IMG/VR virus record: IMGVR_UViG_3300028783_000001
Location: 1 to 64,000 of that record
DNA: 64,000 nt
Reading direction: 5' to 3' (one strand)
Source of the DNA: a virus
Part shown: positions 1 through 64,000 of the stretch, one piece after another
Position numbering within the stretch: the stretch's first letter is position 1
How the letters are laid out: each line of letters opens with the position of its first letter
The notes under the pieces: model-generated
The model's input: the letters and a program-made list of their open reading frames with translations, nothing else
Databases searched by the model: none
Told to the model about the DNA's origin: nothing
Program-made: the position numbers and the translations under genes

Positions 1-1
1 G

Positions 2-307
2 AAACGCAAAGAAGCCACCAAGTTGCAAGTCGGTGCAATCATCAACGTGTCATGGCTCGACGCGCGCGACGAGATCGGCATCATCGTTGAGAGGTACTTG
101 ACCGCGAAGGGCGTGGTGACGGGGTTCGAGGTCCTCTTCAAGAAGAGGATGTGCGACGTCGAGTTCGCCCAGATAACCGGGGTCGCGCGGGAGCCGCTCA
201 ACTGGGAGCACTTCGAGGACGCGATGGAGTCGGAGGAAGGCAATATCGCGGATGAACGCAAGCGCTTCATGAAGCACGCCGCGAAGCGCGGTCGTAGGGC
301 GGCCTGA
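2..307 (+). CDS. hypothetical protein (5'-truncated by window edge)
   Basis: Open frame from the window start to TGA 305-307, followed by a GC-rich hairpin (~315-336). Confidence 0.55.
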   Translation, partial: KRKEATKLQVGAIINVSWLDARDEIGIIVERYLTAKGVVTGFEVLFKKRMCDVEFAQITGVAREPLNWEHFEDAMESEEGNIADERKRFMKHAAKRGRRAA

Positions 308-391
308 CGAACGCGGGCGGCGCGCGACGCGCCGCCAGACTCAAGGAGAAACGAATATGACCCTAACCAAGATCTAACTCAAGGGGCGAAT

Positions 392-715
392 ATGAAAAAC
401 TCAATCTTAAACCAGTTGAAGTCTGGTTACCATAGCATCAACCTCGTTACCAACAATGAGGACGACATCAACCGCCTTGTTAGGCGTTTCATCAAGGCGG
501 GGGCAACGGTCGTCGTTATGCCAGACGATCAGGCCGACTACGAGATGATCGTCTATTACACGACGGAGCAGGCTCTAGACGTGGCCAAGGTCGTCATCAA
601 CGACGGCAACGAAGGATGGAATCCTTACGGACCTTCCATCGACAATCCTCAGGCGCTAGCCTACTATTCTGAGGAAGACGTGTTGCTTCTCCAGCTCGCC
701 GGTATGATCAAGTAG
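392..715 (+). CDS. hypothetical phage protein
   Basis: ATG with upstream AAGGGG; 107 aa. Confidence 0.6.
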   Translation: MKNSILNQLKSGYHSINLVTNNEDDINRLVRRFIKAGATVVVMPDDQADYEMIVYYTTEQALDVAKVVINDGNEGWNPYGPSIDNPQALAYYSEEDVLLLQLAGMIK

Positions 716-731
716 GGATTAGGAGAAGACA

Positions 732-1364
732 ATGATCACGCGTAGTGATAAGGAACAGGTCGACTTCTTGCAGACAAACATAAATAAGCTACCGCTCAAT
801 GACCGCAACTTTGCCGGATGCGTGGTCGAGGGAGCCAATGCAAAGATTCGCCGCATTGGGTTTGCCACCGAGAAGCAGCGAGCGTGCATCGACAAGCTGG
901 TTGCTCGGATTGAGACGCCAGTTCCGGTGGAGAACGAGCGCGTCAAGACTGAGGTTGGCAACCTGGCGCGTCTGCTAGAGATGTTTGACAAGGCGCAGGA
1001 TAACATCAAAAATCCCGCCATCAACATCGAGTTGGCCGGTCGCAGCATTAAGCTGACCCTCGCCAGCTCCACCGCGCCCGTTCCTGGATCGATATACGTC
1101 GTGGAGGACAACAAGTGGTGGTACGGACGCATCCTCCGCGACGGAAAGTTTGAGGCGTCACCGCGTTACCCTACACCCGATGGGTTGGTCGACTCGCTGA
1201 TCGAGTTTGCGAGTGATCCCGCAAGGATTGCCAGCGAGCATGGTCGCAAGACTGGTAACTGCTGCTTCTGCAGTCGTGACCTAACCGACAAGCGTTCGAC
1301 GTTGGTTGGGTATGGTCCCATATGCGCAACAAGGTTTGGCCTGCCGTGGGGTGAGGTCGTCTAG
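732..1364 (+). CDS. DUF6011-like zinc-binding phage protein
   Basis: C-terminal CCFCSRDLTDKRSTLVGYGPICA matches the CxxCxRxLTDxxSxxxGxGPxC pattern; AGGAG RBS. Confidence 0.75.
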   Translation: MITRSDKEQVDFLQTNINKLPLNDRNFAGCVVEGANAKIRRIGFATEKQRACIDKLVARIETPVPVENERVKTEVGNLARLLEMFDKAQDNIKNPAINIELAGRSIKLTLASSTAPVPGSIYVVEDNKWWYGRILRDGKFEASPRYPTPDGLVDSLIEFASDPARIASEHGRKTGNCCFCSRDLTDKRSTLVGYGPICATRFGLPWGEVV

Positions 1365-1374
1365 GGAGAACCAC

Positions 1375-1656
1375 ATGAAGGTCATTGCGTGCGATGAGGT
1401 AGCAAAGATCGTAAGCGAGTTGTCTGATCGTGAGATAATAACGCAGGAAATCCTCGATTATTATAACGGTGGATCCCTTCATGGAAGGAAGGTGGAAGAC
1501 GCGATAAGAGCTGCGCTTGGTGAGGTGATCTACGAAGCCGCATATAGGAGCGGTGCCGTAATTGACACTCTATATGCAAAGTACCAAGGGCAACCATCAA
1601 TCAAGATCCTCTACAAGGTGTACTCATTTGACGGCGTGCAATCCGCAATAGCGTAG
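1375..1656 (+). CDS. hypothetical protein
   Basis: GGGAG RBS before ATG 1375 (MKVIACDE). Confidence 0.55.
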   Translation: MKVIACDEVAKIVSELSDREIITQEILDYYNGGSLHGRKVEDAIRAALGEVIYEAAYRSGAVIDTLYAKYQGQPSIKILYKVYSFDGVQSAIA

Positions 1657-1660
1657 CCTC

Positions 1661-1670
1661 TGAGTAAAAT
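1661..1670 (+). promoter_or_regulatory. TGAGTAAA motif (putative phage-specific promoter); first of >=18 copies
   Basis: Exact TGAGTAAA at 1661, 5652, 8587, 9013, 15311, 32272, 36302, 36785, 37083, 38391, 41238, 44907, 47336, 49184, 53699, 57099, 57866, 59916; all on + strand, mostly at gene boundaries. Confidence 0.7.
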
Positions 1671-1713
1671 ATAAGGGAGGCGCAGGGCGCGCCTCCAACT
1701 CTGGAGAAACGTA

Positions 1714-1974
1714 ATGAGCAGTAGGCCACGTGCTGGGCGGGTCAATGGGCAGGTAACGCCGCGTAAGGGAGGCGGCTACAACGACCATCGGACTGTTGAC
1801 GAGTCGGTTTTAGTCTGCGATCCTGAGGTTGCTCGTATAGCTGCAATCCTCGTTCGCCAGACTAACAACAAACGCCTCGTGCCTTTTGTCAAGGCTGAAA
1901 AGCCTGCGCCAAAGCGGCGTCAGATGCCAAGCCTGCCACACTTCAAGTGTCTCGAAAAGCCTGTAACTACATAG
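1714..1974 (+). CDS. small basic hypothetical protein
   Basis: GGAG RBS; follows motif and hairpin. Confidence 0.55.
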   Translation: MSSRPRAGRVNGQVTPRKGGGYNDHRTVDESVLVCDPEVARIAAILVRQTNNKRLVPFVKAEKPAPKRRQMPSLPHFKCLEKPVTT

Positions 1975-2229
1975 GGGAAGCGACCATGTACCAACTTACC
2001 TCTGCCGACTACAATCGTATTAAGAGTGACGAATCTGCGTTTGCATGTGGAATGTCCCTGGAGGAGGCACGTGATTTAATCGACAACCTGCCTCATCTCT
2101 TCGACGAGTTTACGACGGCGATGGATGAGGCACAAGGTGCCGTCCATTCGAAGTCGACCGACGTTGCATACGTCGTTATTCGTATCACGCGTTGAATTCA
2201 GACCAAACTTAAATGGACAGGAGACTAGC

Positions 2230-3120
2230 ATGAAAACCAATACAAACGGAAACGTCGTCGAAATCCTGGAAGTGTCCAATGCCTCGAAGGTTAGGGCAGC
2301 GATACTGTCCGATTTTCGCGATAAGGAGTTTACGGTGCGCGACTTAATGGGTGCCGCCAGCACTCCAGAGAATGCGACGTCGGCGTTTGTGAGCCGGCTC
2401 GCCGCTCGCGGTGCCCTGGAGGTTCCGCGCCAGGTCGGCCACCGGTTCTTCTACCGCGTTGTGGACACCGCGATGATCGAGGCCATAACGTCAAAGGGTT
2501 CGCGTGTCGGCTATAGCAGCGAGCAGCCGCCGAAGCGGCGCTTCAAGCAGAGACTCGTCGCAAACAAGTCGCGCCTAACCAAGGAGCCGTTGAATCATCA
2601 CGACGGCGACACTGCACAGCGTGTCCGTGACATAATTCTTCGCGAGTTTGTCGACGCTCGGTTTACCGTGGTCGATATCGCCGACGCTCTTGGAATTATG
2701 GCTGATAAGTCGATCAAGCCGGTTGGTGCGGCGATGTCAAATCTCCTTACCTCTGGTGCCCTGGAGAAGATTGGTGAGACGAAGAATCACGCCTTCATTC
2801 TCAAGGTTGCCAACGCTGCTCTTATAAAGCAGCCAATCCCACGTCAGACTCCGGCGCGCGCGCCGCGTCTGTCGGCCGAGTTTATTGATGAACTCAACGA
2901 TAATACATATCTGGAACCGCCGAATCGTGAGTATGAGGAAACAGAGCATGCTATCGACCAATCCAAACTACGCGAGCATCTCAAGGTTGAGACTAGCGCA
3001 GCACCGTTGCTAGTCAACGAACTGATCGACCTGGCGATCTGTATTGAGCATGAGGGCATGACGCGCACGGCATGCATTACGCTGATCGAGCTTGCTGCCA
3101 AGGCGATGAAGCAGATCTAA
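2230..3120 (+). CDS. putative DNA-binding protein with two winged-helix-like repeats
   Basis: KVRAAILSDFRDKEFTVRDLM...GALE and RVRDIILREFVDARFTVVDIA...GALE; AGGAG RBS before ATG 2230. Confidence 0.6.
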   Translation: MKTNTNGNVVEILEVSNASKVRAAILSDFRDKEFTVRDLMGAASTPENATSAFVSRLAARGALEVPRQVGHRFFYRVVDTAMIEAITSKGSRVGYSSEQPPKRRFKQRLVANKSRLTKEPLNHHDGDTAQRVRDIILREFVDARFTVVDIADALGIMADKSIKPVGAAMSNLLTSGALEKIGETKNHAFILKVANAALIKQPIPRQTPARAPRLSAEFIDELNDNTYLEPPNREYEETEHAIDQSKLREHLKVETSAAPLLVNELIDLAICIEHEGMTRTACITLIELAAKAMKQI

Positions 3121-3303
3121 CGGAGGTTAAAGTGAAGCAGCCAATTAGCGATACTACGGGCCGTGGGAAGATGTCGGCGCAGGCTGCCGTCGGCTACCAC
3201 AACTACGAAGATGAGGACAGCCGCAAGACTAAATGGCGGCGTCCTCAAAAACGACCATCGAAGGTGAAGACGCTACGTCACCGATACGGAAGATAAGGGG
3301 AAC

Positions 3304-3714
3304 GTGATGGCAACGTCTAAGGCAAGAGCCGCCCGCCGTGCGGCTGTAGCGAGTGGTGATTATAGCAAGCAGTACAATAATGCAGCTAGGAGGATTGGCG
3401 CTCAAACCAAGCAGCAGTTCGATGTTGAAATTGACGCTGCCCTTCAGCGTAGCAAAGCACGGATGCAACTTCCGACGAGCTACGATCCTGAGCTGATCGG
3501 TACGTTGAATGAGCCGGTGCTAGATGACGACTATTCCGTTTACGGCTGTTACATGTATGTCGTGGATGGGCGCGTTACCTGCAGCGATGTGTTTGGTTCG
3601 GTGCGCACGCTCAAACGTTGTGAGCTTCAGAAGGGCCTTAGCGCAGACGAGGTGAGGCGTTGCGACATATACGGCCGCGCGGACCGCGACCTGCTCCAGG
3701 GCTTCAAGGTGTAA
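3304..3714 (+). CDS. hypothetical protein
   Basis: RBS AAGGGG; 136 aa. Confidence 0.55.
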   Translation: MMATSKARAARRAAVASGDYSKQYNNAARRIGAQTKQQFDVEIDAALQRSKARMQLPTSYDPELIGTLNEPVLDDDYSVYGCYMYVVDGRVTCSDVFGSVRTLKRCELQKGLSADEVRRCDIYGRADRDLLQGFKV

Positions 3715-3820
3715 GGGAACCGCGATGAGCAAAAAATCTAATAAAAGATGGCGAACCTATCGCCATCTTAGGTGGATGATCTGGATTGAGCGTCGGACCG
3801 GCAAGCGCCAATAGGGGACA

Positions 3821-4144
3821 ATGATGACAAAGGTTGAACCGGATCACATCCGCGAGGTAGAAGTGGACATGGAGAAGATACGACGTCAGCGTGAGCCCTT
3901 CAATCAAGCATGTCGCGACCTTGGTGACATTGGCTGTGGACTCAATTCTCTGGCCATCTCCTGTTATCGGGTTGGTTTGAGCGCGATGGCTGAGGAGTTG
4001 GATTTCTGTGCAAAGGATCTTCAGCGCCTCCTCAAGGCGTTTACGGATCACGACGCAAACGTCGCCAACGAGAGGTTTAAGGCGGCGCAGCAAGCTACTG
4101 GCAATATGATGTCAGTGTTGCTTCACTCAACCGCAAACAAGTAG
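3821..4144 (+). CDS. hypothetical helical protein
   Basis: RBS AGGGG; 107 aa. Confidence 0.55.
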   Translation: MMTKVEPDHIREVEVDMEKIRRQREPFNQACRDLGDIGCGLNSLAISCYRVGLSAMAEELDFCAKDLQRLLKAFTDHDANVANERFKAAQQATGNMMSVLLHSTANK

Positions 4145-4153
4145 GAGACGAAC

Positions 4154-4585
4154 ATGTGTGCTGATGTAACTGGCCCAATAGCGTCGCTTCCTGGGTCGAG
4201 CCATTGTACTCCTGAAGGAACGATGTGCGACAACCACCCTGATCGGCCCGCTACTGTTCGCATGCAGGGCGAGACTGACAGCTTTGGTTCCGAGATGCAT
4301 GACCTCTGCGCCGAGTGCACAGAGAAGGCGCGGGAGGAACCTCACTATATCGGCACGTGCGATTGGTGTTCGGCGAGCGAGGTAGTGCTCAACCCCCGTC
4401 GCGACTACGAGGAGGGAATGGCAGGCCGCGTCTATTACGTATGTCAGCCCTGTATCACCAGATCAAACGCCAGGATCGCAGCGGAGTTTGATGATGATGA
4501 TAACGGTTACGATGACGGCCCCGACTACGACTATGAAGACGAGTGGGATGAGCCGCCGGACGACCTTCCTGAGAAGGAGGGTTGA
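4154..4585 (+). CDS. Cys-rich (Zn-binding) phage protein with acidic tail
   Basis: CDNH, CAEC, CDWC, CQPC motifs; AGGAG RBS. Confidence 0.65.
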   Translation: MCADVTGPIASLPGSSHCTPEGTMCDNHPDRPATVRMQGETDSFGSEMHDLCAECTEKAREEPHYIGTCDWCSASEVVLNPRRDYEEGMAGRVYYVCQPCITRSNARIAAEFDDDDNGYDDGPDYDYEDEWDEPPDDLPEKEG

Positions 4586-4701
4586 GTGATGATCGAGCCT
4601 TGGATGTGGAGTTTTCCTCCTGATGATGGAATCGTTAGGATTCGGATGCTCAAAACGCGCAAGCCAAGCGGACCCTACTTCTTAAAGTGGAAAGGACTAA
4701 A

Positions 4702-5083
4702 CATGATCACCGGTATCGAGTTTATGGGCTTCGACTTTGTTGTAGATGTCTACTACAAGGTCACGAGCAAGGGCGGCAAGGAAACCTACTCAATATATGG
4801 GTGGGACCCTGCCGATGGACCGGAGTTTGAGATCATGGAGATTAACATGTGGCGCGACGAGCCTACCTGCCGCGCCACGTCTAAGACTCCGATGTTCGCA
4901 GCTACTGGTGAGCTATTCAACGTGCTTGCTAATCTAGCTGCGATTCGCAATGCCGTGGAGCAGGACATAATCGACGGTGGTTTAGATGACTATGACGATG
5001 ATGATTATCAGCGCCGCCGCGATGATAAAAACGACGCCGACTTGCAGCGTGGATATGCTAGTCAACGTGGCTGGGGTGAGTGA
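4702..5083 (+). CDS. hypothetical protein with acidic tail
   Basis: ORF 4586-5083; more plausible start at ATG 4702 after AAGGA. Confidence 0.5.
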
Positions 5084-5101
5084 ACCACTACTCAATGGAG
5101 A

Positions 5102-5632
5102 TTGAAAACGATGAAAATGTTTGAGCGCTACAATGGATTCCCCAAGGGAGCAATCCAAACTTCTGATGAGCTGAAATCTTTAATCGTACGGGCTATTCAA
5201 TACGACGAACAGTATGTATATGCCGTCGCCCAGCTTGGTCGTATTGAGACCTACGCAATTACATCGGATAGCAAATACACGGTCAATACCAACATTGAAA
5301 GTTCTTTATGTATAGGCCCTGCCTTCAACTCAGTCTCATGTGTTCATGTTTACGATGACGGTCATCGCCACAATTACAAGATATTGATGGGGTCATACAA
5401 CGTCGATAATACCGACGTGTGTGGTTGTGCTCATCGATTGTTTGGCAATCTGAGCGATGCTAATGCTTATAGCAATACCGTCAGAGACGACGCCGAATAC
5501 GTTGAAGCAGTTCGGCAGCACGTCGCTGACTGCGCTATTATGCACCATAGCTACGGTATGTATGACTACGAATATGATGATTACGGTGATACTGAGGCGG
5601 GAAGATTCCGACTACGAGTTGCGTGGCAATAG
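5102..5632 (+). CDS. hypothetical protein
   Basis: 176 aa ORF with GGAG RBS. Confidence 0.55.
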   Translation: MKTMKMFERYNGFPKGAIQTSDELKSLIVRAIQYDEQYVYAVAQLGRIETYAITSDSKYTVNTNIESSLCIGPAFNSVSCVHVYDDGHRHNYKILMGSYNVDNTDVCGCAHRLFGNLSDANAYSNTVRDDAEYVEAVRQHVADCAIMHHSYGMYDYEYDDYGDTEAGRFRLRVAWQ

Positions 5633-5921
5633 ATTCTGATCTGCTACACGGTGAGTAAACAGTACTTGCGGAAATTCCCACAAGGAGTGAAACCATGACG
5701 CCTCTCATAGTCATCACGCTTGGAGCCATTGCGGGGTTCGCCACAAAACTGCTAGTCGGTGCCAAGCAGCCAATCCCGGTTCGTATATGCAAGCAAACGC
5801 GGAGATGAGTAATGTGGAACTGTAATTGGTACTATCCTAAGATGTCGTATAGAAGCTCCTCTTTCAAAGAGGGTGTGTTCACAAAGCGCAAGACACGACG
5901 CTTTCTTGCTAAGATTTTTGC

Positions 5922-6161
5922 TTGATACCAAACCAGGAGCGCAAGGTGACTGCAAGATTCCCACACGTGATAGTCGACCTCCACAACGACCGCAAGCCCT
6001 TCTCTATCATGGGCCGCGTATGTTCCGCCTTAAATGAGGCGAAGATTCACCAGCAGGAGGTGAAGCGGTTCAGAGCTGCCGTAAGTTGCGTTAGCTCCTA
6101 CGACGACGCCATTGAAATCGTCGGGCAGTGGGTATCCATCGCGTCGACTTCGAAGGCATAA
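5922..6161 (+). CDS. small conserved-type phage protein
   Basis: FSIMGRVxxAL...SYDDAIxIVxxWV resembles a widespread small phage protein pattern (from recall). Confidence 0.5.
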   Translation: MIPNQERKVTARFPHVIVDLHNDRKPFSIMGRVCSALNEAKIHQQEVKRFRAAVSCVSSYDDAIEIVGQWVSIASTSKA

Positions 6162-6173
6162 GGGAGGATAGAG

Positions 6174-6548
6174 ATGATTGGGTTTAATGGTTTTTCGGTT
6201 CGGGAGTGCGTTACCACCGACTTTGGGTTTGGTGTTCATACCTGGCGGGTTCCATCTATGCCGATGTATGCATACCTAGACGGTACATCTAGGCTGCTAC
6301 CGGAGGTTCACGTCGCCTCCAAGATTTCAGCTGCAGATGTCCTGGCAATCGTGAAGGAGTTTGCGACTAAGGCGGCAGCAGCCAACCCGCTGCATTCGAT
6401 AAACGTCTTTGTCAGAGACAGCGACGTAAACGAGAGTCGATCCGCAGACCCATCAAACAACGTCTGGTGGATCACGGTAACAATCGTGCTGTCAAAGCCA
6501 GCAAACGTGCTGGTAACTACCGACGGCACAAACTTTGTCAGGCTATAA
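6174..6548 (+). CDS. hypothetical protein
   Basis: GGGAGG RBS. Confidence 0.55.
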   Translation: MIGFNGFSVRECVTTDFGFGVHTWRVPSMPMYAYLDGTSRLLPEVHVASKISAADVLAIVKEFATKAAAANPLHSINVFVRDSDVNESRSADPSNNVWWITVTIVLSKPANVLVTTDGTNFVRL

Positions 6549-6559
6549 AGGAGAATGCC

Positions 6560-6907
6560 ATGAAAATCTTAAAGACTTCGGCCCTTGCCGCCGTTGCCTT
6601 CGCTACCTCGCTGGTATCGTGTGGTGCCGAACCCATATCCTGCAACCGATCCGACGCCGTTGCTCGGTTTACCGACGTCCTAAACGGACCCGACTTTGCA
6701 ATGATGCGCGCTATTGGTGGCGTCACCGAGAAGGTTCGTATTGATCAGATTCGCACGATAGCAACCGACTTTCCACCAAACGGCGTGTCGTGCGTTGCTA
6801 GGATGATTGCTGTTCGTGGGCCAAACGGCACGACCTATCACCAGATTCCATACGCCCTACAGATGCTCGACGATGGCAGCGACTTCGTTGTCGAGTATGG
6901 CCGCTAA
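6560..6907 (+). CDS. putative lipoprotein
   Basis: MKILK + hydrophobic stretch + lipobox LVSC; AAGGAG RBS. Confidence 0.55.
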   Translation: MKILKTSALAAVAFATSLVSCGAEPISCNRSDAVARFTDVLNGPDFAMMRAIGGVTEKVRIDQIRTIATDFPPNGVSCVARMIAVRGPNGTTYHQIPYALQMLDDGSDFVVEYGR

Positions 6908-6930
6908 CAATCAGCAAAGGGAAAACTAAG

Positions 6931-7371
6931 ATGACCGACTCTCTCGTCAGGCTCGATCCGACGCCGGTGAACAACGTAATCCGACAGTTTCTGGATTTCA
7001 TCCAGGATGCAAGCACCCGTATCAAGTGGATCAGCGGTCCCACGCTCGGCGTGCTCTTGCGGAAGACCCAGCGACAGGGTAGCTACGACGGGTGGGACCC
7101 TCGTAATAAAGACTGGGAGCCCGCTCTGGACATCGCAGATATTTCTGTTCAACCAGACAATCTGGGCCTGATCGCCCTGACGGAGTTTATCGACTTCGTG
7201 GAGGCTCACTCACCATTTCGACAAATTTATATCGAGGATGTTGCCACAGCCGATCAGGCGCAGCTGTTATTTGTCGAGCGAGGCTACCGTCGGGTAAGCT
7301 GGATGATCCCTAGCTCAGACCCTCAGCAGGAAAATACGTGTTCGATGGTGAAGTTTTTGTATGACAGATAG
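6931..7371 (+). CDS. GNAT-fold-like protein (degenerate)
   Basis: LDIADISVQPDNLGL...IYIEDV...FVERGY follows GNAT strand/helix spacing; acetyl-CoA loop not canonical. Confidence 0.4.
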   Translation: MTDSLVRLDPTPVNNVIRQFLDFIQDASTRIKWISGPTLGVLLRKTQRQGSYDGWDPRNKDWEPALDIADISVQPDNLGLIALTEFIDFVEAHSPFRQIYIEDVATADQAQLLFVERGYRRVSWMIPSSDPQQENTCSMVKFLYDR

Positions 7372-7410
7372 ACGTGGGCGCGGGGGCGTAGCGTTGGTGG
7401 AGTAGGTAAG

Positions 7411-8160
7411 ATGGAAAAGGCCACACAGAAGACCGTCAAGCTAAACATGGGGCTCACACACGAGGGTAAAAGTGTCGATCTGCTCGTTAAGATTGACGCC
7501 ACCGTGCTGGGCTACCTGTGCGTTCATCCGTCCTGCGAGTTGGTTGGTAATGAAGTCGTTACCACGGATACGTGGACGGTATCCCACCTCGCCACAGGCA
7601 GAGGTGCTTGTGGTAGGCAGACGTTTCAGAGTAGGGCACAGGCAGTGAAGTTTATGCGTCTGCTGGAACCACTCAGCCCACTATGGCGTGGGGACAATCA
7701 GTACCGCATCGCGGCGAATACCGTAAACCTGTATCAGGCGGCAGTAATTTCAATGCGCGCCCGCGACCCAGAATACTCGACCCACGTATGGATGCCGGTT
7801 CGTGGTGACAAGGTAATAGTGATCACTACCAGTAGAGTGTTGCGTACTCGTACCGCAGCCGTGCACCGAGTAACCGGAAACGATGAAGATGAGGTTCGTA
7901 TAGACGACCTGGTATTTCACCGTTCCCCAACCGGGGCGTGGAGGGCAGCGCAGCAGAAGGACGCCACAGTAGCGCTCATTCCATACTCCACGGCAAACGT
8001 TCAGAGATTCATGAAGGAGAAGCCTAATGTCAACCACAACGGACCACCGACGCCGCCCTCTCACCGTAGACCGCCAAACTCCTCGCCAAGATCCCCGCAA
8101 GGAAAAGCCTCGCGCGGATCGAAGACCGGACCCTCGCGCCACCGTAGAAAGCACGGATGA
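7411..8160 (+). CDS. hypothetical protein
   Basis: 249 aa ORF; its low-complexity tail overlaps the next gene. Confidence 0.55.
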   Translation: MEKATQKTVKLNMGLTHEGKSVDLLVKIDATVLGYLCVHPSCELVGNEVVTTDTWTVSHLATGRGACGRQTFQSRAQAVKFMRLLEPLSPLWRGDNQYRIAANTVNLYQAAVISMRARDPEYSTHVWMPVRGDKVIVITTSRVLRTRTAAVHRVTGNDEDEVRIDDLVFHRSPTGAWRAAQQKDATVALIPYSTANVQRFMKEKPNVNHNGPPTPPSHRRPPNSSPRSPQGKASRGSKTGPSRHRRKHG

Positions 8161-8368
8161 AGGAATCCTAATCCTTCAGAAGAGTGACAAGGTGGAGATT
8201 CGTGCTGAGCTTTCCGACTTCACCGGAAAACCAATGATCAGCGTGCGGGAGTGGGTGAAGAAGGGTGATGGATTTATTCGCACTAGCAAGGGGTTCATGA
8301 TTGATCCCGGCGAGGCCATCGAGTTTTGCGACGCGCTCCGTAGCGTCGTCGTCAGTCTCACCGATTAG
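8027..8368 (+). CDS. PC4/Sub1-like ssDNA-binding protein
   Basis: LSDFTGKPMISVREWVKKGDGFIRTSKGFMI fits the PC4 F.G...idiRew......ptkKGi pattern. Confidence 0.7.
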   Translation: MSTTTDHRRRPLTVDRQTPRQDPRKEKPRADRRPDPRATVESTDEGILILQKSDKVEIRAELSDFTGKPMISVREWVKKGDGFIRTSKGFMIDPGEAIEFCDALRSVVVSLTD

Positions 8369-8379
8369 GAGGATAGGCA

Positions 8380-8589
8380 ATGGCTAACAAGCCCCACACA
8401 AACAAATACATATATGATCTCCTACTCCAAAGGCTGATGAAGGCGGACGACTTTCCGAGCTGCACCTATGGCGACTTGAAGAATTTTATGATGAAGCACG
8501 GACTCGTAATCGTCGGTGAGCAGTATCACAGCGACCTATGTGATTTAAAGCGCTCAGTAGTTAGGATTCACGAGCTGATCCAGGACTGA
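8380..8589 (+). CDS. hypothetical protein
   Basis: AGGAGG RBS; its stop overlaps a TGAGTAAA motif. Confidence 0.55.
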   Translation: MANKPHTNKYIYDLLLQRLMKADDFPSCTYGDLKNFMMKHGLVIVGEQYHSDLCDLKRSVVRIHELIQD

Positions 8590-8639
8590 GTAAAGGGATA
8601 CGTAGCGAGACCGTCCTCCCACGGTCGCTGCGTCTGACC

Positions 8640-8680
8640 GAGGCGTGTGGGTATCCCCCTTCCCACACGCCTCAGTTTTT
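8640..8680 (+). terminator. rho-independent terminator
   Basis: GAGGCGTGTGGG...CCCACACGCCTC stem followed by AGTTTTT. Confidence 0.7.
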
Positions 8681-9021
8681 CGTTTTTGAAATGGAGAGAC
8701 TCAATGAAACTGTTCATATGGACTGGTGGTGGTGGCGGGTACAGTGATGGTATGGTAGTAGTGCTAGCACCCGACCTACAACCAGCTCGTCGAGCTAGTT
8801 TTGGTATTCGACGACTTAAGAATCACAGCTCGCTTAAAACGCTGGAGCGAGCTAGTAGCTAGTGATTTTAAGATCGTGTCACGATGTGTAATCGAGCTGT
8901 CAGATTTTGTTGTGTACCGACCTTATAGTGGAATACCCGACGTTCTTATTAAGAACCGCAATAGCTGGACTGGTTTTGTCTCGCGCATCTGCCCAGACGG
9001 GAAATAATCCGATGAGTAAAT

Positions 9022-9058
9022 AACCTCCAGAAAGGGACCGTTCCCTCTGGAGGTTTTT
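9022..9058 (+). terminator. stem-loop with T tract directly after TGAGTAAATA
   Basis: AACCTCCAGA...TCTGGAGGTT then TTT. Confidence 0.55.
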
Positions 9059-9061
9059 GTT

Positions 9062-9622
9062 ATGACGGTGTTGAGTGCACAGACTATCAGGAAGATTCGA
9101 CCAGTAGAGCCTTTCCACGAGAGGTCGGTTGTCTGCGGCATGAGCTTTGGGCTCAGTAGCTGCGGATATGATATACGAATTGCAGAGACCATCGTATTGC
9201 GTCCCGGTGAGTTTGCATTGGCATCCTCAATCGAGAAGTTTGACATTCCAGACGACGTATGCGCAGAGCTGAAGGATAAGAGCACGCTAGTACGCCGTGG
9301 CCTTGCAGTCCAGAATACAATTTTAGAGCCTGGCTGGCGAGGATACCTCACACTAGAACTTACAAACCACGCAAACCCAACCAGACGCTGGTGGCATTTT
9401 TGGCGCTGGCGCGAGTGGTATCGCAAAGACCCTCTTCGACCTGAGGGAACTATAGTCTTGTTGGCCGGAATGCCAATTGCTCAGGCGGTGTTCCATCCCT
9501 TGGATGAGCCGACCGATCAACCATACGAGTCTGGTAAGTATCAGGACCAGAAGCGTGGTCCACAGGCAGCTCTTTATGAAGATGAGAGTATGGTGTTCAG
9601 CGGGGGCCGCGACCATGGTTGA
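9062..9622 (+). CDS. dcd: dCTP deaminase
   Basis: SFGLSSCGYDIRI, KSTLVRRGL, LEPGWRGYLTLEL, GMPIAQ, GKYQDQ motifs. Confidence 0.9.
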   Translation: MTVLSAQTIRKIRPVEPFHERSVVCGMSFGLSSCGYDIRIAETIVLRPGEFALASSIEKFDIPDDVCAELKDKSTLVRRGLAVQNTILEPGWRGYLTLELTNHANPTRRWWHFWRWREWYRKDPLRPEGTIVLLAGMPIAQAVFHPLDEPTDQPYESGKYQDQKRGPQAALYEDESMVFSGGRDHG

Positions 9623-9950
9623 CATACTATCCGACCGGGTGGTTCGAAGTAGGAAGCTGCATGTGTGCGACCAGTGCGGACGTCTGATCGGTGTTGGAGA
9701 AACCTACCGGCGTCGGGTTTACAAGGACGGCGACATTTGTACATACAAAGCACACGTAGACTGCGACGACGCCGCGCAGGAGATGTTTGACCGGGCAAAC
9801 TTATATTCTAATGAATATATGTGCCTTCAAAACTACATAGATGTATCCGATTCGGGATGGCTCTGGTCAGAGTTTCCAGACGTCGCCGAACGGCTACAGC
9901 TTTCCAGCCCATCGTGGTTTGAGATATGGAGACGTGGTTATGGGTGGTAA
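9615..9950 (+). CDS. Zn-ribbon phage protein
   Basis: RKLHVCDQCGRLIGVGETY...HVDC. Confidence 0.6.
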   Translation: MVDILSDRVVRSRKLHVCDQCGRLIGVGETYRRRVYKDGDICTYKAHVDCDDAAQEMFDRANLYSNEYMCLQNYIDVSDSGWLWSEFPDVAERLQLSSPSWFEIWRRGYGW

Positions 9951-10001
9951 GATTTCCGCACTAGAGCAGCTAAGCCAGCCAAAGAATGAAGGATAGTTAA
10001 A

Positions 10002-11591
10002 ATGAAGTTTCGTGGAATAGCGTTGTGCGGGCTAACGCACGCCGGCAAATCTGAATGTGCACGATTCTTGGAAGCTAATTTCAGGATGAAGAAGGTGCAT
10101 GTAAAGATCCTACTGGGCGAGATGATCGCTCCGCTTCTGATCAGGCTTGGTGTAGACATCGACGACATCCCTTCCTATGTATTTGGCGACAAGATCGATG
10201 AGCCGCTTCCAGGTGATCCGTTGCTGACAACGCGCGTATTGCTACAAGCCCAGGGCTGCGGCTTCCTGGATGAGCTTCCAGATCCGATGATCGCGCAGCG
10301 CCTAGTTGTCAATGAGGTCGGTGCGGGAATCCCCGTCGTCGTGGAGAGTGTACGCTACGCTCGCGAGGCAGAGTGGCTGAGAGCAAACGGCTTCCTACTC
10401 GTGCGAATCATTCGTCCTAGCTACCTGTCAAATGCTCCCGGCATGGATCACAAATCGGAGCACGACCAGATCTTCAGCGTCGACTACACGATTGCAAATG
10501 ACGGCACACTTAGTCAGCTGCTCGACGCCATAAGCACGATTGCTACAACCTGCGGGTTTGAGCCGATTGCAGCCTGTTCACGAGTCCCACGATTGGTGCT
10601 TGTCAACGGCAGGCCACGCGTTGGCAAGGACACGTTTGTCGAGTATGCAACGAGTTATATTCGGCGTAGATTCAACTGGCCAACCGATGTCTACAGCTCT
10701 ATCGATCCAGTCCGTGAGGCCCTGAAGGCAATCAACGTCGACGTCTCCGCAAAGGACGCTAAGGACCGCGACCTCTTGTCAGAGATGGGTGCGGCGCTTG
10801 AAAAGCACTGCGGCTTCCGGTCCTTTAGGACGATGCAGGTAATTCAGAGCACCTTTTTCGCAAACGGAACGGCCTTCGTCTACGTTCGCGAAGCCTACAT
10901 GATGGACAAGATTGAGCAGCAGATACACAAAGCCGCCATGGCGGGATTATTGCCGCACGTCCTAGTATCCAAGTTGTGGGTCACACGCATGCGTGCAACC
11001 GACCTACCTCAGCCTACGAACCACAGTGACGACATCGACGGTACCGAGGTTGAGTATGATTGGCAGGTAGTAAATAACGGTACGCTAGACGACTTGCGGG
11101 AGTTGGCGATCCGCTTTGTCGACGCATTGCTTTCCGGTAGGGAGAGTGGCTACTTCACACCTCTACACAGCCCTGGCACACTCGCGGACACTGGAATGTG
11201 TCCAGCTATATCAAACCATGCGAAAGCACCAGTGAATGAAGTCGTAAACGTAGATTACGATCTTGCTGGTTTTCTTGCGGAGGTCAAGGAAATGTTCAAT
11301 GATGACGTGGAGCACGAAGTTGTAGATCCGACAGCGGCTAATGCTGAGAAGCTCATGAACAACGTAGGGGATGACGCAATCTTCGACAAACCCTTCTATG
11401 GTGACGACTATTTACTGGCAGTCAAGACAGCGTTGGATGAGAAGCGTCACAGGGTAGAGGATACCATCAATAGAGTAGAAGACGTTGCCTTCAGCACGCA
11501 GCCAGCAGAGAAGAGGAAGAAGGAAAAACGTGATCCATTTACCACGTACATCCGTAGCTGGTATCGTGGTTTTGGTGGATTTGGTTGGTAA
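10002..11591 (+). CDS. tandem deoxynucleoside-monophosphate kinase-like protein (two P-loop domains)
   Basis: Walker A CGLTHAGKS and NGRPRVGKD; each domain ends with the dNMP-kinase HxS(E/D)...xNxGTL signature. Confidence 0.75.
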   Translation: MKFRGIALCGLTHAGKSECARFLEANFRMKKVHVKILLGEMIAPLLIRLGVDIDDIPSYVFGDKIDEPLPGDPLLTTRVLLQAQGCGFLDELPDPMIAQRLVVNEVGAGIPVVVESVRYAREAEWLRANGFLLVRIIRPSYLSNAPGMDHKSEHDQIFSVDYTIANDGTLSQLLDAISTIATTCGFEPIAACSRVPRLVLVNGRPRVGKDTFVEYATSYIRRRFNWPTDVYSSIDPVREALKAINVDVSAKDAKDRDLLSEMGAALEKHCGFRSFRTMQVIQSTFFANGTAFVYVREAYMMDKIEQQIHKAAMAGLLPHVLVSKLWVTRMRATDLPQPTNHSDDIDGTEVEYDWQVVNNGTLDDLRELAIRFVDALLSGRESGYFTPLHSPGTLADTGMCPAISNHAKAPVNEVVNVDYDLAGFLAEVKEMFNDDVEHEVVDPTAANAEKLMNNVGDDAIFDKPFYGDDYLLAVKTALDEKRHRVEDTINRVEDVAFSTQPAEKRKKEKRDPFTTYIRSWYRGFGGFGW

Positions 11592-11606
11592 TCAAGGAGA
11601 CTAGGG

Positions 11607-12668
11607 ATGATAATACAACCGAGTAAGGAAGCCATTCTCAAAGCCGCTGCGGCTATCAACAGCACAAAGGATGTGCGTGGTAGGATGTTATCACAGGACG
11701 CTATTAAGACCATATTAGAAGCGGCATACGCCGTCGATGGGGAAAACAATCTTAGCACTGCGGCTATAAAGGAGAGCGTTTTTAAACCTAGCGCAGAGGG
11801 TATCCGTGCAGCAACTAAAATCTTGGGCGACCATGGATGGTACTCCCTATCGTACAATTACAATGCGATGGATGAGGCACTTACGAAGGCTTATGAAACC
11901 GACCTTGCTGAGCCGATTCGATTTACGACGGACGGTGGGACTCACTACTCCGTCACGGTCGATCAGTTTAAGCGTCGGCTCTCTCTATTCGAGAGCGATA
12001 TCGCTTCATTAATCCGTCAGCGCGATGAAGCGGTTAAGGACAATGCCGGCTTACGCAGCAGGCTTTTTCAGCAGAAGCTTGAGAGCGAGACCGGTGGTGA
12101 TCATCACCTACAGCATGTAATCGCAACCTATAAGGCAACGCAGGAACGGCTTCAGAAGAGGGTTGCCGAACTGGAAGAGTCGCTCGATGAAGCGGCGCGT
12201 AAGGCTAGCGCAAATGCTAGTGTTACCAGATCCTTTATACTGTCAATCGACACGGCGCATCGTGTCATAGGGGACCTGCGCGAGCAGGTTACTGGGATTA
12301 CAATGGATCGCGATGGAGCGCGAGCCGTGGTGGCCGGATTAAACCGGGATATAGACTCGTTGAAGAAGCAGGTTGCCGATCTCACCGCTACAGCATACAA
12401 AGGTGTCAACCACACGATCTGCGCCGCTGAGGTATCGGGGACCAAGAATGGTCACTCATGGTTTGTCCGTGAGAGCATCGCTCGCCTTGAACGTGCTCGG
12501 TGGTATGTCGATAAGCATACCAAGAGAGTGATCGACTTCATTAACGGTAATTATTACTGCGAATGGACGGTATCGAGCTATGCCCGTGAGCCGATAGTGG
12601 TTGTGGGTCCAAGTGATGAGTATTGTTTGCAAAAGTTGTGCGACTATCTAATTCTAAAGGGGTATTGA
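11607..12668 (+). CDS. coiled-coil protein with duplicated N-terminal module
   Basis: PSKEAILKAA...LEAAYAVD and PSAEGIRAA...LTKAYETD; heptad-rich middle. Confidence 0.6.
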   Translation: MIIQPSKEAILKAAAAINSTKDVRGRMLSQDAIKTILEAAYAVDGENNLSTAAIKESVFKPSAEGIRAATKILGDHGWYSLSYNYNAMDEALTKAYETDLAEPIRFTTDGGTHYSVTVDQFKRRLSLFESDIASLIRQRDEAVKDNAGLRSRLFQQKLESETGGDHHLQHVIATYKATQERLQKRVAELEESLDEAARKASANASVTRSFILSIDTAHRVIGDLREQVTGITMDRDGARAVVAGLNRDIDSLKKQVADLTATAYKGVNHTICAAEVSGTKNGHSWFVRESIARLERARWYVDKHTKRVIDFINGNYYCEWTVSSYAREPIVVVGPSDEYCLQKLCDYLILKGY

Positions 12669-12895
12669 TGTCACAGCCAAATCACCACTCAATCGCTGAG
12701 GCGGTGGCCAACACCGCCTCAGGAATGATAGTCTCATTCGTGGCCGCCTACTATGTGTTTCCAATGGTAGGGGTTGCGATTAACGCTGGGCAAAATGCGG
12801 TGTTGACCGTCGTGTTTACCCTAATCTCGCTGATTCGCACCTATGCGTTTCGGCGTCTGTTTAATCGTCTTCACCAACAGGGATGGTGGCAGTAA
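12668..12895 (+). CDS. small two-TM membrane protein of a common phage family
   Basis: HSIAEAVANTASG...FTLISLIRTYAFRRLFN. Confidence 0.65.
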   Translation: MSQPNHHSIAEAVANTASGMIVSFVAAYYVFPMVGVAINAGQNAVLTVVFTLISLIRTYAFRRLFNRLHQQGWWQ

Positions 12896-12904
12896 GGAGT
12901 CGGC

Positions 12905-13216
12905 ATGAAGAGCTTATTTATGATCACCGTTACAGAGCCTAGATTCACCGTCGCGGTTGGGATGTCCGTGGCGTCTAAGTTTGGCGCGAGCATGCTGCAT
13001 ATAAATAGCCTCACGTGGATTGTAGGTGTTGATGATCTAGAGTGCAACGACATCTCCTACTCACTCGGACTATTAAAACGCGCGGGAAGAACCCAGATAA
13101 AGGAAATTACATATCCAAGTGCACTTGTTATGCGGGTATCATCATATTTCGGCCGCGCCAATCCCAACGTGTGGGAATCGCTAAAATCAATGTCTGGCTG
13201 GGAGCTGGAAAAATGA
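12905..13216 (+). CDS. hypothetical protein
   Basis: AAGGAG RBS. Confidence 0.55.
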   Translation: MKSLFMITVTEPRFTVAVGMSVASKFGASMLHINSLTWIVGVDDLECNDISYSLGLLKRAGRTQIKEITYPSALVMRVSSYFGRANPNVWESLKSMSGWELEK

Positions 13217-13566
13217 GCAACGAGATTGATGAGAACACGCCACCCGGAACCGATATTGTATGTATCCGTGAGATTAAGGTAGGGAGCCTAGCTGGAAATC
13301 CGCCGCGACCTACGGTCGGCGCATACTACACAATTAGCCAGGTGACCTTAGCGTCTCGGGGGTTCGGCCCACAAGGAGTCGTAATCTTTCTAGGAGAGTT
13401 GCCGCCCCACATAACTACCATATATGGGCAACCCTGTCGCATCGGATACGACGCTCGCGACTTCCGCCGCCTTGACAAGTGGGTCGCCAAGTTGGCGCAG
13501 ACGTCCAATCTATTTGTTCGTGCAGAGCAGGGTATCGATATTGATACTTTGGTAGACATAACGTGA
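13213..13566 (+). CDS. hypothetical protein
   Basis: ATGA overlap with upstream stop (MSNEID...). Confidence 0.55.
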   Translation: MSNEIDENTPPGTDIVCIREIKVGSLAGNPPRPTVGAYYTISQVTLASRGFGPQGVVIFLGELPPHITTIYGQPCRIGYDARDFRRLDKWVAKLAQTSNLFVRAEQGIDIDTLVDIT

Positions 13567-13573
13567 GGCTAAC

Positions 13574-13855
13574 ATGGCAGACAGGACGAAGGATCAGATA
13601 CTAGACCAGGCTGTATATGCCATTGCGAGTCTGCACCGGCACTATGGACCAGGCTTAACAGCAGAGGGTCTACAGCACGTTAGGAAGCTATTGTCTGAGA
13701 TTGGCTTCTGTACCGACTCCTGTTACCGGGTCGACGTATACGATGACGATCCGCTTGCAGACTTCTACCAGCGGATTGTCCAGCCAGGTGGATGGGATAA
13801 TTTAGACTACGATGACACCATCGCTAGAAGCATGCCAGGATATGAAGGGTATTAA
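13574..13855 (+). CDS. hypothetical protein
   Basis: GAGG RBS. Confidence 0.55.
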   Translation: MADRTKDQILDQAVYAIASLHRHYGPGLTAEGLQHVRKLLSEIGFCTDSCYRVDVYDDDPLADFYQRIVQPGGWDNLDYDDTIARSMPGYEGY

Positions 13856-13856
13856 C

Positions 13857-15299
13857 ATGAGCTATGTGGATAGGGTTAATGTGCGGTTGCTTCCGCCGGA
13901 GATTCGGGGTGAACCAGAAGCTCAAGCCATGTTGGGAGCATTCTGGTCACGTAGTCAGATGCCAATAGAGGAGAGATTAAAGACGTTTGATGATATATCA
14001 GATCTTAAGAATAAGTTGCAGCATATTGTAGTTGGATATGGTCATTCCAGTTTATTAGACATGGCAAACGTAGCAATCTTCATCGAGCGCATTCCAATTC
14101 TCGCGGCAGTAGCCATCGAGAACCACGCGATGTTTGCTGGTCAAGAGACTAGTACGCGCTATGTGGACTGGGGCACGGAGGAGTTTATCAATCCTTTCGC
14201 TGAGGTCGGAACCGACTGGTTGGCAGACGAGGGTGGGGTCGCGCGTACCTTGCACGTTTTGCACAAGTATTTGCGCGAGACTTATGTCGCAGTCGCAGAG
14301 GGCATGTTTAAGCGGCTCTGGAATAGCAGTGGTGGTTTAATCGCTGCTGATGAAACCGATGGTGGGATTGATCCTGCTGCAGCCAAGCGGGCGATGAAGG
14401 CGCGAGCCTTCGACGTCGCACGTGGGTTCCTTCCCGCCGCTGCGGTTACAAACGTCTGTTGGAGCGGTCGCCTAAGCTCAATCCTCGCGCACCTATCCGT
14501 GCTTCTTATTCATCCAGACCACACAATCGTGGACATCGCTCGCAAGATTCATACCGTCTTGCACGACGCCTTCCCGAAGGTCGTGCCGGTCGACATGCGC
14601 AGCGAAGACGCCAAATATGCAGAGGCGTATTGGTTTGGCCCGATGTCCACGATGGGTGCGCTGGAGCCTGCACTACTTACAATGACGGGCGACGACCTGA
14701 ATCGGTACGGCACTACCTATAAGCGTCAGCGCAAGGAGCGTGTTCCTCCGAGCATTGGTGCAAGGGTCGACGTCATGATCCAGTCGTGGATCGACTACGG
14801 ATCGTTTCGCGACCTGAATAGGCACCGCGTCGGTTACAAGGACGTCTACCCACCAGACCTCGTCGCCGACATCCATCCCTGGTATATTGAGATGGCTGGC
14901 GACTCGCTTCCTGCAGACTTCACAAACACGCTCAAGCACCTGCAGAACAGGTTCAGCGATGCCTACTTCGAGGCTAGCAGGGACATCGACAAGTACTACC
15001 CCGACTATGTGCGTTACGAAAACATGCTGGCCTACGGCGCACCGCTTGGCGTTTTGGTGCCAGTAAACTACAAGATGGATCTTGCGCAGTACATCTACCT
15101 CGTTGAGTTGCGCAGCGGTATCGATGTCCATCCGACGCTGCGCAAGATGATCCACGAGGCCCACGCCGACTTCAAAAACTTCCACAGCAAGGGAATCAAT
15201 ATCCAGATTCATGCCGACGAGCGACCTGATCCTGGATTCAACGGCTTCATGCTCTCGCGCGGCGGTCAGACAATCCTCATAGGAGGGCAAGCCATATAG
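13857..15299 (+). CDS. thyX: flavin-dependent thymidylate synthase, long two-domain type
   Basis: YGHSSL, QETSTRY, FDVARGFLPAA, FRDLNRHR, YLVELRS...HPTLR. Confidence 0.85.
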   Translation: MSYVDRVNVRLLPPEIRGEPEAQAMLGAFWSRSQMPIEERLKTFDDISDLKNKLQHIVVGYGHSSLLDMANVAIFIERIPILAAVAIENHAMFAGQETSTRYVDWGTEEFINPFAEVGTDWLADEGGVARTLHVLHKYLRETYVAVAEGMFKRLWNSSGGLIAADETDGGIDPAAAKRAMKARAFDVARGFLPAAAVTNVCWSGRLSSILAHLSVLLIHPDHTIVDIARKIHTVLHDAFPKVVPVDMRSEDAKYAEAYWFGPMSTMGALEPALLTMTGDDLNRYGTTYKRQRKERVPPSIGARVDVMIQSWIDYGSFRDLNRHRVGYKDVYPPDLVADIHPWYIEMAGDSLPADFTNTLKHLQNRFSDAYFEASRDIDKYYPDYVRYENMLAYGAPLGVLVPVNYKMDLAQYIYLVELRSGIDVHPTLRKMIHEAHADFKNFHSKGINIQIHADERPDPGFNGFMLSRGGQTILIGGQAI

Positions 15300-15355
15300 C
15301 AAACGGCTAGTGAGTAAATACACCCGGCAGGGCAATTCCTGCCGGGAGAATAATC

Positions 15356-16471
15356 ATGAACGACGCTGTAATTGAAGACCTCCAGTGCGACCGCGCCCTC
15401 GCAAGCGTTCGTCGCATTGACAGGGTAGTCCCCCACCCAGACGCGGACCTGCTCGACCTCGCTATCATTGGCGGCTGGCAGTGCGTTACGCAGAAGAGCA
15501 ACAACTTCAAGGAGGGTGATCTCGTCTGCTACTTTGAGATTGATTCATTCTTACCAATCGAAGATCAGTGGGAGTGGTTACGGAAGTCAAGCTACCGCAA
15601 GATGGGTGGGCGTGAAGGATTCCGCATCAAGACGATTAAGCTGCGTAAGGAGCTATCGCAGGGCCTGATCATGCCGCTGGAGGAGATTGGCTTTATTTAT
15701 GATCACTCAGATGCAAAATGGTATTCTAGCCCAGAGCACGCTGCTAGCGTTTTAGAAGGTGATGATCTTACATCCTACCTTGGCGTCGTCAAGTGGGACC
15801 CGCCGCTTCCGGCCTGTCTTGGTGGAGTAGCACGCGGCAACTTCCCCACCTTCATTAAGAGGACTGACCAGAGCCGCGTGCAAAACCTCTCGCGCTACCT
15901 AGACTTCCACAGTGAGCGAGAATTTGAGGTCACGCTAAAGCTCGACGGATCATCGTGTACGGTGTATAGCTGCCCAGACGACGTCGTTCCAAGGCAGGGC
16001 GTCTGCTCGCGCAACCTCGATCTGGTTGAGACGGACGGCAACTCATTTTGGCAGATCGTGCGTCAGACCCAGCTGCTAGAGGCGATGCACCATGTTGGTG
16101 GAACCTACGCCATCCAGGGCGAGCTAATGGGTCCTGGAATCCAGAAGAATCCAGAGAATTTGCCGGCGCTGGCTCTCTACGTATTCGACGTCTACGCCAT
16201 CGATACGTGCCGCTACCTCAACCCACATGAGCGTCGCGACTACCTGGCGCAGCTTATGGAGCAGGGAGCAACGGTAGACGAGGCACCGGTCATTATCTCA
16301 GCCACTACGCTAAAGCCCTACGGGAGCATTGCTGGCCTACTCGCTCACGCCGCAGCTATTCCGTCAATCAACAATAAGATTGCTGAAGGTGCTGTGTGGA
16401 AGAGCTGCTCCGGTGATCGATTCTCGTTTAAGGTGATCTCGAACAAATATCTGCTCAAGGAGAAGGACTGA
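15356..16471 (+). CDS. ATP-dependent RNA ligase (DRB0094/Rnl2-like, N-terminal OB domain)
   Basis: KLDGSS (motif I), VCSRN, QGELMGPGIQKN, FDVY, EGAVWK, FKVISNKYL. Confidence 0.9.
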   Translation: MNDAVIEDLQCDRALASVRRIDRVVPHPDADLLDLAIIGGWQCVTQKSNNFKEGDLVCYFEIDSFLPIEDQWEWLRKSSYRKMGGREGFRIKTIKLRKELSQGLIMPLEEIGFIYDHSDAKWYSSPEHAASVLEGDDLTSYLGVVKWDPPLPACLGGVARGNFPTFIKRTDQSRVQNLSRYLDFHSEREFEVTLKLDGSSCTVYSCPDDVVPRQGVCSRNLDLVETDGNSFWQIVRQTQLLEAMHHVGGTYAIQGELMGPGIQKNPENLPALALYVFDVYAIDTCRYLNPHERRDYLAQLMEQGATVDEAPVIISATTLKPYGSIAGLLAHAAAIPSINNKIAEGAVWKSCSGDRFSFKVISNKYLLKEKD

Positions 16472-16890
16472 TGTTTTCTTTCCAAAAACGAGCCTATAAG
16501 TGGTTGCTTGCTGCCTTCGGTGGTGAACACAACGCTCACAGCTCAGCGGATGATCCGCTGAGCTACGTCGACGGTATTGCCGAGCGAATCCACCGACACT
16601 GGGAAGAGTCGCTTGAGCTAGGTCAGTCACTTGGTGGAACGGCTGAGGAGGCCCACCAGCTTGTCGACTACGTGTTTAGCAGACCCGCTGGTGAGCCCTA
16701 CCAAGAGGTTGGTGGAACCATCGTTACACTAGCTCTGCTATGCGAGGTAGCTCATATCAATATGGAACTCGCTGCAGAGGAGGAACTAGATCGCGTGTGG
16801 GACAAGATTGAGATTATCCGGGCAAAGCGCAATAGCAAGCCAGACCTCGGCCCACTACCAGGCTTTACAATCGAGGGAGATTACATCTAA
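16471..16890 (+). CDS. MazG-like nucleotide pyrophosphohydrolase-family protein
   Basis: RHWEESLEL...QEVGG helical acidic motifs. Confidence 0.55.
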   Translation: MFSFQKRAYKWLLAAFGGEHNAHSSADDPLSYVDGIAERIHRHWEESLELGQSLGGTAEEAHQLVDYVFSRPAGEPYQEVGGTIVTLALLCEVAHINMELAAEEELDRVWDKIEIIRAKRNSKPDLGPLPGFTIEGDYI

Positions 16891-17129
16891 TGCCTCGCGC
16901 TACGATGAGGATCGACATTCCCTATGGGATGAGTACCGACGTCGCCATAGCCTACGTTAAAAACGAGATGTATGATCGTGGCTACCCAGCCTCGTCGTGC
17001 AAGCCCTCTCTGGTAGAGGAAGAATGTATCCGCAACTCCCTGGGAGAGATTACCCAGCTGATGATTGCCTACGATGCAATGGAGAGCGATTTAGATGCGG
17101 AGATTCTCAGTCCCAAACTCCCAGAGTGA
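16890..17129 (+). CDS. hypothetical protein
   Basis: TAATG overlap; GAGGG RBS. Confidence 0.5.
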   Translation: MPRATMRIDIPYGMSTDVAIAYVKNEMYDRGYPASSCKPSLVEEECIRNSLGEITQLMIAYDAMESDLDAEILSPKLPE

Positions 17130-17529
17130 TGGAAGCAACCATCGTTCCGGCGACAGCAACTGTCCCCAGTGTTGGGACGGTCATCCGCACAAGTGTAAGT
17201 GTGGCGGGTTAATCCACTGCGAGTATGATGGTGAAGATCCCGATGGATTATACCGCCTTGCGTGCGTGTGCGACGTATGCGGACCAGACTACGAGGAGGA
17301 AGAATGCACACCGTGATGATAGTCGTCCCAGACTTTCTCACACCGGAGGATGCAGTATCTCATATCCGCAATGAGATTCGAAAGCTTGGCCTACCAGCAG
17401 ACCTATATCCAATAGAGGCCCTTGCGCTAGATGCAACGGCATTCTCGTTTACCTATCACCCGTCACGATCCGACGTTCAGGTGATAATCAACCGACCAAT
17501 TTGAAACATGTTACCAATGGAGTGAAACT

Positions 17530-17871
17530 ATGTTTGACCAATATCGTGTAAAGATCGGCCAGAGCCTGCCTAAGTTTGTCTTTGCCTTTTTACCGGATAG
17601 CGTAGAGGCTTGGCTCCTTGCACCACCAGTGACGCCAAAGCCCATGAGCCCGTCAGCATGGTTGCTGATCGCGTCAATCGTCTTGACCGCTATGTTCATC
17701 AGTCCAAACGGTGGGCTAGCGCTCCTGATCGTCATGCCAATCAACGTCATCATCCTGATCGCGGCACGACTGGCTGCAAGACATGAAGCTCGCGTTGAGG
17801 CTGGTCACGTGACTCGCGGCTATGTGCCCACTACCCCAGTTGCCGCTGGGCAACCCAAACGATGGTTCTAA
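17530..17871 (+). CDS. membrane protein (2 TM)
   Basis: Hydrophobic stretches WLLIASIVLTAMFI and LALLIVMPINVIILIAA. Confidence 0.6.
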   Translation: MFDQYRVKIGQSLPKFVFAFLPDSVEAWLLAPPVTPKPMSPSAWLLIASIVLTAMFISPNGGLALLIVMPINVIILIAARLAARHEARVEAGHVTRGYVPTTPVAAGQPKRWF

Positions 17872-18321
17872 TTATAGGAGAGAGTGCGTGAATAAAGACG
17901 TGAAATTTGGGGAGCTGCGCGTTGGTGACGGAGTCGAGTTTTTGACTTCACCATTGCGTGCAGCTCCCATGAATGGGGTAGTTTCGTTGCTAAATGCCTC
18001 GACGCTTACATTTGAGGCCGCTGATGGTGCAAAGGTGAGTCTACGCCGCGCTTCGCTGGTATTAGAGAAGCGCACCCGCCTTGGCAATGGTCATTCAAAT
18101 TGGCTGTTTGAGTGAGGGTAGAAGATGTGTGAGTATGACGAATCTTTAGATGAATTACCAAATATCCATGAGGTATGGGCTGGAATGACTGCTCATTGGG
18201 AGGTATGGGACACGTCGCCATTGATAACTCTTTGGTGTGTGGGTAAGGGGAGGTGGCCTGTATGGTGGAATTATGTTGTCCTACCTCAAGCACCAAAGTC
18301 GGCTACTCAAGGGAGCATGTG

Positions 18322-18738
18322 ATGTGGTATCAATTGACGATCCTCAGACCGTTGGCAGACCACCACACACTAGACGTGGACGCCGACTACTGGTTGCGAA
18401 ACGTAAATATACCACTCGCGCCCTTCTTTATCATATTTGAGTCGGTAACTGCTGACCCACGATACATTGGAAACGATGCTTACCTGCGGAGTAGGCTCTA
18501 CGATTATACAGAGCGTAGACTATTCAACATGATCAGCCGTGATGAATTGAGCGACGGCAACGCTGTGTGCGACTCAACGAACAATACTCCGAATCTGATA
18601 GAGTCGGGCAACGTGATGCTAGAGGTCCACATGAGAGCATCTCCTTCGATTGAATACGGCAGACTCCGCATGACATTATTCGATCCGTCACTGGCTCAGA
18701 AACCGATAGTGGAGACTCATCATGATCAAAATTCTTGA
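18322..18738 (+). CDS. hypothetical protein
   Basis: ORF 18253-18738; likely start MWYQL. Confidence 0.5.
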   Translation: MWYQLTILRPLADHHTLDVDADYWLRNVNIPLAPFFIIFESVTADPRYIGNDAYLRSRLYDYTERRLFNMISRDELSDGNAVCDSTNNTPNLIESGNVMLEVHMRASPSIEYGRLRMTLFDPSLAQKPIVETHHDQNS

Positions 18739-19456
18739 GGGCACCGATCCGATTAGCTCGCTGGCTGAGGCGAGCGATGCAACCTGGTTCATTCCTCACG
18801 TAGAGGGATCTGACAAGGTTTTATGTCTGATGCTAGGCATGAGCAATATGTTTGGCAATATCTCCATCGCCAAAAGCGACCGGCGTCACGTGTTTCCGCG
18901 CCATTACCATGGGCCAAGACACGTCGGCCGCATGTGGCAGGAGTACATCGCCATCGAGCGTGGGGACACCTACTACACCCAATACCGATCTCGCGAGATG
19001 AGAGACACTGTAGCCTACTTCGCATGGTATCACGACGCTGCCCTATGTGCCGGACCTGCTGGTCAGAGTGAGCATCTATCGGCCATGTGCTTTTCAGAGA
19101 CGATGGCCACTAGCCCTGATTGCCTGGAACCGAAGCTAGCCCATACCGTGACGCAAGCAATCCTCTACACAGCCCAGCACACCAGTTACATGCCCTGGCT
19201 AAGCGACTCCATTAAGCTGCTTCTCGACCTCGACCTTGCAGAGCTAGGCACCGACCGCTACACGATAAACGGTGAGCTGATTCGTAAGGAGTATGACTAC
19301 GTCGATCACATGACGTTTGTACATGGACGCATCAAGTTTTTGCAAGCAATGCTAGCGCGGGAGAAGATTTATTATAATCCCTGCTTTGCAGACCGTGAAG
19401 GCCGTGCTCGCGAAAATATCCAAGCCGACCTAAACCTACTTGGTTATGTACCGTGA
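18722..19456 (+). CDS. HD-domain metal-dependent phosphohydrolase
   Basis: RHYHGPRH, AWYHDA, SEHLSA, LLDLDLAELG, IRKEY. Confidence 0.8.
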   Translation: MIKILEGTDPISSLAEASDATWFIPHVEGSDKVLCLMLGMSNMFGNISIAKSDRRHVFPRHYHGPRHVGRMWQEYIAIERGDTYYTQYRSREMRDTVAYFAWYHDAALCAGPAGQSEHLSAMCFSETMATSPDCLEPKLAHTVTQAILYTAQHTSYMPWLSDSIKLLLDLDLAELGTDRYTINGELIRKEYDYVDHMTFVHGRIKFLQAMLAREKIYYNPCFADREGRARENIQADLNLLGYVP

Positions 19457-19761
19457 AATACGATCCAAGTCTGTTGCCGACCGACCAGCGAGCCGCCTTA
19501 GTTGCGCGGCTCGCTATGTTGAATCCAACTCAGCAGCTTGACCTGCTAGAGCGTCTAGGGCGTCAGCCCTACCTCTACTACGTCGTCCGTATGAAGAACC
19601 GGCGTGCGGCTCGCTATGACCGAGATGAAGTGCTGGCGATGCGCGCAGTTAGTGGATCGACCATCGTTGGTGTAAAAAGTGATGGAGTAAAAATGGTAAC
19701 GTATAGAGCCCGCGACGGTGCGTGGTTTCCCGTCACTGGTGTTCGGAGAGCCATTACATGA
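19453..19761 (+). CDS. hypothetical protein, paralog of next gene
   Basis: Shares LxRLxRQPY...RxDRD...GV..DG with 19758-20198. Confidence 0.6.
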   Translation: MKYDPSLLPTDQRAALVARLAMLNPTQQLDLLERLGRQPYLYYVVRMKNRRAARYDRDEVLAMRAVSGSTIVGVKSDGVKMVTYRARDGAWFPVTGVRRAIT

Positions 19762-20198
19762 CTGAAATTATGATGAACCCCTACGCGCAACTTGCTAAGC
19801 AGGCTCGTGCGCTACTGCGCCTGGAGTTGGAATTTTCTCCAGAGGAGCGGGCCAAATCTTCGTGGTTGTCTCAGATTGAGTTTTGTGGAACCAAGATTGT
19901 CCTCGGCAAGGGCGGCGCAAACACCCTATTCTATTCACTGGGCAACGGCGAGCGTCAGATCGGCTACCCAAACGTTGTGGTCGACATGCTCGACAGGCTG
20001 TCGCGTCAGCCATACGTGCTCTACGTCGTTCAGGTCGGCAGCAAGCACGCAACTCGCTTCGACAGGGACCAGGCTCTCGCATTCAAGCCGGTTGCCGGTG
20101 CAAGTATCTTTGGAGTAGCTTTAGACGGATCGAAGCACCCAGCCTATCGTGCTAAGAGCGCGTTGTCTGGATCCAGAAAATGGATGGCCGTAAAGTGA
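19758..20198 (+). CDS. hypothetical protein, paralog of previous gene
   Basis: ATGA overlap; shared C-terminal domain. Confidence 0.6.
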   Translation: MTEIMMNPYAQLAKQARALLRLELEFSPEERAKSSWLSQIEFCGTKIVLGKGGANTLFYSLGNGERQIGYPNVVVDMLDRLSRQPYVLYVVQVGSKHATRFDRDQALAFKPVAGASIFGVALDGSKHPAYRAKSALSGSRKWMAVK

Positions 20199-20809
20199 GG
20201 GACCTGACCTCCTTCATTAAGATGTCCGGCGGGCATTCGTCAGCAGATCACATGCGCGAGCGCGTAGCTGTTCTCGACGGGTTCCACACGCCGCGCGAGG
20301 CAGTCGTAGCTCTGATGAAATGCGAGCAAATCCACGACAACGTGTGGGAGCCGGCCAACGGTTTTTCCCGTATCTCCAGAGTGCTCCGTGAGTATGGTCT
20401 GCGTGTAGCCACAAGCGACATCCATCGGTGGCACTCCGGTACAAAGGTTGAACGAGCGTTTGCCGACTTCAGCGACCTGCCAAGTCCGTTTCGTCGGAAT
20501 GGGTGCGATATCATAACAAATCCTCCATTCGTTCGGGCGCAAGAGTTTGTCGAACACTCCATGGACCTTCTGCACGACGGTGGCCGATTGTGTCTCCTGC
20601 TCAGGCTCCAGTTCCTAGAGGGTAACAAGCGCGCAGATATGTTTAAGAAGTATCCTCCTCTCCGGGTGCATGTATTCTCCTACCGTCTACCGCGCATGCA
20701 CCGCTTCCTCTATCGAGGCCCGCAGGGAGGTAGCACGATTGCATTTGCATGGTTCGTTTGGAGTAAGGGGTACAAAGGCCCCACTGAAATTAAATGGATA
20801 ACGCGATGA
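20195..20809 (+). CDS. putative DNA N6-adenine methyltransferase
   Basis: VWEPANG (motif I-like), DIITNPPF (motif IV), LLRLQFLEG, AFAWFVW. Confidence 0.75.
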   Translation: MRDLTSFIKMSGGHSSADHMRERVAVLDGFHTPREAVVALMKCEQIHDNVWEPANGFSRISRVLREYGLRVATSDIHRWHSGTKVERAFADFSDLPSPFRRNGCDIITNPPFVRAQEFVEHSMDLLHDGGRLCLLLRLQFLEGNKRADMFKKYPPLRVHVFSYRLPRMHRFLYRGPQGGSTIAFAWFVWSKGYKGPTEIKWITR

Positions 20810-21237
20810 CCACCAGAGCCAGACGGCGTCGCATCGACGCTACCTTGCACGAAAACCCCCGCGCCGTCGATGCCCCAAACCACCTTCCAGACGTAGACGC
20901 TCCGCGCGTGCTAGACTTTGTGCGTGAGCTCACGAGCTTACTGGTTGGTGAGGTCGCCCCAACCCAGCCTCTCATGCTAGATATCCTGAATCGGATGAAG
21001 CGCATGCATCTAGGCGCGCTCGGTGTAGATCCGGTAGATGAAACCAACGTGGAGATTACCGTTGGATTGAATTTACGTGGCTGCGAGGCATTTGATCGCG
21101 TGTGGGGCGTTGGCCTCTCACCAAGCCCTTCCGTTTCGCGCAAGCGTATCCTAGATGGGGATGAGGATCTTCAGTTTGAGCAGTTAGTGCGCGCGACAGT
21201 TTCTGTATCTACGACGACGATAAAGTATGAATCATGA
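20806..21237 (+). CDS. hypothetical protein
   Basis: ATGA overlaps on both ends. Confidence 0.55.
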   Translation: MTTRARRRRIDATLHENPRAVDAPNHLPDVDAPRVLDFVRELTSLLVGEVAPTQPLMLDILNRMKRMHLGALGVDPVDETNVEITVGLNLRGCEAFDRVWGVGLSPSPSVSRKRILDGDEDLQFEQLVRATVSVSTTTIKYES

Positions 21238-22031
21238 AATCTGTTTTGATTGGCGACCAGCGAGTCGTCTTAGGGGATTGCATTGAAGGTATGGGACTGA
21301 TGCGCGCTGGCAACGTCGACGTCATTACCACCTCCCCACCATACAACATTGGTATGGATTATAGCAAGCATAAAGACCGCATGGATGATAGTGCCTACCT
21401 TTCCTGGATGGGAGATGTCGCAGCCGCCTGCCGTCGCGTGTTGAAGCCGGGAGGCTCCATCTTCCTAAACGTCGGCAGCAACGGAACGCGGCCCTGGACG
21501 GCAATAGACGTTGCATGCGCGTTTCGCAAATACCTCGTCCTACAGAATATTATCGTATGGGTAAAGAGCGTAGCCATCGGAGACCGCACGCACGGGCACT
21601 TCCGTCCGATAACATCGAAGCGCTACCTCAATGGTTGCCACGAGATGATCTACCACTTCAGCCTAGATGGAAATGTCGAGCTAGATAGGCTGGCAATCGG
21701 CGTTCCTTACACGGGCGAGCGTAATCCCAGTCGGTTTGGTCATGGTAGGCAGACTCACTGTCGCGGCAACACCTGGCACATCGGCTATGAGACTGTTCAT
21801 TATAATGAACAGCGATTCAACCATCCAGCGGCCTTCCCACTAACGCTTCCATACACGTGCATGAGATTGCATGGGGGTAAAGGACTACGCGTGTTGGACC
21901 CGTTTCTGGGAACCGGCACGACGCTTCTTGCCTCAGCGATGCTAGGCCACCGAGGAGTTGGGTTTGATGTAGATCCTGCATACGCACGGACAGCGGTTAG
22001 CCGCCTCCGGTCACTAAGCTCCAAAACGTAG
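21234..22031 (+). CDS. site-specific DNA methyltransferase, beta class (N4-C/N6-A)
   Basis: TSPPY precedes HPAAFP and LDPFLGTGTT. Confidence 0.9.
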   Translation: MKSVLIGDQRVVLGDCIEGMGLMRAGNVDVITTSPPYNIGMDYSKHKDRMDDSAYLSWMGDVAAACRRVLKPGGSIFLNVGSNGTRPWTAIDVACAFRKYLVLQNIIVWVKSVAIGDRTHGHFRPITSKRYLNGCHEMIYHFSLDGNVELDRLAIGVPYTGERNPSRFGHGRQTHCRGNTWHIGYETVHYNEQRFNHPAAFPLTLPYTCMRLHGGKGLRVLDPFLGTGTTLLASAMLGHRGVGFDVDPAYARTAVSRLRSLSSKT

Positions 22032-22033
22032 GA

Positions 22034-22822
22034 ATGGGTATCATCATGGGAATACCAGTGATCATTCTAGCAGGTGGGTTGGGTACGAGGTTGTCTGAAG
22101 AGACCTCAGTGCGACCGAAGCCAATGGTTGAGATTGGCGGTATGCCGATTCTCTGGCATATAATGAAGATGTACTCCGCTCACGGCTTCAATGATTTTGT
22201 GATATGCTTGGGCTACAAGGGTTATCTAATAAAGGAGTTTTTCTCAAATTATTATCTACATATGTCCGACGTCACTTTCGATATGAAGACGGGTGCGATG
22301 GAGATTCATCGTAGCTACACCGAACCTTGGCGCGTTACGCTAGTGGACACAGGCGACCAAACCCAGACGGGCGGCCGTCTCAAGCGTGCACTGGATTATG
22401 TTAAGAATGAAGAGGTGTTTGCGCTCACCTACGGCGACGGACTCTCGAACATCGACCTTACTGCGGAGCTGGCTTTTCACAAAGCGCACGGTAAGCTCGC
22501 AACGGTCGCCGCTGTTCGCCCAACAACGCGCTTTGGTGCTATGACACTAGACGGGGAAAGAGTGATCGAGTTTGCCGAAAAACCAGTAGCAGAAGCGAGC
22601 TGGGTTAGCGGTGGATTCTTTTTCCTCTCTCCCAAGGTTGGTGAACTTATCGAAGACGACTCCACGATATGGGAGCGTGGCCCAGCAATTGCGCTTGCAT
22701 TAAAGAACGAATTACGTGCCTTCGAACATGACGGATTTTGGCAGCCAATGGATAATCTTCGAGACCAACAGCTTCTGGATTTCCTATGGAAGTCGGGCAA
22801 CCCACCCTGGAAGGTATGGTGA
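22034..22822 (+). CDS. rfbF: glucose-1-phosphate cytidylyltransferase
   Basis: ILAGGLGTRLSEET..RPKPMVEIGG, TQTGGRLKR, LTYGDG, GFWQPMD, PPWKVW. Confidence 0.93.
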   Translation: MGIIMGIPVIILAGGLGTRLSEETSVRPKPMVEIGGMPILWHIMKMYSAHGFNDFVICLGYKGYLIKEFFSNYYLHMSDVTFDMKTGAMEIHRSYTEPWRVTLVDTGDQTQTGGRLKRALDYVKNEEVFALTYGDGLSNIDLTAELAFHKAHGKLATVAAVRPTTRFGAMTLDGERVIEFAEKPVAEASWVSGGFFFLSPKVGELIEDDSTIWERGPAIALALKNELRAFEHDGFWQPMDNLRDQQLLDFLWKSGNPPWKVW

Positions 22823-22825
22823 ATT

Positions 22826-23875
22826 ATGCGCATCCTCATAACGGGTAATATGGGCTATGTAGGTTCGGTGCTTACACGTCATCTGCGCCGCGTCTCGGAA
22901 TCGACTTATATCGCAGGATACGACTCAGGTTTTTTCGCTCACTGTCTCACTACAACAAGTGAGCTCCCTGAGCGCTTCCTGGATGTACAACGATTCGGCG
23001 ACGTGCGATCCGTGATAAGTGCAAGCATGCTCCACGGCTTCGACGCTGTAGTTCATCTAGCGGCAGTATCAAACGATCCAATGGGCAACCGATTCGAGGC
23101 GGTGACCGATGAGATCAATCACCGCGCGAGCGTCGCACTAGCTGAGGCAGCCGCAGCGGCCGGTGTTAAAAACTTCGTCTTTGCGTCGAGCTGTAGTGTA
23201 TATGGCTTTGCAGAGGATGGCCATGCTCGTAGTGAGGAAGATACACTAAACCCACTAACGGCCTACGCGCGTTCGAAGATTGCTACCGAGGAGTCGCTTA
23301 AGAATATCAATCTCAATGGTATGACGGTAACGGCGTTGCGCTTCGCCACCGCATGTGGGATGTCTGATCGTCTGCGTCTTGATCTTGTGTTAAACGACTT
23401 CGTTGCCTGTGCGCTAGCGTCCGGTGAGATAACCGTGATGAGCGATGGTACCCCATGGAGACCTCTTATCGAAGTGCGCGATATGGCGCGGGCTATTGAG
23501 TGGTCAATCGCGCGACCTGCCGACAACGGCGGGCAGTTTTTAGTGGTGAACGCTGGCTCCAACAGTTGGAACCTTCAAGTAAAGGATCTAGCCCAGAGCG
23601 TCGCTGGTGTGGTCGGTAACACGACGGTGTCGATCAATACCGACGCACCACCTGACAAGCGTTCATATGAGGTCAACTTCGGTCTGTTCGAAAAATTAGC
23701 GCCCAACCACCAGCCATTGCAAACGCTCGATTCCACTATCACTAGATTGCGGGACGGGTTACGTGCGATAAACTTCAATGATCCAAACTTCCGACAGTCG
23801 CAACTCATCCGGCTAAGAGCACTAGAGAAGCATATGCTCGATGGACGGTTAACTGCCAATCTTCGCTGGGTGTAA
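22826..23875 (+). CDS. extended SDR NDP-sugar epimerase/oxidoreductase
   Basis: TGNMGYVG, HLAAVSNDP, SSCSVYG, YARSK. Confidence 0.88.
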   Translation: MRILITGNMGYVGSVLTRHLRRVSESTYIAGYDSGFFAHCLTTTSELPERFLDVQRFGDVRSVISASMLHGFDAVVHLAAVSNDPMGNRFEAVTDEINHRASVALAEAAAAAGVKNFVFASSCSVYGFAEDGHARSEEDTLNPLTAYARSKIATEESLKNINLNGMTVTALRFATACGMSDRLRLDLVLNDFVACALASGEITVMSDGTPWRPLIEVRDMARAIEWSIARPADNGGQFLVVNAGSNSWNLQVKDLAQSVAGVVGNTTVSINTDAPPDKRSYEVNFGLFEKLAPNHQPLQTLDSTITRLRDGLRAINFNDPNFRQSQLIRLRALEKHMLDGRLTANLRWV

Positions 23876-23894
23876 ACAGCTAGGGACTACATCA

Positions 23895-24452
23895 ATGATC
23901 TTTCACGATACACCGATACACGACGCCCGCCTTATCGAACTTGAGCGGCGAGGTGATGATCGCGGCTTCTTCGCTCGACTCTATTGCGAAGACGAATTTG
24001 CGGCTGAGGGGCTGGAGACGCACTTTGTTCAAGCAAACAATTCCTTCTCCCAGGTGAGAGGCACGCTTCGGGGAATGCACTACCAGTTACCACCATCTGC
24101 AGAAGTTAAAATCGTGCGCGCCATCAAGGGTGCCTTGTGGGACTGCATTGCAGATCTACGGCCCGATTCGCCTACATTCGGTGAATGGTTTGGAACGGAA
24201 TTAAACGACGAAAACCGTCGAATGCTATATGTTCCTCGTGGTGTAGCCCATGGGTTTCTGACGCTCACCGATAACACTGAGGCACTCTACCTAGTGAGCG
24301 ACTTCTACAACGCAGAGGCTGAGCGTGGCCTACGTTTTGATGATCCTTGGCTCAACATCAAATGGCCTACCGTTCCTGTGGAAATTTCCCATAAGGATAG
24401 AAGCTGGCCCGACTTCGATGCAAGCCGTGCGTGGGTAAAGGAAGGGCAATAA
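23895..24452 (+). CDS. rfbC: NDP-4-keto-sugar 3,5-epimerase (RmlC/RfbC family)
   Basis: DDRGFF, GTLRGMHYQ, DLRPDSPTFG, YVPRGVAHGF. Confidence 0.92.
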   Translation: MIFHDTPIHDARLIELERRGDDRGFFARLYCEDEFAAEGLETHFVQANNSFSQVRGTLRGMHYQLPPSAEVKIVRAIKGALWDCIADLRPDSPTFGEWFGTELNDENRRMLYVPRGVAHGFLTLTDNTEALYLVSDFYNAEAERGLRFDDPWLNIKWPTVPVEISHKDRSWPDFDASRAWVKEGQ

Positions 24453-24453
24453 G

Positions 24454-25398
24454 ATGACCCAGAAGATTTTGGTAACTGGCGCGCGCGGCTATCTCGGCGG
24501 ACGTCTGGTGAAGTACCTAGTCTCCCGTGGAAAAAGTGTGGTCGGTAGCACCAGAGCGTGGGGGATAAGCAATCCTCATGAATGGCCAGATTGCGTTCCT
24601 CTCGTCACTATCAATCCTACAGATAGCCCTCTCGTGACGAGAACCTTATTGGAAGGCATTGACTGTATATACCACCTCTCTGCAGCAAACGCAGCGCGTT
24701 CGTCACGGGATCCAGACGCGGCCTTATTTGAGACTGCTACCGGAACCAGACGTCTGATCGGAGCGGCAATTCTCGCAGGGGTGAAGCGATTCATCTTCAT
24801 TTCACCGATTCAAGTTTACGGAAACCCTCTATTTGGTGAGATCACAGAGAGCACTATTCCGAAACCAACCAACCCATACGCGATTACCCATCTAGCTGGT
24901 GAGCATTTTGCGCTAGCAGCCTCTAACCGAATCGACGTTACGGTAGTTCGGCTGTCCAATGGAACAGGAACTCCTGCGTGGCTCGACGGTGATCATTGGA
25001 TGCTAGCTGGAAACGATTTTGCTCGGCAGGCTGTTGAGACTGGTGAGATTGTTGTCAATGCACCAGGGCAGTGGCGAGATTTCATAGCTCTTTCAGACGT
25101 CTGTAGGGCGCTGTGTACCCTTTCGGAAAAGACGGGAATCAGCGTGTTAAATTTGAGTAGCGGAAAGGCGAGCCGCCTTGGTGATCTAGCTGCGTTAACA
25201 GCGTCGGTCGCGAGCCTGCTACTGGGAAAGCAAATTCTCGTCAACGGTCCAGGCGATCTTGGTGACTCCATACCACCGTTTCATATCTCCACCGAATTGC
25301 TAACCTCTCTTGGGTCTGTTCGGTTTATTCCATCAGGGGATGAGGCGTTGGAGTTGGAGCAGGCTGTAACAATTCAGAGGTTAATACACAGGAGATGA
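24454..25398 (+). CDS. extended SDR NDP-sugar reductase/epimerase with YxxxH in place of YxxxK
   Basis: TGARGYLG, QVYG, NPYAITH, RDFI. Confidence 0.8.
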   Translation: MTQKILVTGARGYLGGRLVKYLVSRGKSVVGSTRAWGISNPHEWPDCVPLVTINPTDSPLVTRTLLEGIDCIYHLSAANAARSSRDPDAALFETATGTRRLIGAAILAGVKRFIFISPIQVYGNPLFGEITESTIPKPTNPYAITHLAGEHFALAASNRIDVTVVRLSNGTGTPAWLDGDHWMLAGNDFARQAVETGEIVVNAPGQWRDFIALSDVCRALCTLSEKTGISVLNLSSGKASRLGDLAALTASVASLLLGKQILVNGPGDLGDSIPPFHISTELLTSLGSVRFIPSGDEALELEQAVTIQRLIHRR

Positions 25399-25402
25399 TG
25401 AA

Positions 25403-26188
25403 GTGAAGAAGGAACTTACAATAGCGGACCTACGCCCCGCCGCATACAACCCACGCCTCATTACACCTACCCAGAAGCTGGCCCTCCGTGATAGCTACCT
25501 CAAGTATGGGGATCTTAGTGGTATCACTTTCAATACGACGACCGGCAACCTTGTTGGTGGGCATCAGCGCTGCGAGTTGTTCAAGAAGAGTTCACGTGTC
25601 GTTCGCAATGCCCACAAAGATTCGATGGGAACCGTTGCCGTTGGGCATGTTGAGGTACCCGGCAAAGACGGTAAGACGCTAAAGATTCCATACCGAGAGG
25701 TCGCATGGACTGTAGACGTCGAGATGGCTGCTAATATCGCAGCAAACGCCGCTGGCGGTAGCTTCGACCAGGTGAAGCTCGGTAAGATCATCAAGCGCCT
25801 GGAGAAGCATAAGTTTCCCATTGAGTCGATTCCCATCGATTCCATAGAGCTATCCCGTGCTATACGAACATTCGAGTATTTGAATAGGGACAACGACAAG
25901 ACGGTACCTGTAAGCGGACATCTTCGCCGTATAGCAAAAGCCGATATGAGCGAGCATTGGCAAGGAATGCCAGAATACGAACACAAAGATATGATGGCTC
26001 ACCGCAAGATAATCGTAAACTTCGCGTCCGACGACGACGTAGCTAAGTTTGCTGCTAGGATCGGCCAGAAGATTGGACCTAATGAACGCAGCATCTGGTT
26101 TCCACCAGCCCGTATCGACACTTACGCTGATAAATGTTACACTGCTCAGCCTGCGGTGAGACGAGTAGCAAGTCGCAAGCAGGGATAA
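25403..26188 (+). CDS. ParB/Srx-like N-terminal domain fused to a glycosyltransferase-associated small domain
   Basis: LRPAAYNPR...LVGGHQR; C-terminal WQGMPEY...IVNF...SIWFP. Confidence 0.75.
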   Translation: MKKELTIADLRPAAYNPRLITPTQKLALRDSYLKYGDLSGITFNTTTGNLVGGHQRCELFKKSSRVVRNAHKDSMGTVAVGHVEVPGKDGKTLKIPYREVAWTVDVEMAANIAANAAGGSFDQVKLGKIIKRLEKHKFPIESIPIDSIELSRAIRTFEYLNRDNDKTVPVSGHLRRIAKADMSEHWQGMPEYEHKDMMAHRKIIVNFASDDDVAKFAARIGQKIGPNERSIWFPPARIDTYADKCYTAQPAVRRVASRKQG

Positions 26189-26192
26189 GGCC

Positions 26193-27131
26193 ATGGCGTC
26201 ACCACAATTTCCAATCTACATTTGCAGCAAGGGCCGTTCCCAGTATGGGCACACGATGCATGCGCTCGACCAGATGGGCGTACCTTACCGCATCATAGTG
26301 GATAAGTCTGACTACAGGGCGTACGCCAATGTGTTTGGAGCGAAGCGCATACTCGTACTAGATAGCTTCTATGAGCGCGAGTATGAGACGTGCGACGACC
26401 TGGGCATGTCGAAGTCGCTAGGCCCTGGGCCGAAGCGCAACTTTGCGTGGGACCACGCGATAGATGAAGGCCACGCATGGCACTGGATCATTGACGATAA
26501 TATCGCCGGCTTCTTTCGCTTCAACCTAAACCTAAAGACCCCTGTTGGTGACGGCACCATCCTCAGGTGCATGGAAGACTTCGTACTGCGTTACGAAAAT
26601 GTTGGAATGGCCGGCCCAAACTACTTCATGTTCGTGTCGCGCAAGTCGGCAACTCAGCCGCCGTTCGTCCTCAACACGCGCATCTACTCCTGCAACCTAA
26701 TCCGCAATGACCTACCTCTATCGTGGAGGTGCCGCTACAACGAGGATACCGACATATCGCTGCAGGTGCTCAAGTCGGGTTGGTGTACGGTTTTGTTCAA
26801 CGCCTTCCTGCAAGAGAAGCTGCCCACGCAGACTGTGCCGGGCGGGAACACCGCCGACTTCTATGTCAAGGAAGGCACGCGAGAGAAGTCGAAGATGCTA
26901 TGCCGTATGCACCCTGATGTTACCGAGTTGGTGGATAGGTTTGGGCGCGATCACCACTACGTGGATTACAGTGGGTTCCGCACGCCGCTCATATTCAAGA
27001 AGGATCAGCAGATTTCGGGTGTAAACAACTATGGTATGACACGTATCCACGTTGACCGTTCCCTACGCCGTTCCCTGGGAGATGCTATGCGCTCAGGCAG
27101 ACAGAAGGTCAAGGATTCCAAGGCCAGCTAG
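26193..27131 (+). CDS. GREB1-like / TET-associated-type glycosyltransferase (GT-A fold)
   Basis: PIYICSKGR, RNFAWDH, WIIDDNI (DD metal motif), TRIYSCNLI, YNEDTD, GGNT. Confidence 0.82.
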   Translation: MASPQFPIYICSKGRSQYGHTMHALDQMGVPYRIIVDKSDYRAYANVFGAKRILVLDSFYEREYETCDDLGMSKSLGPGPKRNFAWDHAIDEGHAWHWIIDDNIAGFFRFNLNLKTPVGDGTILRCMEDFVLRYENVGMAGPNYFMFVSRKSATQPPFVLNTRIYSCNLIRNDLPLSWRCRYNEDTDISLQVLKSGWCTVLFNAFLQEKLPTQTVPGGNTADFYVKEGTREKSKMLCRMHPDVTELVDRFGRDHHYVDYSGFRTPLIFKKDQQISGVNNYGMTRIHVDRSLRRSLGDAMRSGRQKVKDSKAS

Positions 27132-27192
27132 CTCCTGTGGATGCCCAGGAATCCAGGGGTTTACCCCTAGGTGAAAATAGCTGAAAATTCGC

Positions 27193-27221
27193 TTGACATC
27201 CGGGCTAGGGTATGTTATTCT
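27193..27221 (+). promoter_or_regulatory. sigma70-type (early) promoter
   Basis: TTGACA-17nt-TATTCT with extended -10 TG. Confidence 0.75.
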
Positions 27222-27269
27222 AGGCTTAGAGGCTAAGGAAGCCTTCCACCTAGAACCCAGGAGATTAAC

Positions 27270-27557
27270 ATGAAAACTTCCGCCCTTGCTCGTACCGTCG
27301 CTCCTGCTGCCAAGCGCGCCAAGGTTCCTGCTACCAAGCAGGTCGCTACCAAGCACAAGATCGAATCGATCTATCGCAAGGAGTCGCTGCTGGACCAAGC
27401 CCTTCGGCTCCTTACTCGCAAGAACGGCGCGACGAAGGAAGATTTGACCGCCATCTCTTGGGCATACGGCCTGCTCTATCGTATTCGCCAAAACTACAAG
27501 GTCGTGTCGGAAGGTGATCGTGGGAGCCTCGTCTATCACGTCGCCAAGCAGCTCTAA
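27270..27557 (+). CDS. small basic putative DNA-binding early protein
   Basis: AGGAG RBS; K/A-rich N-terminus, wHTH-like C-terminus. Confidence 0.6.
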   Translation: MKTSALARTVAPAAKRAKVPATKQVATKHKIESIYRKESLLDQALRLLTRKNGATKEDLTAISWAYGLLYRIRQNYKVVSEGDRGSLVYHVAKQL

Positions 27558-27568
27558 CCGAATCGAGC

Positions 27569-27602
27569 AAAAGGCGGGTGCAGATATCTGCACCCGCCTT
27601 TT
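27569..27602 (+). terminator. perfect 34-bp palindrome, bidirectional terminator-like
   Basis: AAAAGGCGGGTGCAGAT|ATCTGCACCCGCCTTTT. Confidence 0.8.
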
Positions 27603-27731
27603 CTATGTCCCCAGTCGGCTCAAAACCGACCACCACCGACAACACCAAAAAACACCTCTAGAATTAGTTTTCGAGAGGCGTTTTCTCTACATTTTGCTAG
27701 GGAAAATCGTTCTACTTTTGTTCCTTTGAGC

Positions 27732-27760
27732 TGGACAACGGCTCGGAAATAGCGTATTCT
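27732..27760 (+). promoter_or_regulatory. sigma70-type promoter
   Basis: TGGACA-17nt-TATTCT with AT-rich upstream. Confidence 0.6.
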
Positions 27761-27804
27761 ATAGAAGCGGGAATCCCCTAAAACGAAGCGAAACGAGGGA
27801 GACA

Positions 27805-28086
27805 ATGATGCTCAAGGAAGATACGAGAATCGGGACGATGTGGATGCACACGTCTAAGGCTATAGCGCGAGGTGAGCCTGCTGAACGACTCTTCGCAGTC
27901 GTCGCTGTAGATGGTCCCCACTTGATAACGTGGAAGCACAGTCTCCGTCCGGATGGAAACGTTTATCACATCGGTCGCCAAGAGGTAATGTCGCGGGATG
28001 ATCCGCGACTCTTCGAAGCGCGTTCGCCAAACGGCGCGACGCCAACAGCGATGTTCAAACCCGACTCGCTATATCGCAAGCTGTAG
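27805..28086 (+). CDS. hypothetical protein
   Basis: GAGGGG RBS. Confidence 0.55.
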   Translation: MMLKEDTRIGTMWMHTSKAIARGEPAERLFAVVAVDGPHLITWKHSLRPDGNVYHIGRQEVMSRDDPRLFEARSPNGATPTAMFKPDSLYRKL

Positions 28087-28095
28087 GAGGAAGCG

Positions 28096-28332
28096 ATGAC
28101 AAAGATAACGGTTATTTTTCGCGGCAAGGCTGGTGACAAGCGTGACCACGAATGCGCCGCAATCTTCAAGAAGCACAGCGGCACGTGCAACGGCGGTGGG
28201 ACCTATCTCGGTGAGAAGCCAGAACGCGACCTCGACTACTCAGTACCTTACAGCAAGGCCGAGGCGTGCATGGATGAGCTGCGAGCCGCAGGCTTCAGCC
28301 CGGACGTAGAACTCGAAGATGGGGAAGGGTGA
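28096..28332 (+). CDS. hypothetical protein
   Basis: AGGAGG RBS. Confidence 0.6.
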   Translation: MTKITVIFRGKAGDKRDHECAAIFKKHSGTCNGGGTYLGEKPERDLDYSVPYSKAEACMDELRAAGFSPDVELEDGEG

Positions 28333-28592
28333 TGAAGTCGCCGTTCAATCCGACCAAGCACGCCGCGCTGTTGGCGCAGGGATTCGTCCATACTCATTAC
28401 GAAGCCGACTATCATGACGACGGCGATGCTGAGAGCGGTCCGCACCTAGCGGGAGATCCTGGATTCGATGCGTATCGCAGCGAGAATGAGCTCATCATCA
28501 TTGATGAGGATGGAACGCTCGTATCACGCGAGCCCATCGATCTAGAGTTTGAAGCATGGGTCGACAAGATGGCAAGTGAGATTTACAAGTGA
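28329..28592 (+). CDS. small acidic protein
   Basis: GTGA overlap; D/E-rich. Confidence 0.55.
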   Translation: MMKSPFNPTKHAALLAQGFVHTHYEADYHDDGDAESGPHLAGDPGFDAYRSENELIIIDEDGTLVSREPIDLEFEAWVDKMASEIYK

Positions 28593-28791
28593 GATTTAAT
28601 CGAGGAGGATCGAAAATGTGCTATTGGGTTGCTTACTATCGCGGTAAATTTCACTATATCCATTATGGTGAAATATGGCAAACCCCAGTATGGGCATCAG
28701 AGTGGATAGTTCCTGGAACTTTGAAACTTTGAACGGACGAAATGGTGTGAGTCTCTGAGCAACAGAGGCATTAAAACTAAGGAGAAGTCAC

Positions 28792-28863
28792 ATGGGACCT
28801 GAATACGCCGTTACCGCCGCCATCTCGCTCTTAGCGGTAGTACTCCTGTTCGCTTTGATCTAG
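28792..28863 (+). CDS. 23-aa single-TM micropeptide
   Basis: TAAGGAG RBS; MGPEYAVTAAISLLAVVLLFALI. Confidence 0.45.
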   Translation: MGPEYAVTAAISLLAVVLLFALI

Positions 28864-28897
28864 GGGAACAGACAATACAAACTCAAGGAACATCGTC

Positions 28898-29275
28898 ATG
28901 AAAACTTTGATAGCTGCCTCACTAATCGCTACCATGATTGGCGTCACGCCAGCCCATGCGTGGACGCGCGACTTCAAGTTTATCAACAACACCTCTTATG
29001 ACATCGGCGTGGTTGGCTTCAAGACGCACAGCGATCTTAAGTGGAACCCCGTCGATGGTTCGCAAATCCCCGCCGGAAATTCGACCAACATAAAATTCAA
29101 AAAGGTTGGGCCATGTCACCTGGACATGAAGGTCGTGTTTGGGGAGCACGACAGCGCGGAGTTTACCGACATAAACTTCTGCTCTACCAGTAGGATCACC
29201 CTCCAGGCAAATTCGGACGGGTCGCTATACATCGACGGTCATGATGGACCGGACGATGATCAGGGAGGAAAATAA
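28898..29275 (+). CDS. secreted/periplasmic beta-rich protein
   Basis: Signal peptide ending AHA-W; DFKFINNTSYDI; two Cys. Confidence 0.65.
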   Translation: MKTLIAASLIATMIGVTPAHAWTRDFKFINNTSYDIGVVGFKTHSDLKWNPVDGSQIPAGNSTNIKFKKVGPCHLDMKVVFGEHDSAEFTDINFCSTSRITLQANSDGSLYIDGHDGPDDDQGGK

Positions 29276-29493
29276 TGGCACCACGTAAGCGTAGGAGCAA
29301 GGCCGAAAAGCAGGCGACTGAAACGGTCAAGCGAATATACCAGGAGCATTGCGGCTTCATCCCCATCGGCGTCTTCGACATCAGCAAGGTGCTGGAGGTG
29401 GGTGAGGCTAGCGTGCTCGCAGGGGATAGCGAGGACGTGACGCGCCGCAAGATTGTTGCGTTTGTTGAAGAGATTAGAAAGGACAAGCCGTGA
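29275..29493 (+). CDS. hypothetical protein
   Basis: TAATG overlap; GGAGG RBS. Confidence 0.55.
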   Translation: MAPRKRRSKAEKQATETVKRIYQEHCGFIPIGVFDISKVLEVGEASVLAGDSEDVTRRKIVAFVEEIRKDKP

Positions 29494-29721
29494 CGATATC
29501 AGCATCTCGCCACAGACGTCACGTGTTGATCTCATATACACGAGTCGTTCGTGCAATGATGAACGAGGAGCGGTCAGCGATAGCAAGTTGCCGTCTGCTG
29601 AGAGAATCGCAGCGCTGGATGGCTGACCTGCGTAGGTGCCGAGACGGCCTAGAAGACCGTTAGTCTAGACACCATCGGTAAATAAACTAGGTAAGATCAC
29701 AAACCAAAAGGAACATGTAAC

Positions 29722-30291
29722 ATGAAGACCACCACCCGTCGTCCCGCTCCCGCTGCTCCGAGCAGCGTCTCTGCCCCGCCGCGCCCCGCGTCGCGCAATG
29801 CAGCACCGGCTCCCGTCAGCAGAAAGGCTGCTCAGAAGATCGCTGATCGCCACGCCCCACGTGTCAAGGTTGTCACCGGTCGCCCTGTTAAGACTACCCC
29901 TACTACGCGCGGCCGCGTGAAGGCAAAGGTTGCGCGCGTTCGTCCGCCGCTGGAGCTGACGCCCGTTCGCAACGTCATGAATAAGACGGAGCTGCTCCAG
30001 TACATCGTCGACCAGGTTGGACTGGAGCACGTTACCGTTCGCGACATGAAGAAGATTTACGAGGTCCTGGTGGAAACGATACTGGGCTCGCTCGCGCCCA
30101 AGGGTGCGGGAGAGTTTGTGCTTCCTGGAATCGTCAAATTTATGAACGTGAAAAAGCCTGCGACGAAGGGTGGCAAGAAGGCCACCTCACCGTTCACCGG
30201 TGAGGAATATATCACGAAGGCGAAACCTGCGACCATCAAGGTGAAGGCCCGCACGCTAAGCATGGTCAAGCGCGCCGCGACTGGTCAGTGA
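29722..30291 (+). CDS. HU/IHF-family DNA-binding protein with long basic N-terminal tail
   Basis: MNKTELL...FVLPGIVKF...SPFTGEE...KAKPA. Confidence 0.85.
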   Translation: MKTTTRRPAPAAPSSVSAPPRPASRNAAPAPVSRKAAQKIADRHAPRVKVVTGRPVKTTPTTRGRVKAKVARVRPPLELTPVRNVMNKTELLQYIVDQVGLEHVTVRDMKKIYEVLVETILGSLAPKGAGEFVLPGIVKFMNVKKPATKGGKKATSPFTGEEYITKAKPATIKVKARTLSMVKRAATGQ

Positions 30292-30345
30292 TAGCAGGAG
30301 GCGTGGGTCTAGGACCCACGCCTGCAATTCAAAGGGGGAATGTAG

Positions 30346-30774
30346 ATGACAAACTCAACTGCCCTTGCCTACCGCGAGGTGATACGCGACATGAAGGAAC
30401 AAGTCGAGTCGATGTTGAGTGCGATTGCATTCAACGAGTCGATGCTCTCTCAGCTAGAGGCCAACGAATCAGAGACTGGGAACAACAGCGTAACTACGCT
30501 CCACGAAGATGATCTGGCACCGGAGGTGTTCAAGGGTAGCTCAGCTCAGCTTCAGCTTCGGGATCTGATTGTCGATACTATCGAAGCCAACGTCGACAAC
30601 TCCGTGAAGTTTACCGTCCGTGAGATCACCAAGTTGGTGATCTCACCAAAATACGCGTATTCGGCCGCGCTCCAGCAATCGGTTCGCATCATCCTAGAGA
30701 ACCTGGTTGAAATCGGATGGCTGATGCGAACCAAGCAGGATTCTGGGCGAGTCTACTACAACTTAAGGAGATGA
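30346..30774 (+). CDS. putative winged-helix protein
   Basis: KFTVREIT...VRIILENLVEIGWL...GRVYYNL. Confidence 0.55.
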   Translation: MTNSTALAYREVIRDMKEQVESMLSAIAFNESMLSQLEANESETGNNSVTTLHEDDLAPEVFKGSSAQLQLRDLIVDTIEANVDNSVKFTVREITKLVISPKYAYSAALQQSVRIILENLVEIGWLMRTKQDSGRVYYNLRR

Positions 30775-30777
30775 TCC

Positions 30778-31563
30778 ATGTCATCGAAGATAGCTTATGA
30801 GAGATATGCCGACGCGCCGTTGGTTCGTGGTGGGAAAGCCGACTTTGACTCCCTACGAGCCAAGGGATGGGTCATCAACAGCGACTACATGTGGTCGCGC
30901 AGGATAAAGAAGACCGATCCACCCTACTTCACGATCGACGCAAACGTCGGTGGGGGAAACAGCAATCCGAGTCATGGTGCTAAATTCTGGTGCTTCAGGA
31001 CAGCAGCCTACGCGCTCCGCTTTGAACGTGGAGCCTTTAGTGGACTTGGCTGGTTTGACACCGAGCGGATGACGGCATGGCAGGGTGGCGTTTACTGCGG
31101 CCACTACGTCATGGTCGGAAAACGCGTCATGGGTACGATGCACGCTGTCGATCCCTCTTTTAGAGATTGGCGAATATTCAACGTGGCCCTTGTTGGTGTA
31201 AAGGGTGAACATCAGTTCCGACTCCAGGTTGGCTCTGGATCGTTTGCGGTTCCGATTGATCCACCCAAGCCAATGAAAGCAGAGAAGGAACCGGTGGCGG
31301 TGTCCAAACACACATCACCAGATCGCGATATGTATATCGCCGGCTATAAGCAGGGCTTCCGTGACGCGATGGAGCTCAGCGGCAATGTCTGGAATAGGAG
31401 CGCGGAGGCGGCGGCAAAACTTCAGATGCCTCAGATGATGGAAATCATCAATAAGCACCCCAAGATTCGGGCCTCAAAGAAGGGTCCAGTCGCCCCGGCA
31501 GCAAAGGCCAAAACCGAGGCGGAGGCCGATCATTCGGCACTTGACAAGCAGCAAAAAGTCTGA
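30778..31563 (+). CDS. hypothetical protein
   Basis: AAGGAG RBS; 261 aa. Confidence 0.6.
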   Translation: MSSKIAYERYADAPLVRGGKADFDSLRAKGWVINSDYMWSRRIKKTDPPYFTIDANVGGGNSNPSHGAKFWCFRTAAYALRFERGAFSGLGWFDTERMTAWQGGVYCGHYVMVGKRVMGTMHAVDPSFRDWRIFNVALVGVKGEHQFRLQVGSGSFAVPIDPPKPMKAEKEPVAVSKHTSPDRDMYIAGYKQGFRDAMELSGNVWNRSAEAAAKLQMPQMMEIINKHPKIRASKKGPVAPAAKAKTEAEADHSALDKQQKV

Positions 31564-31569
31564 TACACT
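31541..31569 (+). promoter_or_regulatory. sigma70-type promoter
   Basis: TTGACA-17nt-TACACT. Confidence 0.7.
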
Positions 31570-31628
31570 AAACCCAAGGAAGTCCGACTTCCTTGGGTGA
31601 ACTAATCCAACCAAATAGGGGAATTTCA

Positions 31629-32267
31629 ATGTCTAGCAAAAAGCAACAACTCGCGATTATCCACTCGATCCCGGATGAGTACCTCGACCGCGCTATCAAG
31701 GCTGCGGCCAAGATTTTCAGTTTCGATGACGTGTCTGTAGATTTTGCTCTGGAGCACAACCGTCCGAAGAAGCTGCGATTCCTGAGCGTCGTCCCAGACG
31801 TTGACGATCCGGCGAAGAATGAACGCTTCTTCAAAGTGGTGTCCAAGTTTGTCGATACCGCTGCTGAAGATACGCCCGCGCCGCGCCGGGCTGCCGCCAA
31901 AGCCGCTGCTCCGGCGAAGCGTACCCGTGAGACGGAAGCCGAAGTAGGCACCGGCAAGATTGTAATTGCTGCTGACGCAGAGAAGTTGGCTGAAGCATTG
32001 GCTCCTAACAAAGCGCTTGCAACCAAGGGTGCTACTATTCTCTGCACACGCGGAACGTGGAGCGCTGAAGCCGTTCAGGGTAAGGGCGTCATCATCAAGG
32101 GCATCGGCTCCAGCAATATTGCTGGACCGTTGGGTTATCTGCGCAACCGACTTGGTGGAACGCCGTTCCTGCGCAAGGCTCGCGTTTACGTCGAGCTTAC
32201 GGAAGCTCACGCGGCTCGCGCAGGGTTGACTCTGGCCAAGGACGGAACCTACATGATTGAGGAGTAA
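31629..32267 (+). CDS. hypothetical two-domain protein with A/P/K linker
   Basis: GGGGG RBS; own promoter and terminator. Confidence 0.65.
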   Translation: MSSKKQQLAIIHSIPDEYLDRAIKAAAKIFSFDDVSVDFALEHNRPKKLRFLSVVPDVDDPAKNERFFKVVSKFVDTAAEDTPAPRRAAAKAAAPAKRTRETEAEVGTGKIVIAADAEKLAEALAPNKALATKGATILCTRGTWSAEAVQGKGVIIKGIGSSNIAGPLGYLRNRLGGTPFLRKARVYVELTEAHAARAGLTLAKDGTYMIEE

Positions 32268-32280
32268 CAACTGAGTAAAG

Positions 32281-32313
32281 AAAAGAGCCGGGCAGATAAT
32301 GCCCGGCTCTTTT
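32281..32313 (+). terminator. rho-independent terminator
   Basis: AAAAGAGCCGGGCA-GATAA-TGCCCGGCTCTTTT. Confidence 0.8.
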
Positions 32314-32537
32314 CGCACGTCGAAGTTGGGGAAACATAATGGGCATTCACGAACCGAGCAGCCAGCTGATCAAAGCGGTGGAAGATAGGTATATTCATGA
32401 ATGGGATAATGGTCATCAGCCTGAGCTCATACGTTGGATGATCAAGACGATTGATGATGAGCGCCGTCGCGAGCAGGCCGCTCACTCTAAGCGCGCCAAG
32501 CCAGCGGCTTGCATTAAATCCTGATGGAGGTAGAGAC

Positions 32538-34868
32538 GTGAAACAGCCGATGCCTGTAAAGACAGGTTCCGCGCGTAAGCTAGTGGCGAAGCCCTTTTTG
32601 GCAAAGGTTGTGACCAGGCTCACGCCGAAGCAGGTTGCCGCGCTCGTTCAGTTAGGTGAAAAGGGCGTTGTAGCTCTGCTTCGCAAATACGACGACGCCT
32701 ACTACAACAAGGAAGCGCCGTTGGTCGAAGACTCGCGCTACGACGCCATTCGCGAGTGGTTCGCAGAGACCTATCCTCGCAACTCCTACAACGCAAGTGT
32801 TGGAGCACCGCTTCCAGCCAAAATTCAAAAGGAAGAGTTGCCCATCATGATGGGCAGCCTCGGCAAGTTGCGGCCGGCAGATGTTGCCGGCTGGATGCGC
32901 GACGTCGAGAAGGTAATTCCTCAGCCGCATGGTTGGATGCTTCAGCCGAAGTTTGACGGCAGTAGCGTGCTTCTGAAGTACGTGCCGGGAAAGACGGGGC
33001 TCACGTTGGCGAAGGCGTGGCGTCGCGGCAATGGTGACGTTGGTGGTGATGTTACTGCTACAGCGAGGCTCGTACAAGGCGTGCGCCGTGTATTGAACGC
33101 TGCAAGTAGCGTCGACCCAAAGGGCACCTACCTTGTCCGTGTCGAGGTTGTGATGCACCGCTCAATCTTCGACACCTACTATGGAGCAAACGCGCCGAAG
33201 GCTGCTGAGGACACTGACAAACTCGGTAAGGTATACACCGATCCGAGGTCGCTGTGCAATGGCCTCCTCAATCGCATGGATGCTAAGGCTTCCGCAGTAC
33301 AGCTTGGTCGCTGTACGGCCATCGCCTACTACATATTCCGGTGGAATGGGAAAACCTGGGTTCGTCCCACCAACGCTTCCCAGGAACAGCTCCAGCTAAC
33401 CCAGCTGGGGTTTACGACGGGGATGAATCCCACTCGCTATACTGCTGGGCACTTCAAACTGGCCAAGTGGGCTAAGGATGGTGACCTGCCGATGAGCCGT
33501 ATGCTCCCGGCCCATTCAATCGATGGGAATATCGGAAGCCTGTGCAAGTTTGACAAGACGCCGACGATTGCTGAGATTGTCGAGCGTCTGAACACGATCA
33601 AGCGCTCTATCGACGTTCCAATCGATGGGCTCGTGATCCAGCCAATGCTAAACGCGCCCTTCCAGAAGAAGGGAGACCACTTGGCGAAGCATCCATTCTT
33701 CGTCAAGTCGATCAAGCTAGACGCGCACGAACAAGATCACGTTGATACCAAGGCCGGCGTTATCAACGCCGACATATCCAAGCGTGGGTTGCTGAAGCCC
33801 GTTCTCGAACTGAACCCGCCGGTAATGTTTGGTGGCGTCGAGGTTACAAACGTCACGCTAAACAACTTCGCTCATGTGGTCAAGTGGGGGCTCCGGCCAG
33901 GTAGGCCGGTGCGCATCGTCCGAAGCGGCGACGTCATACCGCGCCTGGTTGCGGTGTTCGACAAGGGCAAGTGGATGCCGCTGCAGCTTCGTAAGACAAC
34001 CAAGATGGGTGACGGCATGGAGGCGTCGCGCATAGTTGCCCTACCAGGGATCAGCGATCCCAAGATTGCAGCGTCGCTGCCGAAGGTGTGTCCCGCGTGC
34101 AAGACGAAGCTCACGTGGACCAAGACGAATGGTAAGCAGATCGACCTCTGCTGTACAAACGTTAAATGCCCCGGTCGCCACGGTCAAGCGGTGGTGAGCT
34201 TCTTCCGCACGCTCGGTATCGAAGACGTAGCGGGCGCGACGATCAACGACATGGTCGCGGACGGCATGAATACGGTTCAGAAGATCCTGCGTGGCGCGAC
34301 CGCTGAGCGCCTCGCGAAGTTGGAAAGGTATGGAGAGAAGAAGGCTAAGACCGTGTCGGTAGCGATTGCTGGAATCCTAAAAAATAAGCCGTTGGCGAAG
34401 GTGATGCACGCGAGCGGCATATTCAGCTCACCGACTTTCTCTATGGGCGAAACAAGGCTGCAAGCAATCGTCGACGGTGTTGGCGCAGGCAAGATTGCCC
34501 GTGAAAGCGACATGATAATCCGTCGTAAGCTGGCGACGCTGAAAGGTCTCGGCCCTTCTGGAATCGATCTCTTCATCCAGAAGCTGGGGGAGTGGCGTAA
34601 GTTTTACGATACGATCAAGGATTTACACACAGAGAGCAGCGGCCCCAAGACGTTGAAGGGCATCACGGCGTGCTTCACCGGGTTCCGCTCACCGGAGATG
34701 GAGGGCTATATCATGTCTCGTGGCGGTCGCGTGGCCGGCATGAGCAAGCTGGTATCAGTTCTTTTTGCAGCATCATCTTCGAAGAAGACGGCCAAGGCTG
34801 ACGAGTATGGAATCCCAGTCGTAACTGAAGGCAAGGCTTGGGAGTGGCTGAAAGAGAGGGGAGGCTAA
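32538..34868 (+). CDS. ligA: NAD+-dependent DNA ligase
   Basis: YDDAYY...DSRYD (domain Ia), KFDG, RRGNG..G.DVT, IDGLV, RSGDVIP, CPAC..C..C Zn finger, HhH, C-terminal BRCT (CFTGFR). Confidence 0.92.
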   Translation: MKQPMPVKTGSARKLVAKPFLAKVVTRLTPKQVAALVQLGEKGVVALLRKYDDAYYNKEAPLVEDSRYDAIREWFAETYPRNSYNASVGAPLPAKIQKEELPIMMGSLGKLRPADVAGWMRDVEKVIPQPHGWMLQPKFDGSSVLLKYVPGKTGLTLAKAWRRGNGDVGGDVTATARLVQGVRRVLNAASSVDPKGTYLVRVEVVMHRSIFDTYYGANAPKAAEDTDKLGKVYTDPRSLCNGLLNRMDAKASAVQLGRCTAIAYYIFRWNGKTWVRPTNASQEQLQLTQLGFTTGMNPTRYTAGHFKLAKWAKDGDLPMSRMLPAHSIDGNIGSLCKFDKTPTIAEIVERLNTIKRSIDVPIDGLVIQPMLNAPFQKKGDHLAKHPFFVKSIKLDAHEQDHVDTKAGVINADISKRGLLKPVLELNPPVMFGGVEVTNVTLNNFAHVVKWGLRPGRPVRIVRSGDVIPRLVAVFDKGKWMPLQLRKTTKMGDGMEASRIVALPGISDPKIAASLPKVCPACKTKLTWTKTNGKQIDLCCTNVKCPGRHGQAVVSFFRTLGIEDVAGATINDMVADGMNTVQKILRGATAERLAKLERYGEKKAKTVSVAIAGILKNKPLAKVMHASGIFSSPTFSMGETRLQAIVDGVGAGKIARESDMIIRRKLATLKGLGPSGIDLFIQKLGEWRKFYDTIKDLHTESSGPKTLKGITACFTGFRSPEMEGYIMSRGGRVAGMSKLVSVLFAASSSKKTAKADEYGIPVVTEGKAWEWLKERGG

Positions 34869-35051
34869 CATGGGTGGTCGATTCTTCTTCTACTACCGTC
34901 ACCGCGGTGTGATGTGTTACTGCTATACCGACGACAACGACAACTACATACCAAGCTGCGTTTGGTGGATAATCCCCGGTCTGGCGGAGATGGATGCCGC
35001 CGCCGAGGATCGGGCCAACCATGAGTGGAAGCGTATGAAGGGAGAGAAGTT

Positions 35052-35288
35052 ATGCGCCTAACGCTGAAGAAGGGTGAGAAGGTTGAGATTACGCTAGACG
35101 ATACCGACGGCGTATTCACCTTCACGTATGGAACCGATGGTCCATCGGGAGAACATACGTATTTTGTCCGCGTAGAATGCGACATTCCCGATGACAAGGG
35201 GCGTGAGGGAGTACTCTACGAGGAGACTGGGCCTTCGTTTCGTATTTTTCCGTTCAGTATTTTTCCGTTCAATTGGCGCGGAGAATAA
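35052..35288 (+). CDS. hypothetical protein
   Basis: GGAG RBS (MRLTLKKG); 15-nt tandem duplication 35242-35271 in the 3' end. Confidence 0.55.
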   Translation: MRLTLKKGEKVEITLDDTDGVFTFTYGTDGPSGEHTYFVRVECDIPDDKGREGVLYEETGPSFRIFPFSIFPFNWRGE

Positions 35289-35290
35289 CA

Positions 35291-35566
35291 ATGTTTGACA
35301 AGGCAAGAATGCTGGTAGGAACGCTGTTAGCGTGGGTTGGCTTTAGGATCATGCCAGCTCCGATGAGCGACATAGCTGCGCTCATGTCGATTCCGATGGA
35401 AATCCTAAACGCGATGGAGCGAGGGCGCACATTTGGAGTCGTGACGATTCCGTGGGGCGAGTTGGAGCCGTCTAAGCGAATGAGCGATGCCGCTACCGAC
35501 GCCCTCAGACAGGAGCGGCATTATATCGAGTCTGAAATTCGGCTACGTGAATCTGGAGAGAAGTGA
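35291..35566 (+). CDS. hypothetical protein
   Basis: GGAG RBS. Confidence 0.55.
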   Translation: MFDKARMLVGTLLAWVGFRIMPAPMSDIAALMSIPMEILNAMERGRTFGVVTIPWGELEPSKRMSDAATDALRQERHYIESEIRLRESGEK

Positions 35567-35832
35567 TGAAGCTAATCGTTCAAGAGCCTACTAATACGCC
35601 GCAGCGCAGGGTCTGGATAATCTCCCCAGAAGAGCTGAAGGGCATTCTCATCGACGCCATCGATAAGGACGGTCGCCTGTTTGGCGACTGCGACGATCAC
35701 TCCAACATCAAGGTGAGCGCGCTATCAGGCGCATATGGAGAGCTACTCCGGGTTCAGGTAATCGCTGATGACGTCAACCTTGACTGGGTAGATGTTAAAC
35801 CTGTACCACGCTCGTTTCATGGACTAGGCTAA
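35563..35832 (+). CDS. hypothetical protein
   Basis: GTGA overlap. Confidence 0.55.
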   Translation: MMKLIVQEPTNTPQRRVWIISPEELKGILIDAIDKDGRLFGDCDDHSNIKVSALSGAYGELLRVQVIADDVNLDWVDVKPVPRSFHGLG

Positions 35833-36015
35833 ACTTCAGCTGGAGGGAGATAGATGTTGACTGAAGCTTTATGGCAGCTATTAGGCGTAGTAGTATTCTT
35901 TCTCCTAGCAGTAGTAGTGCTGAAAATCGGAGATAGGAAATGAGCGCGCTATCAGGCGCATATGGAGAGCTACTCCGGGTTCAGGTAATCGCTGATGACG
36001 TCAACCTTGACTGGG
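35714..36015 (+). repeat. perfect 75-nt direct repeat (35714-35788 and 35941-36015)
   Basis: TGAGCGCGCTATCAGG...CCTTGACTGGG identical in both copies. Confidence 0.95.
35854..35943 (+). CDS. 29-aa single-TM micropeptide
   Basis: GGAGGG RBS; MLTEALWQLLGVVVFFLLAVVVLKIGDRK. Confidence 0.45.
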   Translation: MLTEALWQLLGVVVFFLLAVVVLKIGDRK

Positions 36016-36037
36016 CCGAGGTAAAGGGAGGGAGTAA

Positions 36038-36301
36038 ATGAAGATTATCAAGCTGAGAAGCAATCGAACCGAGAGGTTTATCTGGATTCCCATCTCAGAG
36101 GTTGGGGTATTTTACGGCACCTCGCCGCGAGGCGAATCTGTCTCGACGACAATTCACTCCCGCAATGACGATTTCACCGTACGGGAGACCCCAGAGCAGA
36201 TCATCTTGCTGATAGCCAGAGCGGCCGATTACGACCGCACCACTGTGGTCGTCAGTATCGACGTTGGTGACGGAAGTGAGATAAAGGTAGACTGCTATTG
36301 A
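36038..36301 (+). CDS. hypothetical protein
   Basis: GGAGG RBS; TVRETPEQI motif. Confidence 0.55.
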   Translation: MKIIKLRSNRTERFIWIPISEVGVFYGTSPRGESVSTTIHSRNDDFTVRETPEQIILLIARAADYDRTTVVVSIDVGDGSEIKVDCY

Positions 36302-36329
36302 TGAGTAAATGGGCGGTAGGAGATTCAAT

Positions 36330-36791
36330 ATGAAAAGCATACGGCAAACGTTGGTCGACCAATATCGAAAGATTGATCCATCGCTGTCCGAGCGTGACGC
36401 CAACAATCGAGTTACCGACTTTGGCATAATCACGGGTACGGCAAACGAGCGGCAGAAGCGCTTTCTGAGCCTGGTTTCCGACGCGGCAAACCTAGCGCTA
36501 GCCGAGCGTGTTGTGCAGGCGATGCAGCAGATCATGCCTCCTGAGCGCATCTACTCACGTGATCTTGCGGTTTTGATGTTGATCATCATTAACATCATGC
36601 TCAAGGTGGAGGACGATAAGCAAGACACCTTCCTGGAGGATTATTTCCAGGCGACATCAATGATGCTGCGCCTCTCTCGGTTGGAGGATGACAAGCCAAT
36701 CGATCCTGGCGTAGAGGAGCGAGCCCACAAGGCTGCGTCCGACATGGACGATATCCTGAAGTGGTTTCCTCACGCCAAGGCCGATGAGTAA
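36330..36791 (+). CDS. hypothetical helical protein
   Basis: AGGAG RBS; flanked by TGAGTAAA motifs. Confidence 0.6.
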   Translation: MKSIRQTLVDQYRKIDPSLSERDANNRVTDFGIITGTANERQKRFLSLVSDAANLALAERVVQAMQQIMPPERIYSRDLAVLMLIIINIMLKVEDDKQDTFLEDYFQATSMMLRLSRLEDDKPIDPGVEERAHKAASDMDDILKWFPHAKADE

Positions 36792-36884
36792 ATAACCAAA
36801 GCAAAGGGCTGTGGCGCGGGTTAACATGTCGCGGGCGGCAGAGGTAATACGCATAACTGAGGAGAGTAAATAGGGAGGGTAGTC

Positions 36885-37085
36885 ATGACCTACGCTCAAG
36901 CGGAGCAAACCGTGTTTGCGAAGTTTAAGGAGATTGTAACTGAGCCGGTCAGCAAGTATGGATTCGGCGACGTAGGCGACGTGCTCATAGAGTTTTTGTG
37001 CGGACGCATTGGCCCGCGCGACGCCATTGAGCAAATGGAAGAGTTGCGACAGTTTTACGCCCGGAGAGGATTCTTACCGGACTGA
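36885..37085 (+). CDS. hypothetical protein
   Basis: GGGAGG RBS. Confidence 0.55.
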   Translation: MTYAQAEQTVFAKFKEIVTEPVSKYGFGDVGDVLIEFLCGRIGPRDAIEQMEELRQFYARRGFLPD

Positions 37086-37166
37086 GTAAATAAACTCGCG
37101 TAAGAGATTCGGCACGGGAACCGGCCCGACCGTGCTGCATATACCAGGGTCATAGCAAAGGGAAAA

Positions 37167-37631
37167 ATGAACATGGGTTTCTTTGACAACTTCTTCGGTA
37201 GCGCGAAACGCACTATCGCAGTCTACACCAACGACTACACCTTCCTGCATGCGGCTACCGCTGCTGCAGCGTTGGTCATCAATGCCGACGGCGTGGTCGA
37301 GAAGGCCGAGGTCGATTCGGCCCTGGAGGGTTTGCTCAACAATGAGATTCTCAAGGGCTCGTTTAAGAGCCTGGAGATTTCATCGTCGCTGACGGAGGCC
37401 ATCGGCCGGTCAAAGACTCGCTCCGGCAAGGTGGTTCTGAACCGTCAGCTGGAAGACCTCGCGGATCGTCCCGAAACGCAGCGCCAGGACGTGTTCCTGA
37501 TCGCCGCCGACGTTGGTGATACTGACAAGGAAACTGACGACCAACCCGGTATCGGCACCGCCGAACTAGCCGTTTTGAACGCCGTCGGCAAGCTGCTCGG
37601 CCTCGACGCTAACAAGCTTCTCGCTGCCTAA
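37167..37631 (+). CDS. terB: TerB-family protein
   Basis: AAAALVINADGVVEKAE; helical TerB pattern ending E...L...LGLD. Confidence 0.8.
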   Translation: MNMGFFDNFFGSAKRTIAVYTNDYTFLHAATAAAALVINADGVVEKAEVDSALEGLLNNEILKGSFKSLEISSSLTEAIGRSKTRSGKVVLNRQLEDLADRPETQRQDVFLIAADVGDTDKETDDQPGIGTAELAVLNAVGKLLGLDANKLLAA

Positions 37632-37750
37632 CAGGGAGTGAGGTAGGGAGTCGAGCGGCGTTGGTGATGGCGTCTCATTTAGGTGAGCGTGAGCCTTGAG
37701 TGATCGGGTTTTATGGTGCCGCTCGACTTTCCTTAAACTGGAGACGCCTT

Positions 37751-38401
37751 ATGTTCCACACTCTAATGCTACTCATCGCAATCGTTTGGATTAACCTACT
37801 GTTATCTGGTGACAACGCGATCGTCATAAGCATGGCGTGCAGGAATATTCCTCTAGAGCAGCGGAGGGTGGGGATTGGTATTGGCGCTGGCGTCGCCGTT
37901 GCCCTACGACTCGTGCTCCTGTTCGCGGCGTCGTGGGTCCTACTTGTTCCAGGAGTTAAGTTGGCTTGTGGAGCCTTCCTCTTCTGGGTGGCGCTTGGTA
38001 TGCTACCCACGGGCGTTGAGGAACCTGTAGATGTATCGAAGGCACCTGGCAAGCTGCTAGCTGCGGTATGGACGGTGGCCATCGCAGACGTTACGATGAG
38101 CACCGACAACGTCGCTGCCGTCGCAGCAATCGCCAGCGGCAATTACACGCTGCTGGTGATCGGCATGCTGATCAGCATTCCGTTTGTCGTGATTGGCGCA
38201 ACGCTAATCTCGAAGGTGCTGGAGTTGTTTCCGATAATGGTTGTCGCTGGTGCAGCCCTTCTGGGCTACCTTGCGGCGACTACACTAGCGAGCGATCCGC
38301 TCGTCGCCATACCTTCTCCGTACTCAGTATTTAGCGGACTGGTAATCGCGGCAATCTTCGCAATGCTTGGCTTCCACCGACAATTGGTGCTGAGTAAATA
38401 G
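37751..38401 (+). CDS. terC: TerC/YjbE-family membrane protein
   Basis: INLLLSGDNAIVISMACRNIP, IADVTMSTDNVAAVAA, GMLISIP. Confidence 0.88.
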   Translation: MFHTLMLLIAIVWINLLLSGDNAIVISMACRNIPLEQRRVGIGIGAGVAVALRLVLLFAASWVLLVPGVKLACGAFLFWVALGMLPTGVEEPVDVSKAPGKLLAAVWTVAIADVTMSTDNVAAVAAIASGNYTLLVIGMLISIPFVVIGATLISKVLELFPIMVVAGAALLGYLAATTLASDPLVAIPSPYSVFSGLVIAAIFAMLGFHRQLVLSK

Positions 38402-38480
38402 GGGTTCTAGAATTAGTCGCAGGGATGACCCTACCTGGACTGATACGTCAACAGGGTCATTACGAAAAAGGGAATGTAAC

Positions 38481-38882
38481 ATGACTGGCAAGAATCACAG
38501 CAACGATCACGTCGCTCCTCCGGCCACCACCGAGACTCCGGTGACGGAAACTCCGGTCGAGGTCGTGCAGACGGCACAGACCGAAACGCAGCCGACGGCT
38601 GAGGCAACCACAACCGAGGTTCCGGTTACTGGTCCGGTGCCGGACGAAACGATTGCCCAGGCGACGGCTGAGACGATTAAGGTCACGCTGATTGGCGCGC
38701 TCGATGCGCTCTATGAGGGACCTGCCGGCAAGACTCTCAAGGACATGATCCCTGAGCTCGCCGGCACGAAGAAGTATCAGGCGCGCGAAATCATCGACGG
38801 CAAGGCGAAGATGATCAGCCAAGTCGTTCCTTGGATGCACTCTGCCACGATCAAGACGGTTGAGCACGCAGTTCACGGGTAG
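38481..38882 (+). CDS. putative ubiquitin-like (beta-grasp) protein with T/E/P-rich N-terminal tail and C-terminal Gly
   Basis: Last ~68 aa IKVTLIG...PAGKTLKDMIPEL...IIDG...ATIKTVEHAVHG-stop follow the ThiS/MoaD/Ub pattern; two genes upstream of an E1. Confidence 0.6.
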   Translation: MTGKNHSNDHVAPPATTETPVTETPVEVVQTAQTETQPTAEATTTEVPVTGPVPDETIAQATAETIKVTLIGALDALYEGPAGKTLKDMIPELAGTKKYQAREIIDGKAKMISQVVPWMHSATIKTVEHAVHG

Positions 38883-38909
38883 TCGTGATTGCAATTAGGT
38901 AAGTAGCGT

Positions 38910-38940
38910 AGCGTCGTGGGATTCTGTCCCACGACGCTTT
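38910..38940 (+). terminator. stem-loop (partial terminator) after the Ubl gene
   Basis: AGCGTCGTGGGA-TTCTG-TCCCACGACGCT then TT. Confidence 0.6.
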
Positions 38941-38961
38941 CATCGTTTCAAGGGGAACACC

Positions 38962-40473
38962 ATGGCTACTAGAAAACCAAGAGCTGCCGCCGCCGCACTC
39001 GAGATACCGCTCTACTTTAGAGATGGCTCGCTTAGAGTTCTTTCTGCAGAAAGAATTTGTGAGAGGGATAGGCCCGAATTTTTGATGATCATGAGTGCCC
39101 TCGGTATCGCGCCGATGAGCTACGAGAGTGCACAGAAGCTAATGGGTAGCGACGAAGATTCTGATGATGCAGCCCACTATAAGTCTAAGCGGCGTAAGCC
39201 AAAGCAGGAAGCTACCCTCGGTGATATCCTTGCACGCGCCCTAAACTCTAGTGATGGTACAGGTTCGGGTGGTGTAGAAGACACGACCGCAATCGTCGTG
39301 GACATCGCAAACGCGGCGACTTCTAAGCCAGTCAAGGTTGAAAAGCCTAGCGCCTACTATCCCGTATATCGATTTCATCGTGAGGCAATAAACCTCTCAT
39401 ATAGCCATATGGAGATTCTTAACTGTAACTTCGTGAAAGACTTAATCGCAAACGGTACCTACCTAATCCATACTCATGACAGGTACATTCGCGCAACGAC
39501 TCTTGAGGAGATTTCCGACGTCGAGACGCTTACACGGCTATCGCAGAAGATCTTTGACTGCAACCGCAGCTTCGATATGAAGCGCTACGACTACCTCCGC
39601 ACGCTAGTGTTTACGAGCGTCGTGGTTGATGGGGTTCACTGTAACAAGCGTCCCTTGGAGCTGCCAGCTGGCTGGCGTATTATTCCTGCATCTGAGATTG
39701 GGGATAAGCACGCTGATGATGTCCTATACGTCAACGTGGGTGGTCGTACCCTCTACTTTGCTGGCCTCAGATCGCGTTCACAGGCCAGAGCCATGATTAC
39801 CGATATCGTGCTAAACCATAATATCAGGTCGGAAGAGTTTGCGGCCATATGGGCCGGTGAAACGCTAAAGTCGATAGCGGACGAGCTGGCGTCTGCCGTA
39901 TGGCGTAGGAAAGACTATCTGCAGAAGATGCAGATAGAGGTAATATCAGAATCGCGCCTCAAAAAGATGCACGACATGTTGAAGACGGGTGGTTCAGCAT
40001 GGGTTACCAGCATGGTCGAGCAGCTGATGAACGCCGGGTTTGCGAGCAGTAGGTTCGTAGCCGCCGGCATCATCATGACCACGGGGGACATGTACATAAA
40101 TATCGGCGATCACGAGACTGAGCGAGAGACTCGTTATATCGGAAAGTATGAGGTCATTCTGGGAATGTCCAAGTCGGTGGCAATTCGCAATATCGCCAGC
40201 CCACGGAAGGGAGTTAATCACCCGGTGTTCGACGACGACAATTGCCTCGGTGGGTTTGGTGAGATCCTCACGAGGTGCTTCAGGACCGACGACTACCTAA
40301 CGCTTGGCCTATCGATCCTGGCAATGATCCAGCACTTCAATCCAAGCTATCTGGAAAATTTCAAGGAGTGGCCTTCGGAGATTCCTGCCGAGACATACGT
40401 GTGTAAGATACACACGCTTTACGGTGAAAGCGTTGAAGATTATAGTGGTGATGAAGAGGAAGACGAGGGGTGA
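38962..40473 (+). CDS. large protein with putative C-terminal E2/UBC-like domain
   Basis: GKYEVIL...NHPVFDDDNCLGGFGEIL...LSILAMIQHFN; Cys codon 40243-40245; sits between Ubl and E1. Confidence 0.55.
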   Translation: MATRKPRAAAAALEIPLYFRDGSLRVLSAERICERDRPEFLMIMSALGIAPMSYESAQKLMGSDEDSDDAAHYKSKRRKPKQEATLGDILARALNSSDGTGSGGVEDTTAIVVDIANAATSKPVKVEKPSAYYPVYRFHREAINLSYSHMEILNCNFVKDLIANGTYLIHTHDRYIRATTLEEISDVETLTRLSQKIFDCNRSFDMKRYDYLRTLVFTSVVVDGVHCNKRPLELPAGWRIIPASEIGDKHADDVLYVNVGGRTLYFAGLRSRSQARAMITDIVLNHNIRSEEFAAIWAGETLKSIADELASAVWRRKDYLQKMQIEVISESRLKKMHDMLKTGGSAWVTSMVEQLMNAGFASSRFVAAGIIMTTGDMYINIGDHETERETRYIGKYEVILGMSKSVAIRNIASPRKGVNHPVFDDDNCLGGFGEILTRCFRTDDYLTLGLSILAMIQHFNPSYLENFKEWPSEIPAETYVCKIHTLYGESVEDYSGDEEEDEG

Positions 40474-40530
40474 TAGGGGCTCATGAGCCGTGTGGGACGT
40501 CCCACACGGCTAGACTCATAGGGAAACGAC

Positions 40531-41244
40531 ATGACATACGATCTTAGTAGGATTCGGCACGTGGTCGACGCTGACAAGTTTGATGGTGGGATAGCCGTCG
40601 TCGGCTGCGGTGCAATTGGTTCCCGTGTTGCTCACCTCTTATGCGACATGGGGTTTGGGGAAAAGTTGTGCCTCTATGATCCCGATGTGGTGGAGATGCA
40701 CAACTTGGCGTCGGCCACCTACGAGCTGTCTGATATTAGAACGTCAAGCCCTTACCCGAAGGTTGCCGCGCTTCGCTATCAACTGGAGCGCAAGTGGGGT
40801 GAGCCCATACGCTACTCAAATACGATGAGGATAACGCGTCGAGGCCAGTGTGGTCATAAAACGGTATTCACCTGCCTCGATAGTATGGCCGAGCGAAAGA
40901 AGGTGATGGGAACCGCTCTATTCCTTGATGGCCACGCGAAGTGGGTCTACGACGCCCGCATCACAGCTACGACTATCTTCGCCATCGGGTATGACATAAC
41001 GGACCCCAAGCAGCACCGCCATTACATGGAGGAGTTGTATGACGACCCGGATCCAGCGCAGGACGCTCAGATGGGCGGCTGCAATCAGAAAACGAGCGTT
41101 GCCTCGACGGCAGCCATCGCGGCCTCTCTCGTCGTGCAGCTGTTCATGAACCACGTGAACAAGGTCGACGGGCCAAATGAAATCGTCGTCTCATTACGTG
41201 ATTGGACGATGGATGCGCGTTTCTATGAAAAGACGCCTGAGTAA
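40531..41244 (+). CDS. E1/ThiF-family adenylyltransferase
   Basis: VVGCGAIGS, DPDVVEMHNL, KVAAL, CLDS, YDAR; candidate catalytic Cys in GGCNQ (41080-41082). Confidence 0.88.
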   Translation: MTYDLSRIRHVVDADKFDGGIAVVGCGAIGSRVAHLLCDMGFGEKLCLYDPDVVEMHNLASATYELSDIRTSSPYPKVAALRYQLERKWGEPIRYSNTMRITRRGQCGHKTVFTCLDSMAERKKVMGTALFLDGHAKWVYDARITATTIFAIGYDITDPKQHRHYMEELYDDPDPAQDAQMGGCNQKTSVASTAAIAASLVVQLFMNHVNKVDGPNEIVVSLRDWTMDARFYEKTPE

Positions 41245-41264
41245 ATAAGTAATAAGAGGTCGAA

Positions 41265-42266
41265 ATGAAACAGCCAATCCCATTCAAAGTTGGACGTTTC
41301 TATGTTTACGTCCAGTATCGTGATGCAGCCATGAGGACTCCCTTCTATGTTGGTAAGGGCAAAGATCGTCGGTGGGAATATCATGAATGGCGCGCGGCAT
41401 CGACCAAACACAGATCGCATCACTTGAACATCATCCGGCAGTTCCAGCGTGAGGGACTGCCGGTCCCCAAGAGGAAGGTCAAGACTGGTCTGACTGAGCA
41501 ACAGGCTTTTGATTTGGAGGTCATGCTGATCGCTAAGTACGGGATTGAGCGTGATGGTGGTTTATTAGTGAATGAATCGTATGGTGGCGATGGTGGAACT
41601 ACCGGATATGTGCATACGCGTAAATCGAGGAAAAAGATTGGTGCTGCATCAAAAGTGAATCATGCTAATCCAGCGACGAAGGCAAAGCATGCGGCATCAT
41701 CAAGAGCTGCCCACGCACGACCAGACGTAAAGGAAAAGCATCGTGCGGCGACTAAGGCAGCTCTTGCTCGACCAGAAGTAAAGAAGCGGCATATGGCGGG
41801 TAGCAAAGCAGTTATGTCGAGTGCTAAGATGCGAATTAGGACTGGCAGGGCTTCCAGAATTTCATGGGCACGACCAGAGGTTAAAGCCAAACGTCGTGCG
41901 ACTGATGCTTTACCAGAGACAAAACGAAGACGGAGCGAGGCGTCAAGAACTGCATTAGCACAACCTGGTGCAAGGAAAAAACAGCATGATGGGTTAGTGA
42001 AATGGTGGGCACGCAGGCGCGGTAAAAATAAGGAGAGACGCGATGAGAGACCTCAAGGAATGCCTGCAGGGCAACGTCACCTTTGTGGGGTATCGCAAAG
42101 GGATTCTTATATATACAAATGCTCCAATGGCTTTCTATTTGAAGTGCCGACCAGCGAAACAGGCGACGCCACCTTTCAGGCGACGGAGCGGGCTATGCTG
42201 CTCATGAATTGGATCAAGGCCGGCATCGCCTACATCGCGAAGCAGGGCGGCGAACTAAACGGGTAG
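41265..42266 (+). CDS. GIY-YIG-type homing endonuclease with basic repeats (3' end fused to another gene by frameshift)
   Basis: FYVY...FYVGKG..RR, E..LI..YG...LVN...GGDG; repeats ARPDVKEK/ARPEVKKR/ARPEVKAK. Confidence 0.8.
   Translation: MKQPIPFKVGRFYVYVQYRDAAMRTPFYVGKGKDRRWEYHEWRAASTKHRSHHLNIIRQFQREGLPVPKRKVKTGLTEQQAFDLEVMLIAKYGIERDGGLLVNESYGGDGGTTGYVHTRKSRKKIGAASKVNHANPATKAKHAASSRAAHARPDVKEKHRAATKAALARPEVKKRHMAGSKAVMSSAKMRIRTGRASRISWARPEVKAKRRATDALPETKRRRSEASRTALAQPGARKKQHDGLVKWWARRRGKNKERRDERPQGMPAGQRHLCGVSQRDSYIYKCSNGFLFEVPTSETGDATFQATERAMLLMNWIKAGIAYIAKQGGELNG
42043..42266 (+). pseudogene. small phage gene broken by a +2 TA slip
   Basis: AAGGAG RBS, MRDLKECLQGNVTFVGYRKGILI continues as YKCSNGFLFEVP...WIK only if one TA is removed from CTTATATATAC (~42106-42116). 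Confidence 0.6.
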
Positions 42267-42275
42267 GAGGATGCT

Positions 42276-44106
42276 ATGAGAGAAGATGTAACCGATGCGA
42301 TCTCCAAGGTCGCAAGCGCCTTCGAGGACGGACTGGATGCGGCCAAGAAGGATGCGAGAGGCGATTACTCGTACTACGAAGGCCCGATGGTCGCTGCAAG
42401 ACTTAAGTTTAGGGACGCGCTCGCCGAACTGGTGGAGGCGATTCTAGGGGAGGAGTGATGGAAAACGTACGAGACGTGATACAGCCACGGGAGCTGGAAA
42501 ATGATGTGGACAGCTACTGGAAGTCAATGTCAGCACGAGACACTGATGACATGTTCTCCTTGGCTTACCAATGGCAGGATAAGCCACACCGCCACGTGTA
42601 CAACCTGATCGCCTACATTCTGTGGCTGGAAGCAAAGCTTGGTATCGGGTTGATGGAAGAGCACGACCCGACGCTCAGGAGTCCAACAGAGGATGAGCTG
42701 CAATGAGCGAGATCGTAGACAGGCTGTTGGCTGCGTGCCACGGACATCCCAACGCGGAGATACCATGGCCGCACCGGCCACTACACAGGGCTCGCGAGGA
42801 GATTGAGCGGCTGGAGGGAATCAATGAGACGCATCGTCGTGCGCAGGGATACCTATACGTCGGAATTGACGGCAAGGTGGTAAAGGCGCGTGACCTGGAG
42901 GATGCGCTAATTGAAGCCCGCGCTCGGATCGCTGAACTAGAAGCCAGGCTTGTAGGCATGCAGACGGGGATTCGCTTATATTCGCGAGATAAGCTAGAGG
43001 AAATCCTGGCTTGCACTGAAAGGTGCATATCACGAGAGGCTGAGTTATGAAGATTACACCAGAGATGATTAGCGAGATGGTCCAAGTGCTTCGTCTTATA
43101 GACGAAGGATTCCTTGTGCAAAAGCCCTTTCGTGAGAGGGCGTTGGAGACGGCAAAGGAGTTGCAAAAGCTGATATCGTGGAGCGACAACGCTACGGTAA
43201 TCGACCTTGAGGATTCTCCGGTGGACCCGTTGTCCGACCCACCAACCTACGACGACGTGTATATCACCACCGAGTATCGCAAGCGAATGGCGCTGAAGGA
43301 TTTGCCATACGGCTATCGCGTCACGTGCGACGTTCATTCGGGTTGGCAGGTATGGCTAACTGGTCCTTATGATAACCAGCTAATCGGCGGTGAGCATGCG
43401 GCATTTAACAAGGGAATCCGCATCGATGTATATGGCTTTGTCATATGCGACTCGCTGAGGGAGAAGAGCGATGGGTGAGATTGTGTTTATCAACGGCAAA
43501 CATAAGGGTCACGCATGACGGATGACCAGCTTGGTGTAATACTCTGGGCTTTGATTGTCGTGCTAGTTGCGCTTCCGTGCAAGTATGACCCGGAAATTCG
43601 CCTCAAGGAGTGGGTAACGAAAAGGAGCAAGCAATGACAATTACAAAATGGGAATACACGTATTGCCATCAAGATCAATTATCGGAATATGGTAGCCGTG
43701 GGTGGGAGGGCTACTCGCGAGACTCCAACTGCATCTATCTCAAACGTCCGATCCAGGGGGCATAGGGCTCGACTACATCGACCTTCACGTCAAGCCCGAA
43801 GAGGCGACCGCCATTCGCAAGGCCCTGCTAACCACAGGTTGGGGTTCGGAGTTTGTAACGCACTGGCCCAATACCGGCCTGACGCAGTATCGATTAACGC
43901 GCCTGCCGCAGATGGCGCAGGCATACAATGAAGGGGCGATCAAGATGACGACCAAGACGGAAACTACGAGTGCAACAACAAAGCTGTGCAACACGGTTGA
44001 CATCGTCTCTGCGATGATAGCAGCTGGCTGGATTCATTCAAATACGACAAACGACCATGTCTCTGGTACTCAGACAACCTACTTCGTACGTGTGGTGCCG
44101 GCATGA
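42276..44106 (+). other. run of small hypothetical genes (42276-42458, 42455-42706, 42703-43050, 43047-43478, 43702-44106)
   Basis: Overlapping start/stop codons and RBSs. Confidence 0.55.
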
Positions 44107-44909
44107 AATTCTTGATGGTCAACCCATCATACTTCGACGTCACGTATTCGATTAACCGGTGGATGCCAGACAACATCGGTCGCGTCGACACCGTAGAATC
44201 CGTATCGCAGTGGATGAAACTGCACGACTTCATAAGCAGCCACGCCGAGGTTACGACAATCCCCGGCGAACAGGGACTACCTGACATGGTGTTCAGCGCC
44301 AACGCTGGATTCGTCTTAGACGGTCTTGCCACAGTGTCAAACTTCAAGTGCGTGGAGCGGGAACGTGAGGAGGGATTCTTCGCAAACTGGTTCAGTAACA
44401 ACGTTGACTGTGCGATGCACATGCGCGTTCCATTCGAGGGAGCCGGTGACGCCCTGTGGGATGAATACAGTCGTTTAACGTGGTGCGGATACGGGTTTCG
44501 CTCCGACGCGCTCGCACGGACAATACTAGGTACGCGATACGGAATTAATGTTGTGTCACTCGGTCTCATAGATCCACGCTTCTATCACCTCGACACCTGC
44601 CTGTGTCCGCTATCGTCTGGGCATGTAGTCTACTATCCTGGTGCCTTTGATGCGCCGTCTCTTCTAGAGATTCGTGAGCGCGTCGAACCCTCGATGAGAA
44701 TTGAAGTCTACGAGCATGAGGCTCGCAACTTCGCATGCAATGGCGTCGAGGTGGGTGGTTACTACGTTGCCCACCGGCTATCGGATAGCCTACAGCGCCG
44801 GCTGTGCGACGCGGGCTATAAACCAATCGAACTTGAGCTGGGAGAGTTTATGAAGTCTGGGGGTTCAGCGAAGTGTCTGACCCTGCGTCTTGACTACGTT
44901 AGTGCGTGA
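44103..44909 (+). CDS. amidinotransferase / dimethylargininase-family guanidino-modifying enzyme
   Basis: LPDMVFSANAG, FEGAGD, FYHLDT, GGSAKC. Confidence 0.88.
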   Translation: MKFLMVNPSYFDVTYSINRWMPDNIGRVDTVESVSQWMKLHDFISSHAEVTTIPGEQGLPDMVFSANAGFVLDGLATVSNFKCVEREREEGFFANWFSNNVDCAMHMRVPFEGAGDALWDEYSRLTWCGYGFRSDALARTILGTRYGINVVSLGLIDPRFYHLDTCLCPLSSGHVVYYPGAFDAPSLLEIRERVEPSMRIEVYEHEARNFACNGVEVGGYYVAHRLSDSLQRRLCDAGYKPIELELGEFMKSGGSAKCLTLRLDYVSA

Positions 44910-44936
44910 GTAAATAAGAAGCGAAGGGAGACCATC

Positions 44937-45233
44937 ATGAGTGATTCCGAATACCAGGTTGGTGGCGAGGTTACAATCCGAGCCACGATTCGTCAGGTCG
45001 ATAATGGTACAGATGAGCCAATCCGTATTGATCACGGGGGTTGGATTCTGGCCAAAGATATCGTCTCTTACACGCCCGCACCAAAACCGTTTAGGCACGG
45101 CGACCCAGTAATCGCCGACGGCACAGAGCACTATGAGTTCATCGAACTTCGTGACGACCTCGCCATCCTGTGGTCACCTGCGAGAAGGGTGGCACAACAG
45201 TACCACATTACGCGGATCAAGCACAAGGGTTAG
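44937..45233 (+). CDS. hypothetical protein
   Basis: GGGAG RBS after TGAGTAAATA. Confidence 0.55.
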   Translation: MSDSEYQVGGEVTIRATIRQVDNGTDEPIRIDHGGWILAKDIVSYTPAPKPFRHGDPVIADGTEHYEFIELRDDLAILWSPARRVAQQYHITRIKHKG

Positions 45234-45238
45234 TGGTA

Positions 45239-45661
45239 ATGAAACAGACTGATGATGTTCGCCACCTAATTCGTGAACTGCGCAGCGCGTCGTGGCGCAA
45301 GAAGCCATCGGGATTTACGATGCGCAGATCAGCATCCATGCTGGAGACGCTGCACGACGAGCTGAGCTTTGGAGACCGCTACGCAGGAGACTGTGACGCC
45401 GGACAGCAGGCATTCTATGAGGATCAGATAACAAACCTTGAGGAGCAGGTTGAAGGAATAAGTGTTGATAATCTCCGCTTAGAGAAGCAGCTAGAGCATC
45501 GATTGAAGGAGATTGACGACCTAAACGCGATCATCGCAGCAAACTCGAAGGTCTACAATGAGAGCCTACTTCGTCTGGAGAATAGGGTAGCAGAGCTTCA
45601 CGGCCAGTTAACCGCATCAATCGTAGCTCACATCGACACAAAACTTGGAGACTCCACATGA
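45239..45661 (+). CDS. coiled-coil hypothetical protein
   Basis: Heptad pattern in C-terminal half. Confidence 0.5.
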   Translation: MKQTDDVRHLIRELRSASWRKKPSGFTMRRSASMLETLHDELSFGDRYAGDCDAGQQAFYEDQITNLEEQVEGISVDNLRLEKQLEHRLKEIDDLNAIIAANSKVYNESLLRLENRVAELHGQLTASIVAHIDTKLGDST

Positions 45662-46497
45662 CCCTATCAATCAACCACCTAACGATCATGATGAACCGCG
45701 CCGTCGACATGCTGACGGTGGAGCTGGGTGAAGGGCGGCTCGTCGTCGCCAAGGAATCGTCAGATGAAGGTTTCGATGACAAGGACGTTGGTGCAGAGGA
45801 TGCTTACCGTCCACTAGATATCGACGATGATACCTTGGTTAACTGCGGACCTATCGCCGTCGCCATCGAGGCGGTGATGGATACCATGCTAAACCTCCTG
45901 GGGACAAACTCTCACGAGAAGCGCCTCATGGTTGCCGGAACGCTACTCGCATCTGTGGCGGTAGAGGCTACTGCGCCAGTAGATGGTGGTGGCGACTTCA
46001 GGACGTCGGCCTACAATCTCGGTGAGATTGATCCAAACAACGTGTTTGATAAGTCTTGCATCCTGGGCGTCGCCGCCCTAACGGTGGGAATCGCCAAGGG
46101 CATCGGTGACCTCATGGATAACAACGAGGAGTTGGAAGACGATCTGGACGCAGAAGGCCGCTCACTAGATGATCCCGACTACGACCACCGCGGTGGGGAG
46201 CTCATCGAGGATGAGGATGAAGATGAAGATCTGCGGGCGTTTCAGGCAGCTTCGGCCGACTGGGATGCTAAGAATGAGTTGCCTCCTGGTGGACACGATG
46301 GGCTAAGCATCGACGAGTGGATCGCTCGTGGCGGCTCAGAAGAATATGAGGACGATGGTAACCAGGTTGACGACGAGATGATCTGGGATCATACTCCCGG
46401 TAAGTTCTTTGCACCGGCGGGAGCACCACGCGGCGTGCTCGCACCTGAAACCGGAGCCGAGCATACGATATCGATGGACGACATTCCAACCAAATGA
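45658..46497 (+). CDS. highly acidic hypothetical protein
   Basis: D/E-rich throughout, EDEDEDED run. Confidence 0.6.
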   Translation: MTLSINHLTIMMNRAVDMLTVELGEGRLVVAKESSDEGFDDKDVGAEDAYRPLDIDDDTLVNCGPIAVAIEAVMDTMLNLLGTNSHEKRLMVAGTLLASVAVEATAPVDGGGDFRTSAYNLGEIDPNNVFDKSCILGVAALTVGIAKGIGDLMDNNEELEDDLDAEGRSLDDPDYDHRGGELIEDEDEDEDLRAFQAASADWDAKNELPPGGHDGLSIDEWIARGGSEEYEDDGNQVDDEMIWDHTPGKFFAPAGAPRGVLAPETGAEHTISMDDIPTK

Positions 46498-47003
46498 TGG
46501 AGGCCGCAATGGAGTTTGGTTATGTGCCGCGACTAAGGTTTAATAGCAGCGACCTCGTCGGTGTCAAGGTACTGAATGGTGAGGAAGACCGGCGCAAGCG
46601 TTCGTGTATTGGATTCGAGTGGACGTTGAGCTGCGTGCGTGGAGTCTTGCCTGCTGGCGCAAGACTCCAAACCTATACCGCTCCATGGCGTCGTGGTTTT
46701 AGGCCACGCAAACCGAAGCCAGTAAAGCAGGATACTCAGAAGTCGCTTAGGGCGGCTCCACTAGATAGACCTATTCGCCCAACGGTGGTTAAGCAGCGTG
46801 CCCCAACATGCGTTCGTTATGCCGTTCCAGTAGACGGTGGGTGCGTCTATGCCGAGGCGCACAAGCTGCGTAGGTTTCAGTTTAATCCTGAAACCGGACT
46901 GAGGGAGGTAGCTAAGTGGGCTCGCTCGCGCGGCTCTAAGTGGGAGGTGTCGCTGACCAAGGGCGACGACTCGAAAGAGATTCACTACAAGTATGGAGAG
47001 TGA
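46494..47003 (+). CDS. basic hypothetical protein
   Basis: GGAGG RBS; R/K-rich. Confidence 0.55.
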   Translation: MMEAAMEFGYVPRLRFNSSDLVGVKVLNGEEDRRKRSCIGFEWTLSCVRGVLPAGARLQTYTAPWRRGFRPRKPKPVKQDTQKSLRAAPLDRPIRPTVVKQRAPTCVRYAVPVDGGCVYAEAHKLRRFQFNPETGLREVAKWARSRGSKWEVSLTKGDDSKEIHYKYGE

Positions 47004-47004
47004 C

Positions 47005-47331
47005 ATGGCAAACGAGAACACGGTAAGGGTGCTAGACATCGACGTCGCCCACGACCTAGACGAAGATGAATCCGAGGTCATCGTCTTGCTGGGACGCCTC
47101 CTGGGAACAGGTACCTTCGACCACGAAAATGAAGCGGAAGATGAGCTCAGCTTCTACGACTTCGTTCCTGCTGATGGAGTCCCACTGCCAGCGGGCTACC
47201 TAACTATTAACCTCGACTCTGGGGAGATGCGCGTTGACCTACGCCGGCAGGTCAAGCTGTTTCAAGACGCCGTTGACATGCTCAAGGACCTGCCGAGGTA
47301 TGTGCCTGTGCAAAACGACAATGGAAACTGA
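47005..47331 (+). CDS. small acidic protein
   Basis: GGAG RBS; MANENTV... Confidence 0.55.
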   Translation: MANENTVRVLDIDVAHDLDEDESEVIVLLGRLLGTGTFDHENEAEDELSFYDFVPADGVPLPAGYLTINLDSGEMRVDLRRQVKLFQDAVDMLKDLPRYVPVQNDNGN

Positions 47332-47492
47332 TTGGTGAGTAAATAAGGGAGTGGCCAGCAAGACGGCCCTCCCTTTTTCTGTATCTGGAGATGGCCTTAA
47401 TGAAATTCGGTCTAATTGGCGACTTGCATTTGGGAAAGCTCGATAAGCTGATGGGCCAAGGCGTTGGCCTACGCCGGCAGGTCAAGCTGTTT
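47231..47492 (+). repeat. 32-nt near-perfect direct repeat (47231-47262 and 47461-47492)
   Basis: GCGTTG[A/G]CCTACGCCGGCAGGTCAAGCTGTTT. Confidence 0.9.
47345..47378 (+). terminator. stem-loop with T tract following TGAGTAAATA
   Basis: AAGGGAG(T)GGCC...GGCC-CTCCCTTTTT. Confidence 0.6.
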
Positions 47493-48407
47493 AAGACCCA
47501 GATTGGAATGCTTCAAGCGCGAGGCATACGTCACGCCGTGTTGCTCGGTGATCTATACGACGACCCCTACCCCACGCAGGAGCTTCTGATCACCCTGCTA
47601 AAGCTGCTATCTGATAGTAGCATGAGCTTCCTTGTCTATCATGGTAATCACGATTGGGATGACGCCGAACACAACTCGCTCAAGCTTCTGCGGGAGCTAC
47701 CGTCGGCGGGAGCCCTCACAAACGTGACCTTCATATCGACTCCGCAGGTGGTTGAGTGGTGCGGCATGCGCCTGTTTGTTATGCCGTGGGCTCCTCGTTA
47801 TGCTCCCATCAAGGAGCGCGTCGACCTAGTTTTGTTTCACGGCGACTTGATTGGTGCCAAGCGTGACACGGGCATGGTGATTCCAGACGGTGAGGGAATC
47901 CCACGCTCATTCTTCCGAGGAATGCCAGCCGTGTCAGGTCACCTTCACTCTCCTCAGCGGATCGGCAATATCTACTTCCCAGGAACAGCTGCACAGCTGT
48001 CGTTTGGTGAGCGACCGGAGAAGCGTATCTGGTTTGGCGAAAAGACGAGCGCTGGTGTGCGCCTCACAAACGTCGCGTTTGAACCACCTTGGCGTTTGGA
48101 AACTGCCGTCTACAATGAGGATGATCCACCAGCCTGCGACGTTCCCGGCACGCTATACAGCCTAGACATCTCCAAGGGGCGTCCTGGTCCACGTTGGCTC
48201 GAAAGCCACCCCCTCGTGAAGAAGACGAAGGGCAGCGACCGTAAGATTCAGGCAGCGTTGACTGAGAAGGTGGCTGAGCTTACGACTGCGCCAGTTGGCG
48301 ATGCGAGCGACCGTGAACTACTGCTCAAGTGGCTTCGCCTCAATACCTCTCTTGACAAGGTTCAGCGAGCGCGTGGAGTAAAAATAGATCGGGAGCTAGG
48401 AGCATGA
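47391..48407 (+). CDS. Mre11/SbcD-like metallophosphoesterase nuclease
   Basis: GDLHLG, LGDLYD, GNHD, FHG, SGHLH, PGT...SFGE. Confidence 0.85.
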   Translation: MALMKFGLIGDLHLGKLDKLMGQGVGLRRQVKLFKTQIGMLQARGIRHAVLLGDLYDDPYPTQELLITLLKLLSDSSMSFLVYHGNHDWDDAEHNSLKLLRELPSAGALTNVTFISTPQVVEWCGMRLFVMPWAPRYAPIKERVDLVLFHGDLIGAKRDTGMVIPDGEGIPRSFFRGMPAVSGHLHSPQRIGNIYFPGTAAQLSFGERPEKRIWFGEKTSAGVRLTNVAFEPPWRLETAVYNEDDPPACDVPGTLYSLDISKGRPGPRWLESHPLVKKTKGSDRKIQAALTEKVAELTTAPVGDASDRELLLKWLRLNTSLDKVQRARGVKIDRELGA

Positions 48408-48940
48408 TACCTGAAATGGATAGACGTAGCCTACTGAAGCTATTCGCGATAACACCGGTAGTTGGAATCGTTCCGCTGCCTGCAGCGGTCGTGCAAGTTG
48501 CGCCTGAGACCTGCCAGGTGATGACAGGAAGCCGTAGTTTAGTTACAATCCTAACGAACAAGGGGTTCCAAGCGATGCTCAATGCGATAGGAGGTGGGCC
48601 GTCTATAGCCATTGACAGGGTTGCTTACGGAACCGAGGGTGGCTACCACCCTCGCGTAACAGACATCGACGTCGATGGTCGTATCCACTCAATAACGTCG
48701 GGCAACGTTGCCTACTCGATCATCGATGAGAACACGTTGGGTTTTCGCTGCATTCTCGATGAGACGGAAGGCGACTTCATGGTGGGCAACGTTGGCCTAT
48801 TCTCTGGAGACGCTCTACTGATCAAGTCGGTTCTACCAAAGGCGCGGTGGAAGCACGCAGCCAATCCTCCTGGCATCGTGGGAAACCGTCGCGAGTTTAA
48901 TGTGATTCTCAGTATCCCAGTCATGGGGCCAATAACATGA
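48404..48940 (+). CDS. tail-fibre N-terminal (tail-collar)-like domain preceded by a twin-arginine-like leader
   Basis: DRRSLLK leader; ILTNKG...IDRVAYG...CILDETEGDFMVGNVGLF. Confidence 0.5.
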   Translation: MIPEMDRRSLLKLFAITPVVGIVPLPAAVVQVAPETCQVMTGSRSLVTILTNKGFQAMLNAIGGGPSIAIDRVAYGTEGGYHPRVTDIDVDGRIHSITSGNVAYSIIDENTLGFRCILDETEGDFMVGNVGLFSGDALLIKSVLPKARWKHAANPPGIVGNRREFNVILSIPVMGPIT

Positions 48941-49969
48941 GCAAGGAGGCTATACGCGGCCCGCGTTATTACGCAGAAGATGGTGAGTGGTATGATACGT
49001 GGTTAGAGGCTAGGGAGGTCACAAGGCGCGTTCGCGAGAGCAATGCTCTTAGTGCCCAGGCGAGAGCAATCCTCTTTCCTAAAGAGTTTGCAGCTGAGAC
49101 TCGCGTTCGGCGGTTTGAGGAGTTGGACTGCTGCCTCCGGTTGCTGCAGGATTTGCTATTCCTGCATCCACTCGACAATGTAGTGAGTAAAGATGTAGAC
49201 GAGGTGATTGCCTTCGTTGGAGAATTGAGGGAAGCAGAAAATGGCAGCGATTGAGATGATGAACGGCGGCGACGGCATCGACCACGACGCCCAGTACCGA
49301 CTGCGGAGGGAGGGCTTTGCCTACGTTGGGAGGCTTCTGCGTCACCTGCAGCGCAACGTCCCCATGCACGAGGTCGACAAGTGCACGCGTGAGCACGTGC
49401 AAGTTGCTCTAGACTTCCTCAAGCGGGTTGAGACAAACGACTTCCTGTTCGAACGCGATACCAACTATGTTGAAAGCTTCACGGGAGACTACGGCGATGC
49501 CAAAAACTAAAGAGCAGTATGAAGCGTGCCAGGAGGAGATTCGCGCGGTATGCGAACGCCATGGAATTTGGATTGTAGGCACATGTGATAACGAGGGAAT
49601 CTACGGTGAGATTTCAATGTTCGACCCACTAGATTCGGCGGGCCACTATTCTAGTATGAAAGACGAAGCCTTCAACTGGCAGATTGACCATCAGGGAGAA
49701 AGCAGATGAGCCGAGAGCTAAGTCTTAAACTGCCTGAATTTTCATCAGTTGTGGCGATTCGGGAGATCGAGGAGAATGACATAGTAATCCCAATAGGGAC
49801 GCGCGGCTGCATCGTAGACGTTCGCCCCACGCACTACAACGTCGAGTGGATGCATCCGGTTCATTGCGTTACGACTGCATCCGAGGACGACGTGGAACAA
49901 GACGACCCATGTCCACATGAGAAGCGCGGTATTGGTGCCGAAGCTGTGATGGAAGATGAAGATGGCTGA
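48937..49969 (+). other. small hypothetical genes (48937-49254, 49241-49510, 49497-49709, 49706-49969; the last is DUF4926-like)
   Basis: Overlapping starts/stops; last ORF has GTRGCIVDV...YNVEW. Confidence 0.5.
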
Positions 49970-50981
49970 CAATGAGGAGCTGGTTGCGTTGTTGCAAACG
50001 CTCCCAGACGACTTCAGAGTCGACGTTCGTAGTGGCGCAGTTTGGATGCGGTGCCCAAACCCAGACCACATTCAGACTGGCCGCTCGCCACCTTTTAAGG
50101 TCACCACAGAGATTGGCCCCTACGTCGGCACCTCACATTGCTTCGGCTGCTCCGCCGGCGGTGGAATAAAGAAGACGATGGAGATGCTAGGACTATCCAT
50201 CGCAAATGGCATGCGTCCAAATGCTCCTTATGACGTCTTCAACGATGGTGATATTGCCCAGCTCTCCGGGCGGGTAGCGCAGCAGATGCCGCTTACCGAG
50301 GAATGGCCGACGGACGCAGACTGGCGGGGAGTCCGTGCGCAGTTGGTGCACGACGTTGGTGGTAGGATGCTTATAGCTGGAGACGGCTATGAGCCGCTGC
50401 TCATCCTCCCAGTCGTCATGCGAGGGAGGCAGCTAGGTTATGTGAAGTGTAAGGTGCGTAAGGATAAAGACTTCAACTACGTCAATGCCGGTTCCAAGTG
50501 GGCCGGCGATGCGCTCTATCCATACGACTATGTTCGTAAGATGCTAGACGACGCAGGCGGTCCTCGCGTTGCGGCAGTTGTCGAGGGCTGCCGTGATGCC
50601 CTGGTAACCATCCAAAACGGTCTACCGGCACTCGCAACGCTAGGCGCGACGAACTGGACTCCAAAGTGTGTAAGTGCAATCAAGGCGCTGGGACTAGATA
50701 CGCTCATCTGCCTTGCAGACCCAGACGACGCAGGTGACATCCTCGCAGGAAACGTCTACAACGATTTGAAGAACCACACAACGGTCAAGGTCGTGAAGCT
50801 ACCGTCTAAGATTATTGAGACAGAGAATGGGCCGAAGCGCGTCAAGGTGCTCGATGCCGCCGACCTAAACTCGCGGCAGCTACAGAAGGTACTTAGTAAA
50901 CTGGGGATAGAGATGAGGTGTTATCATGAGGGTCGTGATTCCAGAGTCGATAACCGACGACGAGCTAATCGGTTGGATTAA
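49956..50981 (+). CDS. DNA primase (Zn-binding + TOPRIM)
   Basis: CPNPDH...HCFGC; VVEGCRDAL; DPDDAG. Confidence 0.85.
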   Translation: MKMADNEELVALLQTLPDDFRVDVRSGAVWMRCPNPDHIQTGRSPPFKVTTEIGPYVGTSHCFGCSAGGGIKKTMEMLGLSIANGMRPNAPYDVFNDGDIAQLSGRVAQQMPLTEEWPTDADWRGVRAQLVHDVGGRMLIAGDGYEPLLILPVVMRGRQLGYVKCKVRKDKDFNYVNAGSKWAGDALYPYDYVRKMLDDAGGPRVAAVVEGCRDALVTIQNGLPALATLGATNWTPKCVSAIKALGLDTLICLADPDDAGDILAGNVYNDLKNHTTVKVVKLPSKIIETENGPKRVKVLDAADLNSRQLQKVLSKLGIEMRCYHEGRDSRVDNRRRANRLD

Positions 50982-51583
50982 GGGCTACTTCGCACCATCT
51001 GGTGTGCTGGGTGACATTGGTGATCGTCTGGATGTTGGACGCGGCGATCAAAACAACTTCCCCTACTATCACGGTTTTGCCCTAATTGTCCCAGAGGGTG
51101 GAATCTCTCTGGATGAGATTGTGGAATGCACCCGGTCATCATTCCTGCGGCCAAAGGGGAAAACGCTTGTTGAGCGTGGTCGTGAATGGCGGAAGAAGAG
51201 CGACAGTTGGAATGAAGATGAAAACAATTTAATAAACGACCTCGTCGACGAGCTGGAGCGACTGCAGGAGTTTGAGCGTCTGCGGCTAGCTGAAGACCGT
51301 AGCCGAATACTCAGCGACGAATACCGTCGCCCTTTTGGAGGATCTAGGTAACATGACGACGATGGTGTTCAATAGGGCTGGGACTGTACTAGTGGTAGAA
51401 GAAGTTGAAGCTGTTGGTCCGGTAAAGAGCAACGGTAGCTACGGCTACACGTTTGACATCCACATGAAATCGGGTAACACCTTCGTTTCTAGAACGGACC
51501 CTGGAACAGGTTGCGTCGAACGCATCAATACAATGCGCGATACACTAATCAAAATTTTGAATGGAGGGGGAGACCCATCATGA
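50926..51583 (+). other. two hypothetical genes (50926-51351, ~51353-51583)
   Basis: ORFs with RBS. Confidence 0.5.
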
Positions 51584-52023
51584 TAACAACGCGCTTATGG
51601 TTTATAGTGATTGGAGCTGGCCTAACGGTAGGGGTGGTAATTGGCTGGGCAATGGTCGCTGTGATCAACTATCTATTTGGAGGATGAGATGAAAAAGATT
51701 TTAGCCTACTGGTTGCCAATTGGTATCGGGTTGTTCGCCGTGTTAATCGCGTTGGGGATGTTTGCCGACGTGCTTGCTTTTGTCTCAGGGAGGCGGTGAT
51801 GGGGTGGAAGGAAGACTCTCGTCCTTCGCGCGCCTGGAGCCGCAAGGTGGACAGGTATTGCAGCTACTTTGGATTGGCCTTTTTTCTATGGGCGCTGGCG
51901 TCGTGGGGAACATTTATCATCCACACGATTCGGGCTCACGAGTGGTTGTTGCTCATCGCTGGATCTATCGTTGGCCCTGTCGGCATGATCTACGGCACGG
52001 GCCTGTGGTTCAACGCTTGGTAG
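51580..52023 (+). other. three tandem small membrane proteins (51580-51687, 51689-51799, 51796-52023)
   Basis: Each has an RBS or stop/start overlap and hydrophobic segment(s). Confidence 0.5.
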
Positions 52024-52273
52024 GAGACATTTGATGAGCAGGGCCATGGATAAAAAGCGGCGTGTCGCTCGGCGCAAGCGGTGGTTTGCCCGTCACAATG
52101 CCTTCGGCAACAGCGAAGTTGAGCAGGCACCCGACTACACCAACGTCATCAGGATCGACGAACGTAGGAGGCTCACATGCGTGAGAAATACTGGGAGTAT
52201 TGGTGGATGATCGTAGATCGCATTGCGCCCTTGCCGTAGCTCACCTATTGGAACGTAATGTAGGAGTTTTCAA

Positions 52274-52717
52274 ATGAAACGCCACAAGTCAAAGTTGAAC
52301 TGGTCTGCTGTTCACGGTCTTATCGACTCAGACATCTCTCAGAGTATTGAGATTGCGCGTAAGTACTCATTTGTCGACACGCCAGACGTTCGGCTCTGTG
52401 TCAGCGACGGTTCGCTGATCGAGTTTACGGCTACTGATAAGATTCGAATTGTCGAGGAGCCAGACAAGCAGTCAATAGTTTATATAAACCTCCATCCCGG
52501 CAATGTGCGGGACATCCTGATCGGTAAGATTGTCGCGCACTATGAGTCAGAGCTTGCTCAGCTCCGCGCCTTCAACGCCGACCTGCAGGCATCAAGCTCT
52601 GGGTTGAAGTTTCGAAACGACTCACTTTCTCACCTAGTATCTACGCTAGAGGCGCGCCGCAATCACAAACGAAAACCCAAGCAGCTACCACTACCGTTAG
52701 ATACAAACGACGAATAA
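52274..52717 (+). CDS. hypothetical protein
   Basis: AGGAG RBS. Confidence 0.55.
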   Translation: MKRHKSKLNWSAVHGLIDSDISQSIEIARKYSFVDTPDVRLCVSDGSLIEFTATDKIRIVEEPDKQSIVYINLHPGNVRDILIGKIVAHYESELAQLRAFNADLQASSSGLKFRNDSLSHLVSTLEARRNHKRKPKQLPLPLDTNDE

Positions 52718-52729
52718 TGAGGAGCCAAT

Positions 52730-52978
52730 ATGTCAGGCATACCTGGGTTTAACATGGCCGACGTGCCAGATTCATTTCAGGCATTTATCAAGATTGAGAC
52801 TGGTCAACCAGACTTCGTCGGGATGACCGTATGCGGCGCAGGTGGTGCGCCAATCTACTCCTACATCCAGATGCGGGAGGAGGGGATGAGGATAATCAGC
52901 GACCAGATACTAACCTGGCTAGCAGAGTGCGATCGCGCGCGGGAGCTTGCCGCAGCCACGAATGTAATAGAGGTATAG
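52730..52978 (+). CDS. hypothetical protein
   Basis: GAGGAG RBS. Confidence 0.55.
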   Translation: MSGIPGFNMADVPDSFQAFIKIETGQPDFVGMTVCGAGGAPIYSYIQMREEGMRIISDQILTWLAECDRARELAAATNVIEV

Positions 52979-52987
52979 GAGAGTCAC

Positions 52988-53701
52988 ATGGGTGGATTTT
53001 TTGGACCGTTTGGCGACCGTGCTGCAGAGCTTGAAAAGATTAGCGGAACGGTGGATCCTGAGAGCGATGAGGCTCGGATAGCCAGACTCGTTGCTGATGC
53101 TGAGAAGGAGGTGCTAGCCAGCTACGATCTATGGCTCGTGAGGGCTAGGTCGGAGCACAAGCTTCAGTCATATGGCTTTCTGTTTGAATGCACGCGCTGG
53201 GGTAATTTCCTAAACCTTAGAGTGATGCGCGGAGGCAATCCTGATGGAAAGCGTAGGTTTGCTACCACGATCAATATGGGCCTTGTTACCGAGATTCGCC
53301 TCGTCGAGGGACACCCGGCTGACACTGAGGGCAAGGTAGACTACCAGCTAAGGATTGGAGCTACGTGGTATGTTGACTCCCTCGTGAATATTTCCGATGT
53401 TACCGAACGTAGCTTTTTCTACAGCTCGCAGCCGCCAATCCCGATGGGTGGTCAGCATTCCATCAACGGTAGCGGAGGCTACGCCGGTGGTGGTGGGGCG
53501 GCTGGGCACTTCCATGGTTATCCGACGATCACCGTCGGCCCTAGCCCAGCACCTATCGTCCATACCACTACACCGTTTCCAAGGTTTGCTTATGATGACT
53601 ACATCGAGTTTGTCGGCGTTGGGCGGCTCTACACGCCAGCCGGATTAGGAGCGGCGGTGCTTGAACAGATTCACCTGGAGCTAGATAAAAATAGTAGGTG
53701 A
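52988..53701 (+). CDS. hypothetical protein with Gly-rich insert
   Basis: AGGAG RBS. Confidence 0.55.
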   Translation: MGGFFGPFGDRAAELEKISGTVDPESDEARIARLVADAEKEVLASYDLWLVRARSEHKLQSYGFLFECTRWGNFLNLRVMRGGNPDGKRRFATTINMGLVTEIRLVEGHPADTEGKVDYQLRIGATWYVDSLVNISDVTERSFFYSSQPPIPMGGQHSINGSGGYAGGGGAAGHFHGYPTITVGPSPAPIVHTTTPFPRFAYDDYIEFVGVGRLYTPAGLGAAVLEQIHLELDKNSR

Positions 53702-53722
53702 GTAAAATAGGTTTGAAAGACG

Positions 53723-55705
53723 GTGACGTTCATGAAGTTTTTTACACGAGTTGGAGATGAAGACGGTGCCTACCTGCAGCACGATGATCCTGATGGGGAT
53801 TGCGTGCTGCTCGTAGTTACGTCGGGTGATAAGTCGGGTAGTCCGCTGTCAGGCTACGCCGAGGCCCTACTCACAAACGTCTTTGTCAAGACGGTTCCAA
53901 TACTGGGTGCCTGGAAGCGCATCGTTGTCGCAACTGCTGGAACTAGCATCGGTAAGCTAGTCAAGCAGCATGGAGCCGATCACATAATGCTGATGGGAAA
54001 GCAGTTTTCTCAAGTCTTAATCAAGCCGTCTGGTCTGAGACCAGAAACCAACATGCTCGGCATTCTTGTCAACCACCAAAACAGGCGCTGGATCGTCACA
54101 CCGGCGCTGTCGGTCTACGGCATTGGCAAGGAGGCCAAGGGCATCTATGCAGCGATGCTCGGACACTTGTACAGGCACCTTGAGTTGTTGCGTGTTGGTC
54201 TAATCGGTTGGAAGGACCCAGCGGCTCCGTGCGAGTGTCGTATGGTTCGCAACAGTGATGACTGGGACGAGCTTCGTGAGCTGTTGGAGACAAAGCGGCT
54301 GGTCGCGATAGATACCGAGACAAACAACCTAGAGCGCATAAACAACACAGTCTTGATGGTCCAGTTTGGCTTCGACGGTCGCACGGGGTGGGTATTGCCC
54401 GTCGACCACTCTGGATCAACACTCCCACGAGACGTGCTCGACGCCGCACTAGAGTGGCTAACCGACTACTTCGAACGTGGCCGTCCTTCCACGCACGTCT
54501 ACGTAAATGCCAAGTTTGATTTGCACCAGCTCATTTCGCTAATGAAGCTGCGTTGGTATAATCACAACGTGTTCGACGTTCAGGCAGCAGCATTCAATCT
54601 TGATGAGATGCAGCAGGGTAGGTTCCTAATCGGTTACGCCAAGAAGGAAGAGACGTGGGCACTCGGTCGGCTATGCATCGAGGCCGGCATGCCTCACTAC
54701 CAAAATACGGAGATTGGTAAGGGTGATCGTGGTAGGCTAGCAGCACTTGATATTGAACTGGTCGCGAAGTATGGCGCCGTCGACGTTGTGCTCCCGATTC
54801 GCCTCATGCGGATGCAACTGGCTCTTGCCAAGTGGAGGTCGGAGCACTTCCACGGCCACCCCTACACTAAGTTTGCGCAGGCAGTGATCCAGGTCGATGG
54901 CGTTAAGATCATTCAATTCGTGGCAATGGAGCGCAACGGGCTACTGGTCGACCGTAAGTATGTAGTATCACTACAGGGTCCAAACTCTCCAATCTTGAAA
55001 GAAATTCGCGACGCTACTGCGAAGTTTCTCAGCTTCCCAGAGATTTCCACGACAAACGCCAAGCTACTGAGCAGCCGCAACGTGAGATCGCGTTCGCTGT
55101 TTGGGGCGAAGGGCTCGCAGTCGATGGTGTTTGATCCGGGTAAGCCGGCTCATCAGCAGATGCTATTCTTCGACGTCGCGAAGCTGTCTCCGGTCAATGA
55201 GACCAAGACGGGGTTGCCCAGCATAGACGACAAGTTTAAGGCGAAGTATAAGACTACCCCACTCGTCGCAGCGTTTGCAAACCTCGATGAAGCCAAGAAG
55301 ATGCACTCGACGTTTATTGCCGGGTACTATAAGATTCTCATCGGCAATCCAGACAATAAGGATGGCTGCCTACGAACCGAGTTTGGGTACCTAAACGTGA
55401 AGACCGGCCGGTGTTCAGCCTCGTGGACTCCTTGCCTTACTAAGAAAGGTACGGTCCAGATAAAGGATATCATTCCAGGTGATGAAGTATGGACTCATAA
55501 GAATCGTTGGCGCAAGGTAACTCATGTATGGAAGAAGGGAATCCAACCAATGCTTACAATTATGATGGCTGACGGAACTACATTTACAGGAACTCCTAAT
55601 CATCGGGTTTTAGATGCTGATAGTCGATGGGTATCTCTTAAAGATGTGCAGGAAGCGTTGAACGCTGCTAAAACTTCCGAGAATTTTGGTACCCCAGAGA
55701 AGTAA
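53723..55705 (+). CDS. polA: DNA polymerase family A, N-terminal half (3'-5' exonuclease, thumb) + N-intein
   Basis: AIDTET (ExoI), NAKFD (ExoII), YGAVD (ExoIII), MERNG, KTGR followed by intein Cys1 at 55412. Confidence 0.9.
   Translation: MTFMKFFTRVGDEDGAYLQHDDPDGDCVLLVVTSGDKSGSPLSGYAEALLTNVFVKTVPILGAWKRIVVATAGTSIGKLVKQHGADHIMLMGKQFSQVLIKPSGLRPETNMLGILVNHQNRRWIVTPALSVYGIGKEAKGIYAAMLGHLYRHLELLRVGLIGWKDPAAPCECRMVRNSDDWDELRELLETKRLVAIDTETNNLERINNTVLMVQFGFDGRTGWVLPVDHSGSTLPRDVLDAALEWLTDYFERGRPSTHVYVNAKFDLHQLISLMKLRWYNHNVFDVQAAAFNLDEMQQGRFLIGYAKKEETWALGRLCIEAGMPHYQNTEIGKGDRGRLAALDIELVAKYGAVDVVLPIRLMRMQLALAKWRSEHFHGHPYTKFAQAVIQVDGVKIIQFVAMERNGLLVDRKYVVSLQGPNSPILKEIRDATAKFLSFPEISTTNAKLLSSRNVRSRSLFGAKGSQSMVFDPGKPAHQQMLFFDVAKLSPVNETKTGLPSIDDKFKAKYKTTPLVAAFANLDEAKKMHSTFIAGYYKILIGNPDNKDGCLRTEFGYLNVKTGRCSASWTPCLTKKGTVQIKDIIPGDEVWTHKNRWRKVTHVWKKGIQPMLTIMMADGTTFTGTPNHRVLDADSRWVSLKDVQEALNAAKTSENFGTPEK
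55412..55702 (+). mobile_element. split intein, N fragment (97 aa)
   Basis: Starts with Cys; IKDI.PGDEVWT; block B TPNH. Confidence 0.9.
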
Positions 55706-55786
55706 ATTACCTGCTCCCCTCCCTTAGTCGTCGGTAGTAGGGTGATAAATCTTCTACCTGTACCAATGACGTGAACAGGAGGCAAC

Positions 55787-55915
55787 ATGAAGTTAATGAC
55801 ACCCAATGGTCCGATGGAAGTTATCAGTGTGAAGCCGGCAGGTATTCACGAGGTTTTTGACATTACCGTGGACGAGGATGCGAGTTTCCTATCAGCTAAC
55901 GTGTTCTCACACAAC
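55787..55915 (+). mobile_element. split intein, C fragment (43 aa)
   Basis: VFDITV (block F), ends SHN followed by Ser+1. Confidence 0.92.
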
Positions 55916-57145
55916 TCGGGGAGCAGCAATCCAAACCTGCAGAACCAGATCAGCCGCAACAAGGTGCGGGCTAAGATTGTCAAGCGGCAGTTTGTTGCGC
56001 GCAAGGGTCGGCTGATAATCAAAGACGATTACGGGGCTCACGAGGTACGTGGTTGGGGCATCGCCTCAAACGATCCCAAGATTGGTGAGACATTTTGGAA
56101 GGGGATGCAGCTGCGCCTGCGCTACGAGGCGCAGCTAACCATTCCAGCTGTAAAGGTTGAGTGGTGGGCTAAGCAGCTGCAGGCAGCCGACGTTCATTAC
56201 CAAAATTACGGTATCATACACAAGGTCGATCCACTCACGGTAACGAAGCCACAACGAGATAGTATTAAGTCGGTGATCTTTGGTGTTACCTATGGAAAAG
56301 GTATCCCGTCGTTGGCGCGTGATATCGGTGTAGACGAAGCAGAAGCGCAGCGAATCCACAACCTGATATTCAAGAAGACATTTGCCGTTGGCGGTAGGTG
56401 GTTGGAGACGCTGCAGGAGAGCGCCCGCGAACACCTAGTGGCAAAGAACCTTCTCGGTGGAACGCGCCACCTCTGGGGTCATCTACATACCGAACGGCGC
56501 GTCCATGGTAGCGAGGATCGTAGGACGCCAAATAGCGTGATTCAGGGACCGTCATCAAACCTCGGCTTTCGTGGAAGCTACGAGACTCGCAAGTTGGCGT
56601 GGGAGATGTTTGAGAGTCGCGACATCAACCTAGACTACGCCCAGTGCAATGCAGTGCACGACTCAAACGAGAGCGAGGGTAGTATCGTAAACATACCACT
56701 ACTCGTCTACCTACGCTATCACGGTGCTACTACCATGCTGCACCGGTGGGTCCGCGACGTGTTTGATCAGACGGTCATAGTCGGTTACGAGATTGACTGC
56801 GAGATTGGCGGGTCGCTGGCTACTATGATGAAGTCGCCCAGATGGGACTCGCAGGTTGCCGCAATTAGAGCGGGCATCGAGTGGGTAAATAAGGAGCTGG
56901 GGTGGGACTTGGATGTTGAAGCCTACATGAAGATTGTGGAGCACAACGCCAAGATCATCCATGCAATCCGCCGGCGTGAGATTGTTCGACAGCTCAAGGC
57001 TGGTGAGCAGACAAACTTCTATATGGAGATGACCGCCGACAACTGCCTTTCATATGATCTTATATTCACAGCTCCTCCTGAAAAGGTTAAATCCGCAGTG
57101 AGTAAAGAACCTAGCAAGGCGCTCATGCGGGAGTTGGCGCGCTGA
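55787..57145 (+). CDS. polA: C-intein + DNA polymerase family A catalytic half
   Basis: SSNPNLQN, motif A DDYGAHEVR, motif B RDSIKSVIFGVTYG, NSVIQG, motif C VHDS; AGGAGG RBS. Confidence 0.92.
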   Translation: MKLMTPNGPMEVISVKPAGIHEVFDITVDEDASFLSANVFSHNSGSSNPNLQNQISRNKVRAKIVKRQFVARKGRLIIKDDYGAHEVRGWGIASNDPKIGETFWKGMQLRLRYEAQLTIPAVKVEWWAKQLQAADVHYQNYGIIHKVDPLTVTKPQRDSIKSVIFGVTYGKGIPSLARDIGVDEAEAQRIHNLIFKKTFAVGGRWLETLQESAREHLVAKNLLGGTRHLWGHLHTERRVHGSEDRRTPNSVIQGPSSNLGFRGSYETRKLAWEMFESRDINLDYAQCNAVHDSNESEGSIVNIPLLVYLRYHGATTMLHRWVRDVFDQTVIVGYEIDCEIGGSLATMMKSPRWDSQVAAIRAGIEWVNKELGWDLDVEAYMKIVEHNAKIIHAIRRREIVRQLKAGEQTNFYMEMTADNCLSYDLIFTAPPEKVKSAVSKEPSKALMRELAR

Positions 57146-57199
57146 CATGTTCAGTCAGACAACACAAACAGTATGAGCGAAGGAGCTTAGGGAGCCGGC

Positions 57200-57858
57200 A
57201 TGACCTGGAAGATTAGCATAAAGATTGAATCCAGCACCTTTGCTGGTGTGGTAAGGAGTGCTAGAATGGGTCTAGAGCATGTAGTTAGAGCCAAGTCGGT
57301 TAGGGACATTCCTCTAGGCTATGGGTGGTGTGGTGCTGATGAAGGAAGCTTATCAGTATCACTTACTACCCCAACACAGGAACGTATCAAGCTTCTGCGA
57401 TCTGAGGCAGACGCGCTCGAAGCAGGGGAGCAGTCATGACGCGTGAAGAGTGGATCATAGCGAATCCGTGGATCGATCCGACACTGGGTTATCGAAACGA
57501 TACCTTGTTACCAGGTATTACCAAGCGTTATCACCATGTAGCCGTTCACACGGCTGGCTCGCATAAGAGCATGCCCTTTATGGAGGTATGCCATTCTAAT
57601 CACCTCGATCACGTAGATGACCGCGACTGGAAACTGTTTGCGATAAACTACGAGGGTAGCGTCGGCGGTCGCGACTACGTGTGGGGAATGTTTGTCTGCG
57701 GTATTGGTGCATTCAACGTGATGGTTCCGCTAGAGAACGTGCGCGAACTGCTACCACACGAGCGTGAGGCATGGTCCAAGCAAACGCTCGGAATGTATAG
57801 CGGTTTTGGGGGCGATTTGTCCTACACGCTACCGTCTGGCGTCAAGGGAGTCGGTTAA
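57200..57858 (+). other. two hypothetical genes (57200-57439, 57436-57858)
   Basis: RBSs and ATGA overlap. Confidence 0.55.
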
Positions 57859-57908
57859 ATTGCGGTGAGTAAAGGTTGGTCAGATATAGGACAACCGGGG
57901 GATTGTTA

Positions 57909-59153
57909 ATGAAGCTCAGTGGAGAGCAAACTCAGGTGTTGAAGCACCTACTGACGCAGACGACGGGTAGCTATCTCATAACCGGAAATGCAGGTTGCGG
58001 TAAAACTACACTTGCTGCTTACCTCGTGAGCCGTTTTCTTCGTAAAAACTCGCAGGTGCTGGTGATGTGTCCGACGCACCAGGCCAAGCAGCAATTCTCA
58101 AACAGGCTAGGCGAGCACAAGAATCTAAACCTCATCACGGTCGCCAAGTTTTTAGGCCAACGCCCGATAGTCGACAAGGCTAGCGGGCGTCTAACGTTTA
58201 CCTCTGGTGGTGGAACTGAGGAGACCGACTATCAGCTGATCGTGGTCGACGAGACGTCGATGGTCGGTGAGTATGAGTTGATGGAGATTGCTCGCGCCGC
58301 GATGCACTCGCTCGTCGTCTTCCTGGGCGACTTCGCCCAGTTGCGTCCCGTCATGAAGCGACAGGGAGACGCCTACACGCGTCTCCACACATTTCGCTTA
58401 GTAGAGCAGCACCGCAACCAAAACGCCATACTCGCCCTCTGCAATCGCGTCCGCGTGGGAGTTGATTATCCCCATACCAGCAACGGAATGATCCGCGTTC
58501 ACCGCGACCGGCGTAGCATGGTTCGCGACTTCCTACACGCGCTAACTACGGCAAAAGATCCGCTGGACGTCTGCTACCTCACATACCGCAACGCGCTCGT
58601 CAACCAGGTGCGCATGCTGGCACACCGTCGTTTGTATGGGGACGCCGTGTTCGCCGTAGGCCAGCAGCTGAGGCTCGACCAGATGTGTGCTGCGGGTTAC
58701 AACGGCAGCATCGTTTGCGTCGAGCAGGTTGGTCGCGTGAAGACGCGGGTGATCGACGGTGAGAAGTTTGAGGTGTATCCGCTTCGCGTGTTCAATCCTG
58801 ATACCGAGATTACCTACACGATCTACGCCGCTGGGATGAGCGAGCAGGCCAGGCAGGGAGCGCTGATCGAACGCCTATACGAGGCTAGCGCCAAGGCGTT
58901 TGCTCGCGACAAGGATGCGTGGAGGGAGGCGCGGAACGAGCTAGAGTTGGCCGAGACTATGGTGCGCCACTCTAGCCCATTCGTAGGCACTGTTCACAAG
59001 TCACAGGGACGGTCCATTGGTAGCGTGTTCGTCGATACGCTCGACATAAGCACGGGATCAGACAAGCGGCGTCTGCTCTATGTAGGCTACTCCCGCGCGT
59101 CACGCAGGCTGCATACGATTGCGGTCCCACTTAAGAAGCGGAGGGGAGCATGA
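57909..59153 (+). CDS. Dda/RecD-like SF1B helicase
   Basis: GNAGCGKTT, PTHQA, VVDETSM, GDFAQLRPV, TVHKSQG, YVGYSRA. Confidence 0.9.
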   Translation: MKLSGEQTQVLKHLLTQTTGSYLITGNAGCGKTTLAAYLVSRFLRKNSQVLVMCPTHQAKQQFSNRLGEHKNLNLITVAKFLGQRPIVDKASGRLTFTSGGGTEETDYQLIVVDETSMVGEYELMEIARAAMHSLVVFLGDFAQLRPVMKRQGDAYTRLHTFRLVEQHRNQNAILALCNRVRVGVDYPHTSNGMIRVHRDRRSMVRDFLHALTTAKDPLDVCYLTYRNALVNQVRMLAHRRLYGDAVFAVGQQLRLDQMCAAGYNGSIVCVEQVGRVKTRVIDGEKFEVYPLRVFNPDTEITYTIYAAGMSEQARQGALIERLYEASAKAFARDKDAWREARNELELAETMVRHSSPFVGTVHKSQGRSIGSVFVDTLDISTGSDKRRLLYVGYSRASRRLHTIAVPLKKRRGA

Positions 59154-59926
59154 AGATCATCGGCGGAACCGACTACTACGACGTGGCCCTCGCTACCGGA
59201 CACGACGATAATATCGTCTTCATCCGCCAGGGGATCAAGGCCGGCTTGTATGGAATCTTTGACATAAACGCAATCCCATACGACCCACCTGAACTGGGTG
59301 AGCCTAAGTGGGGTTTAGATACCAAACCGCTGGGAAGCAAATACAACCGATGGCGTTACAACAACCGCTCGTGGGAATTTTCCTATAAGAGCGGTCGAAT
59401 TATTTTGTCCAAGGTGGTGGTATGGTTTTGTGGAACGCGTCACGGTGGAATACGTTGGACCTATTCGGACAGTTATACGACGTTGCGTTCACCTGATGAT
59501 CCCCTGACTCACAACCAAGTATTTTGGTCGCACCAACTTCTCTTGGACAGTCTAGCTAAGGCAGGCTTTGAACCTCAAACGACCGGTGACTGGCGCAGCA
59601 ACGATTCATCTGCGTCATCCTTGGAAAAGCATTTTACCAACACAGGTAAGCAAGTTGTCTACGACTGGTTGGTGGAAAGCAAATATGCTATAGCGGTTCG
59701 CGACGATCCGAGGATTGGCTGGATCATAAATGCCGACGTGTTGAAGCATGTGCAGTTTCAGCGCAAGCTAGATGCGTGGCAAGCATTTCAAGAGCTGTCA
59801 ATATTTGTCGGCAATCTTGCAACCAATGAGAATAGGATGGTGGAGATTACAGACCCTAAGATTAAGATTGCCAAGCACGGCTTTGACAAGTGGAGCTTTA
59901 GGAAGATGCCGGCAGTGAGTAAATAA
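59150..59926 (+). CDS. conserved-type phage hypothetical protein
   Basis: DYYD N-terminus; AFQEL...KIAKHGFDKWSFR C-terminus. Confidence 0.6.
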   Translation: MKIIGGTDYYDVALATGHDDNIVFIRQGIKAGLYGIFDINAIPYDPPELGEPKWGLDTKPLGSKYNRWRYNNRSWEFSYKSGRIILSKVVVWFCGTRHGGIRWTYSDSYTTLRSPDDPLTHNQVFWSHQLLLDSLAKAGFEPQTTGDWRSNDSSASSLEKHFTNTGKQVVYDWLVESKYAIAVRDDPRIGWIINADVLKHVQFQRKLDAWQAFQELSIFVGNLATNENRMVEITDPKIKIAKHGFDKWSFRKMPAVSK

Positions 59927-59937
59927 GGGGTGTGCTA

Positions 59938-61093
59938 ATGGCTAAGGGCAAAGCAGAGGACAAGAGACCAATCTTATTCAAGCAGGTGTATGATGCATTT
60001 GGTGGCCGTAGCCCTGGTGGTTATGGCCGCGACGTCGATGGGGAGCACGTTTTGTTCCTTGAGCGGGACATGCTGCACTTCTGTCCCGACTACCAGTCCG
60101 TAGTGGATTCGTTGAATGCAATGGAGCTCACTAGTTGCGCACGGGTTGAGGTGGTTGAGGAAATTTGGCTGGGTAAATCTAGGTTGTGTGGTCGAGAATC
60201 ACTGGAGCAGAACAATGACAAAACTTGATGTCGATATTAACGCGCTCGACAAGTGCATCATTCACTGGAAGGAAAATGAGGTAGCGAAGACAATTGGTGA
60301 TACCAATATAGGTTCTGATGGGTGTGCCTTGTGTTCCATCTACAACCTCGATTGGAGTAACGACTGTCGTGGTTGTCCCATCAAGGCAAAGACTGGTCTT
60401 TATACTTGTTTAGGTACGCCATACGATAGCGTATCTAATATGATGGATCTCTGGTTTTATAGCATAGACACCGGTAAGTGGTACGCACCGATTGAGCAGC
60501 GCTTCCGGCGGTGGAAGTTTAACCAAGCCGCCAAGAAGTTTCGCAAGTGGCTGCAGGCGCTGAGGTTAGAGCTGGTTACGCACCATGGATGACCCAGATA
60601 GACTCAACCGAGTCCACGTTGTGACCGTGCGAGGTCACGGTGACAAATTCTTCGTCTACCTGAACGATGGTTCTTCCGTCGCTTGGGAGGTTTGGATCAC
60701 ACTTAGCGAAGCAGAGCGAAGGAGTCAGTGATGACGATATTACAACTGATACAGGCCCACCCAGACGTAGGAAGCCTCGATTCCTGGTGGCTCGTGGTGG
60801 CGGTTTTCCTTATAGCCGTGATAGCGAGGTAGGTGATGAGGCTGATCAGCAAACCGCGCCGGATCGTTACGGAGATTGCACCGGGCTGGTCCGGTAGGGC
60901 CTACTGGGCCGACGTTATCATCGACTCGGAGGACGCCTCGCTGGAGCTTGGGCATCAGTATTCAGCCTTACTAATCAATGGGCTGCACATTGTTGGCGTG
61001 TTTCCGTTGGAGATGGTCCCTCGCAGTCCGCTTCACTCCAAGAGGGACTGCTACCGATGTGCCGTAAACTTCGTAGAGGAGGTTGGAAAATGA
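59938..61093 (+). other. hypothetical genes (59938-60228, 60215-60592 Cys-rich, 60833-61093)
   Basis: ORFs with overlaps; CALC...CRGCP...C in the second. Confidence 0.5.
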
Positions 61094-61536
61094 TAACGTA
61101 TAAGAGGGGCGATGTTACAAACGCGAGTGAGCAGCTAATCGTGCATGGCTGCAACGCGCAGGGCGTGATGGGATCGGGGGTTGCGCTAGCGATTAGACGC
61201 AAGTGGCCATGGGTCTACGACGCGTATGCTCAGCTGCAGCCACCAATCCGACTGGGCCACGTGCAGTTTATCGAGACGAAGCCTAATTCCAGCCAGTATG
61301 TGGGCAACGCAATCACTCAGGAGTATTATGGCAAGAGTGGCACGCGCTTTGTGTCCTACGATGCCATTGACGAGTGCATGCAGCGGGTTCACCTATTCCT
61401 ATACGACAACGAACTAATCGACTCGGTTGCGATGCCGAAGATTGGAGCTGGGCTAGGTGGTGGTGACTGGGGTGTAATCGAGGCTATCATCAAGGACCGC
61501 CTCGCTGATCACAACGTTTCCATCTATGAGCTTTAG
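61090..61536 (+). CDS. macrodomain (ADP-ribose binding/hydrolase)
   Basis: GDV, HGCNAQGVMGSGVALAI, MPKIGAGLGGGDW. Confidence 0.9.
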   Translation: MITYKRGDVTNASEQLIVHGCNAQGVMGSGVALAIRRKWPWVYDAYAQLQPPIRLGHVQFIETKPNSSQYVGNAITQEYYGKSGTRFVSYDAIDECMQRVHLFLYDNELIDSVAMPKIGAGLGGGDWGVIEAIIKDRLADHNVSIYEL

Positions 61537-61545
61537 GGGAACACC

Positions 61546-62430
61546 ATGCCGATACTGAATCTAACCGAGGGCTTCGCGCCATACGGCAAAGAGCCTAAGA
61601 TGAATACGATTGGCCTATCACGCAACAAAATCTTCTCTGGTGGTGAGATCGACGTTGCGTTGGACACGGCTATTCCGCACGATAACGTGATGATTACCAC
61701 ACGCCTTGTAAACAGCGACGACGTGATGCAATTGCTAATGGCGACCGACGCCCTACGGCGGCGGGGCGCGAAAAACATAAACGTCTTCTTTCCATACTGT
61801 CCGTATGCACGGCAGGACCGCGTATGTGGGCACGGTGAAGCATTCTCGCTGGAGGTGTTCGCCAAGCTGATCAACGCACAAAACTACCAGAGCGTCACAG
61901 TGTTCGACACTCACTCCGCAGTAGCGACGTCGCTAATCAACAACTGCAAAAACATATCTCCTGCGGGGTTTGCATCGAGTATCATCAACAGTTACTATGG
62001 TACGTTGGAAGACAAACCTGCAGAGTCCGACTACTTCTTGATCGCACCAGACTCTGGCGCCGCCAAGAAGGTTCAGGCCGTATGGGATATGACCGACTGT
62101 GAAAATCCTCCTGTCGTCTTCTTTAAGAAGCGTGGGATTGGTGGTCAGATTGATAGCATTGAAACGTCGTTGCATTCAATGTTTGGTAAGGATGCATGGA
62201 TTGTCGACGACATCTGCGATGGTGGACGGACGTTTATTGCGCTTACCAAGAAGCTGAAGGAGATGAACGTAGGTAACGTGTTTCTAATCGTATCGCACGG
62301 CATCTTCTCGTATGGTACCAAGTGCTTGGAAGACGCCGGCATCGAACATGTGTGGACTACGGATAGCTTCCCAGAAAAAGCTAGTGACTACGACCTCATT
62401 ACTCGCATGTCACTCAGCGACCTTATCTAA
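61546..62430 (+). CDS. prs: ribose-phosphate pyrophosphokinase-like (probable Adps of NARP1)
   Basis: FSGGE, PYARQDR, DTHS, APDSGA, IVDDICDGGRTF, VSHGIFS. Confidence 0.88.
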   Translation: MPILNLTEGFAPYGKEPKMNTIGLSRNKIFSGGEIDVALDTAIPHDNVMITTRLVNSDDVMQLLMATDALRRRGAKNINVFFPYCPYARQDRVCGHGEAFSLEVFAKLINAQNYQSVTVFDTHSAVATSLINNCKNISPAGFASSIINSYYGTLEDKPAESDYFLIAPDSGAAKKVQAVWDMTDCENPPVVFFKKRGIGGQIDSIETSLHSMFGKDAWIVDDICDGGRTFIALTKKLKEMNVGNVFLIVSHGIFSYGTKCLEDAGIEHVWTTDSFPEKASDYDLITRMSLSDLI

Positions 62431-62441
62431 AGGATCATCCA

Positions 62442-64000
62442 ATGAGATACCTTCCCGTCAAGCAATACGACTTCCAGAATCCTGGCCTCCACGTTGATGG
62501 CTACAAGACTGGGCATATCAACCAGTTTCCAGACAACACCACTTTCTGCTATTCAAACTTCACGCCGCGCAGCACGAAGCACCTTGCGACGCTAGACGAC
62601 TTCGACGACCGCATCGTCTTCTTCGGGCTCAATGGGCTGATCCAGTGGTACCTCATCAACGAGTGGAACGATAAGTTTTTCAACCGACCAGTTGAGGCCG
62701 TCGTTAGCCTCTACCAAAAGACGATGGACGACTACCTCGGACCTGGAATCGTTGGAACGGATCACATCCGCGCGCTACATGAGCTGGGCTACCTACCGAT
62801 CCTCATCAAGGCATTGCCGGAAGGCTCGCGCGTAAACGTTCGCGTGGCGATGTGGACGATCCAGAATACGCTACCGGAGTTTTTCTGGCTCACGAATTAC
62901 CTGGAGACGCAGCTGTCGGCACAGTTCTGGAAGTCGCCCACGACCGCCACCACGGCGTTTGAGTTTAAGCGGCTGTTCATCCGCTACGCCCACCAAACTG
63001 GCGTACCGGTGGACTCTGTTGACGGACAGCTAGTGTTTAGCGACGTGCAGGGTCACGACTTCGCCATGCGTGGAATGTCCGGATGCACCGACGCCATCAT
63101 GCAGGCGGCGGCGCATCTGACGTCTCACCACGGCACCGATACCGTTCCGGCGATCCTCTACATCAAGGAGCTGTATGGGGACGACTCGTTTGTTGGCTGC
63201 TCGGTTCCTGCAACAGAGCACGCCGTCATGTGCATGGGCGGTAAGGACGATGAGGTCCACACAATCTACCGGCTTATTGCGGAAATCTATCCGAAGGGAA
63301 TCGTCAGCATCGTTTCCGATACCTGGGACTTCTGGAACACGTTGTGCAATACGACTAAGCTGCTCAAGCCAGAGATCATGGCTCGCGATGGCAAGGTTGT
63401 GTTTCGCCCAGACTCCGGCAATCCCGCTGACATAATCTGCGGAACTGCGCGGAGCATGGATTACTGCGGGAGCGTCCGCGACGCCTGCTCGGAAGCAAGG
63501 TATGCAGGAGTTGGCGTCTTCACTTATGGTGGAGCCTACTACGAGGTATGTGAATCACTGGCAGTGGCCCCCCATGGAGCATTTACGGTAGATGGGCTGT
63601 CCTATCTGCGCGTCGAACCAACTCCTGAGATGATGGGTGCTGTGCAGGTTTTGTGGGACAACTTCGGCGGAACCGAGACCGACAAAGGCTTCAAGGTGCT
63701 AGATTCACACGTTGGCCTAATCTACGGTGACTCAATAAACCTCAAGGTCGCAGAGGACATCTTCCAGCGGTTGATCACCAAGGGCTTCGCATCAAACAAC
63801 ATCGTGTTTGGCGTCGGCTCGTTCACCTACCAGTTTGTCACGCGCGATACGATTGGGTCTGCCATCAAAGCCACATACGGATGCGTCAACGGCGAATACC
63901 GTGAGCTGTTCAAAGATCCGAAGACAGACAACGGTGTGAAGAAGAGTGCACGCGGCCTGATCCGAATCGAGGGCAACGACGAAGATGGTTTCACCCAGTT
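62442..64000 (+). CDS. nadV: nicotinamide phosphoribosyltransferase-like (probable Namat of NARP1), 3'-truncated by window; absent from the ORF track
   Basis: My translation: DGYKTGH..QFP, HDFAMRG, VPATEH, SIVSDTWD, RPDSG, IYGDSI, KDPKTD..KKSARG. Confidence 0.9.
   Translation, partial: MRYLPVKQYDFQNPGLHVDGYKTGHINQFPDNTTFCYSNFTPRSTKHLATLDDFDDRIVFFGLNGLIQWYLINEWNDKFFNRPVEAVVSLYQKTMDDYLGPGIVGTDHIRALHELGYLPILIKALPEGSRVNVRVAMWTIQNTLPEFFWLTNYLETQLSAQFWKSPTTATTAFEFKRLFIRYAHQTGVPVDSVDGQLVFSDVQGHDFAMRGMSGCTDAIMQAAAHLTSHHGTDTVPAILYIKELYGDDSFVGCSVPATEHAVMCMGGKDDEVHTIYRLIAEIYPKGIVSIVSDTWDFWNTLCNTTKLLKPEIMARDGKVVFRPDSGNPADIICGTARSMDYCGSVRDACSEARYAGVGVFTYGGAYYEVCESLAVAPHGAFTVDGLSYLRVEPTPEMMGAVQVLWDNFGGTETDKGFKVLDSHVGLIYGDSINLKVAEDIFQRLITKGFASNNIVFGVGSFTYQFVTRDTIGSAIKATYGCVNGEYRELFKDPKTDNGVKKSARGLIRIEGNDEDGFTQ

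Follow-up and report, generated by a model that had tools for sequence, protein, structure and literature searches.

Phage glycosyltransferases (GTs) of the PF20691 family that have been characterised glycosylate DNA, as seen for the T2/T6 enzyme (PMC13216743). The TET-linked GT-A enzymes of phages likewise act on DNA, and a neighbouring epimerase can be required by phage DNA GTs (bioRxiv 10.1101/2023.12.21.572611). Some phages also provide the sugar donor: RB69, DLP3 and HY126 make UDP-arabinofuranose and RL38J1 makes UDP-galactofuranose, in each case for DNA glycosylation (PMC13326640). ParB-like proteins have been found, by experiment, to activate phage DNA thymine dioxygenases on dsDNA; such 5mYOX-ParB pairs consist of cognate partners and are often found close to GTs and terminases (PMC13229309). 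In this study, we analysed a 64,000-nt window (positions 1 to 64,000 of IMG/VR record IMGVR_UViG_3300028783_000001) from a phage of ~250 kb found in bog metagenomes, which carries CDP-sugar genes beside a ParB-like gene and a GT of the TET-associated type (TAGT1). Our findings tentatively favour, with a probability of about 0.42, a model in which the DNA is glycosylated after replication, with help from the ParB-like protein, using a CDP-sugar that the phage itself makes.

A preliminary description of this DNA had placed a contiguous, tightly coupled run of nine genes at 20195-27131. All nine are present on the plus strand (table 1), in the order methyltransferase, small protein, methyltransferase, RfbF, SDR1, RmlC-type epimerase, SDR2, ParB-like partner and TAGT1, and their tight coupling is borne out by junctions of -19, -16, -4, +2, +3, +19, +1, +4 and +4 nt. 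The proposed end holds as well; the start belongs at 20180, since 20195 falls 15 nt inside the first open reading frame. This first gene overlaps the upstream gene 19722-20198 (the -19 junction), and the small-protein gene overlaps both methyltransferase genes, by 16 and 4 nt. A strong promoter-like site follows the TAGT1 stop on its 3' side and opens the next transcription unit; thus, the run ends at TAGT1. Replication and nucleotide-metabolism genes surround it, and the run is identical throughout 11 public contigs from several samples, where genes 2 and 4 are called with slightly later starts. The earlier gene assignments were upheld by family matches.

Table 1. Features of the gene run and of its downstream boundary (window positions)
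Feature	Length	Position	Strand	Match or motif
DNA methyltransferase 1	209 aa	20180..20809	+	phrog_799, E 8.4e-51; NPPF at residue 114
Small protein	147 aa (143 aa in public gene calls)	20794..21237	+	no family
DNA methyltransferase 2, beta-class N6/N4	265 aa	21234..22031	+	PF01555 N6_N4_Mtase, 136.4 bits
Glucose-1-phosphate cytidylyltransferase (RfbF)		22034..22822	+	TIGR02623, 403 bits (cut-off 300.25)
SDR1, extended SDR, GalE / C4-oxidoreductase type	349 aa	22826..23875	+	PF01370, E 1.2e-36
RmlC-type NDP-4-keto-sugar 3,5-epimerase	185 aa	23895..24452	+	TIGR01221, 179.2 bits (cut-off 155.75)
SDR2, YxxxH SDR subfamily	314 aa	24454..25398	+	PF01370, E 5e-31
ParB-like partner	261 aa	25403..26188	+	phrog_620, E 2.2e-17
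TAGT1, GT-A fold	312 aa	26193..27131	+	PF20691, 131.7 bits (cut-off 27.5)
Promoter-like site		27193..27221	+	TTGACA-17-TATTCT, TG extension, 10/12 matches

At the head of the run, DNA methyltransferase 1 has no match in Pfam or NCBIfam and is probably of the N6-adenine type, while the small protein matches nothing in Pfam, NCBIfam or PHROG. In DNA methyltransferase 2, SPPY (residue 34) precedes the SAM motif, with LDPFLG at residue 221. The four-gene sugar cassette comes next. RfbF (PDB 1tzf, E 1.8e-110) and the RmlC-type enzyme (PF00908, E 1.1e-63; RmlC structures in PDB, E 1e-42) both exceed curated equivalog cut-offs, and RfbF, judged by family membership, makes CDP-D-glucose. SDR1, for which 6vo6 is the best PDB match (E 1.6e-20), is proposed to generate a 4-keto sugar; its motifs, ASSCSVYG and YARSK, are without the acid pair of 4,6-dehydratases, and it reaches only 21 bits against TIGR02622 (cut-off 278). 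SDR2, with best homologues at about 50% identity, reads SPIQVYG...YAITH where the subfamily motif is STIHVYG...YAITH, with Pro at the invariant Thr and Gln at the invariant His, but with YxxxH kept. It is probably a C4 reductase, albeit an atypical one, in which Ser117, adjoining the Pro, could stand in for the lost Thr. The 4,6-dehydratase signature is absent from both SDRs; because neither resembles such a dehydratase, the sugar need not be 6-deoxy, and this lack of the acid pair, together with the SDR2 substitutions, indicates that the pathway may run differently or be compromised. The phage-made, epimerised CDP-sugar put forward earlier is favoured by CDP-glucose synthesis and by an RmlC-type epimerase set between two SDRs, and weakened by the missing dehydratase signature and the Thr lost from SDR2. 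RfbF, SDR1 and the epimerase are 61-64%, 77-82% and 72-77% identical, respectively, to the genes of a bacterial cassette found in surface-polysaccharide clusters with Wzz, ABC transporter, GT2 and RgpF/WsaF genes, whereas SDR2 and the fourth bacterial gene share only 24% identity. By this measure (first three genes 61-82% identical), the cassette is a block of polysaccharide genes captured from bacteria, and SDR2 is not an orthologue of the bacterial fourth gene but a different SDR swapped in.

TAGT1 falls in a family described as TET-associated / T2-T6 beta-glucosyl-HMC-alpha-glucosyltransferase (phrog_842, E 2.1e-39), and the PF20691 match agrees with the earlier view that this family is tied to phage DNA modification, given that its characterised phage members act on DNA. 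It has a DxD-type motif (DDN at 101-103), its AF2 model (pLDDT 90.5) matches GT-A enzymes in Foldseek, and it shows 51-64% identity to the TAGTs of 80 viral loci. Among 33 aligned family members two substitutions are specific to TAGT1, E37D and A81K, both at otherwise invariant sites of the predicted nucleotide-binding half. At the end of beta-strand 2, Asp occurs in TAGT1 alone, with Glu in 31/31 relatives and in TAGT2, the other TAGT of the genome. We take this position to be the counterpart of SpsA Asp39, where GT-A enzymes read the donor base; by that analogy, E37D would fit a changed donor nucleotide. GT-A enzymes with CDP-activated donors do exist, since FKRP with CMP appears among the Foldseek matches of TAGT1.

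The ParB-like protein combines an N-terminal ParB/Srx nucleotide-binding-type domain, with a GGHQR box, and a conserved C-terminal domain of about 75 aa in which W186, M189 and P190 are invariant in the alignment; the top Foldseek matches of its AF2 model (pLDDT 82.3) are the ParB N-domains 5k5d and 6sdk. In about 60 of the 80 related viral loci its gene immediately precedes that of the TAGT, and three loci (L026, L044 and L058) encode a fusion of its C-terminal domain to the TAGT. The predicted complex with TAGT1 scored 0.82, against 0.00 for the best of 3 controls, a mark reached by 58/80 solved complexes and 2/110 mismatched pairs, counts that apply only roughly here since the pair's own alignments served as input. 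The runs share at least 63% of contacts, with partner pLDDT of at least 70, and the modelled interface contains the three invariant residues. The model supports binding of the ParB-like partner to TAGT1, with docking through the C-terminal domain, and the partnership suspected beforehand thus gains support from the conserved gene order, the fusions and the complex prediction.

A TET/JBP or hydroxymethylase gene had been reported missing from the window. That statement stands and can be widened to 245 kb of the phage, since neither its 168.7-kb record nor the precomputed Pfam matches of a further 76.7 kb yielded a Tet_JBP, ThyA-like or C5-MTase gene, or any other enzyme that is known to produce a site for sugar attachment on DNA. 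The presence of a long-form ThyX in the phage, along with a dNMP kinase and a dCTP-deaminase-like gene, points to ordinary thymine. TAGT2 abuts an SqdB-like synthase gene, so that sugar-nucleotide genes adjoin both TAGTs, and the genome has just three SDR epimerase-family genes, all of them next to its only two TAGTs. We also considered 50 related phage records with TAGT orthologues at 51-64% identity, of which 12 have a completeness of 90% or more. A sugar nucleotidyltransferase occurs in 0/50; co-occurrence of rfbF with the TAGT family is therefore not general, the family normally works on host donors, and TAGT1 may do so too. Relatives that share the ParB-TAGT pair are likewise devoid of Tet_JBP and ThyA-like genes, and mostly of a C5-MTase: no Tet_JBP or ThyA-like gene is present in the 12 near-complete relatives, 4 of which carry a C5-methyltransferase, and 5mYOX was found neither in the phage nor in the 50 records. 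In relatives, the ParB-TAGT pair sits in the packaging/head module, adjoining terminase, portal and head-morphogenesis genes.

Overall, we suggest that the locus acts as a late modification module. RfbF would supply CDP-D-glucose, SDR1 would oxidise C4, possibly without 6-deoxygenation, the RmlC-type enzyme, firm as to family, would epimerise C3 and/or C5 of a presumed keto substrate, and the atypical SDR2 would reduce C4 to yield a CDP-linked L-configured hexose or 6-deoxyhexose. TAGT1, held by the ParB-like C-terminal domain, would then move the sugar onto replicated phage DNA before packaging, the ParB-like protein giving it the access to dsDNA that phage thymine dioxygenases gain from ParB-like activators. 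The two neighbouring methyltransferases would place separate methyl marks, and TAGT2, ParB-independent and beside its SqdB-like enzyme, may add a second or alternative sugar. The original reading is thus retained for gene functions, GT family and ParB partnership, but not for a general rfbF linkage, and acceptor enzymes were not found in the 245 kb.

The target need not be DNA. GREB1, an animal relative of the TAGTs, is reported as a protein glycosylator, and TAGT1 with its ParB-like partner might similarly put the CDP-sugar on a virion, phage or host protein, or else on a small molecule, which we regard as unlikely, though deserving serious weight. The lack of an acceptor-making enzyme in the 245 kb and of Tet_JBP or ThyA-like genes in the near-complete relatives would suit such a target, as would the head-module position of the relatives' pair, and most GT contigs that lack 5mYOX or ThyS are viewed as doubtful DNA modifiers (bioRxiv 10.1101/2023.12.21.572611). 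Yet every characterised phage TAGT acts on DNA (PMC13216743; bioRxiv 10.1101/2023.12.21.572611), and the ParB fold of the obligate partner is one known to bind DNA and CTP and to activate DNA dioxygenases (PMC13229309). Moreover, two DNA methyltransferases adjoin the locus, and late DNA-modifying genes, ParB-methyltransferase fusions (phrog_498 match) among them, are also typically found directly ahead of the terminase gene.

Also a serious rival, though rather improbable, is transfer of a host UDP-sugar to the DNA, with the cassette as an unrelated auxiliary block, for example one reshaping host surface polysaccharide. TAGTs kept in records that have no sugar nucleotidyltransferase, the natural home of the cassette in surface-polysaccharide clusters and the tight packing usual for phage genes speak for it; yet the genome has no other detectable GT to consume a CDP-sugar (no GT1, GT2, AGT or BGT gene), adjacency to a sugar-nucleotide enzyme is seen twice, with TAGT2 as well, and TAGT1 is uniquely altered in its predicted nucleotide-binding half. 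Replacement of the fourth gene, in addition, suggests that the product has been adapted to differ from the host polymer. Very improbable, in our view, is a decaying cargo, crippled at its last step and delivering no finished sugar, which would leave methylation and perhaps ordinary glucosylation. The changes in SDR2 at the catalytic-position Thr and at the His, the absent dehydratase signature and the restriction of the cassette to this phage among viral contigs, one doubtful locus excepted, point that way, but the four frames are intact, their GC has drifted to phage level, 11 contigs from several samples encode one and the same SDR2 protein, and this protein preserves YxxxH and a Ser117 that could replace the Thr.

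Compared with described pathways, the order of chemistry in the cassette matches the Cj1427/Cj1430/Cj1428 route, in which oxidation, epimerisation and reduction lead to GDP-L-gluco-heptose. The CDP-6-deoxy-L-altrose / CDP-D-fucose pathway of Campylobacter jejuni HS:41 (PMC12369002) likewise has a cytidylyltransferase, an SDR, an RmlC-like 3,5-epimerase and an SDR, and shares the surface-polysaccharide setting of the cassette's bacterial relatives; in the phage, however, SDR1 is without the 4,6-dehydratase signature, the fourth enzyme comes from a different SDR subfamily (YxxxH) and there is no pyranose/furanose mutase. With the T2/T6 alpha-glucosyltransferase and the TET-associated GTs, TAGT1 has in common PF20691, the GT-A fold, a DxD-type motif, phage origin and a setting among DNA-metabolism genes, and the second TAGT of the genome recalls clusters with two successive GTs. 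Here, by contrast, no alpha-/beta-GT, dCMP hydroxymethylase, TET/5mYOX or C5-MTase was found, TAGT1 is paired with a ParB-like protein, and its neighbours make a CDP-sugar whereas known TAGT members use host-pool UDP-sugars. As in 5mYOX-ParB pairs (PMC13229309), a short phage ParB-like protein, with a nucleotide-binding domain, a C-terminal domain and no obvious DNA-binding domain, is encoded beside a DNA-modifying enzyme; yet this enzyme is a glycosyltransferase rather than a dioxygenase, and the C-terminal domain is a predicted docking module, sometimes fused to the GT. The phages with UDP-arabinofuranose or UDP-galactofuranose, and GT-epimerase pairs, similarly keep their own sugar-nucleotide genes beside a DNA GT, but those phages start from 5hoC or 5hmC, via a ThyA homologue or MT+TET, neither of which was found here, and use UDP donors, whereas the donor proposed here is CDP-linked and would be made by a set of four genes taken over from bacterial polysaccharide synthesis.

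Family searches of all nine consecutive plus-strand ORFs at 20180-27131, which are joined by junctions of -19 to +19 nt, bear out the gene list of the preliminary description (table). We favour a model of ParB-assisted DNA glycosylation with a phage-made CDP-sugar, to which we give a probability of roughly 0.4. The record, whose first 64 kb form the window, has 168,737 bp and a completeness of 66% (CheckV); among phage records the locus has no megablast match. The run ends at a strong promoter-like site (27193-27221), directly after the TAGT1 stop. One public gene call places a 166-aa minus-strand ORF (27093-27593) over the TAGT1 end, others a 95-aa plus-strand ORF (27270-27557) behind the promoter-like site; the plus-strand reading is the more likely. 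In the same run, ~700 nt before the first methyltransferase, 18722-19456 matches the "phosphohydrolase" phrog_19425 (244 aa, E 3.9e-24), and its product could act on nucleotides. A third N6/N4 methyltransferase gene, of 900 aa, appears upstream of the window among the Pfam hits on record.

Features of the locus, of the nucleotide-metabolism cluster upstream of it (9062-15299) and of the second TAGT cluster
Feature	Position	Strand	Evidence
dCTP-deaminase-like gene	9062-9622		
529-aa protein, N-terminal dNMP kinase domain (fusion)	10002-11591		phrog_139, E 5e-27
Long-form ThyX, 495 aa	13812-15299		
RNA ligase (after the cluster)	15356-16471		
DNA methyltransferase 1	20180-20809	+	PHROG-799, NPPF at residue 114; PHROG match and motif only
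147-aa protein	20794-21237	+	no family match
DNA methyltransferase 2 (N6/N4)	21234-22031	+	PF01555 136.4 bits, SPPY at residue 34
Glucose-1-phosphate cytidylyltransferase (RfbF)	22034-22822	+	TIGR02623 403 bits, cut-off 300.25
Extended SDR (SDR1)	22826-23875	+	family searches
RmlC-type 3,5-epimerase	23895-24452	+	TIGR01221 179.2 bits, cut-off 155.75
Second SDR (SDR2)	24454-25398	+	family searches
ParB-like protein	25403-26188	+	phrog_620, E 2.2e-17
TAGT1 glycosyltransferase	26193-27131	+	PF20691 131.7 bits, cut-off 27.5
TAGT2, 259 aa	166216-166995	-	PF20691 E 4.7e-30

TAGT1 covers positions 1-204 of the 205 in the PF20691 profile (132.7 bits in a six-frame search), and its AlphaFold2-type model (pLDDT 90.5) runs beta1-alpha-beta2...beta4 and then D101-D102-N103, a DxD-type motif. 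Foldseek returns 61 matches at E<=0.001, and all family-named titles among the matches listed are GT-A, including ColGalT1, SpsA, GnT-I and FKRP; the last, bound to CMP, is a GT-A enzyme with a CDP-activated donor. Across 33 aligned family members, beta-strand 2 ends in Asp in TAGT1 only and in Glu in TAGT2 and 31/31 relatives, and position 81 is Lys in TAGT1 and Ala otherwise. At the end of beta-strand 2, to judge by SpsA Asp39, the donor's nucleotide base is presumably recognised in GT-A enzymes. By this analogy the TAGT1 substitutions would be compatible with a new nucleotide, while proving nothing.

The cassette that would make such a donor (RfbF, SDR1, RmlC-type epimerase, SDR2) has a bacterial counterpart. 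Residues 8-262 of RfbF align to 4-258 of PDB 1tzf (E 1.8e-110), and the epimerase, aligned to 7pvi, has the conserved GMHYQL...K...Y blocks with their HYQ, Lys and Tyr core. SDR1 has homologues in Proteobacteria (65-82% identity), and two bacterial contigs carry a block of four genes, for a nucleotidyltransferase (256 aa), an SDR (348 aa), an RmlC-like protein (188 aa) and an SDR (312 aa), within surface-polysaccharide clusters with Wzz, ABC transporter, GT2 and RgpF/WsaF genes. Identity to this block is 61-64% for RfbF, 77-82% for SDR1 and 72-77% for the RmlC-type enzyme, but only 24% for SDR2 against the fourth gene; thus, the cassette was captured from bacteria and its last enzyme replaced. 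Its GC content (0.517) has moved to the phage level (genome 0.526; bacterial copies 0.58-0.62).

In NDP-hexose 4,6-dehydratases the catalytic Ser/Thr is followed by an acid pair (TDE, SDK or SxE); at these positions SDR1 has S-C-S and SDR2 P-I-Q. Against the CDP-glucose 4,6-dehydratase model TIGR02622, SDR1 reaches 21.2 bits (cut-off 278.45) and SDR2 is not among the matches listed; judged by sequence, a 4,6-dehydratase is to be recognised in neither SDR. The best solved relative of SDR1 is 6vo6, which we take to be the C4 dehydrogenase Cj1427. Given this likeness and the missing dehydratase signature, a course of oxidation, epimerisation and reduction may keep the 6-OH. The product is best taken as a CDP-linked hexose or 6-deoxyhexose, probably L-configured. 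SDR2 falls in a seemingly uncharacterised subfamily (P0123-P0149) that has YxxxH throughout (HPYAITH) where classical SDRs have YxxxK. The subfamily signature is STIHVYG...YAITH and the phage copy reads SPIQVYG...YAITH, and this loss of an invariant Thr and His is a caveat on the working of the last step. Among proven CDP routes the nearest is the one in C. jejuni HS:41, which proceeds through a cytidylyltransferase, a 4,6-dehydratase, a 3,5-epimerase and a C4 reductase (PMC12369002).

Searched with TAGT1, viral contigs yield 80 loci (51-64% identity), in ~60 of which a ParB-like gene (~200 aa) lies immediately upstream, mostly overlapping the TAGT start. At L026, L044 and L058, three loci from the searches, its C-terminal domain (~75 aa, the most conserved part) is fused to the TAGT N-terminus; a word-based search for other fusion partners of this domain gave only 5 matches and was uninformative. 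The alignment of the ParB-like protein has a GGHQR box (consensus GHGR, ParB-type) and, towards the C-terminus, a block in which W186, M189 and P190 are invariant. The phage protein has no Pfam match at E<=0.01; the best Foldseek matches to its AlphaFold2-type model (pLDDT 82.3) are the ParB N-domains 5k5d and 6sdk, with E 6.4e-4 and probability 1.00 at a TM of only ~0.3. The predicted complex with TAGT1 scores 0.82 (best of three controls, 0.00), a score reached by 58/80 solved complexes and 2/110 mismatched pairs, counts that are rough because our own alignments were used. Runs share at least 63% of contacts, with partner pLDDT of at least 70, and the predicted interface joins ParB 182-198 and 239-249 to TAGT1 108-130, 150-158 and 274-287. 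The model supports binding, and together with the sequence comparisons it marks the ParB-like protein as the predicted partner of TAGT1. ParB-like proteins of phages have been shown to be activators of thymine dioxygenases that work on double-stranded DNA (2026; PMC13229309), and a ParB-like partner for a glycosyltransferase, a pair not described so far, would be a natural extension of that role. Those activators are associated with a 5mYOX (PMC13229309); here, Tet_JBP searches found no cognate dioxygenase gene in the phage or in 50 related records. We also considered a divergent dioxygenase as a conserved gene upstream of ParB in the relatives and rejected it, as the upstream genes are small and varied.

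The preliminary description had further proposed a check for co-occurrence of rfbF with this glycosyltransferase family, and a general link does not hold: the sugar genes and both methyltransferases have homologues in 0/80 TAGT loci, and a PF00483 nucleotidyltransferase occurs in 0/50 related whole records (12 of them at least 90% complete), which makes the combination unique so far. In the relatives the ParB-TAGT pair is mostly followed directly by terminase and portal genes, which are of several types. The RfbF scan of viral contigs gave one doubtful locus (L095) that resembles a bacterial polysaccharide cluster, and the RmlC and PolA scans of viral contigs gave nothing, nor was there a sister phage for comparison. 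Cultured phages with the fusion of docking domain and TAGT, or with the pair, are Vibrio phages 1.076.O and 1.124.O and henriette 12B8. Vibrio phage 1.076.O has a 389-aa TAGT homologue (NVP1076O_12, L114:4677-5846; 48% identity) with an N-terminal extension of ~108 aa, placed between portal and head-morphogenesis genes. In Vibrio phage Kuja, two TAGTs of ~450 aa stand in tandem close to a thyA gene.

Within this genome, by contrast with those 80 loci, a TAGT next to a sugar-nucleotide gene recurs. In the minus-strand cluster at 166216-168732 (L008:16216-18732), TAGT2 overlaps the stop of a 403-aa SDR, which matches NF041015 over positions 2-371 of 384 but with 312.9 bits falls short of the cut-off (575), and may be called SqdB-like rather than a proven UDP-sulfoquinovose synthase; an exact look-up of this protein gave no record. 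A small CDO_I-like cupin, cut by the contig end, adjoins it. The genome's only three SDR epimerase-family genes adjoin its only two TAGTs, and GT1, GT2, alpha-GT and beta-GT genes are not detectable in it. TAGT2 lacks the C-terminal segment predicted to contact ParB in TAGT1, nor does the phage encode another ParB-like protein.

To our knowledge, the starting point of every glycosylated base in phages is 5hmC, 5hmU or 5hoC, which a ThyA homologue makes or else a TET-type oxidase, in some cases following a C5-methyltransferase. PF12851 (Tet_JBP), PF00303 and PF00145 have no match in the 168.7-kb record, the Tet_JBP search being one without a positive control. The same phage is found on 11 public contigs, one of 224,537 bp (L099-L113; ENA ERZ27249177 k141_417441), which extends it by 76,701 bp upstream of the window, with an 11,364-bp overlap free of mismatches. 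The Pfam hits on record for this extra part, a reading that left out ~3 kb at the far end of the contig and the join of the two ends, include no Tet_JBP, ThyA, C5-methyltransferase, glycosyltransferase or sugar gene. The proposed rest-of-genome search for TET/JBP or a hydroxymethylase, carried out over 168.7 + 76.7 kb, therefore found none. Among the 50 related records, Tet_JBP and ThyA occur in none and a C5-methyltransferase in 6. The Pfam model misses thousands of divergent 5mYOX-like contigs (PMC13229309). The extra 76.7 kb carry genes for replication, topoisomerase, RNR alpha, RNA ligase, Fpg/Nei, NUDIX/Tad6 and a sigma-70 factor, as well as intein-bearing DnaB-like and GyrB-like genes. 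The phage has been assembled in several public samples (ENA, NCBI QGNH01001871.1, bog samples JGI 3300029911/13/22), and at least 245.4 kb of it are known. The dCTP-deaminase-like gene, the dNMP kinase fusion and ThyX fit ordinary thymidylate supply. ThyX itself, tried as a hidden hydroxymethylase, was set aside as long-form like many bacterial ThyX, with no sequence match in the PDB and no hint of unusual chemistry, and so was a 353-aa protein between dNMP kinase and ThyX, whose model is of low confidence with chance-level matches.

How, then, should the locus be read? The preliminary description had the TAGT put a phage-made CDP-sugar on DNA: its observation and gene identities stand, and the interpretation has partial support. 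An acceptor other than DNA is somewhat unlikely; that no acceptor-making enzyme was found over 245 kb speaks for it, and the ParB-like partner speaks against it. We consider it unlikely that the cassette has some other use and that DNA receives a sugar from a host UDP-sugar; for this reading speaks the lack of a sugar nucleotidyltransferase in the 50 related records, and against it the TAGT1 substitutions and the second TAGT beside a sugar-nucleotide gene. A cassette in decay is very improbable: the altered SDR2 signature speaks for it, and the GC content at the phage level and the retained YxxxH of SDR2 speak against it. O-antigen conversion by a Gtr-type system was rejected, since searches found no GT2 or other glycosyltransferase gene and the TAGT family is not of the membrane-bound Gtr type.

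ParB-assisted glycosylation of DNA with the CDP-sugar also has a bolder form, which we hold quite improbable, in which the ParB-TAGT pair would be a self-sufficient DNA-glycosylating machine in need of no hydroxymethyl- or hydroxy-pyrimidine precursor, supplied here with a CDP-L-hexose and, for TAGT2, with a sulfoquinovose-like sugar. Double-stranded DNA would be opened or clamped by the ParB-like subunit, so that the glycosyltransferase would sugar a position not known as glycosylated, such as an exocyclic amine, on a canonical or methylated base. In this form the ParB fold, which binds cytidine nucleotides, might also help to handle the CDP-donor. If true, this would be new DNA-modification chemistry in acceptor, sugar and nucleotide carrier.

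A coat of sugar lets phage DNA overcome restriction enzymes and CRISPR systems, and sets off dedicated bacterial defences. We know of no donor characterised for phage DNA other than UDP-sugars, and of no acceptor whose source is neither a ThyA homologue nor a TET-type oxidase. The locus points to a CDP-linked L-type sugar as donor, to a DNA-type glycosyltransferase with a ParB-like obligate partner, a case that would broaden the recently described part of ParB proteins in activating DNA-modifying enzymes, and to a large class of "solitary" TAGT phages (288/753 genomes; PMC13216743). Since the ParB-TAGT pair is small and widespread and occurs in Vibrio and Shewanella phages in culture, DNA modification and its site are answerable by standard nucleoside mass spectrometry. 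That phages supply the glycosylation of their DNA with sugar nucleotides of their own making is known; here the lack of a known acceptor pathway, the CDP carrier and the ParB-glycosyltransferase pair are unusual, and these three features together make the locus a good experimental target.

Follow-up and report, generated by a model that had tools for sequence, protein, structure and literature searches.

Ubiquitin-type conjugation in prokaryotes has, to our knowledge, so far been characterized only as a host antiphage activity (CBASS Cap2, Bil and Bub) or in its archaeal SAMP-type form. An uncultured jumbo phage from peat carries adjacent genes for a candidate tag protein (Ubl), an E2-like protein and an E1, which raises the question of whether a virus can own such machinery. 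We place the probability that this cassette is a phage-encoded, three-component Ubl conjugation system at roughly 0.6. The window analyzed here is a 64,000-nucleotide stretch, positions 1 to 64,000 of the IMG/VR record IMGVR_UViG_3300028783_000001, which in full comprises 168.7 kb and is ~66% complete. In the literature searchable here, no paper was found that describes a phage cassette of this kind.

Gene layout and surroundings of the cassette

The original prediction had described three consecutive genes downstream of a TGAGTAAATA motif at position 38391. All three ORFs and the motif are indeed present, with the ORFs on the plus strand at 38481–38882, 38962–40473 and 40531–41244 and separated by short gaps. 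The features of the locus are listed below.

38391–38400, plus strand: TGAGTAAATA copy upstream of the cassette, 81 nt before the ORF1 start
38481–38882, plus strand: candidate Ubl gene (ORF1), 133 aa, ending ...HAVHG followed by the stop
38667–38879, plus strand: putative β-grasp domain, the C-terminal part of ORF1, in collinear alignment with three orthologs
38910–38938, plus strand: RNA hairpin with a 13-bp stem in the Ubl/E2-like intergenic gap
38962–40473, plus strand: E2-like gene (ORF2), 503 aa, containing HPVFDDDNCLG
39988–40431, plus strand: UBC/RWD-like domain of ORF2, residues 343–490, with H420-P421 and the Cys428 codon at 40243–40245
40486–40511, plus strand: RNA hairpin with an 11-bp stem in the E2-like/E1 intergenic gap
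40531–41244, plus strand: minimal E1 of the ThiF family (ORF3), 237 aa, Pfam ThiF
41238–41247, plus strand: another exact TGAGTAAATA copy at the downstream edge of the unit, in overlap with the E1 stop codon

These are more than chance ORFs, since the E1 has relatives at ~50% identity, ORF2 has 24 homologs, and the trio is syntenic in other phages. The TGAGTAAATA motif is real, non-random and phage-specific: 16 copies with at most one mismatch, all on the plus strand, compare with 2.4 expected, and 0 of 100 shuffles reach 16. The copy at 38391 is a candidate phage promoter or intergenic signal; together with the other exact copy, which lies across the E1 stop at 41238, it brackets the cassette. 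Both intergenic hairpins are stable, the first with a minimum free energy of −24.4 kcal/mol (z −5.0; 0/200 shuffles fold equally well) and the second with −25.1 kcal/mol (z −4.0). The three genes are probably transcribed as one unit. RNA-library contigs from four studies match parts of all three genes with full identity; as DNA carry-over is possible, they furnish a weak hint of expression. The cassette lies among replication-type genes, with a ligase upstream and, in the Xanthomonas phage PhiXhv-12, a topoisomerase downstream; in the peat phage, TerB/TerC-like membrane-associated genes stand directly upstream.

A minimal E1 and a protein with a UBC-like domain

ORF3 matches the Pfam ThiF family (PF00899) above cut-off at E 7e-13. 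Its glycine-rich loop, GCGAIG, spans residues 25–30, and the crossover-loop Cys184 is encoded at 41080–41082. Querying the PDB with the E1 family profile returned ThiF as the best match (7e-15), followed by Uba1, UBA5, MccB, Cap2 and MoeB, with further matches to Uba7, PaaA and BubCD (the last weak, E 6e-6). Pairwise alignment to Escherichia coli ThiF using hhalign (probability 98.2%, E 3.6e-14, 194 columns) places Cys184 of ORF3 on Cys184 of ThiF. Across 23 phage E1s, residues G25, G27, G30, D50, D52, E55, N58, K77, D117, R122 and R143 do not vary; all 22 that are full-length keep Cys184. The ORF3 sequence holds no CxxC pairs, and the CxxC region of ThiF aligns to HYMEEL. ORF3 had been read as an E1/ThiF with a GxGxxG loop and a lone cysteine but no CxxC, and the Pfam match and the ThiF alignment agree with this description. 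Sequence comparison makes a solid case that ORF3 is a genuine minimal ThiF/E1 in which every adenylation residue is conserved, with Cys184 as the putative acceptor of an activated C-terminus. Assignment to the ThiF/MoeB subfamily proper was rejected, as the two zinc-binding CxxC pairs are missing. The PADLOC E1-E2 models align only to residues ~20–90 of ORF3, the Rossmann loop.

ORF2 is built from a variable N-terminus, a conserved middle domain, a long helix, the UBC-like C-terminal domain and an acidic tail; it is the C-terminal domain that is common to its 24 distant homologs among 1.84 billion representative proteins. An AlphaFold2 (AF2) model of residues 343–490 (pLDDT 84–97) runs from a helix through a β-sheet and a loop bearing HP..C to three helices, with Cys428 positioned eight residues after H420, between the strand at 406–410 and the helix at 432–442. 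In an exhaustive structural search (VIA, 48,161 chains), at least 44 of the 50 best matches to this domain possess the UBC/UEV/RWD fold, with 90–120 residues aligned at modest Z-scores of 3.9–5.4. They include Ubc13, UBE2S, UbcH5, Ubc9, UFC1, Atg10, CBASS Cap2 (7to3, Z 4.8) and CdnG-E2; the two best are the non-catalytic RWD domains of Knl1. Foldseek returned no match for the domain. Across the family alignment, in which overall identity is 16–40%, Cys428 and Pro421 are each present in 35/35 sequences, Gly430 in 34/35 and Asn410 in all 33 that align there. The position of the HPN-like histidine is H in 22/35 and N in 10/35 and so is not invariant, and the family motif reads (H/N)-P-x6-8-C-(L/V/I)-G, inside proteins of 400–900 aa. 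The Asn of HPN is not conserved; the invariant N410 ends the preceding strand instead. The model and the fold matches support a UBC-type fold for the ORF2 C-terminal domain and, together with the invariance of Cys428, sustain the proposed resemblance of HPVFDDDNCLG to the UBC active-site region.

Canonical eukaryotic E2s and this domain agree in how their fold elements succeed one another. By the model, the putative catalytic cysteine of the phage family follows an HP(N)-like motif after six to eight residues and sits in the loop behind the last strand, much as in those enzymes, and the phage family has an acidic C-terminal tail. In contrast to canonical E2s, the phage domain occupies the end of a protein that is far larger, and no sequence homology is detectable. 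Pfam, NCBIfam, PHROG and PADLOC, including UQ_con, Prok-E2_A-E and the PADLOC E1-E2 models, gave no match to ORF2 or its 24 homologs, and a PDB profile search with ORF2 returned low-complexity tail matches only. As judged from its sequence, ORF2 belongs to a new family of putative E2s, set apart from the known families by these profile negatives. A match of ORF2 to Rad6 reflects only Rad6's own acidic tail; it is a low-complexity match and no evidence of homology.

An absence of E2 sequence family matches is also what one would see if the C-terminal domain were a non-catalytic RWD/UEV interaction module and the genes were co-located with no enzyme relay between them. The two Knl1 RWD domains that head the uniformly modest structural matches would fit such a module, as would a weak Pfam match to Knl1_RWD_C (E 0.15) in the Xanthomonas phage homolog. 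However, a cysteine at the UBC-type loop position in 35/35 sequences, with an invariant proline seven residues upstream, is no RWD/UEV feature, and linkage to an E1 with an intact cysteine and to a small G/GG-ended protein survives rearrangement of the gene order. We regard a non-catalytic role as highly improbable and treat ORF2 hereafter as the candidate E2 of the conjugation system.

The candidate Ubl and its conservation alongside the E1

ORF1 is divided into two sections: residues 1–62 are acidic and of low complexity, while residues 63–133 form a compact domain that ends in Gly133, directly before the stop. The terminal glycine, and with it the description of the Ubl as already mature, matches what had been predicted. 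The β-grasp fold proposed for the last ~68 aa fared less evenly, in that the build of the orthologs and the structural neighbors of one of them speak for it and the model of ORF1 itself is uninformative (single-sequence AF2 pLDDT 57; Atlas model pLDDT 0.37). Positional orthologs in PhiXhv-12 and in L006 and L007, two IMG/VR jumbo phages, share with ORF1 a K/R-poor, acidic, low-complexity N-terminus of 62–108 aa and a domain of 68–71 aa. The C-termini in the four lineages are HG for ORF1 and GG, GG and GG for the others, each directly before the stop, at identities of 22–28%. When the ORF1 domain is aligned with these three orthologs, V6, G10, G21, T23, D44 and the terminal G are the same in every sequence. 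BLASTP related ORF1 weakly to the orthologs (E 0.005), and a leave-one-out HMM built from the orthologs ranked ORF1 first among 870 frames, though with an E-value of 0.27.

For the L006 ortholog domain, the clusters nearest to a stored model are MoaD/ThiS/SAMP2 (TM 0.74–0.78 over 67 residues), with the EccD N-terminus and the ThrRS TGS domain as other neighbors and TM scores by query of 0.72–0.83 for all of them; we treat this model-based match to the β-grasp as a lead. Neither ORF1 nor its orthologs matched Pfam at E up to 10 (PF02597 and related families), hhalign against E. coli ThiS gave no significant match, and a PDB profile search found nothing. Comparison with the orthologs supports the identification of ORF1 as a Ubl, for which a β-grasp fold is predicted.

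A synteny search found the Ubl/E2-like/E1 trio in PhiXhv-12, L006 and L007 as well. The trio is kept in four divergent phage lineages even as the gene order differs, being Ubl-E2-E1 or E2-E1-Ubl. Five further viral loci pair an E1 with an E2-like protein; in more distant phages bearing this pair, a Ubl ending in G/GG is not apparent, a hint that phage systems for C-terminal activation form a wider family.

ThiF-ThiS and MoeB-MoaD offer a different precedent for an E1 with a small glycine-ended partner. The E1 could make a C-terminal thiocarboxylate on the small protein, as for ThiS, MoaD, TtuB or CysO, that feeds sulfur into a phage-specific metabolite or modification of nucleic acid, with the 503-aa protein serving through its cysteine as a sulfur relay or scaffold. 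ThiF is the closest solved relative of the phage E1 and about its size; the two align end to end, including the Cys184 that ThiF uses in sulfur transfer. The E1 is minimal and has no dedicated Cys domain, and the neighbors of the L006 ortholog are the sulfur carriers MoaD and ThiS besides SAMP2. Yet the phage E1 lacks CxxC, and no ThiG, MoaE, rhodanese or cysteine desulfurase, that is, neither acceptors of the ThiG/MoaE type nor sulfur donors, was found in the 168.7-kb record, although the host could supply them. The original prediction had noted no thiamine or molybdopterin genes nearby, and the result for ThiG and MoaE agrees over the whole record. Moreover, the partner kept across lineages is an additional UBC-fold protein with an invariant loop cysteine, which no known sulfur-carrier pathway uses, and a carrier with a long, acidic, disordered N-terminal tail is without precedent there. 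Sulfur transfer is, in our view, a quite unlikely function of the cassette.

JAB genes (PF14464, PF01398) are likewise missing, not only from the window, in which none had been visible at the outset, but from the entire 168.7-kb record. Because that record is ~66% complete, the absences of JAB, ThiG, MoaE, rhodanese and cysteine desulfurase are not proof.

Proposed conjugation route and comparison with known systems

Taken together, a working model for a Ubl conjugation system emerges. The ThiF-type E1 of 237 aa would use ATP to adenylate the free Gly133 of the Ubl, a predicted β-grasp-type domain of ~70 residues that carries a 62-residue acidic, disordered N-terminal tail. The activated Ubl would pass to Cys184 on the E1 crossover loop and from there to Cys428 of the 503-aa protein, within its UBC-like C-terminal domain. 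The N-terminal and middle regions of that protein probably choose the target in the manner of an E2/E3 hybrid, and the Ubl would finally be joined to a lysine on a protein of the host or the phage. A processing protease would be unnecessary, given that the Ubl is made mature, and tagging may be one-way during infection, as no deconjugating enzyme is encoded in the ~66% complete record; neither an E3 nor a DUB was identified for the cassette. A more far-reaching version, to which we give somewhat less than even odds, holds that jumbo phages own a complete, DUB-less Ubl system made up of a minimal ThiF-like E1, a hitherto unrecognized E2 family within a large protein that selects targets, and a Ubl with a polyanionic, disordered tail of 60–110 residues. 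During infection, such a system would tag proteins of the host or the virus irreversibly, perhaps with an acidic ‘brush’ that disables DNA-binding or immune proteins, and ubiquitin-type tagging would then be a viral weapon too and not the bacterial host's alone.

The same chemistry might instead be aimed at rival phages or at the phage's own particles, as Bil-like superinfection exclusion or virion maturation, which would change the role and leave the mechanism as it is. Antiphage immunity is the role of characterized bacterial Ubl systems such as Bil and CBASS Cap2, and disordered N-terminal extensions occur on some BilA Ubls as well (PMC10557695); jumbo phages, too, often carry exclusion genes. 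Against this stand, if not decisively, the absence of JAB, of CapH/CapP regulators and of other defense-operon signatures, the position of the cassette among replication-type genes, and its retention across virulent jumbo phages rather than the patchy occurrence of defense islands. We consider such a role unlikely.

It is also conceivable that the E1 activates the C-terminus of the small protein for a target other than protein, be it a lipid (as for Atg8-PE via Atg3), a small-molecule amine or a nucleotide (MccB-type), with the E2-like protein as carrier. MccB and PaaA are among the PDB relatives of the E1, Atg10 and UFC1 are among the fold matches of the E2-like domain, and the TerB/TerC-like membrane-associated genes lie directly upstream in the peat phage. 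But the other three lineages show no linkage of TerB/TerC genes with the cassette, the single-domain, 237-aa E1 lacks the N-terminal peptide-clamp domain of the MccB type, and the putative substrate is a folded domain of ~70 residues with a G/GG end and no short peptide, all of which makes a non-protein target very improbable. Attachment to protein lysines remains our preferred reading.

With no JAB/DUB gene found in the ~66% complete record, a single-domain E1 without a zinc site and a new E2 sequence family, the cassette is not Bil, CBASS or Bub. BilABCD, types I and II of which are reportedly the 6d/6c operon classes in Iyer et al. 2006, resembles it in having separate, adjacent genes for Ubl, E2 and E1, a Ubl with a reactive glycine at its C-terminus, and an E2 with a UBC fold and a catalytic cysteine; in the phage protein, the fold is UBC-like and Cys428 is the putative counterpart. 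Bil, however, always has a JAB DUB (BilC) in the order Ubl-E2-DUB-E1, whereas no JAB ORF lies between the three phage genes or next to them. BilB uses a Cys...His or CEHH motif, whereas the phage E2-like protein has (H/N)-P-x6-8-C-(L/V/I)-G, and the owner of Bil is a bacterium, that of the cassette a virulent-type jumbo phage. BilD is a large E1 with adenylation domains in tandem, one inactive and one active, plus a Zn site and an inserted domain that bears the Cys (PMC10557695). An assignment to BilABCD was rejected on the missing JAB and on an E1 that is a single domain of 237 aa, collinear with the 251-aa ThiF.

CBASS type II likewise employs E1 and E2 chemistry of bacterial origin, and Cap2 appears among the matches of both the phage E1 and the E2-like domain. 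Cap2, an E2-E1 fusion, conjugates a CD-NTase and has the JAB protease Cap3 as its partner; the phage genes are separate and include a dedicated Ubl, with no CD-NTase or JAB, and an assignment to CBASS type II was discarded. Bub is similarly a diverged prokaryotic E1/E2/Ubl set, and BubCD is a weak relative of the phage E1. In contrast to Bub, the phage E1 and E2-like protein keep their invariant cysteines, and no peptidase is fused.

If the proposed conjugation system is real, viruses too would be making use of this chemistry, and the cassette would bring with it a new family of E2 sequences as well as an E1 smaller than any so far coupled to an E2-like partner. A further question would be what a phage gains from attaching a polyanionic, disordered tag to proteins. 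This question is open to direct genetics and proteomics, because homologous cassettes occur in the culturable Xanthomonas phages PhiXhv-12, -15 and -16 (PMC13340338).

Organization of the cassette and its genomic surroundings

The source record spans 168,737 bp and is ~66% complete by CheckV; the window is its first 64 kb and carries almost all of its genes on the + strand. Metagenomes of peat and of permafrost, sampled in several studies, contain sequence near-identical to that of the window phage. The three consecutive genes named in the original prediction are present at the reported place as + strand open reading frames, with intergenic gaps of 79 nt (ORF1/ORF2) and 57 nt (ORF2/ORF3), and make up a cassette for a candidate ubiquitin-like protein (Ubl), an E2-like protein and an E1 of the ThiF family.

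Features of the cassette and its surroundings, in window coordinates
32451-34868: NAD-dependent DNA ligase with BRCT domain, upstream of the cassette
37167-37631: TerB-like gene (PHROG 632, E 3.5e-16), directly upstream of the cassette
37700-38401: TerC-family membrane protein gene (Pfam E 1.4e-36), directly upstream of the cassette
38481-38882, + strand: ORF1, Ubl candidate, 133 aa
38910-38938: hairpin in the ORF1/ORF2 gap, -24.4 kcal/mol, z -5.0
38962-40473, + strand: ORF2, E2-like protein, 503 aa
40486-40511: hairpin in the ORF2/ORF3 gap, -25.1 kcal/mol, z -4.0
40531-41244, + strand: ORF3, E1, 237 aa
41265-42266: GIY-YIG homing-endonuclease-like gene (PHROG 314, E 3e-10; LEM-3-like GIY-YIG, E 4.5e-5)
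44103-44909: 268-aa amidinotransferase/DDAH-fold protein (Pfam DDAH_eukar, E 2e-8), amid small phage ORFs
9013, 15311, 36785, 37083, 38391, 41238, 44907, 47336 and 59916, + strand: example sites of the motif TGAGTAAATA (16 in all)

The motif TGAGTAAATA, which had been noted upstream of the cassette, does occur there as an exact copy at 38391, and the window holds 16 copies at no more than one mismatch, every one of them on the + strand, where 2.4 would be expected. The exact copy at 38391 and another at 41238 stand on either side of the cassette, an arrangement consistent with a single transcription unit. The motif usually sits at or just past a stop codon, 20–90 nt ahead of the next start, and resembles the T4 late-promoter core, TATAAATA; it is likely a phage-specific promoter or gene-boundary signal. 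Both intergenic hairpins are GC-rich and share a GTGGGA...TCCCAC core, neither being followed by a clear U-tract, and roles in RNA stability or attenuation are possibilities. Contigs from RNA libraries of four studies are identical to parts of all three cassette genes, with partial coverage; they give a weak hint of cassette expression, weak because DNA carry-over could also account for them.

Related cassettes occur in Xanthomonas phage PhiXhv-12 and in two IMG/VR jumbo phages, L006 and L007, and the TerB-like and TerC genes are unlinked to the cassette in all three. The GIY-YIG gene starts 20 nt past the E1 stop, immediately downstream.

Sequence and predicted fold of the E1 and E2-like proteins

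ORF3 matches Pfam ThiF (E 7e-13) and has three relatives at ~50% identity on large contigs, the closest of which, P0004 and P0005, are carried on 180-kb and 206-kb contigs that are expected to include nearer Ubl orthologs. A profile of the E1 family, compared with solved structures, matched ThiF (7e-15), Uba1, Uba7, UBA5, MccB, Cap2, MoeB and BubCD. Profile comparison with E. coli ThiF gave an alignment over the full domain (probability 98.2%, E 3.6e-14) and placed the family-invariant Cys184 on Cys184 of the E. coli protein, a residue of the crossover loop that houses the catalytic cysteines of E1 enzymes. In this alignment the phage E1 has nothing to match the zinc-binding CxxC motif of ThiF, which bears out the earlier description of an E1/ThiF protein devoid of CxxC zinc pairs. 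Across 23 phage E1s, the Gly-rich loop and residues D50, D52, E55, N58, K77, D117, R122 and R143 are invariant, and Cys184 is kept in every full-length sequence (22/22). By its conserved adenylation residues and Cys184, then, ORF3 is on sequence grounds a genuine E1, unusually small, that looks catalytically competent. A PRTRC system was set aside, the match to NCBIfam PRTRC_ThiF standing at E 5.6e-4, far below the cut-off.

No match to ORF2 was found in Pfam, PHROGs, NCBIfam or PADLOC. Exhaustive HMMER searching of 1.84 billion representatives recovered 24 distant homologs that have the last ~200 residues in common and in which no known domains were found. The alignment pattern runs RY-x-G-x-(F/Y)-E, R-N-x-A-x-P and (H/N)-P-H, followed by C-(L/V/I)-G-x-(F/Y), D-Y-Y and an acidic tail, and it was to this tail only that PDB sequences matched when compared with the family profile. 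Megablast and tblastn searches of phage collections gave no match to the window cassette or the 503-aa protein, and none for P0010; metagenome scans and several viral scans likewise returned no matches.

The AlphaFold model of ORF2, built with the homolog alignment, is confident over residues 343–490 (pLDDT 84–97), which begins with a single helix and a β-sheet, continues with a long loop bearing H420-P421 and Cys428, and ends in three helices. Foldseek with the whole 503-aa model found no significant match in the PDB or BFVD. All-against-all structural comparison with 48,161 PDB representatives gave matches to residues 336–481, and among the best 50, counted by entry titles, at least 44 have the UBC/UEV/RWD fold (Z 3.9–5.4), Ubc13, UBE2S, UbcH5, Ubc9, UBE2K, UFC1, Atg10, CBASS Cap2 and CdnG-E2 among them. 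The Z-scores are modest, yet the match list belongs almost entirely to one fold, and the model thereby points to a UBC-like C-terminal domain, as the original prediction had proposed. Such a fold could also serve as a passive RWD module. Among 35 members of the E2-like family, however, Cys428 and Pro421 are invariant, with Gly430 in 34 and position 420 occupied by His in 22 and Asn in 10; Asn410 and Gly394 are kept in all 33 aligned sequences. An invariant cysteine at the predicted UBC active-site loop favours catalysis over the passive module.

Related cassettes and the Ubl candidate

A word-indexed search found no homolog of ORF1, and there was no family match. Its single-sequence AF2 model, all-helical and of low confidence (pLDDT 57), was set aside, and an ESM Atlas look-up on the 133-aa protein was uninformative; the case for a Ubl is therefore comparative.

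PhiXhv-12, a jumbo phage that can be cultured, encodes a 31%-identical relative of the E1, as do its sister phages PhiXhv-15 and PhiXhv-16 and the phages Ep026 and Ep032; GenBank annotates the PhiXhv-12 protein merely as 'thiamine biosynthesis protein'. In PhiXhv-12 a DNA ligase gene is followed by small genes, then by ORFs of 140 and 892 aa and finally by ThiF; since a DNA ligase precedes the cassette here too, the two regions show broad synteny. By hhalign (probability 98.9%, E 2e-17), the 892-aa product is a member of the E2-like family. Scanning with the E1s of L006 and L007 returned 17 viral loci. In L006 (a 140.9-kb contig) and L007 (205.9 kb) the E2-like gene comes first, then the E1 and then the small protein, and L007 carries two E2-like paralogs in tandem (589 and 600 aa; 3805-7407) ahead of a single E1 and a single Ubl, which fits two target specificities on one shared activation system.

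In these four lineages the small protein has a common architecture. An N-terminal segment of 62–108 residues, made up to 88–98% of T/A/S/P/E/Q/V/G/N, with a net charge of -8 to -27 and 0–1 Lys or Arg, precedes a C-terminal domain of 68–71 residues that aligns collinearly and ends in HG, GG, GG and GG, each directly before the stop. The domain is encoded at 38667-38879 in the window, 8463-8666 in L006 and 8837-9040 in L007. For the L006 domain, the stored ESM Atlas model lies closest to MoaD/ThiS/SAMP2 clusters (TM 0.74–0.78 over 67 residues) and also near other β-grasp domains, the EccD N-terminus and the ThrRS TGS domain. The domain profile matched nothing in the PDB, and its comparison with ThiS was not significant. 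Of the four, the window candidate diverges most: a leave-one-out Ubl HMM ranked it first of 870 reading frames of the window, but at E 0.27, and its orthology is supported less by sequence than by position, architecture and the terminal Gly. A predicted complex of the E1, with its alignment, and Ubl residues 60–133 scored 0.00, the fold of the Ubl partner itself being uncertain, and this score speaks neither way on binding.

E2-like members lie within ~2.5 kb of an E1 at five further loci of the 17 returned by the E1 scan (L011, L012, L019, L020 and L022), none of which has an obvious G/GG-ended small protein. Beside the more distant E1 and E2-like pairs of two of these loci stand tandem arrays of 8–9 small paralogs with conserved C-termini, which end in (V/I)-x-G-(G/S)-(I/L) at L012 (5665-9614) and in (D/A)-F-(V/L/I) at L022 (23-1733 and 8464-10500); these paralogs could serve as alternative substrates of the E1, or could be multi-copy families with no link to it. 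In the PhiXhv-12 E2-like homolog (L003 3187-5865, 892 aa) the N- and C-termini are both extended by segments very rich in Cys (36 in total), a composition suggestive of an E2-like core fused to zinc-finger or RING-like modules.

Relation to known systems and a proposed relay

Unlike multi-domain, zinc-binding BilD, the phage E1 is minimal, and the E2-like motif differs from that of BilB (PMC10557695); the E1 and E2-like genes are not a Cap2-type fusion as in CBASS; and, in contrast to Bub, both phage enzymes retain cysteines (PMC11601596). A sulfur-carrier role for the cassette is weakened because ThiG, MoaE, rhodanese and cysteine desulfurase are all absent from the record (~66% complete). 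No description of the cassette was found in a survey of prokaryotic Ub-like systems from 2006 (PMC1779556), a comparative study of jumbo phages from 2021 (PMC7824862), a jumbo-phage review from 2026 (PMC13282480) or the PhiXhv-12 paper (PMC13340338), nor by full-text literature searches. E1–E2–Ubl relay chemistry is already known; new here are the phage owner, the minimal E1, the E2 sequence family, the absent DUB and the tailed Ubl.

For protein conjugation, we propose a relay in which the E1 would adenylate Gly133 of the Ubl and take it onto Cys184, from where it would be handed to Cys428 of the E2-like protein and end on a target lysine picked by the large non-UBC part of that protein. Neither the cassette nor the record (~66% complete) holds a JAB/MPN gene, in keeping with the earlier remark that no JAB peptidase is visible in the window; with the Ubl made mature and no DUB encoded in the record sequence, tagging would be one-way. 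It is speculation that the polyanionic disordered tail would let the tag disrupt its targets by charge or sterics.

L006 (3357-3917) and L007 (10186-10680) each encode, near the cassette, a protein of ~170 aa; the two are homologous (38% identity, E 1e-24) and have a Cys...His pattern and a weak Peptidase_C39 match (E 0.04). These papain/C39-like proteins could be a deconjugating peptidase; the gene has no homolog in the window phage's record and was rejected as part of its cassette. In a different phage, at L002 (5860-7205; IMGVR_UViG_3300028829_004116), a 203-aa ThiF protein is paired with a 264-aa protein bearing a JAMM motif (HTHPFGYAFWSGTD); an E2-like gene is absent, and the pair represents another kind of phage module, of E1+JAB type.

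Follow-up and report, generated by a model that had tools for sequence, protein, structure and literature searches.

A family A DNA polymerase (PolA) is encoded by two adjacent genes in a 64,000-nucleotide stretch of DNA (termed the window) from an uncultured jumbo phage. This locus raises the question whether the two gene products are rejoined by a naturally split intein, as the original prediction had claimed. Gene 1 (53723-55705, plus strand) starts with GTG, encodes 660 amino acids and ends with a TAA stop codon (55703..55705); a public gene call (P0002) places the start at an alternative ATG (53732), resulting in 657 amino acids. Its first part is the PolA N-extein (53723..55411, 563 amino acids from the GTG), which comprises an N-terminal domain, a 3'-5' exonuclease and the start of the polymerase domain, and ends with YLNVKTGR at residue 563. 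The remainder is the N-terminal intein half IntN (55412..55702), beginning with Cys564 (TGT, 55412) and ending with GTPEK. A spacer (55706..55786) follows that contains a second in-frame stop codon (TGA, 55772) and a Shine-Dalgarno sequence (GGAGG, 55778-55782) located 4 nt upstream of the ATG of gene 2. Gene 2 (55787-57145, plus strand; 452 amino acids, TGA stop) opens with the C-terminal intein half IntC (55787..55915), which harbors the sequences EVFDITVDED (block F) and VFSHN (block G); the codon of the final Asn lies at 55913. The sequence SGSSNPNLQNQISR comes directly after VFSHN, and the PolA C-extein (55916..57145, 409 amino acids plus TGA) accordingly opens with Ser+1 (SGSSNPNLQN). 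The predicted lengths of IntN (97 amino acids), IntC (43 amino acids) and the gap (exactly 81 nt) were confirmed to the base. The GC content of IntN is 43%, compared with 53.5% for the exteins.

The assignment of both genes as halves of PolA, likewise part of the original prediction, is borne out by Pfam matches to both exteins and by unsplit homologues. DNA_pol_A_exo1 (PF01612) was detected in the N-extein (E 3.4e-8) and DNA_pol_A (PF00476) in the C-extein (E 7e-23), the latter from profile position 123. The N-extein shares 30-34% identity with the unsplit PolA proteins of the jumbo phages PaBG, Yoloswag and others, and the motifs DYGAHEVR (DYxAHExR), RDSIKSVIFGVTYG (RxxxKxxxFGxxYG) and VHDS can be read from the translation of the C-extein. 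A megablast search against phage records gave no match, nor did scans of viral contigs with gene 2, P0122 and P0077. One could imagine that the locus is a decaying, non-functional polymerase and that the phage is replicated by another enzyme, for which a record of only ~66% completeness leaves room. Nevertheless, the two exteins between them retain an exonuclease domain as well as polymerase motifs A, B and C and contain no internal stop codons, they are 52-55% identical to relatives along their entire length, and no other PF00476 match was found in the 168.7-kb record. We regard decay as very unlikely.

IntN opens with CSASWTPC, and the family consensus described below (CVAxWTPV...TCTxxH) fixes the first Cys as the start of the intein. 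A second Cys at position 8 (CLTKKG), which resembles the classic CLxxxT, was also considered, but this start would leave 12 residues between the Arg and PNLQN instead of five. With the first Cys, joining of the exteins regains the TGR-five residues-PNLQN spacing of the unsplit relatives, in agreement with the motif that trans-splicing had been predicted to restore. The predicted Cys1/Ser+1 junctions also hold, with Cys564 aligning to the invariant Cys1 of the family. Block B reads GTPNH (Thr61, His64). In alignment A3, conservation reaches 90% or more at C1, T10, G13, G23, D24, H64, W73 and D150, and the window copy carries each of these residues. The conserved core of IntN stops at about residue 78, and the tail beyond it is not conserved. 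In IntC, for which the family consensus is EVYDxxVxEDxSYxxxGVFSHN, the block F Asp (column at least 90% conserved), the penultimate His and the terminal Asn are present. The second His of block F, found in many inteins, is replaced by Ala (DASF versus PHNF in DnaB inteins), a position that varies among inteins.

The two halves are predicted to fold into one HINT domain. This reading rests on an AlphaFold2 model based on alignment A3, with a mean pLDDT of 87.5 (97-98 for the halves and 44-58 for the read-through linker), while single-sequence prediction of the read-through intein reached an uninformative pLDDT of 43. The best Foldseek matches to the model are all inteins, down to an E value of 1.5e-9, including gp41-1 (TMt 0.87) and Npu DnaE (TMt 0.81, rmsd 2.0). 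IntN is basic (+4) and IntC acidic (-4). Such halves could in principle serve as a non-covalent clasp, by which the polymerase chains dock via the HINT fold and are never ligated, and the missing block F His would be in line with this. However, Cys1 and Ser+1 are intact, as are the T-x-x-H of block B, the Asp of block F and the final His-Asn pair, both here and in two related phage contigs (L007 and L009). Since such retention of catalytic residues is not expected of a pure clasp, we consider this explanation improbable.

An exhaustive HMMER search with the intein yielded 991 matches, the best of them (E 2e-25) to contiguous PolA inteins, so that its identity as an intein is far beyond chance. 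Among the best 150 of these 991 matches, 116 are PolA inteins inserted in the same motif (TGRxS|SxxPNLQN). Judged by sequence similarity, the window intein is one branch of a very large metagenomic PolA intein family and not a one-off. The contiguous members have a splicing domain homologous to that of the window intein (identity up to 52%) and lie in the same polymerase motif, and their C-extein likewise starts at about position 123 of the Pfam DNA_pol_A profile. They differ from the split window copy in that 91 of the 116 are ~277 amino acids long with an internal insert of ~135 amino acids, while 22 are mini-inteins. The +1 residue of the family is mostly Ser (83), followed by Cys (32) and Thr (1). 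In 102 of the 116 members, the intein is inserted two residues past the Arg; it directly follows this residue in the window and in L007, and lies one residue past it in L009. This register of the window intein is unusual, and its junction compatibility cannot be assumed from the family. The spliced spacing is always five residues. Among inteins of solved structure, none matched significantly in sequence, and a word-indexed search with IntC (residues 1-60) gave no matches.

Both genes share one frame, and reading through the stop codons would result in an intein of 168 amino acids, which is the size of a mini-intein and falls within the range of the contiguous mini-inteins of the PolA family (125-175 amino acids). 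This could indicate that the locus is in truth a contiguous mini-intein, interrupted by an error of sequencing or assembly or by a nonsense mutation of very recent origin. Yet, two independent in-frame stops (TAA 55703 and TGA 55772) separate the halves, the two intein halves are separate open reading frames with gene 2 carrying a good Shine-Dalgarno sequence and ATG of its own, and the read-through linker is unlike the linkers of mini-inteins and modelled as disordered. Moreover, the same break is found in two separate assemblies, L007 and L009, in which IntN stops within a few residues of the break in the window and IntC opens a separate gene. It also occurs in P0130, a protein that is 77% identical to the corresponding piece of L009, and P0077 and P0139 are two further possible split N-halves. 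The exteins of L007 and L009 are 48-55% identical to those of the window. For L007, the values are 55% for the N-extein, 52% for the C-terminal half, 39% for IntN and 56% for IntC; the degree of divergence is hence similar for intein and exteins. A break at one shared point in diverged relatives argues that the split is real and conserved. Together with the two stops, the separate translation signals of gene 2 and the likely endonuclease relic in the spacer (see below), it excludes an assembly error, and the chance that an artefact or a fresh mutation accounts for the break is minimal.

Stop-codon recoding as a route to read-through is not credible: the two in-frame stops are different codons, and all three stop codons are in normal use in the window, which follows the standard genetic code (long frames end with TGA in 18, TAA in 11 and TAG in 9 cases). 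No promoter-like or terminator-like sites were found within the 81-nt spacer. A predicted hairpin (-23.8 kcal/mol) pairs a CCUCC sequence with the Shine-Dalgarno sequence of gene 2, but 18 of 200 shuffled sequences fold equally well (z -1.3), and masking of the ribosome-binding site by this hairpin remains unsupported.

The original prediction had also stated that no endonuclease intervenes between the halves. This is correct for the present state of the locus, where the spacer contains no endonuclease gene and the only open reading frame there is an antisense frame of 68 codons (55600-55806, minus strand), but the spacer is probably the leftover of such a gene. In both L007 and L009, an antisense gene for a DUF7487/TnsA-like endonuclease is located between the intein halves (DUF7487 matches with E 1e-25 and 3e-42, and weak TnsA-like N and Hjc matches). 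Within the antisense frame of the window, positions 55657..55773 (minus strand) resemble the C-terminus of the L007 endonuclease (BLASTP E 0.001), at the position and in the orientation of the endonuclease genes of L007 and L009. None of 1000 shuffled sequences attained its local score of 46, and only one of the six frames did. In hhalign comparisons, the putative relic aligned with a two-sequence profile at E 0.14, and with a three-sequence profile that includes the genome's own DUF7487 paralogue at P 0.0028 over the same columns; BLASTP gave no alignment between the relic and this paralogue. This moderate evidence suggests that the spacer and the IntN tail are probably what remains of the 3'-terminal part of an antisense endonuclease gene. 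The similarity also speaks against an artefact as the origin of the spacer.

Taken together, we consider it highly probable that the family A DNA polymerase of this phage carries a genuine class-1 intein of the naturally split type. Trans-splicing can be inferred from the conserved residues and would proceed as follows. Both genes are probably transcribed together and translated separately, after which the basic IntN and the acidic IntC would pair into one HINT domain. Cys1 would then perform the N-S acyl shift, Ser+1 would attack the resulting thioester, and cyclisation of the terminal Asn would complete the reaction. Ligation of the exteins as KTGR-SGSSNPNLQN should give a polymerase of 972 amino acids with the conserved primer-binding motif restored. 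The junction peptide expected from Lys-C digestion of the ligated protein is TGRSGSSNPNLQNQISRNK, whereas trypsin would cut exactly at R|S.

With regard to the history of the locus, we propose that a contiguous or already split PolA intein was invaded by an antisense, free-standing DUF7487/TnsA-like endonuclease gene, an arrangement that would survive in L007 and L009. In the window phage, this gene may have been deleted save its last ~40 codons, which would account for both the 81-nt spacer and the lack of conservation in the IntN tail. Fractured genes carrying the split inteins gp41-1, NrdJ-1, IMPDH-1 and others have been described previously (Dassa et al. 2009; PMC2677866), and one of them, the endonuclease-less locus gp41-7, represents step III of the gene-breaking model put forward there. 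Because the endonuclease is kept in the relatives and a relic seems to be present in the window, our locus fits this "endonuclease lost" stage. The different offsets of the intein from the Arg (zero, one or two residues) would also permit a more tentative reading that we hold to be rather doubtful, namely that one intein lineage slid along the Ser-rich TGR..PNLQN junction and still exists, without its endonuclease, in the form of an active split intein. If so, homing would not fix the insertion point of an intein, and selection would keep a split intein beyond homing, possibly via hairpin-coupled translation of the halves.

If our main interpretation is correct, the range of proteins that host naturally split inteins extends to a family A polymerase from a jumbo phage; the literature searched contained no report of a split intein in PolA. 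The analysis also brought to light a very large and apparently undescribed family of PolA inteins. Since the window intein, with its Cys1/Ser+1 chemistry, shows only 12-20% identity to characterised split inteins, it may reasonably be regarded as a candidate orthogonal pair for protein ligation. Furthermore, the window and the L007/L009 loci offer a before-and-after pair for the proposed gene breaking, with the endonuclease in the relatives and a probable stump here.

Gene arrangements of this kind have been known before. Like the fractured genes (PMC2677866), the locus is a phage replication gene cut inside an intein at the insertion point of an endonuclease, with both halves adjacent on one strand, and as in gp41-7 the endonuclease gene is gone while the halves stayed neighbors. 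Differences concern the host protein, a family A polymerase being absent from the eight host types listed there, the antisense orientation and DUF7487/TnsA-like type of the endonuclease in the relatives, and the relic that is still recognisable in the window. The intein shares with gp41-1 the Cys1/Ser+1 chemistry, the closest predicted fold and the combination of an acidic IntC with a basic IntN (bioRxiv 10.1101/546465), but only ~15% identity in a structural alignment. As in Npu and Ssp DnaE, the natural split lies at the canonical site, with an IntN of ~100 and an IntC of ~36-43 amino acids. The predicted fold is similar, the identity to Npu DnaE is 17%, and the charge of its IntC is opposite to that of the window (bioRxiv 10.1101/546465). 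The halves of cyanobacterial DnaE are furthermore encoded at distant loci, and its junction carries Cys+1. Phage replicative polymerases encoded by two split-intein genes have been described for PolB of MIJ3 (PMC6892783) and PolB1 of Aes123/CP21 (PMC12707363). These inteins reside in another polymerase family and at other insertion sites; that of Aes123 PolB1 is cysteine-less, and MIJ3, a jumbo phage as well, still carries its (HNH) endonuclease.

The polymerase reading frame is divided between two genes on the same strand, gene 1 (53723-55705, 660 aa) and gene 2 (55787-57145, 452 aa), separated by an 81-nt gap. A script run on the sequence placed the N-extein end at residue 563 of gene 1 (...YLNVKTGR), followed by Cys1 at nt 55412 and an IntN of 97 aa; gene 2 opens with a 43-aa IntC ending in ...VFSHN (Asn codon at 55913), after which Ser+1 begins the C-extein SGSSNPNLQN. 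The six-frame ORF list, the raw sequence and the script thus all confirm the division as originally predicted. Both genes lie in one frame, interrupted by TAA (55703) and TGA (55772), and all three stop codons are in normal use across the window. AGGAGG/GGAGG is found 4 nt upstream of the gene 2 ATG. A hairpin predicted at 55718-55782 pairs CCUCC with this Shine-Dalgarno GGAGG, but shuffled sequences fold comparably (z -1.3); Dassa et al. (PMC2677866) have described hairpins that precede the second part of a fractured gene. We found no promoter-like or terminator-like site in the region, which is compatible with a single transcript but no proof of it. GC content is 43-47% in the intein DNA and 53.5% in both exteins, in keeping with a foreign origin of the intein.

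Pfam searches assigned a 3'-5' exonuclease domain to gene 1 and DNA_pol_A, from profile position 123, to gene 2. By tblastn against phage records, the polymerase shows 30-34% identity to single-gene PolA proteins of the jumbo phages Yoloswag, PaBG and Lu11, Dickeya JA-type phages and others. The unsplit Yoloswag and PaBG enzymes align as VVTGR-TSAS(D/K)-P(N/S)L(Q/H)Q, with five residues between Arg and Pro, and joining KTGR to SGSSNPNLQN gives exactly this spacing, so trans-splicing would restore the TGR...PNLQN motif, as had been proposed. It is the only PF00476 match in its own record, a 168.7-kb IMG/VR virus contig with an estimated completeness of 66%.

Gene 1 offers two candidate start cysteines (KTGR-CSASWTPC-LTKKG). 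An exhaustive HMMER search, with a read-through translation as query (P0001; stops were taken as residues for searching alone), returned 991 proteins at E ≤ 1e-3, and mapping IntN and IntC onto the best 150 of these located a PolA junction in 116, with the consensus ...TGRxS | CVAxWTP[VI] ... FSHN | [SC]xxPNLQN. Since CSASWTPC matches CVAxWTPV residue for residue, the first Cys is Cys1, and with Ser+1 in place the suggested Cys1/Ser+1 pair holds. Pfam confirmed a family A polymerase in eight of ten family matches scanned; seven carry a contiguous intein, which falls between profile positions ~117-123. This family of TGRxS|SxxPNLQN inteins (P0003-P0151) is very large, and 91 of the 116 PolA-junction proteins carry inteins of ~277 aa. 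Their ~135-aa internal insert, which gave no Pfam endonuclease match in six insert-bearing members scanned, may be an unrecognised endonuclease domain. P0046, among the nearest to the window intein in local sequence (VWTHKNRWRRVTHTW...HEVYDITVEEDESYLSCGVFSHN), is contiguous; its ~150-aa low-complexity linker, rich in Gly, Ser, Arg and Glu, has the look of an insert that has decayed or shifted frame.

The insertion register of the intein is unusual. Arg and Cys1 are separated by two residues in 102 of the 116 family members (from the best 150 of 991 matches), by one in the related contig L009 and the N-half protein P0130, and by none in the window and the related contig L007. The C-extein starts offset this shift (SGSSN, SSSSN and SCND versus SxD), keeping the spliced spacing at five residues, so that one intein lineage is present in three adjacent registers of a Ser-rich junction.

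An alignment of 27 rows (A3), comprising mini-intein family members, split N-halves and the L007 C-half, showed at least 90% conservation of Cys1, Thr10, Gly13, Gly23, Asp24, His64 (block B), Trp73 and the block F Asp. The window intein carries all of these, together with Thr61 of T-x-x-H, the terminal His-Asn and Ser+1. At position 8 the family carries Val or Ile, but the window intein has a second Cys (CSASWTPC, 55412-55435), which could conceivably form a disulfide with Cys1 and place splicing under redox control. Run on alignment A3, AlphaFold2 returned a mean pLDDT of 87.5 (97-98 for IntN 1-90 and IntC 126-168, 44-58 for the artificial linker). Nearly all Foldseek matches of the model in the PDB are inteins at 12-20% identity, including DnaB mini-inteins and NrdJ-1. 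Sequence alone gave no significant PDB match (inteins at E ≥ 0.2), placing the window intein far from all structurally characterised inteins. We take the locus to be a real, naturally split intein that is apparently active.

Among the best 150 of the 991 matches, four end soon after an IntN, 91-114 aa past Cys1. Two of them, P0122 and P0130, share 48-50% identity with the window across extein and IntN. A metagenome scan with an alignment of P0122, P0130 and the window recovered L007, the contig of P0122, and a viral-contig scan yielded L009, with a relative 77% identical to P0130. Both share one order: a polymerase piece ending in a homologous IntN, an antisense ORF (419 or 494 aa), and a gene opening with a homologous IntC (...HEVYDITVDEDESY..GVFSHN|S), which in L007 has 452 aa like gene 2. 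For the antisense ORFs, matches to DUF7487 (E 1e-25 and 3e-42) are accompanied by weak ones to TnsA-like N-terminal and Hjc families, and we read these ORFs as putative free-standing endonucleases of the PD-(D/E)xK type. Identity between the window and L007 is 39% in IntN, 56% in IntC, 52% in the C-extein and 55% in the N-extein, indicating that the intein travelled with its gene. The contig L008 represents an unsplit relative without this intein (PolA of 981 aa); it also encodes a 1106-aa protein (L008:1311-4631) with, by eye, an apparent intein with C...HSHN|S flanks. In both split relatives the polymerase is cut at least two further times (L007:2-1620, L009:25-957). The middle piece opens with an IntC that belongs to a different split intein (L007, ...VLTHN|T; L009, ...VLAHN|C), these additional breaks lie at two different upstream sites, and the upstream piece of L007 ends in an IntN (LDEN|CFDPETIV...), so these polymerases are assembled from three or more genes. 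The 942-aa C-half of L009 (L009:2421-5249) further contains a contiguous LAGLIDADG-bearing intein in motif C (NAVHD|CVVGDTLI...IVCHN|STECE; Pfam Intein_splicing 3.7e-13, LAGLIDADG_3 2.4e-11).

The original prediction described the halves as lacking an intervening endonuclease. This holds insofar as the window retains only the 81-nt spacer, but that spacer is itself probably the stump of an L007/L009-type endonuclease gene, a reading with moderate support from sequence comparison. When six frames of 55560-55830 were tested, only that of an antisense 68-codon ORF (55600-55806) resembled the L007 endonuclease, with a local score of 46 against 26 ± 4 for shuffles (reached by 0/1000) and a BLASTP E of 0.001. 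By hhalign, E was 0.14 with a two-sequence profile and 0.0028 once the free-standing DUF7487 gene of the phage's own genome joined it, both profiles aligning the same C-terminal columns; BLASTP against this paralogue alone gave no alignment. The match covers 55657-55773, the unconserved IntN tail and almost the entire spacer, in the position and orientation of the endonuclease gene 3' end; in L007 and L009 this end and the IntN tail overlap. Read by hand, the IntN tails of the window and of L007 run, in the sense frame, in differing phases relative to the antisense frame, which argues that the endonuclease frame rather than the intein is the source of the similarity.

The own-genome DUF7487 gene encodes a 351-aa endonuclease-like protein outside the window (G000:C1:~127893-128948, minus strand; L011:1294-2349) of the same family as the endonuclease genes between the L007 and L009 polymerase halves; no fractured gene is visible around it. 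Outside the window, the same record holds two further intein matches: a strong full-length one to Intein_splicing at G000:C1:105137-106171 (minus strand; E 3.9e-21), which lies in an open frame of 639 aa, and a C-terminal-only one at G000:C1:156208-156339 (minus strand), within an open frame of 2223 aa.

In the literature searched, we found no split intein in PolA or other family A polymerases. Contiguous inteins of bacterial DNA polymerase I are mentioned by Novikova (2016), the PolB intein of jumbo phage MIJ3 is split and accompanied by an HNH gene (PMC6892783), and PolB split inteins are employed in recent tool papers. The host genes given by Dassa et al. (2009) are gp41, IMPDH, DnaE, NrdA, NrdJ, ligase and terminase (PMC2677866). 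In structure, the window intein model is close to gp41-1 (Foldseek TMt 0.85-0.87, rmsd ~3) and Npu DnaE (TMt 0.81, rmsd 2.0). Net charges are +4 (IntN) and -4 (IntC) in the window and +1 and -7 in L007; the window intein thereby shares the polarity of gp41-1, which is opposite to that of Npu DnaE (bioRxiv 10.1101/546465). This kind of locus is already known, and what the present one adds is the likely endonuclease relic and the unusual insertion register. Its arrangement is that of step III in the model of Dassa et al., in which the endonuclease is gone and the halves are still neighbours, as exemplified by gp41-7 (PMC2677866).
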